This document shows, piece by piece, positions 1 through 64,000 of a stretch of DNA of 64,000 bases. The translations under genes were made by a program, and so were the position numbers. The notes under the pieces were generated by a model that saw only the letters and a program-made list of their open reading frames with translations, made no database searches and was not told the origin of the DNA. Each line of letters starts with the position of its first letter. Within the stretch, counting starts at the first letter, position 1. Origin of the DNA: an uncultured Bdellovibrionales bacterium (GTDB lineage: Bacteria > Patescibacteriota > Minisyncoccia > Moranbacterales > UBA1568); the NCBI GenBank assembly GCA_964543815.1, contig CAZIZG010000006.1, positions 3,656-67,655 on the forward strand. The letters are read 5' to 3'.

Positions 1-19
1 AGATCTAAACAATATACCT

Positions 20-601
20 ATGTCTGATCTCTACACGGCGAAAGATTTCAAACACCTCTTGGGTTTACCTGGCTTCTCCGACACCCTCCTTACCAATCAC
101 TTCACACTCTATGAAGGCTACGTAAAGAATACGAATCTCCTCATGGAAAAACTTGACGCATTGGAAGCTGGTACACCTGAGTATTATGAACTGAAACGAA
201 GACTCGGTTGGGAATTCGGGGGAATGAGAATGCATGAATTGTACTTCGGTAATATGACGAAAGAGGGTTCTGCTTTCAATGAAGAGTCAGCTCTCGGCAA
301 GAAGATACTCGCAACCTGGGGGAACATGGACGCCTGGAAGGAAAGCTTTATGAAACTTGGTACTATCCGAGGCATCGGTTGGGTCGTACTTCTTCAAGAC
401 AACGAATCGAAGGAGCTCTTTCATATCTGGGTTGGTGACCACCATGAAGGGCACATCCTTAATACCACACCCATCCTCGTTCTTGATTGCTGGGAACACG
501 CTTACATCACCGACTATGGCATCAAACGAGCTGATTATATCGCTGCCTTCAGTCAAATCATAGACTGGAAAGTAGCAGAAAAAAGATTTGATAGTGCCTA
601 G
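20..601 (+). CDS. Fe/Mn-family superoxide dismutase
   Basis: 193 aa. Carries the metal-ligand motifs of Fe/Mn SOD: NHFTLYEGYVKNTN (compare HHxxYVxxLN), GGMRMHELYF, and the C-terminal LDCWEHAYI (compare DVWEHAYY). Confidence 0.8.
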   Translation: MSDLYTAKDFKHLLGLPGFSDTLLTNHFTLYEGYVKNTNLLMEKLDALEAGTPEYYELKRRLGWEFGGMRMHELYFGNMTKEGSAFNEESALGKKILATWGNMDAWKESFMKLGTIRGIGWVVLLQDNESKELFHIWVGDHHEGHILNTTPILVLDCWEHAYITDYGIKRADYIAAFSQIIDWKVAEKRFDSA

Positions 602-669
602 TTTTCTCTCGTTACTTTCCTCAAGAATAAAAAAATAAAGCAGTCGCACTACCGACTGAAGATAATTTT

Positions 670-3285
670 ATGACTCTAGATCATATCAAGCGACGCGATG
701 GAGAAGTGGTTCCGTTTGACCGTTCTCGTATTGAATCCGCCATCACCCTCGCCTGTGACGCCACTGGTGAAACAGAAAAGGCCTTCATTCCTCAAATGAC
801 TGATGATGTCCTAAGCGACCTCATTGTATCGTGTGGTACTGGAGCCGAGAGTCATATTCCTTCCGTTGAGAAGATTCAGGATTTGGTAGAAAAACACCTC
901 ATGAAAGAGGGAAAGTATGAGATAGCCAAGGCCTACATTTTGTATCGCGAGAAACAAAATGAAAAGCGTGATGAACGCAAAGAAAAATTAGTAGAGCAGT
1001 TTGAACAGCATTCCATGAAGGTAACAAAGGCTGATGGCACCAAAAAGCTCTTTGAGATTAGCAAGATTCAGGCCGTATTCAACCGGGCAGCGGTGGGCTA
1101 TGAGCAATACTGCACTTTTGATGCTCTCCTCGAGGCGTTCAAAAAAAACATCGTTGACGAGATTAAAACTTCCGACATCAGCAAGCTCCTTGTCAAAACT
1201 TGTATTGACCTCGTTACCGTTGAAAATATTCACTGGCAGAATGTAGCAGCTCGTATCCTCCTTGGTGACCTCTACAAACAAGCCATCAAAAATAGGAGCC
1301 TGGAGCAAAAAGATATTTACTCACCAGAAGCCTACAAAAAACACTTCGATGACTACATCGAGCGTGGTCTGTATTACAAGGAATTTTACCAGTATTACTC
1401 ACCAGAGGATATTTTAGAAGCCGGAAAACATCTGTCCAAAGAGACCGATTTGTCCTATGAATACACCACCATTGTCTCCTTCATCAAGCGCTATCTTTTG
1501 AATCCAAATAAGGTTATTCGGGAGTTGCCACAAGAGATGTATATGTCAGTTGCTCTCTTTCTGGCCATCCCAGAAAAACCTGAGAATCGCCTTCGCTTTG
1601 CTCTCAAAATCTACGAACACTGTTCCAAACAGCGCATTTCTCTCCCAACACCGACCCTCCTTAACGCTCGTACCAACTATCATCAACTCTCGAGCTGCTT
1701 CAAAATCAACGTTAACGATGATTTGCGCGCCATTTATCACGCCGTAGAAAACATGGCTCAAATTTCAAAGTTTGGCGGAGGAGTAGGGGTCTATCTTGGC
1801 AATATTCGTTCGCGTGGGAGCTCTATCCGAGGCGTCAAAGGTATGTCGGGCGGAGTCAATCCCTGGGTCAAAGTCATCAACGATACTGCTGTCGCCGTGA
1901 ATCAACTTGGATCGCGTCTCGGTGCGATCTCCGTCACCCTCGATATCTGGCACCTCGATATCTATGATTTCCTTGATCTTCAGACGGAAACCGGTGATAT
2001 TCGGGCGAAAGCTTTTGATATTTTTCCGGCCGTCTCCATCCCTGATCTCTTCATGAAGCGTCTCAAAGAAGACGGCGACGTTACACTCTTTGATCCCCAT
2101 GAAATTGAGGATCTCTACGGTAGACGACTCCAGGATTCTTTTTCCGAATCATTCGATGAATTTTATGTCACTCTTGAAAAAGATCAGCGGATTGAAATGA
2201 AAAAAGTCGTCAAGGCTAAAGAGGTATTTAAAAAATTCCTCAAATCAACCGTTGAGACTGGTATGCCCTATGTGTTCTTCCGTGATACTGTCAATCGACT
2301 CAATCCGAACAAACATGCCGGTAATATTTATTCAACCCAGCTTTGCACAGAAATTTGTCAAAATACCTCTGATACCAAATTTATTGAAGAAACTATCGAA
2401 GACGGCAAGATTATTATCCGCTATGAACCAGGCGATCTCGTGGTCTGCAATTTGGCCTCAATCAACGTCGCTACCGTTTTTGAAGATGTAGTTATTGCCG
2501 ACGTATTTCCTGTTGTTATGCGGGTTCTTGATAACGTCGTAACCCTTAATTATTATCCAATTAAAGAAGCTGAGCGCACCTCCACCCGTTACCGAAGCGT
2601 CGGTCTGGGATACCTCGGACTCGCTGAGTACTTAGCTACTCATAAACTCGCCTATGACAGCGAGGCCGCCAGAGCCGAGGTTAATCGTCTTTTTGAACGT
2701 TACACCTACTATACCTACCGCGCTTCCATCGATTTAGCCAAGGAACGTGGCACCTATGAACTCTACCCGGGCAGCGAATACTCTCAAGGAATCCTCCTGG
2801 GACGCACCAGTAGCTGGTTTGAAGAGCACACTCCGTATGCCGCACAGTGGAAAGCCCTGTTTGCTGATATGCAAACACACGGCGTACGCTTTGCTTACCA
2901 TACCGCTCCCGCTCCTAATACCTCGACCGCTGGTGTCGTTGGAACCACGGCCGCTCTTCTCCCTATCTACAAGAAATTCTTCGTTGAAACCAATCTCTCA
3001 GCACCAACGCTTCGGGTTGCTCCAAAGCTCTCCAAAGAGAACTTCTGGTACTACAAAGAGTACATCAACATGAACATGAATGATGTCATTGATATGATGG
3101 CCGTCATTTACCCCTGGATTGATCAGTCTATCTCCTTTGAATGGATGATCGATCCGTCCCGGGTCAGTCCGGCTCAGCTCTACAGCTACTACGTCAAGGC
3201 CTGGGAACAAGGCATCAAGACTGTCTACTACGTCCGAAGTCTCTCCGCTGAAGTCAAGGAAGACTGTGTCAGTTGTAGCGGCTAA
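670..3285 (+). CDS. nrdA: Ribonucleoside-diphosphate reductase class I alpha subunit
   Basis: 871 aa. N-terminal ATP-cone (DHIKRRDGEVVPFDRSRI), catalytic STQLCTEI motif, C-terminal Cys pair (CVSCSG). Followed directly by the R2 subunit gene. Confidence 0.9.
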   Translation: MTLDHIKRRDGEVVPFDRSRIESAITLACDATGETEKAFIPQMTDDVLSDLIVSCGTGAESHIPSVEKIQDLVEKHLMKEGKYEIAKAYILYREKQNEKRDERKEKLVEQFEQHSMKVTKADGTKKLFEISKIQAVFNRAAVGYEQYCTFDALLEAFKKNIVDEIKTSDISKLLVKTCIDLVTVENIHWQNVAARILLGDLYKQAIKNRSLEQKDIYSPEAYKKHFDDYIERGLYYKEFYQYYSPEDILEAGKHLSKETDLSYEYTTIVSFIKRYLLNPNKVIRELPQEMYMSVALFLAIPEKPENRLRFALKIYEHCSKQRISLPTPTLLNARTNYHQLSSCFKINVNDDLRAIYHAVENMAQISKFGGGVGVYLGNIRSRGSSIRGVKGMSGGVNPWVKVINDTAVAVNQLGSRLGAISVTLDIWHLDIYDFLDLQTETGDIRAKAFDIFPAVSIPDLFMKRLKEDGDVTLFDPHEIEDLYGRRLQDSFSESFDEFYVTLEKDQRIEMKKVVKAKEVFKKFLKSTVETGMPYVFFRDTVNRLNPNKHAGNIYSTQLCTEICQNTSDTKFIEETIEDGKIIIRYEPGDLVVCNLASINVATVFEDVVIADVFPVVMRVLDNVVTLNYYPIKEAERTSTRYRSVGLGYLGLAEYLATHKLAYDSEAARAEVNRLFERYTYYTYRASIDLAKERGTYELYPGSEYSQGILLGRTSSWFEEHTPYAAQWKALFADMQTHGVRFAYHTAPAPNTSTAGVVGTTAALLPIYKKFFVETNLSAPTLRVAPKLSKENFWYYKEYINMNMNDVIDMMAVIYPWIDQSISFEWMIDPSRVSPAQLYSYYVKAWEQGIKTVYYVRSLSAEVKEDCVSCSG

Positions 3286-4378
3286 TAACCGCCCAATTAG
3301 CCGCAAACACAGCAATTTACCTATTATTTTGAGTATGACCGAAGAAATGAAGCGTAACATGATGTTCAACCCAAAAGGGGATGATACGGTCGAGGTTCGA
3401 ACTATCATCAAGGGAACCACTACGGGACTCTTTAACCTCAACGCCACTAAGTACCCTTGGGCGAAATCTCTCTATCAAGTCATGGTTGGGAACTTTTGGG
3501 TACCAGAAAAAGTCTCTGGACTAAAGGACGATGCCCGTATGTTCCACTCGGATTTAACGCCGGAACAACAAAAAGCCTACAAGGGCATCCTTTCCTTCCT
3601 CATCTTCCTTGATTCGATTCAAACAGTAAATTTACCTCATTTTGCCGATTATATTACCTCTCCAGAAGTAAATCTCATCTTGGCTATCCAAGCCTATCAA
3701 GAGGCCATTCACTCACAGTCCTATGCCACCATCCTAGAATCAGTGGTGGAGAGTGCTGAACGCGATGAAATCTACTATTTCTGGCGCACCGACGAAACAC
3801 TCTTGGCTCGCAATAAGTACATCGGTCAGATTTATCAAGATTTTGTTGATAAACCATCCGATGAAACCTTTTTCAGAGGCATCGTTGCGAATTTTCTCCT
3901 TGAATCCCTTTACTTCTACAATGGATTTGCCTTCTTTGACACCCTCGTTGATCATATGAAGATGCTCGCCACTGGCCGCATGATCGCCTATATCCGTCGT
4001 GATGAACTGACCCATGTTACTATTTTTGCTAATATCATTCGTGAAATTCACAAAGAATTCCCTGATATTTACAACGAAAACCTTATCAAAGAAATGATGG
4101 CAGAGGCTGTCAAACAAGAAATCGAGTGGAGCAAACATATTCTAGGTAACAAGATTCCTGGTATTAACGGCGAAACTACCGAAGGATATACCAAGTGGTT
4201 AGCCAATAACCGCCTGGCTATGCTCAATATTGACCCGCTCTACCCCGAAGCGGTGGTCAATCCCTACAAACACCTCGATCGCCTCCAGGACACCAATAGT
4301 GATAAGGGAAACTTCTTCGAAACGACAGTTGTCAACTACACTCAATCAAGCAGCATGAATGGCAGCTGGGATTTTTAG
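3266..4378 (+). CDS. nrdB: Ribonucleotide reductase class I beta (R2) subunit; start uncertain (alternative ATG at 3335)
   Basis: Ferritin-like di-iron motifs (QAYQEAIHSQSY; RRDELTHVTIF). Immediately downstream of nrdA. The annotated start overlaps nrdA by 20 nt; the in-frame MTEEMKRN at 3335 is an alternative. Confidence 0.85.
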   Translation: MSVVAANNRPISRKHSNLPIILSMTEEMKRNMMFNPKGDDTVEVRTIIKGTTTGLFNLNATKYPWAKSLYQVMVGNFWVPEKVSGLKDDARMFHSDLTPEQQKAYKGILSFLIFLDSIQTVNLPHFADYITSPEVNLILAIQAYQEAIHSQSYATILESVVESAERDEIYYFWRTDETLLARNKYIGQIYQDFVDKPSDETFFRGIVANFLLESLYFYNGFAFFDTLVDHMKMLATGRMIAYIRRDELTHVTIFANIIREIHKEFPDIYNENLIKEMMAEAVKQEIEWSKHILGNKIPGINGETTEGYTKWLANNRLAMLNIDPLYPEAVVNPYKHLDRLQDTNSDKGNFFETTVVNYTQSSSMNGSWDF

Positions 4379-4392
4379 AAGATCAATTCTTT

Positions 4393-4430
4393 CCGAAACC
4401 CCTCTTCAACAAGGAGGGGTTTTTATTTTC
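4393..4430 (+). terminator. Rho-independent terminator after nrdB
   Basis: Hairpin aaaccCCTCttcaacaaGGAGGGgttttt followed by a T-run. Confidence 0.7.
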
Positions 4431-4477
4431 GAGAATATCCTGGTGTGGTATAATCGGAACAGATATTATTCTCGCTT

Positions 4478-5413
4478 ATGAATATAAATACAAAATTTGC
4501 CACATTGGTTTTTGCTTTGATGGTAGCCTTCCTTCCTTTTGCCGGCACTCCAGTTCAGGCGCAGTCTACCGGCCTCCAGTACCAGTTACTCGAAAAAATT
4601 CCTGGGACCGACAATCTCGGCAGCGACCTCCCCGGCTATGTCAGTGCCATCTATAAAATTTCCCTTGTTGTAGTAACACTCTCAGCCGTCCTTATGCTTT
4701 CGATTGGCGGCTTCATGTATCTTACCAGCGCTGGCAATGTCGCCTCTATCAGTACCGCCAAAGGCATTATCACCGATTCTCTTATTGGGCTCATTATTGC
4801 CCTTTCCGCTTGGCTCATTCTCTATATTATCAATCCTGACCTGGTAAAAATTAGCCTCGGCAATTTGCCACCAGCCCAAACAACTACCGCTCCACCCGCG
4901 ACAGCCCCCGGTTCTATTGGTACCCTACCCTCTGGCAGCGATTCAGAATTAGCAGAAGAAATTCTTAATACCGGAAACATCGGCCTCAATTCAACTGGTA
5001 GTTGCAGCAGCCCAAGCGGTCAAGTTACTCCTCAAAAAAATATCGCGGATATCGCTCACGGCAAACAAGCCGCCAAATGCAGTGCGAACTGCCAAACCAA
5101 GGGGAGTAGCGGCTGCGTGGACAATGGTACTAATTTAAGTAACAAGATGCTCGCAGCCATTCTAGCGGTTGGGAAAACTATGTCTTTCACCATTACCAGC
5201 GTGGCGGGTGGTCCGCATGCTGGCGATTCCAAGCACTACAGTGGTAGTGCTATTGATATTGTTCCGGTTAATCAAGCCCTCCTTGATGCCTTTGTAAAAG
5301 CCGGCGCCTTTCCTCCTAATGGAAATGCTGCTTCTATGTGCGAGAAAGATGGGAAAAATGTAGGCTGTAGCGGTGCTGGTGCCAATCATATTCACCTTAT
5401 ATTCCCCAATTAA
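4478..5413 (+). CDS. Secreted membrane protein with TrbC/VirB2-like topology (signal peptide plus two TM helices) and a Cys-rich C-terminal extension
   Basis: Signal peptide ...PVQAQS, then two hydrophobic helices (ISLVVVTLSAVLMLSIGGFMYLTSAG; LIGLIIALSAWLILYII) typical of T4SS pilin-like proteins. The ~170-aa C-terminal region contains 8 Cys. An extended -10 (tgtGGTATAAT) lies upstream. Confidence 0.4.
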   Translation: MNINTKFATLVFALMVAFLPFAGTPVQAQSTGLQYQLLEKIPGTDNLGSDLPGYVSAIYKISLVVVTLSAVLMLSIGGFMYLTSAGNVASISTAKGIITDSLIGLIIALSAWLILYIINPDLVKISLGNLPPAQTTTAPPATAPGSIGTLPSGSDSELAEEILNTGNIGLNSTGSCSSPSGQVTPQKNIADIAHGKQAAKCSANCQTKGSSGCVDNGTNLSNKMLAAILAVGKTMSFTITSVAGGPHAGDSKHYSGSAIDIVPVNQALLDAFVKAGAFPPNGNAASMCEKDGKNVGCSGAGANHIHLIFPN

Positions 5414-5422
5414 AGCGCTTTC

Positions 5423-6580
5423 TTGAACTCCTGTTCAGTTGTTATGGCTAAAAAGATTTTTTTCTTTTCTCTGAGTCTTTTTGTTTTAGTACTGATATTT
5501 CTTGGTGCCTACAACCTTGCTTTCAAAAACAACGTTAACGATCCAGTAGCTGATCCAGGGAAAAAATCCTTCGAAAAAAATAATACTGAGCCACAGTTTA
5601 CTCCCAATGGGACTGCTGAAAATCCCATCAATGAAGCCATTCTAGGAGCCACTGGGAGTGATGATTATTTTATTTACTACTACTCACTTGATGATAAATC
5701 CATCAAAAAAGCAACTTTTGAGGGGAAAAATAAGAGTATTCTCATGAGTCACCTACCCGGGGAAGTAACTCGAATACTCTGGTCTCCAAAAAGAGATAAG
5801 GCTCTCCTTTTTATTGCACAGGATGGTCCGTCGCTATGGTATTTCGCTAATCTCACAACAAAAACATTGATTCCCTTAAAACCAGAGATCTCAAGACTGG
5901 CTTGGGATAACTTTGGCGAAAAAATATTCTATCAGTATACCGACCCAATCACCAAAAAACGCTCATTAAACATGGCAAATCCTGACGGTGGAAACTGGAA
6001 AAAACTCACTGACTTGGGCGATGATGACTACTACCTTTCCTCTGTCCCAGGAAGTAGCCTCGTTTCTTTTTGGCCTAAGCCAAGGATTCAATCCCTCTCC
6101 TCCCTGGAAACCGTCGGGGCAGCCGGCGAAACCCGTCATATCATAACATCAGGAATCTATGGCGGGGATTACCTCTGGACTTCAAATGGAGAAAGGGTTG
6201 TTGTAAGCGGTGATGAAACAACAGATGGCAAAAATTTTTCTCTCCGAGTTATTGAAAATACTGGCCAGGCTAAAGACTTAGCTATACCGACCATTACCTC
6301 TAAAACAGTTTGGTCCAAAGATAATCACACTCTGTACTATGCTCTCCCTGGAGGATTACCAGAAAATACACGTCTCCCGAATGACTATTTTGAGAAAAAT
6401 ATTCACAGCAAAGACACCTTTTGGAAAATAGATACAAACACCGGAAAAAAGACACGCTTAGTCACTCTGAAGGATGCTACTCAAATTTTTGATAGTAGCA
6501 ATCTTTTTCTCTCCCCTGAGGAAGATGGTCTTTTCTTTACTGACCGAACAACCAACAAAATTTATCGCATCAGCCTCTAA
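5423..6580 (+). CDS. Membrane-anchored hypothetical protein, probable beta-propeller (TolB/PD40-like)
   Basis: N-terminal TM helix, then repetitive beta-rich segments (YYYSLDD, WSP, YYALPGG). No confident family assignment. Confidence 0.35.
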   Translation: MNSCSVVMAKKIFFFSLSLFVLVLIFLGAYNLAFKNNVNDPVADPGKKSFEKNNTEPQFTPNGTAENPINEAILGATGSDDYFIYYYSLDDKSIKKATFEGKNKSILMSHLPGEVTRILWSPKRDKALLFIAQDGPSLWYFANLTTKTLIPLKPEISRLAWDNFGEKIFYQYTDPITKKRSLNMANPDGGNWKKLTDLGDDDYYLSSVPGSSLVSFWPKPRIQSLSSLETVGAAGETRHIITSGIYGGDYLWTSNGERVVVSGDETTDGKNFSLRVIENTGQAKDLAIPTITSKTVWSKDNHTLYYALPGGLPENTRLPNDYFEKNIHSKDTFWKIDTNTGKKTRLVTLKDATQIFDSSNLFLSPEEDGLFFTDRTTNKIYRISL

Positions 6581-7794
6581 CATTTCCGAGGGATAGCCAA
6601 AGTAAACCAAAGAAAAAACACGTAGGAAAGCTCTGTTGTAAACAAAGGTGTATCCATAAAGCCATAAACGAGAAAGAGGGCGGATAGTCCCAGAAAAAAA
6701 ACTGAATCAATACCACTCACTCCCGGGTTGGTATTTTTTTGATACTGTCGCCATAAGAGAAAAATGAGTCGACTCATCAGGATCAAGAAACCCAGCAAAC
6801 CTACGAGTCCTGTCGAGAGGTACACTGCTAAAAAAATATTATGCGGCTCAGGCACAGCCCATTCCAAATACGGCGGAAAAAATGCTTGATAAGAGAGATA
6901 TACTTGCTGGAAGCGTCCAATACCAATACCAAAAACAGGAGAATCGCTTACCATTTTTAATGCTGACTGCCAAATCATAAGACGGGATGCAAGGGCTGAG
7001 CGCTCACTCTGATGCATGAGCGCTTGCCACTTGTCTGACCCATGTTCAAAATAAATAAAGGCAAGGAATACAGACAGCACTGAGAGGCCAATGAGTAACG
7101 ATTTCTTGAAAGGGGTGCAATGATTATTTTTTAAAAGAAGAAAAATACCCAAAGCAACGAATACTCCTCCCCAAGCGCCATAAGAATGCGTAGCAAAAAA
7201 AACCGAAACAAGAAGAGCCAGTACTGAGAGATTTGCAAACCAAAGCCACGACTGAGTCCTTACATAGAGAAGATACCAGCATGACATCAAAATAGCTGGC
7301 GCGAGTGAGTAGGCCAGAAAGTTTGGAGAAGCATAGTCGCCTTGTAATCGACCATCGTAGGTTATATCACCCGTAAGAAGATAATAAAAACTTCGTAGAG
7401 CAATACCACAAAGCACACCATACCAAATGATAAGCATGCGGTCTCTTTCTCTTAGGTGTTGCGTATCACGCCAAAGTAGGAGGGCAAACAAAAATGGAAA
7501 TCCAAACCAAGACTTTATCATGCCTAGGCCCGTGAGAGTATAAGGATTCAATAAAAGAGAAACGATACTACCTCCCAAAAAAAGAATCCCTCCTAGGAGG
7601 ATACCTCGGTCCAGACCCGTAAACAATGAGTTCTTCTGTCGAGTAATTAAAAACGCTATAAGAGACAGGGTTACAAAAATTTCCGGAAAATAGAACGGAA
7701 ACACACCAATCACCATCTTCAAATGTGAAAATGGCAACAGTATTATAGTAATAATGAGGAATACAGTGATGACTTGTTGGTGAAAAAATTTCAT
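6577..7794 (-). CDS. O-antigen ligase / Wzy-like polymerase family membrane protein
   Basis: Polytopic protein. Wzy_C-like segment MIWQSALKMVSDSPVFGIGIGRFQQVY...HNIFLAVYLSTGLVG. Confidence 0.7.
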   Translation of the reverse strand: MKFFHQQVITVFLIITIILLPFSHLKMVIGVFPFYFPEIFVTLSLIAFLITRQKNSLFTGLDRGILLGGILFLGGSIVSLLLNPYTLTGLGMIKSWFGFPFLFALLLWRDTQHLRERDRMLIIWYGVLCGIALRSFYYLLTGDITYDGRLQGDYASPNFLAYSLAPAILMSCWYLLYVRTQSWLWFANLSVLALLVSVFFATHSYGAWGGVFVALGIFLLLKNNHCTPFKKSLLIGLSVLSVFLAFIYFEHGSDKWQALMHQSERSALASRLMIWQSALKMVSDSPVFGIGIGRFQQVYLSYQAFFPPYLEWAVPEPHNIFLAVYLSTGLVGLLGFLILMSRLIFLLWRQYQKNTNPGVSGIDSVFFLGLSALFLVYGFMDTPLFTTELSYVFFLWFTLAIPRKC

Positions 7795-9101
7795 ATCCTT
7801 TTCGGGATGTATCGAGAGGTTCCTAATGCAAGAAATAAAAGCAAAATTGGTAAAACATGCACCGAGTAGAGAGGAGTCTCAAAAAGAGCGTGCGCAGAAA
7901 ATATCACTAAAGAGAGTACCGTCACATAACCAATGGTATCTCCTTTATTTCTCCAACGTAACCAGGAGTGTCCAATAGCCCCAAAAAGAAGTAGGAGGAA
8001 GAAAGCTAGGCCCAGACCTCCGATTTCAACTGCGATATCAAGATACAGGTTATGGACATAGATTGGATCCCGATACGTAGCGCTTGGCTTAACAACAAGC
8101 GGATAATTTCCCACCCCCACCCCCAATAATGGCTGCTCAGCTATGTGATTTATTGCCTCATGCCAAAGACGGATTCGTTCAATATTTGATCCGTCATACT
8201 GCGAAAAGCTAGAGTAAAAACGGTGGGGAAAGGGCGTAAAGAAAAGTAAGCCAAAAAAGAGCACTCCCCATGCCATCACTAACATTTTCCTTTTCAGTAT
8301 CAAATGCTTTAGCCAATTAGAAGTCATGAACCAAACCAAACTAGCACCCAAGAGACCAACGTATGCCCCGCGTGAAAAAGTAAGCAGGTCAACAAGAATC
8401 AACAAACCGATAGCTGCAAGCCACTTCCACCTCTCTGATTTATCTGCCAAAAGAAAAAAACCGAGAGCAACAGGAATAGCCATACCAATATAAAAAGCAT
8501 ACATATGCGGATCAGGAAAAAATCCTGAAGCACGCAACAAGGTTTTTCCGCCAACATTAACAAGAAGGCTTGGATACTGCTGTACTATTTGACCAAAGGA
8601 ATGACCTAAAAAAAATGGCAGCGTATTCGTCGTCAAATAAATAAACACTGCCTGTACGCCAAAAATAAATTGGGAGAAAAAAATAATTATTCCTGCTGTA
8701 GCTGCAACGAGAGCCCCAACGACATAGGAACGCAGCACAAACAAACAGCGTCCGGTATCTTGAAAGAAATCTAAAAGCACCAGAAAGAGTGGAGCAAAGG
8801 AGAGAAGAAACATTATTTTACGAACAGAGAACGAGGAGTTGATTGACCAGAAATAAGATAGACTCACCATAAACAAAAATGAGCAAAAGAAAAATAATCC
8901 GGCTCGAAATAGCAATCTGATTTCTCCGCGCATACAACCCCTCACGAGCCAGAATAAGCCCAAACCAAGGGTTATTGGCCGTATAATAGCCAAATCTACT
9001 CCTTCAATGGGTGAAAGCGCCCATTGAAAAGGAAGGAGCAGAAAATAAAATTTCAGAAAAAAACTCATAGATGCCTGAAGCAAAAAATATTCTGGAGACA
9101 C
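7791..9101 (-). CDS. O-antigen ligase / polymerase-like membrane protein (second paralog)
   Basis: Polytopic. RLWHEAINHIAEQPLLGVGVGNYP...HNLYLDIAVEIGGLG, matching O-antigen ligase domain style. 4-nt overlap with the downstream gene. Confidence 0.65.
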   Translation of the reverse strand: MSPEYFLLQASMSFFLKFYFLLLPFQWALSPIEGVDLAIIRPITLGLGLFWLVRGCMRGEIRLLFRAGLFFFCSFLFMVSLSYFWSINSSFSVRKIMFLLSFAPLFLVLLDFFQDTGRCLFVLRSYVVGALVAATAGIIIFFSQFIFGVQAVFIYLTTNTLPFFLGHSFGQIVQQYPSLLVNVGGKTLLRASGFFPDPHMYAFYIGMAIPVALGFFLLADKSERWKWLAAIGLLILVDLLTFSRGAYVGLLGASLVWFMTSNWLKHLILKRKMLVMAWGVLFFGLLFFTPFPHRFYSSFSQYDGSNIERIRLWHEAINHIAEQPLLGVGVGNYPLVVKPSATYRDPIYVHNLYLDIAVEIGGLGLAFFLLLLFGAIGHSWLRWRNKGDTIGYVTVLSLVIFSAHALFETPLYSVHVLPILLLFLALGTSRYIPKRI

Positions 9102-9889
9102 TTCAAAACTATTCTTTCAAAAAAACTTCTGTGTTTTTCGTAGTAGAGTCTTTGTGACTGATAAAAATATTTTTTTTGTTCCGTGCGAGAGGTAAAGCTT
9201 TTTCCGCCTTTATGCACAATGGAAAGCTGTGGCAAACAACGAACATGAAAATTATTTTTTTTTGCCCGTACACAAAAATCAACATCCTCGAAGTAAAGAA
9301 AAAAATTCTCATCAAATCCTTCTATTTTCTCAAATGTCGACCGCTTTAAAAAAAGTGCACCCCCACTTACCCACATCAACGGACGAGTGATGCTCTTTCT
9401 CTTCATGAATTTTGGAAAAAGATTACTCTCAAACAATTGTAGAAGCGAGGGCAAAGATTCCTCACCATAATTTGTCGGCTCGCCCTTTTCATCCAGCAAT
9501 GCAAGCCCCAGGATATCATCCCGATTCTGAGCAAAGTGTTCTGCTATCTGTGCCAGCACAGGCGTATGCCAACTAACATCAGGATTAATAAACCCAAGTA
9601 TTGCTCCTCTGGCAATACTAGCTCCCTTATTCGATCCAGCACCAAATCCCAAATTGCGAGATGGAAAAATTTTCACCCGTTGATACAATCGGGAAAGTTG
9701 CTCCAACGCTAACTGCTCCTGAGAGTCATTGTTCACGATTATCACTTCGTACTGACCAAAGTTGGTTTCTTTACCCAACAAACTTTCCAAGGCACACGAA
9801 AGATGCCAAAAGCTATGGTAATTGACGAAAACGAGAGAAATAAGAGGGTGAGTGGACATGGAAATAGTCATCATATGCCCGCCTAACAA
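9065..9889 (-). CDS. Family 2 glycosyltransferase
   Basis: LISLVFVNYHS...VIIVNNDSQ GT2 N-terminal motifs; DxD-like FEDVDF. Confidence 0.75.
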   Translation of the reverse strand: MLGGHMMTISMSTHPLISLVFVNYHSFWHLSCALESLLGKETNFGQYEVIIVNNDSQEQLALEQLSRLYQRVKIFPSRNLGFGAGSNKGASIARGAILGFINPDVSWHTPVLAQIAEHFAQNRDDILGLALLDEKGEPTNYGEESLPSLLQLFESNLFPKFMKRKSITRPLMWVSGGALFLKRSTFEKIEGFDENFFLYFEDVDFCVRAKKNNFHVRCLPQLSIVHKGGKSFTSRTEQKKYFYQSQRLYYEKHRSFFERIVLKCLQNIFCFRHL

Positions 9890-10739
9890 TATAGGCCTTC
9901 TCCCTCCCGAGAGCCATATCTAAAGCGTTTTTTATCCTTCGTATTGTAACATATAGCCAAAAATATGGTGTGTACCATCCCGAGGCATGCCGTCGAAAGA
10001 AAACCAGTCCGGAATAGACCAAATAGTAGAGTTTTTCCGTACTCAGATTGCTTCTCTCCCGATGATAAACCCGTGCCTTTGGCACTGCCAAAAGAGAGAA
10101 ACCGGAATTTCTTGCTCTCCGTGAGTAGTCCACATCCTCATAATATAGAAAATATCGCTCATCCAGGATGCCAATAGCCTCAGTAACCTCTTTCTTAATT
10201 AAAAGGGCGCATCCGGTCAAAAACTCGCTTTCATGGTATGATAGTTTTTTTTCAACCAAAGAGGGCTCTCCGTGCTCAACCCGCATGCGAAGCCTGTTTA
10301 TTTTCCCTTTTCCGAACCAGAGTGATTTTTCTGGATAGGACAGTATATATGGGCTGAGAAGTCCAGCATCAGGTCGTTCCTGCGCTGTCCACATCAATCT
10401 TGTAAGGGCTGATTCTTCCGCTACCGCATCATTATTGAGAATCCACACCCATTCCGCCCCACGAGCAAGCGTCTGGCGGATACCCACATTCATTCCGCCT
10501 GCAAAACCAAGATTTTCCTTGTTCTGCAGAAACTCAAACTGAGGGAATCTTTTACGGGCCTTTTCGAATGAATTATCCGTGGAAGCATTATCAACTACCA
10601 GAATCACTGTCCTCGAGTAATCCAATTTGGTCAACGAGAAAAGACAGGCCTCTAGACAGTCTTCGCCATTAAAATTCAGAACTACTATTCCCACCAAGGG
10701 CTGTTTCAAGAGCATAGATTCAAGGAACGAGCGTTTCAA
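9813..10739 (-). CDS. Family 2 glycosyltransferase
   Basis: VGIVVLNFNGEDCL...VVDNASTDNS; YYEDVDY DxD region. Confidence 0.8.
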   Translation of the reverse strand: MKRSFLESMLLKQPLVGIVVLNFNGEDCLEACLFSLTKLDYSRTVILVVDNASTDNSFEKARKRFPQFEFLQNKENLGFAGGMNVGIRQTLARGAEWVWILNNDAVAEESALTRLMWTAQERPDAGLLSPYILSYPEKSLWFGKGKINRLRMRVEHGEPSLVEKKLSYHESEFLTGCALLIKKEVTEAIGILDERYFLYYEDVDYSRRARNSGFSLLAVPKARVYHRERSNLSTEKLYYLVYSGLVFFRRHASGWYTPYFWLYVTIRRIKNALDMALGREKAYIVRRAYDDYFHVHSPSYFSRFRQLP

Positions 10740-12186
10740 TTCGCTCTACCTCTGAGAGGGGCATGGATTCATCTTTCTGAAAAAGACTAGCGATTTCATC
10801 AGGACTAATGGCGCGTGTTAGCCAAAGCATCGACAAATAAACGGCAGTACCCACTAAACCAGAAAGCAAGAACGAGTATGGCTCAAGAACGAACAAGGCT
10901 AGCGCCATAGCTGAACCAGAGAAGAGAATTCTACCAAAACGCTCGAAAGAGGGGGTAAATCCCATGACACGATAAGTAAGCATGCTCGTCAAAATTACCA
11001 CCAGAGATTCGGTAGCCAACGAGGTGAAGGCTGATCCTATGTAGGAATAACGTGGGATGAGAAATATATTCAACCCAATATTAAAAAGAGCCGCAAAAAT
11101 CAGGGTCTGCATCAGCTTTTTCTGTGCGTTACCAACCACTAATAACATATTGAAGTAGCTGCCAAAAAAAATAAACCCGAGAGCAAAGATAAGTATGCGC
11201 AGCACCGGCACCGACTCTGAAAATTTAGTTCCTGAAACAATAGCAATTATATCCGGGGCCAAAAACCAAGTCCCTATGATAATTGGAGTAACAATGATAC
11301 AGAATACTTTAAACGTTTTATTGGCAATTTCCTCAAAGCGGGTACGTTGGGTAAAAATAAAGCGTGAAAGTAGGGGGAGTATGAGTCCCGAAAGCATGGC
11401 TGGAAAAAAAATAAGATTTTCCATAATTTTATAGGCCACGTTATAAATTCCCACATGGGCATTTGACTGCAAAACAGACAATAAAATCGTATCCATTTTA
11501 AAATAGGCGAAAGTGATAATAGCCGTTACCCCCATAGGTAAAGACTCTTTTAAGAAATTTTTCCAAAAATGAAAGTCAAACTGGAGACGGAAGGTAGCAT
11601 AACGCCGACTCAATATAAATGCCGTAAGAGCATTAAAAGAAAGAGAGGCAATGAGCGTACAGGCAATCGCTAAAAAACCAAAGTCCCAGTGGACAATGCC
11701 AATAATTAGTCCAACTTGGAGGATTTTTCCAAAAAACTCTATCATAGCCACGCGGTCCATGGCCAGATTCTTTTGAAAAATACCATTCAAAACAAATGAA
11801 AGGGTGGAAAAAACAGTAGCTAGAGCCGCAATTCCTATACCAATCTTCACATCAGTAGAATAATCAAAAAAGAAAAGGGCTATTGGAGACAGCAAGAGCA
11901 GCCCTATCGAGGATACCAATCGTAGAGCAATAATATTTCCAAGTATTTGGCTTTCTTTAGCATTTTCTCGCGATATTTCACGGGCCGTTACAGACCCAAG
12001 TCCAAGATCGGCTACCGCTGTAAAAAAAGCAAAGAAAGCAAGAATGGTGGCATACTTGCCAAATCCTTCCTGACCCAAATAGTCAGTAATAAGACGGATT
12101 GAAAACAAAGAAAGTGCTACGGTTGAAAGCACCTTCAGTGAAGAGTTCAGTATGACGTTATAGGCAATTTTTCTGACCAGTACCAT
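10720..12186 (-). CDS. Polysaccharide biosynthesis protein / Wzx-type flippase (MOP superfamily)
   Basis: 488 aa, ~12-14 TM helices, typical Wzx/PST-family composition. Sits in the glycan cluster. Confidence 0.7.
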   Translation of the reverse strand: MVLVRKIAYNVILNSSLKVLSTVALSLFSIRLITDYLGQEGFGKYATILAFFAFFTAVADLGLGSVTAREISRENAKESQILGNIIALRLVSSIGLLLLSPIALFFFDYSTDVKIGIGIAALATVFSTLSFVLNGIFQKNLAMDRVAMIEFFGKILQVGLIIGIVHWDFGFLAIACTLIASLSFNALTAFILSRRYATFRLQFDFHFWKNFLKESLPMGVTAIITFAYFKMDTILLSVLQSNAHVGIYNVAYKIMENLIFFPAMLSGLILPLLSRFIFTQRTRFEEIANKTFKVFCIIVTPIIIGTWFLAPDIIAIVSGTKFSESVPVLRILIFALGFIFFGSYFNMLLVVGNAQKKLMQTLIFAALFNIGLNIFLIPRYSYIGSAFTSLATESLVVILTSMLTYRVMGFTPSFERFGRILFSGSAMALALFVLEPYSFLLSGLVGTAVYLSMLWLTRAISPDEIASLFQKDESMPLSEVERIETLVP

Positions 12187-12232
12187 AGACTAAAACTGAT
12201 CCTAGCGCCTTAAATATAAGCTCTCTTTCGCC

Positions 12233-12706
12233 CTAAGCTACTGGCCGTGGGCGTATCAGTACCTTACGGTCGTCACCTTTTCCAGTGCTTTCTGTCACCA
12301 CACTCTCGTTTGTAGAAAGAAATGAATGAACAATTTTTCGTTCATAGGGAAGCATGGGCCGAAGAGCAACAGAAATGTTATTTTGTAGAGCTTCCTCAAG
12401 CGCCTGAGCAGCCTCCTTCTCAACGAGCTGCTTCTTCTCCGAGAAGTAATTGTTGATATCTATTACTATATCAAATTTTTCACCGAGCTTCTTTCGTGCC
12501 AGAATCCGTACCAGATGCTGAAGAGCAGCCAAATTCATTCCATATTGGCCAATAAGAAAGTTTTGCCCCTCCCCAACTGAAACAGAGCAAAAAAAGCTCT
12601 TCAGGGGCATTTCTTTTACTTCTACATTTATATCAGCAGAAAAACCCATTTTTTCTATTAATTCAGCCACAATTTCATAAATAGTCTCCTGATCACTCTT
12701 AATCAT
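12233..12706 (-). CDS. jag: Jag-like KH/R3H RNA-binding protein
   Basis: 157 aa. Conserved position downstream of yidC; R3H-like C-terminal region. Confidence 0.7.
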   Translation of the reverse strand: MIKSDQETIYEIVAELIEKMGFSADINVEVKEMPLKSFFCSVSVGEGQNFLIGQYGMNLAALQHLVRILARKKLGEKFDIVIDINNYFSEKKQLVEKEAAQALEEALQNNISVALRPMLPYERKIVHSFLSTNESVVTESTGKGDDRKVLIRPRPVA

Positions 12707-12716
12707 AGTCTTTCAT

Positions 12717-13454
12717 TTAGTCTTTTTTAGTCCGGAAAATAACGCGCTGCTGGAAAATCATAAACAGGGTCGAGAAAAACCAGTACAAGGAGAGGGCCGC
12801 CGGGAAGCTAATGCCGATAAAAAGGGTAATGGCGGGCCCAAGATAAAGCATCTGTTTATTCATGATTGAAGCAAAGTCAGGTTCATCTGATGAATTTTCC
12901 TTTGTTTCAGGTGTTTTAACCTGTCCATCAAAGAGCATCTTGGTTTGATAATATTGTGCAAGCGCTGACAAAATAGCAAAAACGTAATTTGGCTTGGTTA
13001 AATCAATAAAATTAAGGAAAAGGTGCCTCACTGATCCAGGATTATCCACAAAAGAATAGAGATCAGCCGAATTAATGGTTAGGCCAGCCTGTGAAATATT
13101 AATAATAACTCGATAAATAGCAATAAGCACAATCAACTGAACAATTAATGGCAAGCAGCCACTGAAAGGATTTGCTTTATTTTCCTTATACAAAGCCATT
13201 ATTTCCTTTGTCTGCTGCTCCTTATTTTCTTTATGTTTCCTCTGTATTTCTTTAATCTTTGGTTGTAAATCCTGCATTTTTTTCTGGGATTCAATCTGTT
13301 TCTTCGAAAGGGGGATGAAGAGGGTTTTTATAAAAAGGGTAGTCAAAATTATAGCTACTCCAAAGTCATACCCTGGTACCGTGTTATAAAAAAATACTAG
13401 AACGTTATAAATTGGCTGATAGATGGCAGCATGAAAAAAATCGCCCATAACCAC
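12717..13454 (-). CDS. yidC: Membrane protein insertase YidC (short form)
   Basis: 245 aa, polytopic, in the conserved rpmH-rnpA-yidC-jag arrangement. Confidence 0.8.
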   Translation of the reverse strand: MVMGDFFHAAIYQPIYNVLVFFYNTVPGYDFGVAIILTTLFIKTLFIPLSKKQIESQKKMQDLQPKIKEIQRKHKENKEQQTKEIMALYKENKANPFSGCLPLIVQLIVLIAIYRVIINISQAGLTINSADLYSFVDNPGSVRHLFLNFIDLTKPNYVFAILSALAQYYQTKMLFDGQVKTPETKENSSDEPDFASIMNKQMLYLGPAITLFIGISFPAALSLYWFFSTLFMIFQQRVIFRTKKD

Positions 13455-13471
13455 TAAAAAATAAGAAAGAA

Positions 13472-13819
13472 TTAGTTCCTACCTATATATTCTACAATGT
13501 TTTCTACTACAGACGCAAAGAACTGCCGATTCCCCGGAAAAAGTGGCTTTACCGTGAAAAATACTACGTCGTAAGGTTTTTTTAAGATTGCCTGATCCAA
13601 AGAAATTAGACGCCCCATAAGCAGACGACGAACAGCGTTGCGACCAACAGCAGTTCTAAGATGCTTTTTTCCAAAAGAAAAGCCTATTCGAAGGTGACTA
13701 AGGTTATTTTTCACTAAACGGCAGCCAATTGGACCAAAAAAAAGGGGCCTTCCTTGACGAAATACCCTTTCAAAATCAGCTTTTTTCCTTAAACGAAAGC
13801 TCTTCTTAAACATATTCAA
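13472..13819 (-). CDS. rnpA: Ribonuclease P protein component
   Basis: 115 aa basic protein, RLRKKADFERVFRQGR motif, directly downstream of rpmH. Confidence 0.85.
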   Translation of the reverse strand: MNMFKKSFRLRKKADFERVFRQGRPLFFGPIGCRLVKNNLSHLRIGFSFGKKHLRTAVGRNAVRRLLMGRLISLDQAILKKPYDVVFFTVKPLFPGNRQFFASVVENIVEYIGRN

Positions 13820-13846
13820 GGAAATATCCAGGTTAAAATCTGGAAT

Positions 13847-13987
13847 CTAGGCTGTAGTAAGCCTTTTTCTTCCCTGGCGACGTCGGCGAGTAATCACTGC
13901 CTGCCCACCTTTGGTATTCATGCGCTTTAAAAAGCCATGTCGGCGCGATCTTTTTCGGCTCTTTGGTTGGTATGTTTTCTTTGACAT
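13847..13987 (-). CDS. rpmH: 50S ribosomal protein L34 (absent from ORF track, below the 60-aa cutoff)
   Basis: Manual translation of the minus strand gives [46 protein letters not shown], the canonical L34 sequence. Confidence 0.85.
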
Positions 13988-14161
13988 ACGCAATGGATAA
14001 AATTAGTCTTACGAAATGTTTGTCCAGTTTACCAGAAATTGGGAATTAGTCAACAGGGATGCCGCTCTATATGCAAAACACACAAAAAGTCCCTTATCCA
14101 CCGAATATCCACCATTTTATGCTAATTTAGACGTCGCCCCAACAAAAGACCCGTGCTATAA
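13988..14161. promoter_or_regulatory. rpmH/dnaA divergent intergenic region with DnaA-box-like 9-mers and the dnaA promoter
   Basis: TTATCCACC (~14092), ATATCCACC (~14106), TTATCCATT (revcomp at ~13994), TGTTGATAA (= TTATCAACA revcomp, ~14172). -10 TATAAT at ~14156. Confidence 0.6.
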
Positions 14162-15598
14162 TTGCCTTCACTGTTGATAACTTTCCCTACTATGACAAAT
14201 GAGGAGCTTTGGAAAGCTGTTTTGGGACAAATTGAGCTTTCGATTTCTAAAGCGAATTTTGTAACCTGGTTTAAGAATACTAGTATTATTCAAAATGAGA
14301 ATAGTATTGTCACTATTAGTGTACCTAATGGATTTGCGAAGGAATGGCTTGAAAATAAGTATAATCACTATATCCTAAAAGCATTAAGGGGCTTTAATCC
14401 TGACGTACGCGAAATTCGCTGTACGCTTTCTCCTACAAAAATCACCGGAGTCCCCGATCCAATTAGAAATATTGATGCCATCAAAGGACCGGATACTCAA
14501 GCCGGATTTGTTCGAAAAAAGATTATCGAAAAACCCTCTTTTAGCACTACACCTCATGCTGCTCCCGTCTTTCACGAAACAAATCTCAACAGTCGCTATA
14601 CTTTCGAAAATTTCATTGTTGCCGAAAACAACGAATTAGCTCGAGCTGCCTGTTATGCCGTCTCACAAAACCTTGGGATGGCTTATAATCCACTTTTTAT
14701 CTATGGTGGAGTAGGCCTCGGTAAAACACACCTCCTCCAATCCATCGGTAATGAAGTTATACAAAATAATCCAGAAAAACGAATTAAGTACATTACTTCT
14801 GAGCGTTTTACTACTGAATTAGTGGACGCTATAAAAAATCAAAAAATAGACAAATTTAAAGAGTATTATCAGCAGATGGACCTTCTTATTATTGATGATG
14901 TTCAGTTTCTTTCAGGTAGAGAGAAAACTCAAAATGAATTTTTTCATATTTTTAATGCCCTTTATCAAATCAATAAGCAAATTGTCATATCAAGTGACCG
15001 TCCACCAAAGGCTATTCCAACCCTTGAAGATCGCCTCCGTTCGCGGTTCGAGGGAGGTATGATTACCGATATTAGTCGCCCGACCCTTGAAACACGTATA
15101 GCCATTCTTGAGTCAAAGCTTCAGGAAAAAAATTTTTCCCTTGATCAAGCCTCAATTCGTTTTATTGCTGAAAATGCCTCACAAAATATCCGTGAACTCG
15201 AAGGAGCGCTTAATAGAGTGATTGCTTATTCTGAATTTCACAAAATTTCACCATCTCTTGAGAATACTCAAAAAATCCTATTTGAACTCATTGAAAACAA
15301 CAAAAAAACACTCCAAGCAGATGATGTTTTTCGTATCGTAACAGAATTTTATAACGTTCTTCGGGAAGATCTTATCAAAAAGGGCCGCAAGAAAGAGGTT
15401 TCTCATCCTCGCCAAGTTATGATGTATCTCCTTCGTCAAGAACTTTCCCTCCCTTTCTCAACCATTGGAGAACTCCTTGGCGGTAGAGACCATACCACTG
15501 TCCTTCATGCGTTTGAAAAAATAAATTCTAAAAAAGAAACCACCATTCGGCTAAAAGAAGAAATTGAAACCCTCAAAGAGCGTCTTTATTACTCATAA
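14162..15598 (+). CDS. dnaA: Chromosomal replication initiator DnaA
   Basis: 478 aa. AAA+ Walker A GGVGLGKTHLL, box VII, C-terminal HTH domain (DHTTVLHA). Confidence 0.95.
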   Translation: MPSLLITFPTMTNEELWKAVLGQIELSISKANFVTWFKNTSIIQNENSIVTISVPNGFAKEWLENKYNHYILKALRGFNPDVREIRCTLSPTKITGVPDPIRNIDAIKGPDTQAGFVRKKIIEKPSFSTTPHAAPVFHETNLNSRYTFENFIVAENNELARAACYAVSQNLGMAYNPLFIYGGVGLGKTHLLQSIGNEVIQNNPEKRIKYITSERFTTELVDAIKNQKIDKFKEYYQQMDLLIIDDVQFLSGREKTQNEFFHIFNALYQINKQIVISSDRPPKAIPTLEDRLRSRFEGGMITDISRPTLETRIAILESKLQEKNFSLDQASIRFIAENASQNIRELEGALNRVIAYSEFHKISPSLENTQKILFELIENNKKTLQADDVFRIVTEFYNVLREDLIKKGRKKEVSHPRQVMMYLLRQELSLPFSTIGELLGGRDHTTVLHAFEKINSKKETTIRLKEEIETLKERLYYS

Positions 15599-15842
15599 AT
15601 AAGTGGACAACAGTGTATAACAGAGAAAAATTAATGTATAAAAGCTGTATAAAACTTTCCTTACCGTGCATAAAATAGACCTTTTTACAGAAAGTCGCAG
15701 CAAAAAAATCCTCTCCAGGAATTATCTCTAAATTATTTACTGGTCTCTCTGAAGAAATTATCTTATATTCAAGCCATAATATTCACTTATCCAGATGTCC
15801 ACATCCCTAATGATAATAAAGATTTAAATATATTTTATTTTT
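15599..15842. promoter_or_regulatory. Candidate oriC: DnaA boxes plus AT-rich unwinding element between dnaA and dnaN
   Basis: TTATCCAGA and TGTCCACAT at ~15786-15806; TTGTCCACTT (revcomp at ~15603). Very AT-rich stretch 15805-15842. Confidence 0.55.
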
Positions 15843-16991
15843 ATGAAGATTACTTGCACTCAGGAAAATCTCTCAAGAGCCTTAAGTTCCCTTGAAAGGG
15901 TTGTTGGAAAACAAGCAACTCTTCCTATACTAAGTAATTTTCTTTTGGAGACAGAAAAGGGGAGATTAAAAATATCAGCAACAAACTTAGAAATTGGGGT
16001 AATTGTTTCTATTGGGGCAAAGATTGAAAAAGATGGAAAAATAGCAGTTCCAGCAAAAATCCTCAGTAATTTTATTTATAATCTTCCTACAGGTGACATT
16101 ATTGAGTTGGAGGTGATTGATCAACACTTAAGGGTTATTAGTACTAGTTATCAGATTCGAATAAAAGCCCTTGATGGAAAGGATTTTCCTATTATTCCTC
16201 AATTCAAAAAGGAATATCAGTATCTTTTACCAGCGCAACAGGTAAAAGAAGCTCTCTCTCGCCTCTTATTTTGTGTAAGTTTAAATGAAGCTCGATTGGA
16301 ATTAACAGGGGCTTGTGTCTCAATTTCTGCTAATCTCATGAAAATTGCTACTACAGACAGTTTTCGGCTAGCAGAAGAGGTATTAGTGCTTGGGAATCAA
16401 GAAATGGTTCCTGGTCAAAATATTGATGAAATTCAATCGATTATTATACCGAATGGTGTATTACAAGAATTGGTGCGAATTATTCGACCTGAGAGCATTG
16501 AACTGAAAATGGCCCTTGATGAGAACCAGCTTTTTTTTGAGGTTGATGGTGTAGAGGTAATTTCTCGTGTTATTAATGGAAAATACCCTGATTATCAACA
16601 GATTGTTCCAAAGGAATTCTCTTTAGAAGTTATTTTTGAAAAAAGCTTGTTTTTGAGAGCACTTAAAATAGCAGGATCGCTTTCATCATATACTTCTGGA
16701 GAAATAGCGCTGGTGTTTAACACACAAGAAAAGAGTTGTACTTTTCTTTCAAAATCTCAAGAAATTGGTGAGAATAAAACGGTCCTCCCTGTAAAATATG
16801 TACAGGGTGAACAAGTGCTAACGATTCTTTTTAATCCCCGATATATTTTAGAGGGGATTAATGCTCTTCAAGGGGAGAAAATACTCTTTTGTGCAAACTC
16901 TGGAGCAACTCCGGCTGCTCTGCGGATGGTTGATGATGAGGAAAAGAGTATTGATACATACCTCTATTTGATGATGCCTATCCGGAAGTAG
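15843..16991 (+). CDS. dnaN: DNA polymerase III beta sliding clamp
   Basis: 382 aa, three-domain clamp pattern, position after dnaA. Confidence 0.9.
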   Translation: MKITCTQENLSRALSSLERVVGKQATLPILSNFLLETEKGRLKISATNLEIGVIVSIGAKIEKDGKIAVPAKILSNFIYNLPTGDIIELEVIDQHLRVISTSYQIRIKALDGKDFPIIPQFKKEYQYLLPAQQVKEALSRLLFCVSLNEARLELTGACVSISANLMKIATTDSFRLAEEVLVLGNQEMVPGQNIDEIQSIIIPNGVLQELVRIIRPESIELKMALDENQLFFEVDGVEVISRVINGKYPDYQQIVPKEFSLEVIFEKSLFLRALKIAGSLSSYTSGEIALVFNTQEKSCTFLSKSQEIGENKTVLPVKYVQGEQVLTILFNPRYILEGINALQGEKILFCANSGATPAALRMVDDEEKSIDTYLYLMMPIRK

Positions 16992-16992
16992 T

Positions 16993-17295
16993 ATGAAAAA
17001 TCTTAAGGATTTACTTCCTAAAAAACATCTTCATACTCCTCGTCATGGGAGGGAGGGTGGATTTGATGACCAGACTATATTTCATATAGCAAAAAAAGTA
17101 TTGCGGGAAGAATATGGTTTGCGCGGTGTTGAAAATATTATTCCGGTACGATATTTTGAAAAAAAGCTTTATTTATCCTCAAGAAGTTCGCTGTGGGGAA
17201 ATGAAATATGGCTTGAACGGAATCGTTTACAAGAGCAAATGAATGCCTTTCTTGGTCAGCAGGTAATTATTGAGATTAAAATAGAACAGGGTTGA
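16993..17295 (+). CDS. DciA-like (DUF721) protein
   Basis: 100 aa immediately after dnaN. LYLSSRSSLWGNEIWLERNRL resembles the DUF721 core. Confidence 0.5.
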   Translation: MKNLKDLLPKKHLHTPRHGREGGFDDQTIFHIAKKVLREEYGLRGVENIIPVRYFEKKLYLSSRSSLWGNEIWLERNRLQEQMNAFLGQQVIIEIKIEQG

Positions 17296-17305
17296 TAGTA
17301 CTCGT

Positions 17306-19840
17306 TTAGTAGTTGACTGAAACATCCTTGCTATCAGTGGCCTTATTGCCATTACCATCCCGAATTTCAGCCTCTATTTTGAGGGTAGTGTGATTTTTAC
17401 TCTCAGGAATAGAATAGTTTATTGAATAGGGTTTGTCTCCGGTCGATCCAACTTCATTTCCATCAACTGAGTAGGTAACTTTATCAACCCCATAAGGGGC
17501 ATCGGTGCTAACACTAAGAGTAAGCGTTGAGGAATCAGTGCTTCCTGGGACGGAGAGACTTATTTTTGGCTTGTAGTCACTAAAATCACTTTCTTTACAG
17601 TCGTCTTCTGGGGCCTTAGCTACGACAATACCTTTTTGTTTCTCATACCAGTTTTCAACTCCTTTCTCCCAATTTTTATATTGAGCATCGCGATCTGGCT
17701 TATCAGGGATAGGGCCACGGGGATTTTCCCGGTTTACGTAATGAAGAATATCGTGATCGCTCACAAAATCTTTTTTATCAGTATCTTTATCGCGACAGTA
17801 TTTATTGGCGAGGCAGTACTCATTTTTTTTGCCAGGAATTTTACATACTTTTAAATCTTCTTCCATCTCAAGCTTTCCAGAGAGCATAGGTTTGGTAGTT
17901 TTTCCTTCTCCGTCGCCTATTTCATCATCTGGATTGTATTTTGGAAATTCCTCAATAGGGTAATTCACGAGTGCTTTATCAAGAAAGGCTCGGAAAATAG
18001 GGGCGGCAACATTTACGCCATCGGCTCCCTCTACCATAGCACTGTTGTTATTATTTCCGGCCCAGACACCAACAGCAAGTGAGGGAGTATATCCTACGGT
18101 CCAGCCATCACGGAATTCATTGGTGGTACCGGTTTTGGCGACGACTTGACGGCTGTCAAAACGAAGGGGATTGTTTTCACCAAACACCCAGGATCGGTTC
18201 TCATTATTTGAGAGAATAGCATCAAGCATAGCGACATATTTTTCTTCTACTACGCGTTCTCCTGATGAACTTTTGAATTCTTCAAGAACCTCTCCCTTGG
18301 CGCTCTCGATACGAAGAATAGCGGTTTTCTCATGTTTTATGCCGCCGGTAGCAAGTGTTCCGTAGGCTGAAACATGGTCAAGAAGTTTTACTTCGCCACC
18401 TCCTAAAACAAGAGAAAGGCCAACTCGGGAAGGATCATTAAGACCACTAATACCAAGGCTTTTGGCGAGTTTAACGGCATCATTCACACCAACAAGGTAG
18501 AGCGTCTTGACGGCTGGTACGTTGAGTGACCCTCCAAGGGCCTTGGCCATAGAGAGGGGGCCATGAAACTTACCATCATAGTTGTTGGGTTGGTAGCTTT
18601 TTCCTTCGGCCGTCTCAAATTGGGTTTCTACATCGTAAAGCATGGTTTCTGGGAGATACCCCTTGGTAAAAGCAGTGAGGTAGACATAGGGCTTAAAAGA
18701 AGATCCTGGCTGACGGTCACGGATAGCTACATTAACATTGCCGTCGATGGTCGTGTCAAAGTAGTCTCGAGAGCCGACCATAGAGAGGATTTGACCAGTT
18801 TTTGGGTCAATAGCTACGAGAGCGGCGTTTGAAGCCTTCCACTTCTTATTTTTCTCAGCCTGATCACGAACAGCCTGCTCCGCAATTTGTTGTTTGTCCC
18901 AATCAAGGGTTGTTATTACTTTAAGACCGCCCTGTTCTACAGCCTGATCGCCATATTTTTGTTGGAGGTAGTCTTTGATATACATGACGAAATGAGGGGC
19001 GGCAATGATGTCTTTTTGAGGGACAATTTTATCAAGAGTGAGCGTTTCTATGGCAGCAGCAGCCTGTTCCTCGGTAATATAGCCAAGTCGAGCCATAGTG
19101 CGAAGAGTAAAATTCTTTCGCCCAACAAGCGCATCGCGATGGGAGCCATAGGGGGAGTAGTAGGCAGTAGCTTGAGGGAGGGAAGCGATAAGAGCTGCTT
19201 CATCGAGGGAAAGTTCTCGAGCTGGCTTTCCAAAGAAGGTTTGCGCTGCCGCCTCAATCCCATAGGCATTGGAGCCATAGGGGATTTCGTTTAGGTACAT
19301 GGCTAAAATTTCATCTTTGGAAAATTTTGTTTCCATTTCCAGTGACAAAATTACCTCTTTGACCTTTCGGGTGAGGGTTTTTTCGTTTGAAAGAAGGGAA
19401 TTTTTAACAAACTGTTGGGTGATAGTTGATCCACCCTGCGACTTGTCCAGGGTAATAATATCCTTGAGGATGGATCGGAGGATAGAGGTGAGCTTAATTC
19501 CGTGATGAGTATAAAAATCTTGATCCTCTAGGCTGATGGTGGCATATTTAACCACATCTGGCATATCAGAAAACTCGATAACAGTACGCTTTTCTTCCCC
19601 GTGGACCTCGTAGAGGAGGTGTTCGCCTGTCCGATCAAATATTTTTGTAGATTCCACGATAACGCGGTTATTGACATCGCCTGGGTTGGGGAGATCTTTG
19701 GCGATATAGGCGAAGATGGAGCCTACCACCACAAAGCTAACAAGAGAGAGTATTAATCCGGTGCGGAAAAGAAAGCGCCAGACTTTACTTTTTGGCTTGT
19801 CTGAAACATAAAGAGAGCGGCGTTTTCTGAAGAAAGTCAT
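17306..19840 (-). CDS. Class A penicillin-binding protein (transglycosylase plus transpeptidase) with C-terminal Ig-like extension
   Basis: N-terminal TM; GT51 motifs (EDQDFYTHHG, GGSTITQQ); transpeptidase SSFKP, SLN, KTGTT. ~100-aa Thr/Ser-rich beta-rich tail. Confidence 0.85.
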   Translation of the reverse strand: MTFFRKRRSLYVSDKPKSKVWRFLFRTGLILSLVSFVVVGSIFAYIAKDLPNPGDVNNRVIVESTKIFDRTGEHLLYEVHGEEKRTVIEFSDMPDVVKYATISLEDQDFYTHHGIKLTSILRSILKDIITLDKSQGGSTITQQFVKNSLLSNEKTLTRKVKEVILSLEMETKFSKDEILAMYLNEIPYGSNAYGIEAAAQTFFGKPARELSLDEAALIASLPQATAYYSPYGSHRDALVGRKNFTLRTMARLGYITEEQAAAAIETLTLDKIVPQKDIIAAPHFVMYIKDYLQQKYGDQAVEQGGLKVITTLDWDKQQIAEQAVRDQAEKNKKWKASNAALVAIDPKTGQILSMVGSRDYFDTTIDGNVNVAIRDRQPGSSFKPYVYLTAFTKGYLPETMLYDVETQFETAEGKSYQPNNYDGKFHGPLSMAKALGGSLNVPAVKTLYLVGVNDAVKLAKSLGISGLNDPSRVGLSLVLGGGEVKLLDHVSAYGTLATGGIKHEKTAILRIESAKGEVLEEFKSSSGERVVEEKYVAMLDAILSNNENRSWVFGENNPLRFDSRQVVAKTGTTNEFRDGWTVGYTPSLAVGVWAGNNNNSAMVEGADGVNVAAPIFRAFLDKALVNYPIEEFPKYNPDDEIGDGEGKTTKPMLSGKLEMEEDLKVCKIPGKKNEYCLANKYCRDKDTDKKDFVSDHDILHYVNRENPRGPIPDKPDRDAQYKNWEKGVENWYEKQKGIVVAKAPEDDCKESDFSDYKPKISLSVPGSTDSSTLTLSVSTDAPYGVDKVTYSVDGNEVGSTGDKPYSINYSIPESKNHTTLKIEAEIRDGNGNKATDSKDVSVNY

Positions 19841-19930
19841 AGAAAAAAATCAAGGGTATCTTCATTGTATATCACAAAAAGAATAAAAAATGAAGATATT
19901 CACCATTTATATTGGCCATTACATCACGTA

Positions 19931-20881
19931 CTAGAGAGCAGCTCTTTTTTCCAGTGAGTCGATAAAGTTTTTACAAAACATTCTTCGATTTTCTCCTGTT
20001 ATTGCTCCCTTAAATCCAATTTGATCGTTAATTTCAAAGATATACGGAGTTCCATCCGAATCTATGCCAAAATCTATGGAGTAAAATGGGGATGAGTACA
20101 TTGAATCGATAAGGGGGTGAACTTGACTGACGATGTTTTGGAGTGCCAATGGGGCGGCTGTATAGGGAAATTCAATGCTTAATCCGCCCTGACTAACATT
20201 CGCCCGGAGCTCACCTGGCTTTGGGGATCTTGCCTGGAGGAGAATGGGCGCGCCATTAATAATAATGACGCGAAGATCGTGATGGCTAGGAATGATGTTA
20301 GGCACTCCGCCGCTCGTGTCGATAAATTTTTGAAGAATAAATTTTTTCCCTGGAATCACGAGGTCTGGCAGTAAATTTTTGGCTTCAGTAATGATAACAC
20401 CCTTTCCGCCAAAGCTATCCACGGGTTTGAAAACGACCATTTCTTTTGGCTGAAATAACGAGAGCGATGTGGTGAAGTCTTGTCGTGAAGCGATAGGAAA
20501 TGTTTTGGGCATGTAACGCTTGAGAAGCGCATAGGTCTGATATTTGTTGTTGGCCAACTTTTTAAAAGCAGAAGAATTAAGGGTTTTGGCATCAATATCA
20601 GGGGTTGGAAAGTCTTTCCGAGGACTTCGATCAAAAATGGCATTAAAAATAATTTTTTCCCGGTGAAGCACAAATTCTTCGCCTGTAAAGAAGAGGACGT
20701 TTTCAAATTCCATCCCGCCATGATGTAGGGTGGGCTTCACGCCTAAATACATATCGAGCCCTCTTGATCTTCCCTCGCGAAAGAGGGACCAGTAGATTTC
20801 CCGGCGATCCGGTAGATGGGCGTATGGGTCGGCAGCTACTTCTTTTTTGGTGAAATAGATGAGGATTTTCTTACGTGGCAT
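19931..20881 (-). CDS. ATP-grasp family amidoligase (paralog 3)
   Basis: 316 aa. Central ATP-grasp fold signatures (VVFKPVDSFGGKGV, IFEINDQIGF). 46-nt overlap with the upstream paralog. Confidence 0.6.
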   Translation of the reverse strand: MPRKKILIYFTKKEVAADPYAHLPDRREIYWSLFREGRSRGLDMYLGVKPTLHHGGMEFENVLFFTGEEFVLHREKIIFNAIFDRSPRKDFPTPDIDAKTLNSSAFKKLANNKYQTYALLKRYMPKTFPIASRQDFTTSLSLFQPKEMVVFKPVDSFGGKGVIITEAKNLLPDLVIPGKKFILQKFIDTSGGVPNIIPSHHDLRVIIINGAPILLQARSPKPGELRANVSQGGLSIEFPYTAAPLALQNIVSQVHPLIDSMYSSPFYSIDFGIDSDGTPYIFEINDQIGFKGAITGENRRMFCKNFIDSLEKRAAL

Positions 20882-21774
20882 AGGTAATTGAAGAGAGAGA
20901 CTATTTCAGTGGATTGTGGGTTCTCTGGAGTAAATCCTGGAGAGCGGTTGACCTCGAAGAGATACATTTTTTTGTTTTTTGAAGAAACAACGATGTCGAC
21001 TCCCGCGACTTCAATATGTAAAACTTTGGCCGCTTTAAGCGCGAGTGTTTTGAGCGGCAAGGCAATTTTTTTGGGATCAGAATATACTTCTGTTCCGCCG
21101 AGACTGGCGTTATTTCTAAAATCTTCAGTGTTCTGCCGGGTTCGCTCCTCGAGAGCGCCAACGACGGTGCCGGTGATAAAGATACGAAAATCAGATTGAT
21201 TGGGAATAAATTCTTGCAAGATGAGCTTTTCGCGATCACCGTGATCGAGAATGGCATAGAGCTCCTCACGAGTTCGTACTAGAAAGACTCCCTTACCCTG
21301 ACGGGAGAGTATTTTTTTGGCCACGATGGGGAGGCTGAGAAACTCTTCAGCCCGGATAAGTTTTTCTTTGTTGTATGATGGAGAAAAATATGTTTTTGGA
21401 ACAGGGAGTCCACTTTCGGCAAGAACGAACATTTGTGAGAGCTTTCCATTGATTGATCCAAAGGCGTGATGGGTATCTACGAAAGGAATGTTTCTTTTCT
21501 GAAGGTAGCGAGCGATAAGGGTAGCGATGGGTTGATACTTTCCCGCTCGTTTGATGTAGACGCTGTCAAAGTCTGTCAATGACTTTTTTTCACAAAAGAT
21601 GCGAGTATGGTCTTTATCAATAAAAAATTCCATGGACTGAAAATTTCCCAGTTCATAAGAGAACGAATGTTCCCCCATCATTTCAAGAAGGGGATTGATA
21701 CTTTTGAGATCAGCGACCATCTTTTTTGTTGGACGATCTGTAAGAATCAGCATGGAATTATTTATTGACATCAA
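20836..21774 (-). CDS. RimK-like ATP-grasp ligase (paralog 2)
   Basis: 312 aa. RimK-type motifs (PIVAKKILSRQGKGVFLV, LFEVNRSPGF). 17-nt overlap with the upstream gene. Confidence 0.7.
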   Translation of the reverse strand: MMSINNSMLILTDRPTKKMVADLKSINPLLEMMGEHSFSYELGNFQSMEFFIDKDHTRIFCEKKSLTDFDSVYIKRAGKYQPIATLIARYLQKRNIPFVDTHHAFGSINGKLSQMFVLAESGLPVPKTYFSPSYNKEKLIRAEEFLSLPIVAKKILSRQGKGVFLVRTREELYAILDHGDREKLILQEFIPNQSDFRIFITGTVVGALEERTRQNTEDFRNNASLGGTEVYSDPKKIALPLKTLALKAAKVLHIEVAGVDIVVSSKNKKMYLFEVNRSPGFTPENPQSTEIVSLFNYLCHVRKSSSISPKKK

Positions 21775-23152
21775 TAAGAAACTTGCTTAAGTTTTTTCGG
21801 CCAATAATGACTGGATATTTTAGATGGGAACGGTCAATAACCGATACCTTGGCAGGAAACGAAAGAGTATCAAGTGTTAAATCCACACGGAGAATTGGTC
21901 GATAGCTGGTGCCATGAGATGATTTTACCGGAACGGCATCAGTGAGGTTTGGTATCTCGAGGAGTAGTGCCTCTCGTTCCATTTTCGTCATTTCATTGAG
22001 GACATCTCGCCCAGCAATTTTATCCTCAAACATCTGAAGAATGGAGCCAAAACCGAGCTCTTGAGCAAGTTTGGTATCGATAGCTGTAGAGTCTGCCCCA
22101 GTATCGATTTTTGCTTCGACTTCAATTTCTTTGCCATTGATACCAATAATCTTTACTTTTTCGATGCTGCCGATGACGCGCTTTCCGGAGAGCTCCTCAA
22201 TTTCTTCTTCGATTTCGCCACCAAAGAGATTGCGACCGACGCGGATACCGCGCTCAGTTGTTTTGATTTTCAAACCGGAAACGCGTTTGAGTCGTCCTTT
22301 GAGGCCGGCCAGATTAGCGAGCTGGATAGAAAGTCCGGGACGGGCATTGAGTTCGAGAATGACCGGACCACGATCTCGATCAATGGCAATGTCGGCGCCG
22401 AGAAAACCAAGGCCAGAAAGCCGCTGGGCCTCTACGGACATGCGGAGGATTTCTTTCCAATACGGAATTTTGATACCGGAGAGGACGAGACGGGTGCTGG
22501 GCACATACTCAATCAACTGGCCTTTACCGATAATGGCTGTTGTTGTGGTGCCGGTAGCGAGGTCGATACCAACGCCGATGGCCCCTTGCTGGAGGTTGGC
22601 CTTACCGTCGGAGGCCTTGGTAGGCAAACGAAGCATGGCCATGACAGGAACGTGATTGAAAACAATAACCCGGATATCAGGGATGCCCTTGAAGCTGTAC
22701 GGCTTGAAGAGCTTCAGAAGCTTGAGTCGTTCTTCAAAAAAGGCAATATCAGGAGTATTAGCCAGGGAGAACGATCCGTCGATGATGTTTCGGATATGCG
22801 ACTTGAGGTCATTGATGGTGATAACGGAACCATCAGCTTTGACCCAAGCATCCGGACGTCCTTTTTTGCGAGCATAGACGACAACGATACCTTCGCCACC
22901 AAAACCACGATTGGGCTTGAGAGCAAAGCTGTCGGGCAAAGTGTTCCAATCGAAATGATCAAGTTCTTCATGGGTCTTGATTTTGGCAATGAGTGCTGAT
23001 ATCCCGAGATTATTTTTTTTCAAGATACGTTTACAGAGGAGCTTGCTATCAGCAATCTCCATGCTCCGCTTGCGGTTATTCGGGCGGATGTACTCCAAAT
23101 TTCTGGCATTCATACCAAGGAGCAACCCACTTTTTTTCAAGAAATCAAACAT
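21758..23152 (-). CDS. ATP-grasp (alpha-L-glutamate-ligase-like / ATPgrasp_ST-style) fused to C-terminal retropepsin-like (DUF785/Zn_protease-like) domain
   Basis: N-terminus LGMNARNLEYIRPNNRK...; ATP-grasp core (FALKPNRGFGGEGIVVV, ILELNARPGL); C-terminal ~130 aa with IDTGADSTAID aspartyl-protease-like motif. Confidence 0.6.
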   Translation of the reverse strand: MFDFLKKSGLLLGMNARNLEYIRPNNRKRSMEIADSKLLCKRILKKNNLGISALIAKIKTHEELDHFDWNTLPDSFALKPNRGFGGEGIVVVYARKKGRPDAWVKADGSVITINDLKSHIRNIIDGSFSLANTPDIAFFEERLKLLKLFKPYSFKGIPDIRVIVFNHVPVMAMLRLPTKASDGKANLQQGAIGVGIDLATGTTTTAIIGKGQLIEYVPSTRLVLSGIKIPYWKEILRMSVEAQRLSGLGFLGADIAIDRDRGPVILELNARPGLSIQLANLAGLKGRLKRVSGLKIKTTERGIRVGRNLFGGEIEEEIEELSGKRVIGSIEKVKIIGINGKEIEVEAKIDTGADSTAIDTKLAQELGFGSILQMFEDKIAGRDVLNEMTKMEREALLLEIPNLTDAVPVKSSHGTSYRPILRVDLTLDTLSFPAKVSVIDRSHLKYPVIIGRKNLSKFLIDVNK

Positions 23153-23187
23153 AGGAGACGCTACTCAATGAAAATAATCGATATCGA

Positions 23188-23847
23188 TTATTGAAGATGG
23201 CGGATAATTTTTCGAAAGCGAAGGAGCTCGGTGAGACGAAGGCCCGTCCACTTACCAAGGGAGAAATTGATAACAAAAGTAAAAAGAATAATCCATGGAT
23301 AGTGGAGCACGAGGGCAATGAGACTGTTCCAACTGACGAGATAGTAACCAACCACAGAAATGACCAGTGTTTCGATAGCTAAGATGAGGGCAATACGACT
23401 TCCCTTTTCAATTTGAGTGGCAATAAATTTTTCCGCGAGCGTAATCATGATGAGGAGCGGAAAAATGGAGACGGAGGCAAGTCCAGTGCGACGATACATG
23501 CCACCGATGAGGAGTACTCCTAAGATGGCAAGCGAGACGATGGAAACCGTCATGGCGACGCGTGGCAAATAGAGGAGGCGAAATTTTTTCATGAGGATGC
23601 GCGAGAGCGTTCCTACCACGATGACACTCACGAAAATGGCGATGCCGTATTTGATACCATTGGGATCAAAAGCAAGGAGAGCAAAGGTGATAATAGAAGG
23701 AGTGTAGATACCAAAGGCCTTGACGCCTACCACTTGCCGAAAAAAAGCAACCATGGTTACCACAATAGGGAGCATGAGAAGGAGGGCGACCGTCGGAAGG
23801 GGTACGCCTTGTTCAACGATGAAGTTTATAAAAGGATGGTACTGCAT
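23188..23847 (-). CDS. 7-TM membrane protein (7TM module of transglutaminase-associated type)
   Basis: 219 aa, seven predicted TM helices. Directly upstream of and co-oriented with the ATP-grasp cassette. Confidence 0.45.
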   Translation of the reverse strand: MQYHPFINFIVEQGVPLPTVALLLMLPIVVTMVAFFRQVVGVKAFGIYTPSIITFALLAFDPNGIKYGIAIFVSVIVVGTLSRILMKKFRLLYLPRVAMTVSIVSLAILGVLLIGGMYRRTGLASVSIFPLLIMITLAEKFIATQIEKGSRIALILAIETLVISVVGYYLVSWNSLIALVLHYPWIILFTFVINFSLGKWTGLRLTELLRFRKIIRHLQ

Positions 23848-23888
23848 ACGTGAGCATATTAACTGCTTAGTTTCACGAGATTGTGGGC

Positions 23889-24380
23889 CTAAGAATTCTT
23901 GATGTGTTCCATACGTCGACGACTCTGGTGGCAGAGAGCGAGGGCGAGAGCATCAGCGGTATCGTCTGGTTGCGGGATGGCGGGAAGTTTGAGAAGAGTC
24001 TGTACCATTAATTGTACCTGGGTTTTGTCTGCTCTCCCATAATTTGTCAACGCCTGCTTCACTTCAAGTGGCGTGTAACCGAAAATACTAACACAGAAAT
24101 TCTCTAAAGTCAAGAGAATAACTCCGCGTGCCTGAGCGACGGAAATGATGGTTTTTTGGTTCTTAAAAAAGAACAATTCTTCGACTGCGGCCTCGGTTGG
24201 CTCATACTGCTCGATGATTATTTTGAGATCACGAGCAATTTCTGACAGGCGTTTTTCGGGCGCCAGATCTTTATCGGTACTGATGTGTCCATAGGCAAGA
24301 GCGGTGGCTTTACCACCCTGTATTTCGATGATTCCCCAGCCTACTGTCGCGGTGCCAGGATCTATTCCGAGAATCTTCAT
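23889..24380 (-). CDS. ruvC: Holliday junction resolvase RuvC
   Basis: MKILGIDPGTATVGWGII N-terminus, 163 aa. Confidence 0.9.
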   Translation of the reverse strand: MKILGIDPGTATVGWGIIEIQGGKATALAYGHISTDKDLAPEKRLSEIARDLKIIIEQYEPTEAAVEELFFFKNQKTIISVAQARGVILLTLENFCVSIFGYTPLEVKQALTNYGRADKTQVQLMVQTLLKLPAIPQPDDTADALALALCHQSRRRMEHIKNS

Positions 24381-24499
24381 AATCTAAACGTTACATGACT
24401 CCATGATACATGGAATGTTTTTTTGAGGCCACAGTAATTATTGACTCAAAAAAAGCGTCGTGGGGAATCCTACGGCGCTCTTCTTTTTATTCGGTTTCG

Positions 24500-25219
24500 C
24501 TATTCCCGGTTGTCCCAGACACGCTGGACATCGGGGTGGTCGTCTAAGGTTTCGAGCAGTTTTTCGAGAGCGGGAAGATCTGATTCGGCAGGGGCGGTCG
24601 TTTGCGAAGGGACATAACCGAGCTCGGCGTTTTCACAAATGAGGTTTTTGCTCCGAAAGTACTCTTCGACTGATTGGAGCTTATCGATAGCAGTAATAAC
24701 AACGAAAACTTCATCGGTCACGAAGAAATCATCAGCCCCAGATTCTAGGGTTTCATTTTCGAGTATTTCAGCCGAATACTTTTCAAGGGTGAAAGTAACG
24801 AGCCCAACCCGACGAAACATAAATGATACTGCTCCCGTTGGGACAAACTTTCCATTGCCTTTGGTGAGGATGCTTTTTACTTCGCTTACTGTGCGGTTTT
24901 TGTTGTCAGTTGCGGTTTCGATAATAAGGGCGACCTGACCAGGACCGTAGGCCTCGTAGGTGAGTTCCTCGATTTGGGCACCGTCTTTTAATTCGCCAGT
25001 GCCACGTTTGATGGCACGGTCAATATTGTCCTTAGGCATGTTGACGGTTTTGGCTGCATCGATAGCCATCTTCAGGGCGTAATTGGTATCAGGATTGCCA
25101 CCGCCAGCCGCGGCTGCCACGATAATATTGCGTCCGTACTTGGTAAAGACGGCAGCGCGTTTGGCATCATTGACTCCTTTAGCTCGGTGAGTAGTCGCCC
25201 AGTGAGAATGTCCAGACAT
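24500..25219 (-). CDS. YebC/PmpR family DNA-binding transcriptional regulator
   Basis: 239 aa. MSGHSHWATTHRAKGVNDAKRA matches the YebC N-terminus. Confidence 0.85.
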   Translation of the reverse strand: MSGHSHWATTHRAKGVNDAKRAAVFTKYGRNIIVAAAAGGGNPDTNYALKMAIDAAKTVNMPKDNIDRAIKRGTGELKDGAQIEELTYEAYGPGQVALIIETATDNKNRTVSEVKSILTKGNGKFVPTGAVSFMFRRVGLVTFTLEKYSAEILENETLESGADDFFVTDEVFVVITAIDKLQSVEEYFRSKNLICENAELGYVPSQTTAPAESDLPALEKLLETLDDHPDVQRVWDNRE

Positions 25220-25355
25220 ACGGTTATAGAAATTTCTAATGAGTAATTTTGCTTTTCAAGCAAATGTAGACGTCGCCATGACTGAATGTTTGAAAATCGA
25301 GAATTTTAAAATCGGCCTTATTCTAGCCGATTTCAGAAGAAAAGAAAAGTCCAAG

Positions 25356-25934
25356 CTATTGTTTGCTATAAGCGCTTATGGCGGCACGCATATCTTCACG
25401 ACTAGCCTGACGCGAGAGGGTCATGACACGATCTTTGACCGCGAAAGGGTCGGCTACCTGGCGAAAAACAAAGCGTTCTTCCTCGGCGGCTGTTTGGACG
25501 GAGACGTTGCCAAAATTCATCATCGTGGGAACGATTCCATCAACAGAGGCGGTCACGTCCTGAACACGGGAGAATTGGAGTTCGCTGATGGATCGATTAA
25601 AGAGACCCCTTTGTTCGATATTAACAATACGTTCGTTAGTAATAATCCAGACATCAAAATAATAATCAATCCAAACGAGAAACCCGTACAGCCAGAGTGA
25701 AAGGATGAGGGTGTTCTGAACGAAGAGAAAGAAGGGGAGGTTACTGGCACTGGCCACCTCTGGAAAAATAAGCGAAAGAGACGAGATGCTTCCCAACATG
25801 AGAAATGAGAGTACGAGTACGATGCCAAGATGAACGCAGATATTGAACCAGTGGCGATGAATAACCTGGAGAACTTGTTCATTCTCATGTTGTCCTTGGA
25901 AGTGGAAACGACCAAAAGAAAGTGATTCCGGCAT
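25356..25934 (-). CDS. Membrane protein with bacterial PH-like (bPH_2/YdbT-like) domain
   Basis: Two N-terminal TM helices followed by a soluble beta-rich domain. Terminator hairpin at 25290-25320 on the minus strand. Confidence 0.4.
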   Translation of the reverse strand: MPESLSFGRFHFQGQHENEQVLQVIHRHWFNICVHLGIVLVLSFLMLGSISSLSLIFPEVASASNLPFFLFVQNTLILSLWLYGFLVWIDYYFDVWIITNERIVNIEQRGLFNRSISELQFSRVQDVTASVDGIVPTMMNFGNVSVQTAAEEERFVFRQVADPFAVKDRVMTLSRQASREDMRAAISAYSKQ

Positions 25935-25942
25935 AGTGATAA

Positions 25943-26164
25943 TCAGAGAGAAAAGAGAGGGAATAAATTTTCAAGCGGCAGAGAAAAAAAGAGAAGGGCA
26001 TTAGAAACAAGAAGAATAACAAATACGGTCACGAAAAGAGCTGTTCCGAGGATGGATACTTTACGATTGAGTGAGTAACGGAGGAGGTGAAAAACAACAA
26101 AGAGAGCGGTGGCAACATAACTGAAAAAAAGTACTGTATAAAGAAGACCGAGAATGAGACGCAT
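25943..26164 (-). CDS. Small hydrophobic hypothetical protein
   Basis: 73 aa, two TM helices, in the operon gap between the PH-domain gene and ruvB. Confidence 0.3.
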   Translation of the reverse strand: MRLILGLLYTVLFFSYVATALFVVFHLLRYSLNRKVSILGTALFVTVFVILLVSNALLFFSLPLENLFPLFSL

Positions 26165-26212
26165 AGTATTTATTTTGGTTGGCTCTGGTATTTTACCATC
26201 GCCCCGTACTCT

Positions 26213-27244
26213 CTACAACAATTTGTCTTGGTGATTGCGAGGCATCTTTATTCCGAGATGGGCGAAGCCAGCTTCGGTAACAACTCGGCCACGGGGAGTG
26301 CGGGCGAGAAAGCCAAGTTGAATGAGATAGGGTTCGTAGACGTCTTCAATGGTCTGCATCTCTTCGCCGGTAACAGCGGCGAGAGCCTGGATGCCAGCGG
26401 GACCACCTTTGAACTTGGTGATGAGGGTATGGAGAATATGGCGATCGGTTGGCTCAAGACCGAGATGATCAATCTCGTAGAGGTCGAGGGCCTCGCGGGC
26501 AAGTTTCCCCGATATAGTCTCTTTATTTTGGACTTCGGCGTAATCACGAACGCGTTTGAGTATTCTATTCGCTACGCGCGGAGTTTGGCGGCTGCTCCGA
26601 GCTATTTCGCCAGCGCCGGATTCATCGAGGCCCATGCCGAGGATGCCTGATGAGCGTTTTACAATTTTTTCGATATCCTCTGGTGTATAAAATTCCAGAC
26701 GGTGAGTAGAGCCGAAACGGTTACGAAGGGGATTAGAGAGAGAGCCCAAGCGAGTGGTGGCTCCGATAAGAGTAAAACGAGGAAGGTCGAGTTGAATAGT
26801 GCGAGCGGCCGGACCTTTACCGATAATGATATCGAGTTTGTAGTCTTCCATGGCTGGATACAGGACCTCCTCAATCATTTTGTTGAGGCGATGAATTTCG
26901 TCAATAAAGAGCACGTCACCATCTTCAAGATTGGTGAGGATGGATCCGAGATCGCCTACTTTTTCAATAGCTGGTCCGGAAGTAATTTTAATACCCACCC
27001 CCATTTCTTTGGCGATGATATGAGCGAGCGTGGTCTTGCCCAAGCCTGCGGGCCCATACAAGAGGACATGATCGATGGTCTCTGTTCTTTTTTTGGCTGC
27101 TTGGATAAAAATGTCGAGATGGCGTTTAATTTTTTCTTGACCAATGTATTCGTCAAAGTTTTGAGGTCGGAGCGTATTATCGAGATTCTGCTCCTCAGCC
27201 ATTTTTTCGGGTTCTTTCGCTTGGGATGTGCCAGAGTGAATCAT
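26213..27244 (-). CDS. ruvB: Holliday junction branch migration ATPase RuvB
   Basis: [18 protein letters not shown] Walker A, AAA+ plus winged helix. 343 aa. Confidence 0.95.
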
Positions 27245-27306
27245 AGTTAAAAATAGCTTAAATAAGGGAAAAAATCATGTTTATAGTGCATTCAGTATAG
27301 CACTTC

Positions 27307-27335
27307 TTGACAAAAAATCAAAGACATGCTACTAT
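27307..27335 (+). promoter_or_regulatory. Near-consensus sigma70 promoter (TTGACA, 17 nt spacer, TACTAT) driving the candidate ncRNA
   Basis: TTGACA at 27307-27312, 17-nt spacer, TACTAT at 27330-27335. Confidence 0.6.
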
Positions 27336-27341
27336 CAGGGG

Positions 27342-27577
27342 TCGCTTTACAAACAAGGAAGCCTATATTTGATAGGACTGCTTCACATGTAGACAATTGG
27401 GGATTTCTATCTTTTATCCTCAATCACGGGAACTGTTGCCAAGATCCGGGTAGGGTGGTTTCGGCTGCGCTATACCTCGACGCTTTTCCTTTCCTCTCGC
27501 TCCTATGCCTGAGGATTTGTCTACAGCTGAAGCAGGTGACTGAAAGACCCTGATTTTGTCAGGGTCTTTCATTTTTT
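27342..27577 (+). ncRNA. Candidate structured small RNA (~235 nt) of unassigned family, ending in an intrinsic terminator
   Basis: Promoter upstream. Long-range helix 27379-27396 / 27517-27534 (16/18 bp). Local GC enrichment. Terminator hairpin gaaagaccctga-ttttg-tcagggtctttc plus U-run at 27542-27577. No plausible CDS (the 75-aa ORF lacks an RBS and is low-complexity). Confidence 0.45.
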
Positions 27578-27584
27578 ATAAAAA

Positions 27585-30500
27585 TTAGATTTCGGTGACT
27601 CGCTCAATTTCTTCAAAAGTTGTTTTGCCCTCGAGAGCCGCCAGCACACCATCCTGAAGGATAGTGAGCATACCTTTTTTAACGGCCGCGGCTTCAATTT
27701 CGTGAGCGAGGGATCCAGAAGCAATAAGCTCTTTAATCTCCTGATCAACCGTGAGAGCCTCAGAGAGGATTATCTGGCCATTGTAGCCGGTATTGCTGCA
27801 GGTTGGGCATCCCTTACCCCTGTGGAGTTTGAGTGTTTGAGGAATTTTAACCCCGGCTGCTTTAGGTATGGTAGCGAGAACCCTATCAAGAGTGGCTCTT
27901 TCCTGCTCGTTTGGTTCGGTTTCCGTGCTGCAGTCCGGACAGAGACGACGCACTAGACGTTGCGCAATAAAGAGGTTACTGGCATCAGCGAGGTCATCAC
28001 CGGAGACGCCCATTTTGATCAGGCGCTGTATGGTACCGGCGGCGGAGTTAGTGTGAAGGGTTGAGAGAACGAGGTGACCGGTAGCAGCGGCCTGAACGGC
28101 GATTTGAGCTGTTTCATCGTCGCGAATTTCACCAATCATGAGAATATCGGGGTTCTGGCGAAGAAGGGATCGGAGCGCCGTTGAAAAGGTATACCCCTCT
28201 TCTTCGTTAACCTGAGTTTGGAGTAAGCCCGCCATTTGATATTCAATCGGGTCTTCTACGGTAATAATTTTTATTTCCGGTCGATTAACGCGAGCCAGGA
28301 TACTATAGAGGGTAGTAGTTTTCCCGGATCCAGTTGGACCAGTATTAAGAATCATCCCGTTTGGTTTTTGGATAGCTTCAAGTATTCGGGTGAGGTTTTG
28401 TTCGCGAATATTAAGGGTATCAAGATCGAGTTTGGTGGCAGATTGATTGAGGAGACGAAGTACAACTGTTTCGCCAAAACCTCCCAAGATTATAGAGAGA
28501 CGAATATCGATGTCCTTTTCTGTTGTTCCGGGGAGAGGGCTTTCAAAATGAATAGCAAAACGTCCATCAGTAATACCGGCCCGCTCGCCGCTCTTCAGGC
28601 CAGCGAGTAATTTAATTTCACTTAAGAATCCTGGGTATTCATTAATAGGAAAGCGAGCGGCTGTTTTCAGGATACCATCGAGACGAAAGCGCACCTCGTA
28701 ACTATCATTGTTTGGTTCAATGTGAATATCGCCAGCCTTAAGGAGGGTGGCGGCAGCAAAAAGAAGTGGCAAGCGGATTTTGGAGTCGCTTTTCAAAGCG
28801 TAGGCACCAAAGCCATCCAAAGAGTCGAGATTTTTTTTGGTTTCGTCAAAGACAGTATTTGAAATAAAGGCACCTCGAGAAAGCTCATTGGGCATCAGTT
28901 CAGCATAGATATTTTGGAGGAGGTCGCCCTGATCAGTGACACGGAGTACTTCATCTAGGGTAGTAATGCCTCGGAGAGCTTTCAGGATGCCATCTTGTGT
29001 CATGGTGACCATACCACTCTCAAGGGCAGCTCGCAGGATATCTTGCTCGGTTCCCATTTCATTTACTATTTTTTCAATTTCGGGAGTCATTGAGAAAACC
29101 TCATAGATACCAACGCGACCTTTGTAGCCTGAAAAGTTACAGGCGACACAGCCGACCGCTTTCCAGAGCACCTCTACTTTGTTAGGAACGGAAATTTTCG
29201 CTTTAGGCGAAACAATGGTAATGAATTTAATGATTGAATCAAGGGTCTCTTTGGCGGGGGTATAGGAGACTTTGCACTGTGGGCAAAGCGTACGAACAAG
29301 CCGCTGGGCGATAAGAATTTTGATAGCCGAGGTGATGAGCGATGGCCGTACCCCGAGTTCCAGGAGGCGCGGTATGGAGGCGGGAGCACTGTTAGAGTGA
29401 AGGGTAGAAAGAACAAGGTGGCCAGTAAGGGCGGCATTGATAGCGATATCAGCCGTTTCATCGTCGCGAATTTCCCCCACGAGTATAACGTCAGGATCCT
29501 GACGTACCACGGCTCGGAGGGCAGTAGCAAAGGTGTACTTTTTATCTTTGGACACTTCAGTTTGGACAATGCCGGGAAGCGAATATTCAATTGGGTCTTC
29601 CACAGTGATAATTTTTGTGCCAGGGCGGTTGATATGGTGAAGGAGCGTATAAAGAGTAGTGGTTTTCCCGGACCCAGTTGGACCGGTATTAAGGATAAGG
29701 CCATTGGGTTTTTCGATAGCCGCCATCACCATTTCCGAAACAAGTCCCTGGAGGCCAAGGCTATCGATGTCGTTGGAGATGCTGTCACCCGAGAGGAGAC
29801 GCATGTTGATACTCTCAGCATACTTTCCCGGGATAATATTAACCCGAATATCGACTCGCTTTCCGTCTATTTCAACAAAAAAGTGGCCATCCTGGGCTTC
29901 TTTGCGAATGTTTAGACGCATTTTCCCAAGCATTTTGATACGGGAAAGCATGAGAGCGTACACTTCTACAGGGAGATTGCCAATGTCCTGAAGGATACCA
30001 TCAATACGGTAGCGCAGTCTCACTTGGTGTTCTTCTGGTTCGAGATGAATGTCGCTGGTATCAAGTTTTTTTGCTCCGGTCAAGATAACCTCCATGGCCT
30101 TGGTGGTATTGGAAGATTGTCCCTTGTGAAGACTAATGAGTTCTTTAAAGTTAGCCTCGAATTTTTCAAGGTCAGTTCCGCTAAGTGAAACGCGAACTAA
30201 ATCAAGATTATCAAGGAGGGTGCGTTTGTGATTGTATTGTTCCCAGGCTTTCTCCAGGGAGGCCTCAGAAACGACATAAAGTTCACTCTTGGCACTGTGT
30301 TCTTCTGTGAACTTGTTTATAAATGCAGTAACAGACTCGTTCTCTGGATTCGTGGTAGCAAAAAGATAGAGAGTATCTTTTTTATGAAAGATAGTGAGAC
30401 GAAGTCTTTCGGAGTCCTCGCGTGTCATAAGGAAGACTGTCTCGGCATCTACTGGAAACACATTTAAATCAATGTAGGGAAGACTAAATTTTTGACCGAG

Positions 30501-30611
30501 CATCGCCGCTTCACTTTCTTTGGATTGGGCCTGCAGCTTTCCCAGAATCTCCTCTACTTGTTCTTCTTTGTCGGTTAATTTGGCAGAATCTTGACGAACA
30601 ACTTGAACCAT
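27585..30611 (-). CDS. Tandem-duplicated type II secretion / type IV pilus assembly ATPase (two complete GspE/PilB modules in one 1008-aa polypeptide)
   Basis: Two copies each of Walker A (LNTGPTGSGKTTTLY), Asp box/Walker B (ILVGEIRD / ILMIGEIRD), His box (LSTLH) and tetracysteine motifs (CPQC...CVAC; CPDC...CPTC). Both halves are preceded by N1/N2-like domains. Confidence 0.85.
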   Translation of the reverse strand: MVQVVRQDSAKLTDKEEQVEEILGKLQAQSKESEAAMLGQKFSLPYIDLNVFPVDAETVFLMTREDSERLRLTIFHKKDTLYLFATTNPENESVTAFINKFTEEHSAKSELYVVSEASLEKAWEQYNHKRTLLDNLDLVRVSLSGTDLEKFEANFKELISLHKGQSSNTTKAMEVILTGAKKLDTSDIHLEPEEHQVRLRYRIDGILQDIGNLPVEVYALMLSRIKMLGKMRLNIRKEAQDGHFFVEIDGKRVDIRVNIIPGKYAESINMRLLSGDSISNDIDSLGLQGLVSEMVMAAIEKPNGLILNTGPTGSGKTTTLYTLLHHINRPGTKIITVEDPIEYSLPGIVQTEVSKDKKYTFATALRAVVRQDPDVILVGEIRDDETADIAINAALTGHLVLSTLHSNSAPASIPRLLELGVRPSLITSAIKILIAQRLVRTLCPQCKVSYTPAKETLDSIIKFITIVSPKAKISVPNKVEVLWKAVGCVACNFSGYKGRVGIYEVFSMTPEIEKIVNEMGTEQDILRAALESGMVTMTQDGILKALRGITTLDEVLRVTDQGDLLQNIYAELMPNELSRGAFISNTVFDETKKNLDSLDGFGAYALKSDSKIRLPLLFAAATLLKAGDIHIEPNNDSYEVRFRLDGILKTAARFPINEYPGFLSEIKLLAGLKSGERAGITDGRFAIHFESPLPGTTEKDIDIRLSIILGGFGETVVLRLLNQSATKLDLDTLNIREQNLTRILEAIQKPNGMILNTGPTGSGKTTTLYSILARVNRPEIKIITVEDPIEYQMAGLLQTQVNEEEGYTFSTALRSLLRQNPDILMIGEIRDDETAQIAVQAAATGHLVLSTLHTNSAAGTIQRLIKMGVSGDDLADASNLFIAQRLVRRLCPDCSTETEPNEQERATLDRVLATIPKAAGVKIPQTLKLHRGKGCPTCSNTGYNGQIILSEALTVDQEIKELIASGSLAHEIEAAAVKKGMLTILQDGVLAALEGKTTFEEIERVTEI

Positions 30612-30676
30612 ACGTTTGTATTAGAGTTTGCAGATTTTTCTTTGTTCTATTGTACCTCAAATTCTCTCACAGAAGC

Positions 30677-30708
30677 AAAAAAGTCGCCCTGTTGCGGCGA
30701 CTTTTTTA
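30677..30708 (-). terminator. Intrinsic terminator downstream of the DHH gene
   Basis: aaaaaaGTCGCCctgttGCGGCGACtttttt, a symmetric hairpin with flanking A/T runs. Confidence 0.65.
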
Positions 30709-30723
30709 GTGATACTTTTCTCG

Positions 30724-31989
30724 TTATTTTATTGCGAGGAGCCCCTGCATTTTTTCGATGGCCAAGTGTTCTGCTTCATCGAGGCTATTGACAGTGAGGG
30801 CAAATTCCAGTGTGTCGCCATGAAGTATTCCTTCTTTAAAGCGATTGGCCAAGAGAGTAATGCTTTCAAGGGTTGCTGATTTGATAAGTCCGCGCACCTG
30901 GGTGTGGCTTTCAGGATAGAGAATCATGAAGTATTGAGCAGAGGAGTAGTTGCCACGGATTTTTTCAAGAACCAGAGGAAGGTCATTGGCGGCAGCTCGT
31001 GCTTGTACGAGATCTTCTACGCTGACTTGCGCCCAGATAAGCTTCAGCTGTTCGTTCCACTTCACGTTGGCCATAACCCGTCCCCAGAGTTTGAGGAGGT
31101 GGAGGGGTTGAGTTTTGTAGAGTGAGCGGATGATTTTTTGTTGGTCAGCACCCTGATCCATGAGTCGTGAGGCAATCTGAAGCGCCTTGGGGGTAGTATT
31201 TTTCTTTTGAAAGCTTTCCGTGGCAGCAATAATACCAGAAAGAAGACTCTCGCTTACATTTTCTGGCAGCGTACCACGTGTACTCTTTTCAAGGATATCC
31301 GCCAGGATTTCTGCGGTGGAGGAGGCGGTGATATCGACGAGGTTCACCTGACCAAAGAGTTCGTTATCAGAGTGATTGTCGATGTTGACGATGGGGACTT
31401 CGTAGAAAATGTCCGGGTTTTCTTCATAGACTTTACCTAAATGCTCCTTATCTGGTGAGCCAATGACAATGGCGAGGTCAAACTTAAATTTGGCTGGGAT
31501 GAAAGAAAAATCACGCGGATCAATAGCGCCGTTTTCTGGTGTCAGAAAAATACGGAGTTCGTCTGGGGTGGTCTCGGTGCGGACGTTTAAAATCTTATTC
31601 CTCGCTGTGCTGAAGGTTAGGACGAAATCACGAGCCCCAGTAATCGAGGGAAGGAGGGTATCTGGTTCGCCAATGAAAGAAAGAAATTCCTTGTCCTTCT
31701 GAATATTTTCTCCGGACAATGAAACGTCTTTCCCGATTTGTTTCAGGAAAAAAGTGAGGGCAAAAGCAGTGGCGACAGCATCACGGTTCGGATAGCTTGG
31801 AAGGATGACAAGGGGAGTAGTAGTTTTTTTGAGGAGTTCTTCAAATTGCTGGGCGGGAGTGAGGGACATATACAGACAAATATCAAAATCCAAATACTGA
31901 ACATCAAAACTTTTCTTTAAAAGAAAAGCGAGATAGTCAAAGGTATCAGAGTAAGGGGCCGGTGTCAAATGAGGAACCTCGCTCGCCAA
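30724..31989 (-). CDS. DHH-family phosphoesterase (NrnA-like)
   Basis: 421 aa. DHH-like motif region (ILPSYPNRDAVATAFAL) and Asp-rich metal-binding segments. No firm subfamily assignment. Confidence 0.5.
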   Translation of the reverse strand: MASEVPHLTPAPYSDTFDYLAFLLKKSFDVQYLDFDICLYMSLTPAQQFEELLKKTTTPLVILPSYPNRDAVATAFALTFFLKQIGKDVSLSGENIQKDKEFLSFIGEPDTLLPSITGARDFVLTFSTARNKILNVRTETTPDELRIFLTPENGAIDPRDFSFIPAKFKFDLAIVIGSPDKEHLGKVYEENPDIFYEVPIVNIDNHSDNELFGQVNLVDITASSTAEILADILEKSTRGTLPENVSESLLSGIIAATESFQKKNTTPKALQIASRLMDQGADQQKIIRSLYKTQPLHLLKLWGRVMANVKWNEQLKLIWAQVSVEDLVQARAAANDLPLVLEKIRGNYSSAQYFMILYPESHTQVRGLIKSATLESITLLANRFKEGILHGDTLEFALTVNSLDEAEHLAIEKMQGLLAIK

Positions 31990-32017
31990 AACTATAGTTT
32001 CACGTTAGGATGATGGC

Positions 32018-32473
32018 ATGGAAAATTCTGTTTTGACTACCCATTCTACCGAAGAAACACGCTCCTTCGGCTATCGGCTTGCGAGTGAGTTATTGCCTGG
32101 GACACCCCTCTGTCTCAACGGTGATTTGGGAGCGGGGAAAACAACTCTCGTGCAGGGATTACTTGAAGGACTGGGTGCCTATCGGCCCTATGTCAGTCCG
32201 ACCTTTGTCATTATGAAACAGTACGATTTGCCACAGGCGACGACAAATGGCATCAAGCGCGTTTATCACGCTGATGCCTATCGGGTTGGCGTAAAAGACT
32301 TTGATGAAATTGGTTTCGCAGAGTGGTGTGCGGATCCTGATGGCCTCGTTATTCTTGAATGGCCCGAGCGCATAGCAGACATTCTTCCTGAAAAAAGAAT
32401 CGATGTCACTCTTAAATTTCTCTCTGAAACGGACAGGAAAATATCTGTAAAGAAATTTACAACGAGTCTATAA
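32018..32473 (+). CDS. tsaE: tRNA threonylcarbamoyladenosine biosynthesis protein TsaE
   Basis: 151 aa. P-loop GDLGAGKTTLVQGL, typical YjeE architecture. Confidence 0.85.
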   Translation: MENSVLTTHSTEETRSFGYRLASELLPGTPLCLNGDLGAGKTTLVQGLLEGLGAYRPYVSPTFVIMKQYDLPQATTNGIKRVYHADAYRVGVKDFDEIGFAEWCADPDGLVILEWPERIADILPEKRIDVTLKFLSETDRKISVKKFTTSL

Positions 32474-32475
32474 TT

Positions 32476-35097
32476 ATGGAAAAACATCCAAAAATTCTTG
32501 TTTTGCTTGATGGGAACGCTCTTATTCATCGGGCGTACCATGCGCTCCCGCCGCTTACTACCAAAAATGGCGAGACGGTGCAGGCGGTCTATGGGTTTGC
32601 AATGACCCTTCTCTCAGTGCTTGAGAAATTTCATCCAGAATATATCGCGGCGACGTTTGATCTCGAGGGTCCGACCTTTCGAGATGATTTGTATGAGGAA
32701 TACAAGGCTACTCGGACAGCTGCTCCAGATGACCTCTACGCGCAGATTCCTCGGGTGAAAGAATTGGTGAAGGCATTCAATATTCCTATTTATGAACAGG
32801 AGGGGTATGAGGCCGATGATGTTATCGGAACGCTCGCCAAGCAGTCAGAGAACGAGGACATTCAGGTCATTATTGTAACGGGAGACAGTGATGAGCTTCA
32901 GCTCGTAACGCCTCAGGTTAAGGTGTTTATGCTTCGGAAGGGTATCAAGGATATTGCTCTCTATGATGAAGCGGCCGTGGAAAAGAAATATGGCTTTGGC
33001 CCGGCGTTCATCCCTGACTACAAGGGCCTGGCCGGAGATACCTCTGATAATATCCCAGGAGTGACTGGGGTAGGCGCTAAAACCGCTACGACGCTTATAG
33101 AACAGTTTGGTACTCTTGAAAATATCTATGAGCACTTGTCGGAAATAAAGGAATCGGTGCGGAAAAAACTTGAAGGAGACCGGAAAAACGCCTTTCTTTC
33201 TAAGCGGCTCGGAACGATTCATCGTGAAGCACCAGTCAAGCTCGACCTTTCTCTCTGTGTCGCTAGAGACTATGATCGCACCGTGGTCAACACGCTCTTT
33301 CAGGAATTGGGTTTTTTTAGTCTTATCAAGCGATTCTCTGGGAATGAAGCACTGGGAGAGGGTCGTCAAAAAAAAGTATCTGGAGTAAAAAAAATAAAAG
33401 AGCGAGAACTCAAGACAGAAAAGAGTATCATTGATTTTCTCAAGGAGACCAATGGTAAACCGGTGGCTCTTTTTATTAAAAAAGAAACAGCATCCCTATT
33501 CGGTGGCGCTGGTATACAGTCACTTCATCTTGCTTCTATGGCTGACGAAGGTGTTGTTATTGTTTGGAATGAGGAAAATAAAGAAAGGATTCAGGCGTTT
33601 TTGGAGGACGGAGAGCGAAAGAAAATAGTCTATGATGGCAAGACGATGATGCATGCTTTCGCCAAGGAGGGAATAGTGCTTCGTGGAATTTCTTTCGATG
33701 TGATGCTTGCTGCCTATATCATTAATTCTGGGAGTAACGTCGAGCTTGACTACCTGGTGCTCGTTGAATGGAGTGAGGAGCCACCGTATTTTGAAGCGCC
33801 CTATATTTTGAAACTCGAAGCACGTTATCAGGAAAAATTAGATGAAATTGCTCGTACCCAAAAATCTGGAAAAACCATCCGGACGGTTTTGGAGTTTATT
33901 GAAATGCCCCTCCTCCCTATTTTGTTTGCTATGGAGAAACAGGGGGTTATCCTGAATACCAAAAAATTTCAATCCCTGTCAGATCAGCTGGCCGAAGAAT
34001 TGAAAAATTTGGAGACAGATATTTATGCTCTCTCTGGTCGGGAGTTCAATATCAATTCGCCCAAGCAACTATCAGAAATACTTTTTGTTGATTTGAAAAT
34101 CCCCACCCAGTTTATCAAGAAGACCAAGACAGGCATTTCGACGGCCTCCTCAGAACTACAAAAACTACAAGAATATCCCATCGTACAAAAAATTGAACAC
34201 TACCGAGAATTATTCAAATTAAAAACAACATATCTTGATGCGCTTCCGCTTCTGGTGGATGATGTCTCGCGACTTCATACGACCTACTATCAGGCGGTAG
34301 CATCAACAGGACGCCTTTCTTCCTCTGACCCGAATCTTCAGAATATTCCGGCCCGGGGAGAATGGAGCAAGCGGGTACGTGGTGCGTTTGAACCAGAACC
34401 AGGATGTGTTTTTGTTGGGGCGGACTATTCTCAGATTGAGCTCCGGGTAATGGCTCATTTGAGCCAAGATAAGGCATTACTTGAGGCTTTCAAGCGAGGG
34501 GAGGATATTCATAGGACGACAGCTTCCGTGGTGTTTAAAGTAGCACCGGAAAAAGTGACATCGGATATGCGGCGTCAGGCTAAAGTTTTCAACTTCGGTA
34601 TTCTCTATGGTATGGGTGCCTATGGGCTGGCTCAGGCGGCGGAGATTGATCAGAAGACAGCAGCTACATTTATTACGGAGTATTTTCAGAAATTTTCGGG
34701 AGTGAAGCGACTGATTGAAGAGATGAAGGAGGGAGCGCGTCAGTGTCATTATGTCGAAACAGAGCTTGGACGACGACGGTATACTCCAGAAATTGAAAGT
34801 CCCAATGTCCAGGTGGCACGCGCGGCAGAACGAATGGCCATCAATATGCCAGTTCAGGGATTGGCTGCTGATATTATGAAGCTCGCCATGATTGCTGTAG
34901 CCAAGATGATTGAAGAGAAATATAAAGAAGAAGTGACTATGGTCCTCCAGGTTCATGACGAACTTATCTTTGAAGTAAAAGAACGGGTAGCAAGCGAATT
35001 CGCCGAGGCGGTGAAGCAGACGATGGCTCTGGCTTATCCACTTTCGGTACCACTCTTGGCTGAGACGGCCATCGGAAAAAATTGGGGAGAGATATAA
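32476..35097 (+). CDS. polA: DNA polymerase I
   Basis: 873 aa. 5'-3' exonuclease N-terminus, polymerase motifs (RRQAKVFNFGILYGMG, QVHDELIFE). Confidence 0.95.
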   Translation: MEKHPKILVLLDGNALIHRAYHALPPLTTKNGETVQAVYGFAMTLLSVLEKFHPEYIAATFDLEGPTFRDDLYEEYKATRTAAPDDLYAQIPRVKELVKAFNIPIYEQEGYEADDVIGTLAKQSENEDIQVIIVTGDSDELQLVTPQVKVFMLRKGIKDIALYDEAAVEKKYGFGPAFIPDYKGLAGDTSDNIPGVTGVGAKTATTLIEQFGTLENIYEHLSEIKESVRKKLEGDRKNAFLSKRLGTIHREAPVKLDLSLCVARDYDRTVVNTLFQELGFFSLIKRFSGNEALGEGRQKKVSGVKKIKERELKTEKSIIDFLKETNGKPVALFIKKETASLFGGAGIQSLHLASMADEGVVIVWNEENKERIQAFLEDGERKKIVYDGKTMMHAFAKEGIVLRGISFDVMLAAYIINSGSNVELDYLVLVEWSEEPPYFEAPYILKLEARYQEKLDEIARTQKSGKTIRTVLEFIEMPLLPILFAMEKQGVILNTKKFQSLSDQLAEELKNLETDIYALSGREFNINSPKQLSEILFVDLKIPTQFIKKTKTGISTASSELQKLQEYPIVQKIEHYRELFKLKTTYLDALPLLVDDVSRLHTTYYQAVASTGRLSSSDPNLQNIPARGEWSKRVRGAFEPEPGCVFVGADYSQIELRVMAHLSQDKALLEAFKRGEDIHRTTASVVFKVAPEKVTSDMRRQAKVFNFGILYGMGAYGLAQAAEIDQKTAATFITEYFQKFSGVKRLIEEMKEGARQCHYVETELGRRRYTPEIESPNVQVARAAERMAINMPVQGLAADIMKLAMIAVAKMIEEKYKEEVTMVLQVHDELIFEVKERVASEFAEAVKQTMALAYPLSVPLLAETAIGKNWGEI

Positions 35098-35103
35098 TGC
35101 ACG

Positions 35104-35132
35104 AAAAAACCAGCTGGGAAGCTGGTTTTTTT
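35104..35132 (+). terminator. Bidirectional intrinsic terminator between polA and the convergent small ORF
   Basis: aaaaaaCCAGCTgggaAGCTGGttttttt. Confidence 0.7.
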
Positions 35133-35139
35133 ATCCTAT

Positions 35140-35424
35140 TTAATTTTGATGACGTCTGATAACTTCATCGAGTCTCGTTCGTAGTTTAGCGAGAGCCTCC
35201 AGGGTTTCAGCGTCTGGTTGGGTATTATTTTCCAACCGAGTAATTGCTTCGCTTAGCTGATCGATGTCAGCGCCATTGATGGCGGCATCTCGGACCATTT
35301 CTGCGCTGGCAGGTGGATTTAATCTTTTTTTATCCCAGGCCCCTTGATATCCCGCTTCACCAGGAGTCGTGACTTTCAGTTTGTCTTGTTCCTCAAGATC
35401 TAGATTTAAATTTTCGAACCCCAT
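35140..35424 (-). CDS. Hypothetical acidic small protein
   Basis: 94 aa, no recognisable motif. Convergent with polA. Confidence 0.35.
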   Translation of the reverse strand: MGFENLNLDLEEQDKLKVTTPGEAGYQGAWDKKRLNPPASAEMVRDAAINGADIDQLSEAITRLENNTQPDAETLEALAKLRTRLDEVIRRHQN

Positions 35425-35590
35425 ATCGTTTGTTTAGAGATTATTTTCTTAAAAAGAAAAAGAACCGTGTCCACCCGGTTCTTTCGCTTCTTTTACTCCT
35501 CTAGTATAGCAGAAAGAGGGCCCTAAGTCAATGATGAACGCTTGATTTTTTACCAGAAATCTTAGATGATACGATATCAATCAATGAACT

Positions 35591-36439
35591 ATGCCCGAAC
35601 TTCCCGAGGTCCAAACCGTTGTGACGCAAATCGGAAAAAAAATCACCGGGAAAACCCTGGTTCGTTTTTGGACTGATTGGGATAAAAAAGTTTTGGAACC
35701 ACTTCCAAAGTTCCGAAAGCTTATCAGAGGGGCCAAGGTTCTTGGTACGCGACGATTTGGAAAAACGATTGTGATTGATCTCGATAACGAGTATTCATTG
35801 GTGATTCATCTCAAGATGACAGGACACCTCCTCTACAAGGACCAGCAGAATGAGGGAGCTAAAGAGTGGCGGGATCCCATTAATCAATTTATTCGTCACC
35901 GATTTCTGTTTTCTGATGGATCCCGAGTTGATTTTTCGGATATGCGGAAGTTTGGTTGGGTGGATATTTGTCAAACAAGTAGGGTCACACAGCATCGGCA
36001 CATTGAAAAACTCGGCATCGATGCTCTGGCCAAGGAGTTTACGGTGGGAAAATTTCGAGGTTTTCTTGAGCGTGCTCCTAAAAAACCAATCGGACTCCTT
36101 CTTCTCGAACAAGAGAAAATCGCTGGTATTGGCAATATTTATCGGAGCGAAGCTCTCTTTCGAGCGGGGGTCCTTCCTGAGAGACGTGCTGGTCAAGTGA
36201 ATGTCAAAGAGGCAGAAATTCTTCATGAGAAAATCAAGGAGGTGCTTCGAGAGGCAGTGAGGCTAAGAGGGACAACGGACGGTGATTTTCGTGACACGAA
36301 TGGCAAGCAAGGGGGGTTTCAGAAACGGCTCTACGTCTATGGACGTACCGGGAAACCCTGCAAGAAATGTGGTACAATGATAGAGCGAAAAAAAATCGGC
36401 AGTCGGAGTGTTTTTTTCTGCTCTTCCTGCCAGCAGTGA
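35591..36439 (+). CDS. mutM: Formamidopyrimidine-DNA glycosylase
   Basis: MPELPEVQTVV N-terminus (catalytic Pro2/Glu3), H2TH region, C-terminal CxxC...CxxC zinc finger (CKKCGT...CSSC). Confidence 0.9.
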   Translation: MPELPEVQTVVTQIGKKITGKTLVRFWTDWDKKVLEPLPKFRKLIRGAKVLGTRRFGKTIVIDLDNEYSLVIHLKMTGHLLYKDQQNEGAKEWRDPINQFIRHRFLFSDGSRVDFSDMRKFGWVDICQTSRVTQHRHIEKLGIDALAKEFTVGKFRGFLERAPKKPIGLLLLEQEKIAGIGNIYRSEALFRAGVLPERRAGQVNVKEAEILHEKIKEVLREAVRLRGTTDGDFRDTNGKQGGFQKRLYVYGRTGKPCKKCGTMIERKKIGSRSVFFCSSCQQ

Positions 36440-36462
36440 GTAATTTCTTTGAATCTTGTGTT

Positions 36463-37659
36463 ATGAGTACCAAACAAAAATTGGTCATCTTGGCGGTTGT
36501 TCTCCTTCTGGGGTGGGTAGTGTACCATTTTACGTTCGGGAACAAAGAGACTCGCAAGCCAATTGAACTCAATAACAAGAACCAATCGCTCCCGACGGTG
36601 TCGAAAGACCCAGCCAATACTGGTCCAGTAGGCGCTATTTCGGGTGTTTCTTGTGCTGATTGGAATCGGCGACCAGTAGCTATCATGCAGCCGGTTGATT
36701 CTCAGGCCCGTCCAGTAGCGGGATTCTCTCAGGCGGACATGGTTTTTGAGATGCCGAACCCAGCTACGGGCATTTTCGTGACTCGTCTGATGGGGGTCTA
36801 TCAGTGTGGTAACCCGGAAGAGGTGGGGTCAATCCGGAGTGCTCGTCATGACTATATCAATGTTGCCAAAGGACTCGATGCCATTTTTGTTGGCTGGGGC
36901 GGATCAGCTTTTGCTATTAAGAAATTGAATGAAGGTGTCGTTGATAACATTGATTGTAATGATCAGGGTGGTCACAGTGGCAGTAAATACTGTTTCCGCA
37001 AGGAGCGAACAGGTCCTATGCGCATCGAAGACACTGGCTATATCAAGTTTGCCAAGGTCTGGGAAGCAGCGAAGGACTTTGGCTACCGGACCGAGAGTAA
37101 GTTTGCCGGCTATCCTCATCAGGAGGATAAAGCCATGGATGCTCGACCAAATGGTGGTCATTTGCGTATTGGTTATCCTGGTATCATGGAGGCCGAGTAC
37201 GACTATGATCGTGAAACGAATAGTTACAAGCGTACTTGGGGTGGCGTGCCGGATACTGATCGGACCAACAAAGAGCGAATCGCTCCTAAAAACATCGTAG
37301 TTGTTATCGCTGAGAATGAACAAATTTTGGCTGATGTCGATTACAAATCACGTGGAGTGCAAGATCCTTGGGCGGGGCTGGAAGATTGGGAGAAGACCGG
37401 GCCACGGAATATTTCTGGACGGTATAACAACCTTCAGCTTGGCGACCCGTGGTTTGACAGTAAAGATAGCGGAAGTGCGTACTACTATCTGAATGGCGAG
37501 CAAATTCGAGGTACCTGGAAAAAGGACAAATCCAGTGCTGAAAATAAATTAGCTTTCTTTGATGAGAGTAACAACGAAGTAAAATTTGTACCCGGACAAA
37601 TATGGGTAGAAGTAATGGTGCCTGGGCAAGCCTTTGAGTGGACCCCAGCTGCTCAGTAG
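36463..37659 (+). CDS. Secreted/membrane-anchored DUF3048-like protein
   Basis: Start taken at MSTKQKLVILAVVLLLGW (36463), because the ORF-track start at 36367 overlaps mutM. RPVAIMQPVDSQARPVAGFSQADMVFEMP...SARHDYINVAKGLDAIFVGWGGS resembles DUF3048. Confidence 0.5.
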   Translation: MSTKQKLVILAVVLLLGWVVYHFTFGNKETRKPIELNNKNQSLPTVSKDPANTGPVGAISGVSCADWNRRPVAIMQPVDSQARPVAGFSQADMVFEMPNPATGIFVTRLMGVYQCGNPEEVGSIRSARHDYINVAKGLDAIFVGWGGSAFAIKKLNEGVVDNIDCNDQGGHSGSKYCFRKERTGPMRIEDTGYIKFAKVWEAAKDFGYRTESKFAGYPHQEDKAMDARPNGGHLRIGYPGIMEAEYDYDRETNSYKRTWGGVPDTDRTNKERIAPKNIVVVIAENEQILADVDYKSRGVQDPWAGLEDWEKTGPRNISGRYNNLQLGDPWFDSKDSGSAYYYLNGEQIRGTWKKDKSSAENKLAFFDESNNEVKFVPGQIWVEVMVPGQAFEWTPAAQ

Positions 37660-37720
37660 TTTCTTCCCTTGCTAGAAGCAAAAACAGACCAATGGTCTGT
37701 TTTTTGTTATACTGAGAACG

Positions 37721-47052: not shown

Positions 47053-47598
47053 TTGCTTATTATGGAGAATGAAAACGCGGGAAGTGTGCCACCAGTAACC
47101 CCGGCACCTCAAGAGACAAAGCCGGAGGGGGGATCAAGTGCAACCCCTACGCATGCTGGTATAATTTCTCAGCTTGAAGCACTTCTTGATGAGTACATGA
47201 TACAAAAAGCACCGTTTGCTATTCCGCCAGCTGGCAAAGAAATCATCGTGAAGATTTCTCCTTATTTGGTCATTATCTCTGCCGTCATTCTCGTTCCGGC
47301 TGTGCTTGCTGCTCTCGGTCTCTCGGCGGTCATGGCTCCTGTCGCTATGATGGGTGGGAGTGTCTGGGGAGTAAAGGCCATCCTATCACTCCTCGTTTCG
47401 GTAGCGTCACTCGTTGTAGAATTGATGGCAGTCCCGGGGCTCTTCAAGCGAACCAAGGGTTCCTGGCGTTTGGTGTTTTACGCGACGCTCATCAGTCTTG
47501 TGGGGAGTCTTCTCACTATGAATATTATCGGCGGTCTCATCGGTGCCATCATCGGTTGGTATATCCTCTTCCAGGTGAAGGATATGTACAAAAACTAA
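47053..47598 (+). CDS. Hypothetical polytopic membrane protein
   Basis: 181 aa. Pro/Thr-rich N-terminus then 3-4 TM helices. Confidence 0.4.
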   Translation: MLIMENENAGSVPPVTPAPQETKPEGGSSATPTHAGIISQLEALLDEYMIQKAPFAIPPAGKEIIVKISPYLVIISAVILVPAVLAALGLSAVMAPVAMMGGSVWGVKAILSLLVSVASLVVELMAVPGLFKRTKGSWRLVFYATLISLVGSLLTMNIIGGLIGAIIGWYILFQVKDMYKN

Positions 47599-47612
47599 CC
47601 TCTACCTTATCA

Positions 47613-47646
47613 AAAAGACCCCTCATCATGAGGGGTCTTTTTTGGC
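47613..47646 (+). terminator. Intrinsic terminator (copy B, 29/30 identical to copy A at 44443)
   Basis: aaaaaGACCCCTCatcatGAGGGGTCtttttt. Confidence 0.75.
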
Positions 47647-47663
47647 TTGAGAGAGGGTAAAGA

Positions 47664-47692
47664 TACTTGACAATATACATATTTAGGTGTAC
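47664..47692 (+). promoter_or_regulatory. Consensus sigma70 promoter (TTGACA, 17 nt spacer, TACAAT) with ~100-nt structured leader
   Basis: TTGACAatatacatatttaggtgTACAAT. Leader hairpins gaagg-gtaat-ccttc and gggctc-aact-gagccc. RBS aggaga. Confidence 0.55.
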
Positions 47693-47801
47693 AATGTATA
47701 GAACAGTGCCAGGAATGGCTCTGTCTCAACACCGGGTGAAGGGTAATCCTTCATCCATCGAGTCCGGGCTCAACTGAGCCCATTCACACCAGGAGATTGT
47801 C

Positions 47802-48146
47802 ATGAGCTTCCGCACGCTTGTTTCCTTGGTCATGATTGCCATTTCGATGATGCTCGGCGCTTGCGCCCATCGTGTCACCGAAACCGTCCATCCTGATGGT
47901 TCGCGTACGACGACCACTGAGACCCGAGTGGCTTCGACTACCGGGTACTACAGTGGGTACTACGCGGCGCCGGCACACGTCCATGATCGTGAGACCTGGA
48001 CATACTCGCCCGCTTGGGTGAGTGGCCTGAAGAACCAGTGGACCTACCCGACGCCGACGCGTCTGCCCAATGGTCAGATGGCTCTCGTCTGCTGGCCGGG
48101 CGTGCGCAATACCACGCCAGTGAACGGCGTGTGCCGCGACAAGTAA
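47802..48146 (+). CDS. Small lipoprotein (lipobox LGAC), GC-rich islet
   Basis: MSFRTLVSLVMIAISMMLGAC signal plus lipobox; ~60% GC; Thr/Tyr-rich mature region; 4 Cys. Confidence 0.55.
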   Translation: MSFRTLVSLVMIAISMMLGACAHRVTETVHPDGSRTTTTETRVASTTGYYSGYYAAPAHVHDRETWTYSPAWVSGLKNQWTYPTPTRLPNGQMALVCWPGVRNTTPVNGVCRDK

Positions 48147-48312
48147 GTCGCGCGAAGACGTGACAACCCTGGAGGCGGCCCCTTGTAGTTTACAAGCGGG
48201 CCGTTTCAATTTTTTAGAACATCCGGTGTCTTTTGTGAAATTTTGTTATACGGTATACTAAGCAAGTGAGAAATATTTTCTCGTTCTTCGTTATTCGTCA
48301 AAGAGAGTAAAC

Positions 48313-49740
48313 ATGAAAAAGACAAAAATCGTCGCCACTATTGGTCCGGCCTCAGAATCCAAAGAAAAACTCCGGGAGATGGTGGCTGCTGGTATGAACG
48401 TAGCGCGGCTTAACTTTTCCCACGGTGAATATAGTTGGCACAAAGAGGTCATCAATCGTTTGCGAGAACTGTCGCACGAACTCAATCAACCCATTGGGAT
48501 TTTGGCTGATCTCCAAGGACCACGTATCCGGACGGGAGTAGAGGAAGAAATTGTGGTGAAGCAGGGGGATCGAGTACGAGTGAGTGATGTGGCGTGGAGC
48601 GAGAAACTCCCAACTACGGACACGCCAACCATCACCCTCGATATGGCTAATATTATCTCTGGGGTTGATGTTCGTCACGCCATTCTTATTGAAGACGGGA
48701 CTATCGAACTAACAGTAGAGGAAAAAGGAGAAGGATTTGTTGTCGCTGTTGCTCAAAATGAGGGTGTTATCAAAAACCGGAAGGGAGTCATTCTTCCAGA
48801 CTCAACCCTGACACTTTCGATTCTTTCCGAAAAGGATATAGCCGACCTTCATTTTGTGCTCGAAGAGGGGGTAGACTATGTCGGTCTGTCCTTTGTCGGC
48901 TCAGCGGCTGACATCGAGAGCGTGCGTCGAGAAATGCAAGGTGTGCTCGGAGAGAAAGCTCGTCTGCCTCAGATAGTTGCCAAAATTGAACGGAAAGAAG
49001 CTATCAAAAATCTCGTCTCCATTATTGAAGTGACTGATGCGGTTATGGTGGCCCGGGGTGATCTCGGTATCGAAATGCCCCAGAGCGAAGTAGTTATTCT
49101 TCAGAAGCGTATCATTGCTGAGAGCTTGCGCCACGGGAAGCCGGTTATTGTAGCCACTCAGATGATGAAATCGATGACCGAGAATCCGCGACCAACCCGA
49201 GCTGAGGTGTCCGATGTTTCCAATGCTGTTATTGATCATACTGACGCAGTGATGCTTTCAGAGGAATCAGCTATGGGGAAATACCCGGTAGAAACTATTC
49301 GGATGATGGCAGAAATTATCAAAAAGACTGAGGAATCACCCTTCGATGACTTGTATCGGACCCTTGATCTTAATTGGAAGAACGAGTATGCCACAATGAT
49401 GAGGAGTGTCTACGAATTGGCGAAGAGCTTTCGGGCCAAGGGTATCATCCTCCTTTCGATGAGTGGTTTGACGGCACGTCTCGTTTCGCATTTTCGGCCA
49501 GCAATGCCGATATTGGTAGCGACCAACAATCGTGAGACTTGGCAGGCACTTTCGCTCGTCTGGGGAGTGGTACCGTCACTCTATGAGGGCGACACGCGTC
49601 TTGATACGTTTGCTGATCGTGTCATGCAGGATGCGAAAACGTCGGAATTATTGCAGATAGGTAATCAAGTAGTGGTGTTTCATGGTCGTACCCCGGATCA
49701 GGAGACGCTCAAGTTAGTCGGTATTAGAGAAGTACGATAA
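48313..49740 (+). CDS. pyk: Pyruvate kinase
   Basis: MKKTKIVATIGPAS...NFSHG N-terminus, 475 aa. Confidence 0.95.
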   Translation: MKKTKIVATIGPASESKEKLREMVAAGMNVARLNFSHGEYSWHKEVINRLRELSHELNQPIGILADLQGPRIRTGVEEEIVVKQGDRVRVSDVAWSEKLPTTDTPTITLDMANIISGVDVRHAILIEDGTIELTVEEKGEGFVVAVAQNEGVIKNRKGVILPDSTLTLSILSEKDIADLHFVLEEGVDYVGLSFVGSAADIESVRREMQGVLGEKARLPQIVAKIERKEAIKNLVSIIEVTDAVMVARGDLGIEMPQSEVVILQKRIIAESLRHGKPVIVATQMMKSMTENPRPTRAEVSDVSNAVIDHTDAVMLSEESAMGKYPVETIRMMAEIIKKTEESPFDDLYRTLDLNWKNEYATMMRSVYELAKSFRAKGIILLSMSGLTARLVSHFRPAMPILVATNNRETWQALSLVWGVVPSLYEGDTRLDTFADRVMQDAKTSELLQIGNQVVVFHGRTPDQETLKLVGIREVR

Positions 49741-49745
49741 AAGTT

Positions 49746-50345
49746 ATGCTCTCATTTTTTCCTCGAGAACAGAAACGCTTGAAGCGAGAATCGGGGAGCC
49801 TAGCACTCCGTATTCTTTTGGTGACAGACGGGCTGGTTGTTTTTTCTGGTGCCATGCTTGGTCCCATCTATGCTCTTTTTGTTCAAGATATCGGTGGTGA
49901 TATCCTCGATACTGGTTTAGCAGCAGGGGTGTTTACGGCTACGGCTGGCATTGTAGTATTTCTCTCGGGTCGTTTTAGTGACAAAGTACGTGAGACAGAA
50001 CTAGTTGTCGCTTTGGGTTATGCTGCCATTGGACTCGGTTTTCTCAGTTATACCCTCGTTCATTCTGTGACCCAACTCCTTCTTGTTCAGGCTATTATTG
50101 GTTTTGGTCAGGCACTTTCTTCACCATCGTTTGACGCGCTTTATTCTCGCCATGTTGACCCGAAGCGTTCTGGTTCCCAGTGGGGGGCTTGGGAATCAAT
50201 GAGTTATTTTGCGGTAGCTTTCGGAGCACTTGCTGGGAGTACGGTAGTGAGTCTTTTTGGTTTTCGAGTCCTTTTTGTGGTGATGGGATGTTTGGCGCTC
50301 TTGAGTGCTTTCTATATTTATTTCCTTCCCAGGAGGGTACTCTGA
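49746..50345 (+). CDS. Half-size MFS-like membrane protein (6 TM; possible transporter fragment)
   Basis: 199 aa with ~6 TM helices resembling the C-terminal half of an MFS permease. Confidence 0.35.
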   Translation: MLSFFPREQKRLKRESGSLALRILLVTDGLVVFSGAMLGPIYALFVQDIGGDILDTGLAAGVFTATAGIVVFLSGRFSDKVRETELVVALGYAAIGLGFLSYTLVHSVTQLLLVQAIIGFGQALSSPSFDALYSRHVDPKRSGSQWGAWESMSYFAVAFGALAGSTVVSLFGFRVLFVVMGCLALLSAFYIYFLPRRVL

Positions 50346-50420
50346 TAGACTCTCTTGTCGGAATGCGGGAAGTTCGCTAGACTAACTCGTGCTCTCTTCG
50401 GAGGGTTTGCAAAGAGTATT

Positions 50421-50507
50421 GGAAGGGTGGCCGAGCGGCTTAAGGTACTTGCTTGGAAAGCAAGCGTACAAGAAATTGTACCGAGGGTTCGAATCCCTCC
50501 TCTTCCG
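50421..50507 (+). tRNA. tRNA-Ser (anticodon GGA)
   Basis: Manual fold: 7-bp acceptor (GGAAGGG/CTCTTCC), anticodon stem cttgc/gcaag with loop ttGGAaa, long variable arm (gtacaagaaattgtac), T-arm gaggg-ttcgaat-ccctc, discriminator G. Confidence 0.85.
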
Positions 50508-50556
50508 CAGAAGTGAAAAAGGATCGCCTCGCGCGATCCTTTTTTGCTTCTATGAT

Positions 50557-50610
50557 AGGGGTGGTTCGAAGTTTATACCCTTTTTGGGTGAATCCCTCCT
50601 CTTCCGCACC
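50557..50610 (+). repeat. Degenerate duplicate of the tRNA-Ser 3' half, including an exact 19-nt repeat (gaatccctcctcttccgca)
   Basis: Bases 50590-50608 are identical to 50491-50509. The upstream ggggtggttcgaag resembles the T-arm. Flanked by two intrinsic terminators (50513-50547 and 50613-50650). Confidence 0.7.
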
Positions 50611-50730
50611 GTAAAAGAAAAAATCCCAATTAAGGGATTTTTTCTTTGATTGAATTTTTGACCCATTTATTTCCTCGTTAATGAAGATATAGTATGATAA
50701 AAACATTATTTTTTATCACGCATACTTATT

Positions 50731-50994
50731 ATGGGGCAGTATATAATCGAGGGAAATAATATGACTACCCTGGAGCGGGCTTATGATGAGCTCGAGACTG
50801 TTTTTCATCTCCCAGACTATTTTGGCCGTAATCTCGATGCGTTTGAAGAATGTCTCACCGATCTTACCGATGAGGAAGGGAGTCTTAGTGTGACTGTACG
50901 GAATAGCAAGGCAGTCGAGAGCGCTCTGCCGGAATGGGAATCACTGGTAGAAATTTTTTTAGGGAACCCTTTTATTTCGCTTACTGAGGAATAG
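50731..50994 (+). CDS. Barstar-like ribonuclease-inhibitor (immunity) protein
   Basis: 87 aa. LPDYFGRNLDAFEECLTD closely matches the barstar LPEYYGENLDALWDCLTG motif. No adjacent barnase-like gene. Confidence 0.6.
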   Translation: MGQYIIEGNNMTTLERAYDELETVFHLPDYFGRNLDAFEECLTDLTDEEGSLSVTVRNSKAVESALPEWESLVEIFLGNPFISLTEE

Positions 50995-51304
50995 TCGGGA
51001 GGTGTTTCTTTCCCCAGGTGTTGAGGGCGCAAATAAGTGGCGAGAGACTCGCCCCGCGTTTTGAGAGACGATATTCAACCCGGGGAGGAACCTCCGGATA
51101 GACCTTTCGAATAATGAGAGCGTCTTTTTCTAGTTCTCGGAGTGTCTGAATCAGCATTTTTTCGCTAACTGTCGGGATGAGTTTTTTGAGTTCTCCATAG
51201 CGTTTGGTTCCCGAAGAGAGATGCCAGAGGAGAATCGTTTTCCATTTGCCAACAATGAGACGCAGTGTTCGTTCAATAGGGCAGTCAGTGGAAGATGGTT
51301 TCAT
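50981..51304 (-). CDS. HxlR-family winged-helix transcriptional regulator
   Basis: CPIERTLRLIVGKWKTILLWHL...YGELKK; 107 aa. Confidence 0.8.
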   Translation of the reverse strand: MKPSSTDCPIERTLRLIVGKWKTILLWHLSSGTKRYGELKKLIPTVSEKMLIQTLRELEKDALIIRKVYPEVPPRVEYRLSKRGASLSPLICALNTWGKKHLPTIPQ

Positions 51305-51388
51305 AGATTTATACTTACTAAAATGTATGTACTTGTATAATAGTATGTATTAGCTTATACTGCAAGGGTAATTATTCAGAAAAACACT

Positions 51389-52021
51389 ATGTCGAATGTT
51401 GTTGAGGCTCTCAAGTGGCGTTATGCCACTAAACAGTATGATGTCACCAAGAAGCTGACGGATGAACAGGTAGCTACTCTCAAAGAGAGTCTTCGTCTTG
51501 CTCCCTCATCCTTCGGTGTTCAGCCGTGGCATTTTATTGTGGTTGAAAATACCGAGTTACGCGAAAAGTTACGAGCAGCCGGTTATGGGCAGGCTCAAAT
51601 CACCGATGCTTCCCACTTTATAGTTCTCGCTTCGGAAAAAAATGTTGATGTCACCTTGGTAAAAAAATACATGGAGAGTATCGCATCCCAGAAGAATATC
51701 CCAATCGAAAGTCTCTCTGGTTTCAGTGATATGGTGAATGGAGCTATCGCGGCGAAGGGTGAGGCCGGAGCTCGTGAGTGGGCCGCTCGTCAAGTCTATA
51801 TTGCTCTTGGCGTGTTATTGACAGCAGCTGCCTTGGAGCAGATTGATGCTACACCAATGGAGGGTTTTGATTCGAAGGCCTTTGACGATATTCTCGGATT
51901 GGAGGCACGGGGGCTTTCGTCGCAGGTAGTGGTAGCCTTGGGGTTTCGTTCAGAACACGATGAGGCAGCTCAGGCTCCTAAGGTACGCTACAGTGAGAAA
52001 GAGGTATTTACTACCAAGTAA
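51389..52021 (+). CDS. NAD(P)H nitroreductase family protein
   Basis: 210 aa. WRYATKQY...SSFGVQPWHFIVV nitroreductase fold signatures. Divergent from the HxlR gene. Confidence 0.8.
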   Translation: MSNVVEALKWRYATKQYDVTKKLTDEQVATLKESLRLAPSSFGVQPWHFIVVENTELREKLRAAGYGQAQITDASHFIVLASEKNVDVTLVKKYMESIASQKNIPIESLSGFSDMVNGAIAAKGEAGAREWAARQVYIALGVLLTAAALEQIDATPMEGFDSKAFDDILGLEARGLSSQVVVALGFRSEHDEAAQAPKVRYSEKEVFTTK

Positions 52022-52026
52022 TACGT

Positions 52027-52770
52027 ATGCAGTGGGTTTTCCATGAAGCAGCGTCGCGTGGTTTTGGGCGATATGAGTGGCTCACTACGCACTATTCCTT
52101 TAGTTTTGCGAGTTACTATGATCCAAATCGCATGGGATTCGGTCTCCTGCGAGTGCTTAATGATGACGTTATCGCTCCGGGGACTGGCTTCGGTAAGCAC
52201 CCACACGATAACATGGAGATTATTACCATACCTCTTTCGGGGGCCATTCGTCACGAGGATAGTATGGGAAATAGCGCAACGATATCAGTTGGCGAGGTTC
52301 AGGTGATGAGTGCCGGCACGGGGGTGTTTCATGCGGAGTATAATGCTTCCGAGACAGAGCCTCTCTCGCTTCTTCAGATTTGGATTGAGACGAATAAACG
52401 CGACGTACTTCCTCGCTATGGTCAAAAAAGATTTATCGAGGAGGACCTTCGGGATGAATTGTGCCCAGTGGTGGGACCAATAGGAACGACTACACTTGAT
52501 ATCTATCAGGATGCCACTCTCTCACTCGGACGTTTTGAACAGGGGCGGCAGGTCCAGTATAGACTGAGTGATATTACTCATGGGCTGTATTTTTTTGTGA
52601 TAGAGGGAAGTGTCATTATCGAGGGAAAACAGCTCTCTTCACGTGACGGTCTAGGGGTTTGGGATATCCCAGGAGGCATGCTTACTTTTGTGACAGCGCC
52701 AAAAACATATCTCCTTCTTATTGAGATACCGATGACAGAAAAAGCATCCTCTGCTACGCTTGAAGTATAA
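52027..52770 (+). CDS. Pirin-family cupin protein
   Basis: HPHDNMEIITIPLSG...HAEYN cupin metal-binding motifs; 247 aa. Confidence 0.8.
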   Translation: MQWVFHEAASRGFGRYEWLTTHYSFSFASYYDPNRMGFGLLRVLNDDVIAPGTGFGKHPHDNMEIITIPLSGAIRHEDSMGNSATISVGEVQVMSAGTGVFHAEYNASETEPLSLLQIWIETNKRDVLPRYGQKRFIEEDLRDELCPVVGPIGTTTLDIYQDATLSLGRFEQGRQVQYRLSDITHGLYFFVIEGSVIIEGKQLSSRDGLGVWDIPGGMLTFVTAPKTYLLLIEIPMTEKASSATLEV

Positions 52771-52790
52771 ATAACTAAGCGTTATAGCCT

Positions 52791-53090
52791 ATGATTACTG
52801 GCTTTATGGAGTTTGTCAGGAAGCAGGGAGTGGTTGGTCTGGCGGTTGGATTTATTTTAGGCGGCGCTGTTTCGAAGGTAGTGACAGCTCTTGTGACGGA
52901 TATTATTAACCCCATCCTAAGCGTATTCTTGGGGGCGGCTGATGGTCTTAAGAAAGCGAGTATCAATATGGGCGATGTGACTATTCTCTGGGGTGATTTC
53001 TTGAGTGTCCTTATTGATTTTCTCGTCATTGCCCTCGTGGTGTACTACGGGGTCAAGTTGTTGAAGCTCGATACACTTGATAAGAAGTAG
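52791..53090 (+). CDS. mscL: Large-conductance mechanosensitive channel
   Basis: MITGFMEFVRKQGVVGLAVGFILGGA canonical MscL N-terminus; 99 aa. Confidence 0.85.
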   Translation: MITGFMEFVRKQGVVGLAVGFILGGAVSKVVTALVTDIINPILSVFLGAADGLKKASINMGDVTILWGDFLSVLIDFLVIALVVYYGVKLLKLDTLDKK

Positions 53091-53102
53091 GGTGTTTTAA
53101 AA

Positions 53103-53134
53103 AACAGTCCTCGTTTATGAGGGCTGTTTTTTCT
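53103..53134 (+). terminator. Intrinsic terminator after mscL
   Basis: aaaaACAGTCCTCgtttatGAGGGCTGTtttttt. Confidence 0.7.
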
Positions 53135-53192
53135 TGGCGGTTAGGTGGGGTATACTGAAGCAGCTTCTTATTTTTTATTATTTCTATATAGT

Positions 53193-54341
53193 ATGGCACT
53201 TAAGAAACAGGATACAGGAAAGCTCTCGCTTGCTCTTCATAAAAAACTACAGGGAAAAGTAAGTATTACGCCGAAGATTAAGGTTAAGAATCGAACTGAT
53301 TTGGCACTTGTCTATACGCCGGGAGTTGGGGCCGTATCATCCTATATTGCTACTCACAAGGAAAAAATAGCTGACTATACCATGAAGGGGAATACGGTCG
53401 CTGTTATTTCTGATGGGTCGGCAGTACTTGGTCTTGGTAATATCGGTCCAGAAGGGGCGCTCCCGGTGATGGAGGGAAAGGCGCTCTTGTTCAAGTCTCT
53501 ATCGGGCATCGATGCTTTTCCTATCGTTTTAGCGACTCAGGATACTGAGGAGATTATTCAAACGGTAAAAAATATTGCCCCAGTTTTCGGTGGTATCAAC
53601 CTTGAGGACATTGCCGCTCCTCGTTGTTTTGAGATCGAGCGGCGACTTCAGGAAGAGTTGACTATACCAGTACTTCACGACGATCAACACGGGACTGCCC
53701 TCGTAGTCCTTTCAGGACTCATTAACGCTCTCAAGGTCGTCAAGAAACAGCCCAAAAAAATTCGTATGGTGATTGCTGGGGCGGGGGCAGCTGGGACAGC
53801 TATTGCTGAGCTCCTCATGCTCTATGGTGTGGGAGATATTATTATGGTGGACAGTCAGGGTGTTATTCATGATAAGCGTCCGAATCTTGATGCCGAGAAA
53901 AAAATATTGGCCGAAAAGACAAATAGAGAACAGCGAACTGGAGGATTAACGGAGGCTCTTGTGGGGGCAGATGTCTTTGTTGGTGTATCCAAGGGTAACA
54001 CATTGACAGCGGCACACGTGAGTAGTATGGCGAAGCAAGCCATTATCTTCGCTCTTGCGAATCCAGTTCCAGAAATATTACCCCATATTGCCAAAGAAGC
54101 CGGAGCGGCCGTGGTGGCCACTGGGCGATCTGATTTTGCTAATCAGATTAATAATTCACTCGGGTTCCCTGGTATTTTTCGTGGCGCCCTTGATCATGGG
54201 GTGAAAAAGATAACAGATGAAATGCTTATTCGGGCAGCTAAAAATCTTGCCGCACTCGTCAAGACACCAACGGCTGAACGTATTATGCCTAATACCTTCG
54301 ACCCATTGGTGGTACCGGCAGTTGCTAGGGCAATACGTTAA
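53193..54341 (+). CDS. NAD(P)-dependent malic enzyme (short form); start taken at MALKKQ
   Basis: LALVYTPGVG, GGINLEDIAAPRCFEIE, AGAGAAGTAIA Rossmann motif. The ORF-track start at 53145 is probably too early. Confidence 0.85.
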   Translation: MALKKQDTGKLSLALHKKLQGKVSITPKIKVKNRTDLALVYTPGVGAVSSYIATHKEKIADYTMKGNTVAVISDGSAVLGLGNIGPEGALPVMEGKALLFKSLSGIDAFPIVLATQDTEEIIQTVKNIAPVFGGINLEDIAAPRCFEIERRLQEELTIPVLHDDQHGTALVVLSGLINALKVVKKQPKKIRMVIAGAGAAGTAIAELLMLYGVGDIIMVDSQGVIHDKRPNLDAEKKILAEKTNREQRTGGLTEALVGADVFVGVSKGNTLTAAHVSSMAKQAIIFALANPVPEILPHIAKEAGAAVVATGRSDFANQINNSLGFPGIFRGALDHGVKKITDEMLIRAAKNLAALVKTPTAERIMPNTFDPLVVPAVARAIR

Positions 54342-54421
54342 ATTAGAAAGTAGTTTTTCTAAAGGACACTGGTAAATATCAGTGTCCTTTGTGGTATAAT
54401 GAAGTATATTTTTGTTCGAAT

Positions 54422-55015
54422 ATGAATCAAGAAATGGATGAAAAAAATGAAGTAATAGACGAGAGGGCTTCGGTGATTGGAAAATCATCACGGCAACCCC
54501 TATTCGGAGCACTCCTCTTTTGGGGGCTCTTCTTGATCTTTGGAGTGTTAATTGGTGGGGTGATATGGGGGGGATATCTCTCTTGGAACTTTACCAAGGA
54601 TCAGGCGGCATTGCCTTCTATTTCAGGATTGCCTCAGGGGAGTGATGAGAGCCTAGCTCCTGTAACTCGGATTGAAGCGGCACCAATAGTAGCAAGTGAG
54701 CCTGATACCGAAGGCGAATCACTTAAAAAGACTAAAGGAATAGATATTCAAGTGCTCAATGGTGGAGCGGCTAAGGGCAGCGCTGGAACAGTGGCTGAAA
54801 ATTTAAAAAAAGACGGCTTTACTAAAGTAACGGTTGGTAATACGGTTAATAATTATACTGATACGGTTGTTTATTACGCTGTTGGCCATGAGAGTGAGGC
54901 CGACGCCGTAAAGAAATCACTTCTTAAATCCTATCCAAAAGCCGAAACAAAGTCGGCACTTCAGAACAATAAAGAGACTACAGTAGGAACTATTACGGTG
55001 ATTCTTGGGAAATAG
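54422..55015 (+). CDS. Membrane-anchored LytR_C-domain protein
   Basis: TM helix, then DIQVLNGGAAKGSAGTVAENLKKDGF...TDTVVYY, typical of the LytR C-terminal domain. Extended -10 tgtGGTATAAT at 54399-54410. Confidence 0.55.
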   Translation: MNQEMDEKNEVIDERASVIGKSSRQPLFGALLFWGLFLIFGVLIGGVIWGGYLSWNFTKDQAALPSISGLPQGSDESLAPVTRIEAAPIVASEPDTEGESLKKTKGIDIQVLNGGAAKGSAGTVAENLKKDGFTKVTVGNTVNNYTDTVVYYAVGHESEADAVKKSLLKSYPKAETKSALQNNKETTVGTITVILGK

Positions 55016-55050
55016 CAGGGGGAAAATAAAAAGACGCAACACAGACAAGT

Positions 55051-64000: not shown

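What the first reader, a model, noticed from the sequence alone, without database searches (positions are those of the whole stretch)
19931..23847. Translationally coupled triple ATP-grasp amidoligase cassette with fused retropepsin-like domain and a 7TM partner
Seen in sequence: three co-oriented genes (316, 312 and 464 aa) each carry ATP-grasp signatures. Consecutive genes overlap by 46 and 17 nt, which suggests translational coupling. The 464-aa protein starts LGMNARNLEYIRPNN (sugar-transfer-associated / alpha-L-glutamate-ligase-like ATP-grasp style). It ends in a ~130-aa segment with IDTGADSTAID, an aspartyl-protease DTG-type motif characteristic of retropepsin-like DUF785 ('Zn_protease') domains. 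Directly upstream is a 219-aa protein with seven TM helices. Established knowledge: comparative genomics (the Iyer/Aravind amidoligase analysis) described neighbourhoods of RimK-like ATP-grasp, a retropepsin-like peptidase and a 7TM module, often fused to an inactive transglutaminase. These were predicted to be peptide-ligation/protein-tagging systems of unknown substrate. Inference: here the peptidase is fused to the ligase, the transglutaminase is absent, and two extra ATP-grasp paralogs are present. Three ligases in tandem within a streamlined genome suggest sequential or polymerising peptide (e.g. poly-Glu/Asp) addition to a membrane or surface target. No experimentally characterised equivalent is known to me.
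Basis: partly seen in the sequence, partly recalled or inferred. Interest (0 to 1): 0.75.

Follow-up and report, generated by a model that had tools for sequence, protein, structure and literature searches.

The report
Candidate-phylum Rlo-like peptide ligase–protease cassette
A Moranbacteria (candidate phyla radiation) genome carries a membrane-linked operon related to the Pseudomonas rlo and rim peptide ligase/protease systems, in which a conserved core is followed by a slot of extra ligase genes that changes even between closely related species.

Summary

- **219-aa protein:** the 7TM module of RloB, without the transglutaminase-like ectodomain.
- **464-aa protein ("FUS"):** an RloC-type ATP-grasp ligase (PF14397 / TIGR02291). 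A disordered acidic linker joins it to a RimB/RloA-type retropepsin domain. Sequence and predicted fold both support this.
- **Two downstream genes:** a RimK-type ligase and a GshB/RimK-like ligase. Both keep the catalytic ATP-grasp residues.

**Corrections**
- Characterised relatives now exist: rloABC in *P. aeruginosa* and RimB/RimBK, both published in 2025.
- The 17-nt overlap comes from a TTG start. Homologues point to an ATG 4 nt after the stop. The 46-nt overlap is real.

**New here**
- In 63 related species the 7TM–FUS pair is fixed between ruvC and the PBP1A gene.
- The genes after FUS form a hypervariable slot of 0–4 genes, with 46 different compositions. They include four or more ATP-grasp clades, MATCAP-like peptidases, glycosyltransferases, YdjC and Mur-type ligases.
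- The same 7TM–FUS–RimK-like–third-ligase order recurs at 30–42% identity in unrelated genome contexts.
- Elsewhere, FUS is fused to MATCAP, YdjC or another ATP-grasp domain.

**Most likely function:** a membrane-anchored system that builds and trims an acidic peptide whose make-up differs by lineage.

**Verdict:** new variant of a known kind; moderate interest.

The parts
23188..23847 (-). 7TM membrane protein, equivalent to the C-terminal 7TM module of RloB. It has no ectodomain, an N-out/C-in topology is predicted, and the C-terminal tail is basic.
   Evidence: PF14402 at 92.2 bits (cut-off 25), covering profile positions 57-247 of 248. NCBIfam RloB NF052267 positions 313-507 of 508, E 3.2e-22. 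Seven hydrophobic segments and 6 K/R residues in the last 31. It lies directly upstream of the fusion gene in every locus that includes the upstream DNA.
21758..23152 (-). Fusion protein (FUS, 464 aa): RloC-type ATP-grasp ligase, acidic linker, retropepsin-like peptidase.
   Evidence: PF14397 6e-69; TIGR02291 4.7e-83; PF05618 1.7e-9. It is 58-95% identical in 80 species loci. AlphaFold2 model with mean pLDDT 78.9.
22277..23119 (-). ATP-grasp ligase domain of FUS (residues 12-292).
   Evidence: Foldseek top hits are ArgX, LysX, RimK, PsnB and Ddl. K79, D159, R161, R175, N186, D254, E267 and N269 are invariant across relatives at 36-54% identity. It is 40% identical to a standalone ligase in a canonical rloABC-type operon.
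22175..22228 (-). Acidic linker LFGGEIEEEIEELSGKRV (residues 309-326).
   Evidence: F310, G311, G312, E313-E316 and E319 are invariant in 63 Moranbacteria sequences. Residues 311-326 have pLDDT below 50. The motif occurs in most relatives that carry the retropepsin domain (some, e.g. P0127 and P0181, lack it); standalone ligases of about 315 aa end before or within this region and lack it.
21761..22174 (-). Retropepsin-like (RimB/RloA-type) aspartic peptidase domain (residues 327-464). The catalytic D350-T351-G352 is encoded at 22097-22105.
   Evidence: PF05618 at 38.2 bits (cut-off 27). PDB 9g58 (RloA) E 5.6e-4 by sequence. Domain model pLDDT 84.3. Foldseek hits: 2pma (DUF785), HIV-1 protease, 9g58/9g59 (RloA/RloA2), Ddi1 and APRc, E 1e-5 to 1e-4. 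In 63 Moranbacteria sequences D350, G352, R418, R441 and G451 are invariant and K348 nearly so; across relatives at 36-54% identity G451 is invariant and D350, G352, R418 and R441 are at 90% or more.
20836..21753 (-). RimK-type ATP-grasp ligase (305 aa from the ATG at 21753; the longest ORF starts at the TTG at 21774). Occupant of the variable slot, cluster c1.
   Evidence: PF08443 3.2e-27; TIGR00768 4.9e-32 (111 bits, below the 143 cut-off); E. coli RimK 5zct E 1.2e-15. Start inferred. Cluster c1 has 30 members, 29 from related loci plus the window's own protein.
19931..20881 (-). Third ATP-grasp ligase (316 aa), GshB/RimK-like. Occupant of the variable slot, cluster c3. Its start overlaps the previous gene by 46 nt.
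   Evidence: PF02955 6.8e-9, PF14397 2.6e-8, PF08443 9.3e-7; E. coli GshB 1gsa E 0.002. K152, D202-R204, R218, N228, G232-G233, D270, E283 and N285 are invariant in 28 relatives. Relatives at 32-33% identity occupy the same position in L091 and L092.
23889..24380 (-). ruvC, the conserved upstream flank (41 nt before the 7TM gene).
   Evidence: Pfam RuvC. YebC-RuvC-7TM-FUS order is seen in Moranbacteria loci and in L085; in L087 a galT-like gene lies between ruvC and the 7TM gene.
17306..19840 (-). Class A penicillin-binding protein (PBP1A), the conserved downstream boundary of the variable slot.
   Evidence: Pfam Transgly plus Transpeptidase. Present downstream of the slot in 63 related loci, and inverted in L006, L016 and L017.

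Best explanation
This is the Moranbacteria form of the Rlo/Rim family of peptide-tail 'writer/eraser' systems.

**Shown**
- A 7TM protein homologous to the membrane module of RloB is encoded next to a cytoplasmic RloC-type ATP-grasp ligase.
- That ligase is fused, through a disordered acidic linker, to a RimB/RloA-type retropepsin domain that keeps the DTG and GR motifs.
- Two further ATP-grasp genes follow. Both retain the invariant residues of their families.
- The order 7TM, fusion, RimK-like, third ligase is conserved in distant lineages and in different genome contexts.
- In the window's own lineage the genes after the fusion form a swap-prone slot.

**Inferred mechanism**
1. At the cytoplasmic face of the membrane, the RloC-type domain uses ATP to add amino acids to a carboxylate acceptor. 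Glutamate is the most likely residue, by analogy with RimK and with the poly-Glu specificity of RimB and RloA.
2. The slot ligases add further or different residues, so the product differs between lineages.
3. The tethered retropepsin, acting as a dimer, cuts the acidic chain to set its length or release it, as RimB does for RimK.
4. The 7TM partner docks the enzymes at the membrane and may pass the product outward. In other lineages its N-terminal ectodomain (inactive transglutaminase, PKD repeats, or a Pro/Thr-rich extension) would meet the product there.

The acceptor and the exact residues are unknown.
For: **Family and fold**
- Pfam and NCBIfam assignments.
- Retropepsin fold of the C-terminal domain and a sequence match to RloA, PDB 9g58.
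- K348, R418 and R441 sit at offsets -2, +68 and +91 from the catalytic Asp. The poly-Glu-binding K46, R114 and R137 of RloA sit at -2, +66 and +89 (paper). R418 and R441 also align with Arg residues of 9g58.
- ATP-grasp catalytic residues are invariant.

**Link to the canonical system**
- A 40%-identical standalone ligase lies in a RimB-like / transglutaminase-7TM / ATPgrasp_ST operon.

**Published genetics and biochemistry**
- RloA cuts runs of at least 8 Glu.
- Deleting rloB or rloC rescues the triple rloA mutant.
- RimB trims poly-Glu and stimulates RimK, and an active RimB-RimK hybrid exists.

**Gene linkage**
- The 7TM gene and FUS are adjacent in every locus that includes the upstream DNA and in relatives at 37-56% identity.
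- The four-gene order recurs at 30-42% identity next to rplJ/rplL.
- Rosetta-stone fusions join FUS to MATCAP, YdjC or ATP-grasp_3.
- 60 of 63 loci carry at least one accessory ATP-grasp gene right after FUS.

**Location**
- None of the three ligases has a TM segment by hydropathy scan; I see no signal-peptide-like N-terminus.
Against: - No product, acceptor or activity has been measured for any protein of this clade, or for RloC itself.
- FUS scores 278.8 bits against TIGR02291, below its 314.2 cut-off. The retropepsin domain is far below the RloA and RimB equivalog cut-offs, so specificity may differ.
- In Pseudomonas the protease is periplasmic. Here it is cytoplasmic, so the logic of the system may not carry over.
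- Glycosyltransferases (GT4, GT2, GT8) and YdjC in the slot of other lineages point to a sugar-containing acceptor in at least some variants.
- No candidate protein with an acidic C-terminus was found in the window.
- The role of the 7TM protein is pure inference. It has no relative with a solved structure.
Confidence: 0.55

Rival explanations
1. Glycan or cell-wall decoration. The ligases amidate sugar carboxylates (uronic or muramic acids, or a lipid-linked precursor) with amino acids or short peptides. The 7TM protein handles the lipid-linked or exported intermediate. The product is a peptide-decorated envelope polymer.
For: - GT4 (cluster of 11 slot proteins), GT2, GT8 and YdjC-like deacetylase genes sit in the same slot in related species.
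- FUS is fused to YdjC in P0121.
- The slot also holds Mur-ligase-like and cyanophycin-synthetase-like enzymes.
- The PBP1A gene is adjacent in 63 loci, and Wzy_C genes lie near L091 and L092.
- The Pfam family is named 'sugar-transfer associated'.
- The Pseudomonas rlo mutants have envelope phenotypes.
Against: - The window's own slot has no sugar-handling gene.
- The retropepsin and MATCAP partners act on peptides.
- PBP1A is inverted in some loci, so it is not always co-transcribed.
- This rival overlaps the main explanation. It differs mainly in the acceptor.
Confidence: 0.25
2. Ribosomal protein S6 modification, as in RimK/RimB. The RimK-like gene polyglutamylates RpsF and the retropepsin trims the tail.
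For: The 312-aa protein's best matches with solved structures are E. coli and Pseudomonas RimK. The retropepsin belongs to the RimB-like family. Like RimB, the protease is cytoplasmic.
Against: - The RimK-like protein scores 62 bits against the S6-ligase equivalog model (cut-off 331) and 111 bits against TIGR00768 (cut-off 143).
- It belongs to a dispensable slot cluster, c1, with 29 members among the 80 related loci. The closest species, L007 and L008, lack it.
- The protease is fused to the RloC-type ligase, not to the RimK-type one.
- An obligate 7TM partner has no role in S6 modification.
Confidence: 0.07
3. Synthesis of a soluble metabolite or storage polymer (glutathione-like peptide, cyanophycin-like or poly-Glu polymer) for cytoplasmic use, with the 7TM gene only a neighbour.
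For: The third ligase resembles GshB. Slot cluster c2 matches the cyanophycin synthetase G domain (2.6e-56), and L018 carries an M-domain-like Mur ligase.
Against: - The 7TM gene is next to FUS in every lineage examined, in several genome contexts.
- All equivalog cut-offs for GshB and CphA are missed by wide margins.
- Extreme slot turnover would be unusual for core metabolism.
Confidence: 0.08
4. An anti-phage defence or other conflict island that happens to contain ligases.
For: Gene content is hypervariable between conserved flanks.
Against: - None of the four proteins hits PADLOC.
- I saw no nuclease, toxin or mobile-element genes among the slot or neighbouring proteins scanned.
- The core pair is near-universal and highly conserved in the lineage.
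Confidence: 0.03

Closest known systems
rloABC operon of Pseudomonas aeruginosa (Lormand et al., mBio 2025, PMC12239564)
   Same: It has the same three modules: an RloC-type ATP-grasp ligase (PF14397/TIGR02291), the RloB-type 7TM module (PF14402) and a RimB/RloA-type retropepsin (PF05618). The ligase gene lies directly after the 7TM gene. A canonical operon whose ligase is 40% identical is shown in L093.
   Different: - Here the protease is fused to the C-terminus of the ligase and has no signal peptide, so it is cytoplasmic rather than periplasmic.
- The 7TM protein lacks the inactive transglutaminase ectodomain.
- One to three extra ligase genes follow.
- The host is a CPR bacterium. The paper found 96% of RloB hits in Proteobacteria.
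RimK / RimB and the RimBK hybrid (Little et al., JBC 2025, PMC11957791)
   Same: A cytoplasmic retropepsin is paired with, and in RimBK fused to, an ATP-grasp alpha-L-glutamate ligase. The protease cuts poly-Glu and tunes the ligase. A RimK-type gene is also present in the window.
   Different: - RimBK has the protease at the N-terminus of a RimK-clade ligase. Here it sits at the C-terminus of an RloC-clade ligase.
- The Rim system has no 7TM partner.
- The window's RimK-like protein fails the S6-ligase equivalog cut-off.
Iyer, Abhiman, Burroughs and Aravind 2009 (Mol Biosyst 5:1636): predicted ATP-grasp / 7TM-transglutaminase / peptidase neighbourhoods
   Same: It is the same predicted system class. 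This rests on my recollection of the paper, which the library does not hold.
   Different: As far as I can tell, that analysis did not describe the CPR fusion architecture, the ectodomain-free 7TM protein or the hypervariable ligase slot. I could not check this.
Tubulin C-terminal tail code (TTL/TTLL ligases with MATCAP, vasohibin and CCP peptidases)
   Same: This is a functional analogy. ATP-grasp ligases that extend acidic tails are combined with peptidases that trim them. MATCAP-family domains are fused to FUS, or encoded in the slot, in relatives.
   Different: The bacterial system has a different acceptor, which is unknown. The window itself has no MATCAP gene.
Cyanophycin synthetase CphA1
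   Same: The slot enzymes of related species match its G (ATP-grasp) and M (Mur-ligase) domains. It is a non-ribosomal poly-amino-acid synthetase.
   Different: These are separate small proteins far below the CphA cut-offs. The window's two slot ligases belong to other clades.

Membership tests
RloC / TIGR02291 alpha-L-glutamate ligase-like (Pfam ATPgrasp_ST PF14397) | Match to PF14397 above the gathering score | tested here: met
   232.8 bits against a cut-off of 31.4, covering profile positions 2-277 of 278.
RloC / TIGR02291 alpha-L-glutamate ligase-like (Pfam ATPgrasp_ST PF14397) | Score above the NCBIfam TIGR02291 trusted cut-off | tested here: not met
   278.8 bits against a cut-off of 314.2 (E 4.7e-83). 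It is a divergent member of the family, not an equivalog.
RloC / TIGR02291 alpha-L-glutamate ligase-like (Pfam ATPgrasp_ST PF14397) | Encoded next to a 7TM_transglut (RloB-type) gene | tested here: met
   The 7TM gene ends 35 nt upstream. The adjacency holds in every related locus that includes the upstream DNA and in distant loci.
RloC / TIGR02291 alpha-L-glutamate ligase-like (Pfam ATPgrasp_ST PF14397) | ATP-dependent amino-acid ligase activity | not testable with these tools
   Only conservation of ATP-grasp residues can be shown: K79, R161, N186, D254, E267 and N269 are invariant.
RimB/RloA retropepsin-like peptidases (PF05618, clan AA) | PF05618 match above the gathering score, with the catalytic D-T/S-G motif | tested here: met
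   38.2 bits against a cut-off of 27. D350-T351-G352 sits in the sequence AKIDTGA. D350 and G352 are conserved in at least 90% of diverse relatives.
RimB/RloA retropepsin-like peptidases (PF05618, clan AA) | Retropepsin fold | tested here: met
   The domain model (pLDDT 84.3) hits 2pma (DUF785), HIV-1 protease, RloA 9g58, RloA2 9g59, Ddi1 and APRc at probability 1.00 and TM-score about 0.45-0.5.
RimB/RloA retropepsin-like peptidases (PF05618, clan AA) | Basic residues that bind poly-Glu (RloA K46, R114, R137) | tested here: inconclusive
   K348, R418 and R441 sit at matching offsets from the catalytic Asp. R418 and R441 align with Arg residues in 9g58. No structural superposition or assay was done.
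RloA (secreted subgroup) | N-terminal signal peptide, periplasmic location | tested here: not met
   The domain is at the C-terminus of a cytoplasmic ligase with no TM segment (hydropathy scan). NCBIfam RloA1-3 scores of 28-39 bits fall far below the cut-offs of 210-280.
RloB (inactive transglutaminase + 7TM) | 7TM_transglut module | tested here: met
   PF14402 at 92.2 bits against a cut-off of 25. Seven hydrophobic segments.
RloB (inactive transglutaminase + 7TM) | N-terminal inactive transglutaminase ectodomain | tested here: not met
   The protein is only 219 aa. It matches positions 313-507 of 508 of NF052267, at 78.9 bits against a cut-off of 900. Relatives carry PKD repeats or a Pro/Thr-rich extension instead.
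RimK (ribosomal protein S6 L-glutamate ligase) | Equivalog-level match (NF007764) or TIGR00768 subfamily cut-off | tested here: not met
   For the 312-aa protein: 62.4 bits against 331, and 111.4 bits against 143.4. Only the Pfam RimK domain is met (95.8 against 21).
RimBK hybrid | RimB domain at the N-terminus of a RimK-clade ligase | tested here: not met
   The order is reversed and the ligase is of the RloC clade.
Glutathione synthetase GshB | Equivalog-level match (TIGR01380 / NF003573) | tested here: not met
   For the 316-aa protein: 30.7 bits against 299, and 38.7 bits against 272. It matches only the domain-level PF02955 (35.9 against 23).

The most novel reading that the evidence does not exclude
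The slot after the conserved 7TM-ligase/protease core acts as a combinatorial 'peptide code' locus. Each CPR lineage assembles a different set of ATP-grasp ligases, sometimes with Mur-type ligases, glycosyltransferases and MATCAP trimmers. Together they would write a lineage-specific non-ribosomal peptide or glycopeptide onto an envelope component. This would work like serotype loci, under diversifying selection from phages or from host-cell recognition in these episymbionts. If so, the unknown product of the Pseudomonas RloBC system would belong to a much broader and older class of envelope modification.
Probability: 0.15. Interest if true: 0.8.

Novelty: new variant of a known kind. Interest (0 to 1): 0.55.

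Why it matters
**An open biochemical question.** The product of the RloB/RloC system is unknown, although the operon affects antibiotic tolerance, biofilm formation and cell shape in *P. aeruginosa*.

**A simpler test system.** The CPR variant puts the ligase and the protease in one cytoplasmic polypeptide and strips the 7TM partner to its membrane core. That makes a simpler system to reconstitute. Its fusions to MATCAP, YdjC and further ATP-grasp domains show which activities belong together.

**Evolutionary reach.** The system extends well beyond Proteobacteria. More than 560 candidate stretches from the species-representative genome collection encode a relative of the fusion protein.

**A variable envelope trait.** These reduced genomes keep a locus whose ligase content changes even between species about 85% identical in the flanking proteins. 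This suggests a variable envelope-associated trait in organisms whose surface biology is almost unknown.

Tried and rejected
- **Whole-protein fold search.** Foldseek on the full-length model returned only ATP-grasp hits. I modelled the C-terminal domain alone and searched again.
- **afdb50 fold library.** Not available, so I could not get a structural match to UniProt RloC entries. I used the gene context of a 40%-identical standalone ligase instead.
- **Iyer et al. 2009.** The paper could not be read. Statements about it rest on memory.
- **Literature search on Pfam names and accessions.** It found nothing on this architecture.
- **Substrate search in the window.** I looked for a protein with an acidic C-terminus or a poly-Glu run. 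There was no candidate.
- **Anti-phage defence reading.** Checked against PADLOC, with no hits.
- **7TM protein against solved structures.** Nothing.
- **Promoter and terminator scan of the region.** Counts were no higher than in shuffled sequence, so it gives no information on operon boundaries.
- **Base composition.** The two slot genes have slightly lower GC (0.42-0.44) than the core genes (0.47). The difference is too small to argue for recent transfer.
- **dN/dS.** I considered it, but the available orthologues are too divergent (66-69% amino-acid identity), so synonymous sites would be saturated.

Full report
**1. What is there**

Four co-oriented ORFs lie on the minus strand:

| Coordinates | Length | Note |
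|---|---|---|
| 23847..23188 | 219 aa | 7TM protein |
| 23152..21758 | 464 aa | called FUS here |
| 21774..20836 | 312 aa | longest ORF, TTG start |
| 20881..19931 | 316 aa | third ligase |

- ruvC ends 41 nt upstream of the first gene. A class A PBP gene (19840..17306) starts 90 nt downstream of the last.
- The contig comes from a Candidatus Moranbacteria genome (Patescibacteria/CPR).
- The locus lies about 4 kb from dnaN and dnaA. The GC skew changes sign near 16 kb.

**2. Family assignments**

The 219-aa protein:
- It matches Pfam 7TM_transglut (E 4.7e-26) and only the last ~195 positions of the NCBIfam RloB model.
- It has seven hydrophobic segments and a K/R-rich C-terminal tail, which predicts an N-out, C-in topology.
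- It has no ectodomain.

FUS:
- Residues 17-292 match ATPgrasp_ST (6e-69) and TIGR02291 'alpha-L-glutamate ligase-like' (4.7e-83; 278.8 bits, just under the 314.2 cut-off).
- Residues 327-463 match PF05618, now named RimB-like (38.2 bits, cut-off 27).
- Weak matches to RloA3, RloA2, RloA1 and RimB also appear.
- By sequence, its only relative with a solved structure is RloA of *P. fluorescens*, PDB 9g58.

Structure models:
- The full-length AlphaFold2 model has mean pLDDT 78.9, with a disordered stretch at residues 311-326. Foldseek matches it to ArgX, LysX, RimK, PsnB and Ddl.
- The C-terminal domain modelled alone has pLDDT 84.3. It hits DUF785 (2pma), HIV-1 protease, RloA and RloA2, Ddi1 and APRc.

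Conserved residues of the peptidase domain:
- In 63 Moranbacteria sequences D350, G352, G451, R418 and R441 are invariant, and K348 and T351 are nearly so. Across relatives at 36-54% identity G451 is invariant and D350, G352, R418 and R441 are conserved in at least 90%.
- The three basic residues sit at the offsets from the catalytic Asp that RloA uses to bind poly-Glu. This is suggestive only; I did not superpose structures.

The two downstream ligases:
- The 312-aa protein is RimK-type: PF08443 3.2e-27 and E. coli RimK 1.2e-15. It falls below the S6-ligase equivalog cut-off and the TIGR00768 cut-off.
- The 316-aa protein is a divergent GshB/RimK-like ATP-grasp. Its family keeps the ATP-, Mg- and phosphate-binding residues invariant.
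- None of the three ligases has a TM segment in the hydropathy scan, and I see no signal-peptide-like N-terminus.

**3. Gene junctions**

- Gene callers on three of four identical contigs start the RimK-like gene at the ATG at 21753, 4 nt after the FUS stop.
- Homologues begin M[MIL]L[IV]L, which matches that ATG. The 17-nt overlap is therefore probably an artefact.
- The 46-nt overlap of the third ligase is supported. P19 and Y30 are nearly invariant in its family, and I see no other in-frame start codon upstream of residue 19 in the sequence.
- An overlap at this junction recurs in homologous loci: 16-46 nt by longest-ORF starts, and 4 and 8 nt as called by gene callers in L092 and L091.
- Translational coupling is plausible but not shown.

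**4. Conservation and the variable slot**

Distribution of FUS:
Of these, 563 encode a relative of FUS.
- The best 80 loci are 53-95% identical to the window's FUS.

Backbone:
- In those loci the order is RuvB, bPH, YebC, RuvC, 7TM, FUS, slot, PBP1A, then a ~100-aa ORF and DnaN on the other strand.

Slot content:
- The slot holds 0-4 genes, almost all co-oriented.
- Clustering and profile searches give these classes:
  - a divergent ATP-grasp clade, c0 (38 proteins);
  - RimK-type, c1 (30, including the window's 312-aa protein);
  - cyanophycin-synthetase G-domain-like, c2 (26; TIGR02068 2.6e-56);
  - the third-ligase type, c3 (11, including the window's 316-aa protein);
  - GT4 glycosyltransferases (11);
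  - MATCAP/DUF1704 peptidases (9);
  - YdjC (6);
  - longer RimK forms;
  - Mur-ligase-like proteins;
  - GT2 and GT8 glycosyltransferases.
- Two ~620-aa HExxH proteins with no Pfam hit are distant MATCAP relatives (hhalign probability 96.5%).
- Of 63 loci with both boundaries, 60 have at least one accessory ATP-grasp gene: 27 have one, 25 have two and 8 have three.
- There are 46 different compositions. The window's pair (c1 then c3) occurs alone in four loci and within larger slots in a few more.

Turnover:
- L007 and L008 have FUS at 86-87% and PBP1A at 85% identity to the window. They carry a single c2 ligase instead of the window's pair.
- L010 has FUS at 79% identity. It carries the same two classes at only 35-36% identity.

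**5. The module outside this lineage**

| Locus | Arrangement |
|---|---|
| L085 | YebC, RuvC, [PKD + 7TM, 516 aa], [FUS + MATCAP, 800 aa], ATP-grasp, ATP-grasp, MATCAP, ATP-grasp |
| L087 | 7TM, then [FUS + ATP-grasp_3, 926 aa], between ruvC and ruvA/ruvB |
| L089, L090 | 7TM, then FUS |
| L091, L092 | 7TM (with signal peptide and a Pro/Thr-rich extension), FUS (426-432 aa, DTG kept), RimK-like, third-ligase-like, unknown ~190-aa protein; next to rplJ/rplL |
| L093 | RimB-like, transglutaminase-7TM, ATPgrasp_ST (canonical rloABC type; ligase 40% identical to FUS residues 1-292) |

- L091 and L092 repeat the window's four-gene order at 30-42% identity in a different genome context.
- The exhaustive search of cluster representatives found 434 clusters at E ≤ 1e-30.
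- Many relatives are ~790-aa proteins. Those I scanned are FUS-MATCAP fusions. Others are fused to YdjC or to a second ATP-grasp domain.
- These fusions link the slot activities to the core.

**6. What is already known**

- **RloA, RloB and RloC (PMC12239564).** RloA proteases are secreted retropepsins that cut runs of at least 8 Glu. Loss of all three RloA proteases causes hypo-osmotic, antibiotic, biofilm and shape defects. Deleting rloB or rloC suppresses these defects. The product of RloB and RloC is unknown.
- **RimB and RimBK (PMC11957791).** RimB trims poly-Glu from S6 and stimulates RimK. A RimB-RimK hybrid, with the protease at the N-terminus, is active.
[quoted passage not shown] Placing it in the PAO1 rlo operon is my own reading of the locus numbering.

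**7. Most likely mechanism (inference)**

1. The RloC-type domain ligates amino acids, probably Glu, onto a carboxylate acceptor at the inner face of the membrane.
2. The slot ligases extend or diversify the chain.
3. The tethered retropepsin, as a dimer, trims or releases it.
4. The 7TM protein anchors the enzymes and possibly exports the product.

The acidic linker GGEIEEEIEE accompanies the protease domain in most relatives that carry it, and is predicted to be disordered. It could be a pseudo-substrate, an autoprocessing site, or a docking element for the basic tail of the 7TM protein. This is speculation.

The main rival differs in the acceptor: a sugar carboxylate or cell-wall precursor. 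It is supported by the glycosyltransferases and YdjC in other slots and by the PBP1A neighbour.

I rate three other readings as unlikely:
- ribosomal protein S6 modification;
- synthesis of a soluble metabolite;
- anti-phage defence.

**8. Verdict**

- The locus is a new variant of a known kind: Rlo/Rim-type systems, predicted in 2009 and partly characterised in 2025.
- Three features make it a variant: the reversed ligase-protease fusion, the ectodomain-free 7TM protein, and above all the hypervariable ligase slot. I found no paper describing any of these.

Noticed in passing
window 12233-17295: The window spans the probable replication origin. dnaA (14162-15598, +) and dnaN (15843-16991, +) face a block of minus-strand genes (RNase P protein, YidC and an R3H/Jag protein in the matching contig). 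The GC skew changes sign near 14-16 kb.
   Followed up: partly
window 22175-22228 (FUS residues 309-326): The invariant acidic linker LFGGEIEEEIEELSGK sits between the ligase and the protease. It is disordered in the model and occurs in most relatives that carry the retropepsin domain. Its composition resembles the Glu-rich substrates of RimB and RloA. The 7TM protein ends in a conserved basic helix (GLR..E..RFRK.I).
   Followed up: partly
L006:10481-12370 and L045:6733-8595: Two proteins of about 620-630 aa with an HExxH motif have no Pfam or NCBIfam hit. They align with the MATCAP/DUF1704 cluster at hhalign probability 96.5%, so they may be an undescribed long branch of that peptidase family.
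   Followed up: partly
L091:8009-8584 and L092:7964-8530: A conserved protein of about 190 aa and unknown function follows the third ligase in both distant loci (only a weak DUF6138 hit, E 0.0017). It may be a further component, or the acceptor.
   Followed up: no
record titles of L008, L011, L030, L061, L071 and others: Many contigs with Moranbacteria-type synteny and 60-86% identical proteins are labelled 'uncultured Bdellovibrionales', 'Micavibrio', 'Fimivivens' or 'Bathyarchaeia archaeon' in their public records. These are probably mislabelled or misbinned MAGs.
   Followed up: no
P0131 / L085:3474-5876: One public source names the 800-aa ligase-retropepsin-MATCAP fusion 'ketopantoate hydroxymethyltransferase'. 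This looks like a misannotation.
   Followed up: no
window 27585-30611 (-): A 1008-aa protein has two T2SSE-type ATPase hits (type II/IV secretion or pilus ATPase family). That is unusually long for this family.
   Followed up: no
L087: In another lineage the 7TM-FUS cassette sits inside the yebC-ruvC ... ruvA-ruvB cluster, together with a galT-like gene and a DUF3541 gene. The link between this cassette and the ruv genes across CPR lineages is unexplained.
   Followed up: no

Follow-up and report, generated by a model that had tools for sequence, protein, structure and literature searches.

A conserved Parcubacteria-group protein that joins two complete, apparently active PilB-type motor ATPase modules in one chain

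A gene in the 64-kb stretch of DNA analysed here (the window), which comes from an uncultured CPR bacterium (Patescibacteria), encodes a single protein that joins two complete and, judging by its motifs, apparently active PilB-type motor ATPase units. This fused two-module PilB is a conserved, uncharacterised component of the CPR pilus toolkit of the Parcubacteria group. On balance we lean towards the view that it is a working PilB-type extension motor, in which three chains would make up a six-module ring acting in trans on PilC. Motors of the PilB/GspE/PilT kind are thought to be homohexameric, with identical subunits that take up open and closed states one after the other; the coordination of these subunits, and the way in which a six-fold motor is matched to a dimeric or trimeric platform, are open problems. 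The fused PilB amounts to a naturally linked form of a motor whose six identical subunits are usually separate, and CPR pili are considered central to the episymbiotic lifestyle and to DNA uptake. In the literature searched we found no description of a tandem or fused PilB architecture.

Layout of the fused gene and its protein

The fused ORF runs from an ATG start to a TAA stop codon, and its product has the layout N1D(MshEN) – [connector–N2D–CTD] x2, made up of the following parts:

27585..30611, minus strand: complete ORF of the fused PilB/GspE-family ATPase, 1008 aa, two modules in tandem (stop codon at 27585-27587)
30225..30488, minus strand: residues 42-129, the N1 domain (N-terminal, MshEN/GSPII_E type), one per chain (Pfam PF05157; score 26 bits, cutoff 23.1)
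30105..30224, minus strand: connector 1, residues 130-169, helical, from N1D to N2D-1 (AF2 helices 132-142 and 146-162, pLDDT 62-69)
28932..30104, minus strand: module 1, residues 170-560, N2D-1 and CTD-1 (motifs; sequence match to GmPilB 5tsg/6olj; Foldseek)
29661..29684, minus strand: Walker A of module 1, GPTGSGKT, residues 310-317 (motif search)
28782..28931, minus strand: inter-module linker, residues 561-610 (alignment conservation, AF2, hhalign)
27588..28781, minus strand: module 2, residues 611-1008, N2D-2 and CTD-2 (motifs; sequence match to TtPilF 5it5/5oiu)
28317..28340, minus strand: Walker A of module 2, GPTGSGKT, residues 758-765 (motif search)

Pfam matched the protein once with MshEN (a marginal match, at the 26 bits given above) and in two stretches with T2SSE (736 bits), and the top NCBIfam matches were PilB and GspE, in two stretches apiece. 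Module 1 carries the motif RLRYRIDG in N2D-1 and, in CTD-1, the Walker A starting at 310, an Asp box, the Walker B GEIRD at 379, the His box at 396-405 (TGH...STLH, starting at 396/402) and Cys 443/446/488/491 (CxxC at 443 and 488). The corresponding elements of module 2 are VRFRLDG in N2D-2 and, in CTD-2, the Walker A starting at 758, an Asp box, GEIRD at 827, the His box at 844-853 (starting at 844/850) and Cys 891/894/935/938 (CxxC at 891 and 935). These matches and motif sets bear out the original prediction of two complete PilB/GspE modules in one 1008-aa protein, and the strings that it quoted (LNTGPTGSGKTTTLY twice, ILVGEIRD versus ILMIGEIRD, LSTLH twice) are all present. Its claim that N-domain-like sequence precedes each motif set holds for N2, which is duplicated, but not for N1/MshEN, which occurs once; the junction, which it had placed near 29100-29200, is in fact the linker at 28782-28931.

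The linker contains a conserved amphipathic helix (Q561, L565, Y569, L572, M573 and L577, each at 90% or above), followed by a short flexible stretch (~573-578, pLDDT <50) and then by an ordered strand-helix-helix leading into N2D-2. Since connector 1 is homologous to this linker (hhalign, 98.7% probability), the repeat unit takes in the connector.

Comparison of the two modules and class assignment

BLASTP of the two halves (residues 167-560 versus 608-1007) gave 41% identity with an E value of 1e-115, a similarity far in excess of chance, in agreement with their predicted status as diverged paralogues. Compared with the canonical PilB of the window (58696..60393), the N-terminal half is 38% and the C-terminal half 45% identical. 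Both halves match PilB, GspE and PilF relatives of solved structure by sequence, and Foldseek returned target-side TM-scores of up to 0.92 (5tsh_C and 5oiu_B, i.e. GmPilB and TtPilF), the aligned module being unspecified in its output. All solved relatives found by sequence or by Foldseek are single-module proteins, none of them with two such modules per chain. The AF2 monomer model of the fused protein has a pTM of only 0.58, and the inter-module geometry is therefore not confidently predicted.

Only five positions are fixed within each module yet differ between the modules, with no enrichment in N2D (p = 0.66), which leaves a specialisation of the two N2Ds for Cyto1 versus Cyto2 of PilC unsupported. 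Positions conserved in one module only number 14 for module 1 and two for module 2.

Both modules have the Walker A, Asp box, GEIRD, His box, N2D arginines, N2D+CTD fold and tetracysteine motif of the PilB/GspE class, the departure from that class being two modules rather than one per polypeptide. The tetracysteine zinc-binding motif in the C-terminal subdomain separates PilB/GspE from PilT; proteins of the PilT/PilU type are ~345-370 aa long, lack both an N1D and the tetracysteine motif, and carry a C-terminal AIRNLIRE. The fused protein possesses the N1D and the Zn motifs and lacks an AIRNLIRE-like motif, and its 340 bits on TIGR01420 (PilT/PilU) are the sum of two partial module matches. 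Nor is it a member of TfpB, its 693.9 bits on NF053534 (cutoff 850) again being two modules summed. The N1D gave no match, even with a relaxed regular expression, to what we take to be the 24-residue c-di-GMP motif of MshEN, RLGxx(L/V/I)(L/V/I)xxG(L/V/I)(L/V/I)....

Conservation, spread and evolution of the fused family

Full-length orthologues (more than 150, at 39-75% identity) are found in Parcubacteria-group Patescibacteria; clustering at 90% identity gives more than 120 clusters with the full-length fused architecture, 1.84 billion representatives include ~13 such clusters at the 50% level, and the gene occurs in ~29 GTDB species genomes. Both motif sets are conserved in all 153 fused proteins analysed, with ~90-100% conservation of the Walker A lysine, Asp box, GEIRD, His box, RxR..DG and all eight Cys; in alignment A1 the N2D arginines (R200/R202 and R641/R643) and all eight Cys are invariant. 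The Walker A of module 1 is identical in 150 of these proteins and conservatively varied in the remainder, and that of module 2 has its P-loop lysine in every one (153/153), with GPTGSGKS, GPTSSGKT and others among its variants. Both modules are under purifying selection across this family of more than 150 proteins, and the possibility that either is a pseudo-ATPase is ruled out by the retention of all motifs in both.

A relative of 1460 aa (P0005) has three modules, the middle one being a hybrid of module 2 and module 1, which marks the unequal crossover by which it arose from the double form; intragenic recombination alters module number in this family. Independent recent fusions were considered for two further members (P0125, with modules 75% alike, and P0126, with 58%) and dropped, both genes occupying the syntenic slot of the window gene; the more parsimonious account is gene conversion or a turnover of modules at a single locus. 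Apparent fused forms in Verrucomicrobia (L028, L038, L039, L049, L072) are really separate genes for a 571-aa PilB and a 365-aa PilT.

A neighbour-joining tree of 142 modules recovered a clan of C-terminal modules in 133 of 200 bootstraps, the N-terminal clan being without support, and in a tree of 277 modules the deep nodes are unresolved, with N–C distances about equal to those between either kind and single-module proteins. The distance from module 1 to module 2 is as large as that from either to unrelated PilBs. The fused gene may have originated either by duplication of one gene or by fusion of two paralogues.

Genomic neighbourhood and transcription

The features that flank the fused gene, and the pilus genes of the window, are as follows:

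30683..30698, minus strand: intrinsic terminator, GTCGCC-loop-GGCGAC followed by T6, ending the upstream DHH gene ~70 nt before the fused ATG
27541..27571, no strand assigned: perfect 13-bp hairpin starting 13 nt beyond the fused gene's TAA
58696..60393, plus strand: canonical single-module pilB, outside the fused gene
60402..61445, plus strand: pilC (T2SSF), the only PilC in the window
61452..61907, plus strand: N-methyl pilin-like ORF in the same operon as the canonical pilB

The terminator upstream of the fused gene implies that the latter has its own promoter. The downstream hairpin, with an A-tract before it and no T-tract after it on the strand of the fused gene, likely serves as a transcript end or stabiliser; ruvB, further downstream, has its own promoter-like site, and the 340-bp gap before it contains no tRNA and no Rfam match. 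From these signals the fused gene looks monocistronic at the window locus.

The conserved block around the gene reads PolA–TsaE–DHH, then the fused gene, then RuvB–bPH. RuvB comes next after the fused gene in 15 of the 29 fused loci of the genome scan, as well as at the P0126 locus, and PolA, TsaE, DHH, YebC and RuvC are found nearby; a divergent clade has genes for a translin-like protein, phosphoesterases and UvrA around the fused one. Across ~32 fused loci, none showed an adjoining pilC, pilM or pilin gene, or the genomic linkage with pilC/gspF that marks the PilB/GspE class, so that the link of the fused gene to pili comes through homology only. Among loci of single-module homologues, pilC lies directly downstream in ~34. 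The separate, conventional pilB that had been predicted within a pilus operon is there, together with PilC and the pilin-like ORF, and this PilC is a candidate platform for the fused ATPase, used in trans.

Proposed motor assembly

In the reading that we favour, three chains would make up a single ring, a covalent pseudo-hexamer whose six positions are taken alternately by module 1 and module 2 and which has no more than three N1 domains. Every chain would be matched to a single subunit of PilC, the two cytoplasmic domains of which would bind an N2D apiece, and the ring would drive pilin polymerisation on a PilC encoded elsewhere (in the window, at 58.7-61.9 kb, in the operon with pilB and the pilin-like ORF). 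The fused ATPase would then be a second, separately transcribed extension motor of the type IV pilus machinery. This reading is supported by the two complete modules, the PilB fold and the retention of both active sites, and the two- and three-module forms fit a ring by copy number (2x3 = 3x2 = 6). PilB hexamers consist of packing units N2D(n)+CTD(n+1) with flexible linkers between them (PMC6858323), and in the PulE6:PulF3 model Cyto1 and Cyto2 alternate and take one N2D each, so that a platform subunit touches two adjacent ATPase subunits (PMC10790770). The trimer of pseudo-dimers that the original prediction put forward is plausible for the fused protein and fits a 6:3 ATPase:platform model. 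On the other hand, PilB structures to date are all C2 (CCOCCO) and none is C3 (PMC6858323), and a trimer of dimers would therefore need unlike modules to pass through the same states; the five module-specific sites also lend no support to the division of N2Ds that the ring would predict.

A more far-reaching version, namely a natural covalent hetero-pseudo-hexamer in which two distinct active modules alternate, sit 1:1 on a trimeric PilC, replace the C2 cycle with a three-fold asymmetry and divide labour between them, we regard as doubtful. If true, one module could engage Cyto1 and the other Cyto2, or one could drive and the other gate. No earlier secretion-ATPase motor would have its subunits in a fixed order, and the debated 6:3 ATPase:platform stoichiometry would gain Rosetta-stone evidence from genomes. 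The linked two-module PilB and its three-module derivative fix subunit order and stoichiometry, and a Walker B mutation in module 1 or in module 2 alone would give rings with exactly three dead sites in alternation, which for an ordinary PilB would require engineered covalent constructs.

Alternative explanations

Two ATPase domains per chain lead to stacked rings in several other ATPase families, and six chains could form such a double ring here, a module 1 ring and a module 2 ring in the manner of KaiC or ClpB/p97/NSF, of which only one would touch the platform. The linker of ~50 residues is long enough for this, the 14 positions conserved in module 1 only versus two in module 2 imply differing constraints, and the three-module form would also suit a stack of three rings like that of EccC. 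We nevertheless consider a stacked arrangement rather improbable: in the PilT/VirB11 family the N2D is packed rigidly against the CTD of the adjacent subunit and engages the platform by its face (PMC6858323, PMC10790770), PilC would be out of reach for a second ring, the full N2D is kept in both modules, and the solved relatives found include no stacked ring of a PilB-type ATPase. An unlikely alternative is that the fused ATPase is not a pilus motor, having been recruited to a DNA process such as uptake or translocation feeding recombination. The DNA-related neighbours described above, including those of the divergent clade, point this way, as does the fact that the gene never adjoins pilC; in addition, the TM7x pilus locus carries recAX (PMC12206443), and CPR pili have been proposed to act in DNA uptake (PMC6744442). 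However, the gene looks monocistronic between its upstream terminator and downstream hairpin, housekeeping gene order in reduced genomes need not imply a common function, and a DNA-binding domain is absent from the protein, whose domains are all PilB-like. Besides, DNA uptake by a competence pilus would still mean a pilus-type extension motor.

The original prediction had suggested that the fused copy may drive a distinct process (retraction, DNA uptake or secretion). A role in retraction, with the fused protein replacing or supplementing PilT, or with one module extending and the other retracting, could be argued from the lack of a PilT gene in the window, from the existence of bifunctional motors such as CpaF, and from the modules being as far apart as either is from unrelated PilBs. 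Yet both modules are PilB-type (tetracysteine Zn motif, N1D, no AIRNLIRE), only five fixed differences set them apart, and one fused-gene genome (L012) encodes a bona fide PilT (425 bits on TIGR01420 versus a cutoff of 319), which it keeps, along with PilC, near the fused gene. We think a retraction role very unlikely. That the gene is an artefact, either adjacent pilB genes merged by an assembly or sequencing error or a decaying pseudogene with one dead module, can practically be dismissed. Separate tandem secretion-ATPase genes do occur (e.g. the PilB and PilT pairs of Verrucomicrobia), but the identical 1008-aa ORF recurs on 12 contigs, which belong to several assemblies, and the orthologues, down to 39% identity, keep one continuous frame and the junction with its linker helix. 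At the DNA level the modules share a single stretch of 359 nt at 71% identity; with no near-exact repeat between them, there is nothing for an assembler to collapse, in line with the original prediction that the halves are no artefact of an exact repeat, and the catalytic motifs are intact in both.

Comparison with known systems

The fold of each fused module is that of PilB/GspE/PilF (PF00437; GmPilB 5TSG/5TSH/6OLJ, TtPilF 5IT5/5OIU, Vibrio GspE 4KSR), with a TM-score of up to 0.92 and 41-44% identity, and catalytic motifs, N2D arginines, tetracysteine zinc site and an N-terminal N1/MshEN-type domain are shared as well. Unlike these proteins, which have one module in every solved or described member, the fused protein has two and P0005 three; it also has one N1D per two modules, its gene lies outside the pilC operon, and its oligomer is presumably a trimer rather than a hexamer.

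Tandem ATPase modules in one chain are familiar from KaiC, type II AAA+ proteins (ClpB, p97, NSF), EccC/EssC and dynein, and from engineered linked ClpX hexamers; covalent linkage of RecA/ASCE-type modules fixes stoichiometry and permits asymmetric specialisation. These chains represent unrelated subfamilies, mostly forming stacked rings rather than lying side by side in one ring, and to our knowledge none of them belongs to the PilT/VirB11-family secretion ATPases.

TfpB, the second extension motor of Acinetobacter baylyi (PMC8213720; NF053534), resembles the fused protein as a second PilB-type motor beside the canonical PilB, with which it would share the machinery, but is a single-module protein. 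A parallel to the tandem layout on the partner side is the internal T2SSF duplication of PilC/GspF, with two homologous domains per chain and a trimer giving six alternating domains, TadB and TadC being the unfused equivalent (PMC10790770); PilC/GspF differ in being a membrane platform, with another fold and another role, rather than a cytoplasmic ATPase.

Tandem PilB-type modules recur in P0142, a 1047-aa protein from a non-Patescibacterial MAG that forms a singleton cluster and combines two soluble T2SSF and two T2SSE domains in one chain. Its modules are only 36-37% identical to those of the window protein, and its N-terminus is platform-like, with no N1D; to go by sequence, this fusion arose independently of the window type. 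The lysine of its first Walker A is lost (GPTGSGTT), and one of its modules is therefore probably non-catalytic. Taken with the two- and three-module copy numbers of the fused family, its two platform domains and two ATPase modules fit the 6:3 motor:platform model.

Architecture of the fused protein

Every motif string named in the original prediction is present in the protein encoded by this ORF:

27585..30611, minus strand: fused gene, ORF with ATG start, 1008 aa
Residues 310 (module 1) and 758 (module 2): Walker A, GPTGSGKT
Both halves: Asp box, VEDPIEY
Residues 379 (module 1) and 827 (module 2): Walker B, GEIRD
Residues 396 (module 1) and 844 (module 2): His box, TGHLVLSTLH
Both halves: RxRxDG motif of the N2 domain (N2D)
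Residues 443 and 488 (module 1), 891 and 935 (module 2): CxxC, two pairs per half

The two halves (residues 167-560 versus 608-1007) are 41% identical (half-against-half BLASTP, E 1e-115), in agreement with their description as diverged paralogs. T2SSE is matched in two stretches (Pfam), and the top NCBIfam models, PilB (TIGR02538) and GspE, also match in two stretches apiece. The MshEN/N1 domain (N1D) has a single, marginal Pfam match (residues 42-129); hence the N-domain-like sequence proposed to precede each motif set is indeed duplicated with respect to N2D, but not with respect to N1D. The junction, originally placed near nt 29100-29200, actually lies at nt 28782-28931 (residues 561-610). 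The sequence contains no transmembrane segment, and searches of it for the PilT AIRNLIRE motif and for an MshE-type c-di-GMP motif failed to identify either.

An AlphaFold2 model built with a 113-sequence alignment (mean pLDDT 84, pTM 0.58) predicts the single domains confidently but not their mutual arrangement. Disorder in the linker is limited to about residues 573-578, and residues 581-623 form an ordered strand-helix-helix leading into the second N2D. The linker starts with a conserved amphipathic helix (Q561, L565, Y569, L572, M573 and L577 at least 90% conserved in the family alignment). Since residues 549-641 are homologous to residues 116-200 (profile-profile alignment, 98.7% probability), the repeat unit comprises the connector, N2D and CTD, and the layout is N1D-[connector-N2D-CTD]x2. 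Foldseek aligned the model with PilB/PilF chains over ~390-400 columns (TM-score on target up to 0.92) and found no PDB chain spanning more than one module (TM-score on query <=0.36).

Across 153 aligned fused proteins, both modules retain every catalytic element at ~90-100% (Walker A lysine, Asp box, Walker B, His box, the arginines of N2D and all eight cysteines), and both look active by this measure. Conservation is slightly higher in module 1 than in module 2 (136/152 comparisons); 14 positions are conserved in module 1 only versus 2 in module 2 only, and many of the 14 (Y450, I467, P469, A471, L482, G501) fall in the zinc-loop subdomain.

Distribution and evolution of the fused family

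The original view that the fusion is not an assembly artefact is borne out by 12 contigs of several assemblies (ENA, Logan, NCBI) that encode the identical 1008-aa protein, by relatives with the same architecture, and by the DNA itself, where the modules share one 359-nt stretch of 71% identity and nothing else, leaving no repeat for an assembly to collapse. Among the best 120 matches in a word-indexed search of 5.8 billion proteins, 117 are two-module proteins of about 1000-1045 aa (52-75% identity), the other three being P0005 (1460 aa) and a pair of two-module proteins of smaller size; where a source is named, it is a MAG of Moranbacteria/Moraniibacteriota, Minisyncoccota or "Patescibacteria group". 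When 1.84 billion representatives at 50% identity were searched exhaustively with HMMER, ~13 full-length proteins with the fusion (978-1018 aa, 39-56% identity) headed the list, which below them drops to single-module PilB/GspE. The gene occurs in ~29 GTDB species-representative genomes (Moranbacteria, Paceibacterota, Parcubacteria GW2011_GWC1_45_14, Falkowbacteria and others, some record titles being evidently mislabelled).

Module trees are saturated at depth. The C modules form one clan in 133/200 bootstraps of a 142-module tree; a 277-module tree resolves no deep node, with ~1 substitution per site separating N from C modules and either of them from single modules. Core family members are clearly collinear, each module being nearer to its own reference counterpart in 37/46 proteins. 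Two relatives have unusually similar modules, P0125 (L085 3226-6213; 75%) and P0126 (L084 8001-10985; 58%), which are only ~45% identical to other family members. As both occupy the syntenic slot of the window gene, adjoining TsaE–PolA or RuvB, we set aside new fusions; the shared slot suggests module turnover/replacement or gene conversion within one orthologous locus.

P0005 (L083 8001-12383, JGI sample 3300022698), a single sequence from a 77-kb contig, consists of three modules with two homologous linkers between them, N1D-[connector-N2D-CTD]x3, and adjoins DHH, TsaE and RuvB. Over the first ~250 alignment columns the middle module is of m2 type and over the last ~150 of m1 type, exactly what a single unequal crossover (m2 x m1) within the conserved catalytic core of a two-module gene would produce. 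The number of modules at this locus thus changes by intragenic recombination; two modules are the overwhelmingly retained state.

Tandem modules also occur in P0142 (1047 aa; L086 6001-9144, GCA_964384625.1), a singleton cluster from a non-Patescibacterial MAG with sulfatase, ECF sigma factor and MoxR genes among its neighbours. In its single chain, two T2SSE modules lie C-terminal to two soluble T2SSF domains (cytoplasmic domains of PilC/GspF type), and the first T2SSE has a degenerate Walker A without the lysine (GPTGSGTT). The protein is an independent tandem-module architecture with a platform:ATPase domain ratio of 2:2. Another unusual PilB-type ATPase is P0202 (1174 aa, representative search), with MshEN domains and a Ser/Thr kinase insert (Pkinase 355-602) in front of a single T2SSE.

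Genomic context

The decisive contrast between fused and single-module loci is pilC linkage: pilC lies directly downstream in ~34 single-module homologue loci and immediately downstream of the fused gene in 0 of ~32. In one fused-gene genome (L012), a bona fide PilT and a PilC are encoded ~5 kb away on the other strand, so that the fused protein is more than a mere PilT substitute. The separate conventional pilB predicted for the window is found in a pilus operon:

55051-58288, plus strand: two sensor proteins directly upstream of canonical pilB
58.7-61.9 kb: classical pilB–pilC–pilin operon (pilB 58696-60393, plus strand)

The canonical PilB scores below the TIGR02538 cutoff (546 vs 676 bits). 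It has lost the first CxxC pair and retains CPGC at residue 492 alone, so that, unlike both fused modules, it probably does not have the tetracysteine zinc site. The sensors (CHASE4-HAMP-PAS, 513 aa; PAS-PAS-HisKA-HATPase histidine kinase, 568 aa) could possibly regulate the operon.

The window is part of the chromosome and contains its origin region:

12717-16991: yidC (minus strand), dnaA (14162-15598) and dnaN (15843-16991), origin region where GC skew changes sign
27541-27571: perfect 13-bp palindromic hairpin (TGAAAGACCCTGA / TCAGGGTCTTTCA) between the fused gene and ruvB

A low-GC gap (about 0.37) of about 700 bp separates yidC from dnaA (13455-14161). The fused gene lies about 11-14 kb from the origin region, on the strand opposite to positive skew, in the all-minus block RuvC–YebC–bPH–RuvB–[fused]–DHH, which is followed by TsaE–PolA on the plus strand. 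It looks monocistronic in sequence, given the intrinsic terminator of the DHH gene ~70 nt upstream of its ATG, the 13-bp hairpin after its stop codon and a promoter-like site of ruvB's own. The hairpin, with a T-tract on the plus strand only, where no gene ends, is a candidate bidirectional terminator or RNA stabiliser.

The order fused→RuvB→bPH persists in 15/29 related loci, down to ~46% protein identity. A more divergent clade (L018-L023, L031) has the gene near those for a translin-like protein, two phosphoesterases, aminoacyl-tRNA synthetases and UvrA. There, a tight same-strand run (L021 6943-12850; also L018 and L023) encodes an unknown 328-aa protein (weak DUF7544 match), the fused ATPase, the translin-like protein, a metallophosphoesterase and an inositol-monophosphatase-family protein. 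The conserved upstream neighbour in the core clade is a DHH phosphoesterase (NrnA-like, weak match), and nucleotide phosphoesterases recur beside the fused gene in both clades. Elsewhere in the window (19931-23847, minus strand), three RimK-like ATP-grasp proteins, one of them carrying a fused putative protease domain (zinc or aspartyl), and a 7TM_transglut membrane protein may constitute a modification or peptide-ligase system; several Moranbacteria loci (L003, L004, L006, L010) show the ATP-grasp_ST and 7TM genes in synteny with RuvC.

Possible assembly and function

The comparisons establish the fused protein as a conserved PilB-type chain with two predicted ATPase sites, encoded apart from pilC. 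We infer that three chains would form one six-module ring, because PilB-family hexamers consist of six rigid packing units, N2D(n) + CTD(n+1), joined by flexible linkers (PMC6858323), and because the observed module counts, 2 and 3, both divide 6. In the PulE6:PulF3 model, a platform trimer with alternating Cyto1/Cyto2, each binding one N2D, has one platform subunit spanning two adjacent ATPase subunits (PMC10790770), which also argues for such a ring; a two-module chain would then pair 1:1 with one PilC. The same 2:2 ratio in the unrelated P0142 chain, a singleton, points the same way. On the other hand, every PilB structure so far is C2 (CCOCCO), not C3 (PMC6858323), and a test for N2D specialisation between modules 1 and 2 was negative; both count against the three-chain ring, and a stacked double ring is a real alternative. 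As to function, the gene neighbourhood hints at a possible DNA-related role.

Comparison with known systems

Full-text searches, along with a 2024 PilB review and papers on CPR pili, yielded no account of a tandem or fused PilB (a mention in a subscription journal is possible), and databases label the fused relatives "GspE/PulE family protein" or "PilB", nothing more specific; within that scope, the architecture is not an already well-characterised family. By all sequence and fold criteria each module belongs to the PilB/GspE family, from which the whole fused protein departs: a chain contains two modules but a single N1D for both, and its gene lacks linkage to pilC. The protein is chiefly of value as a natural linked-subunit PilB for probing subunit coordination and motor:platform stoichiometry.
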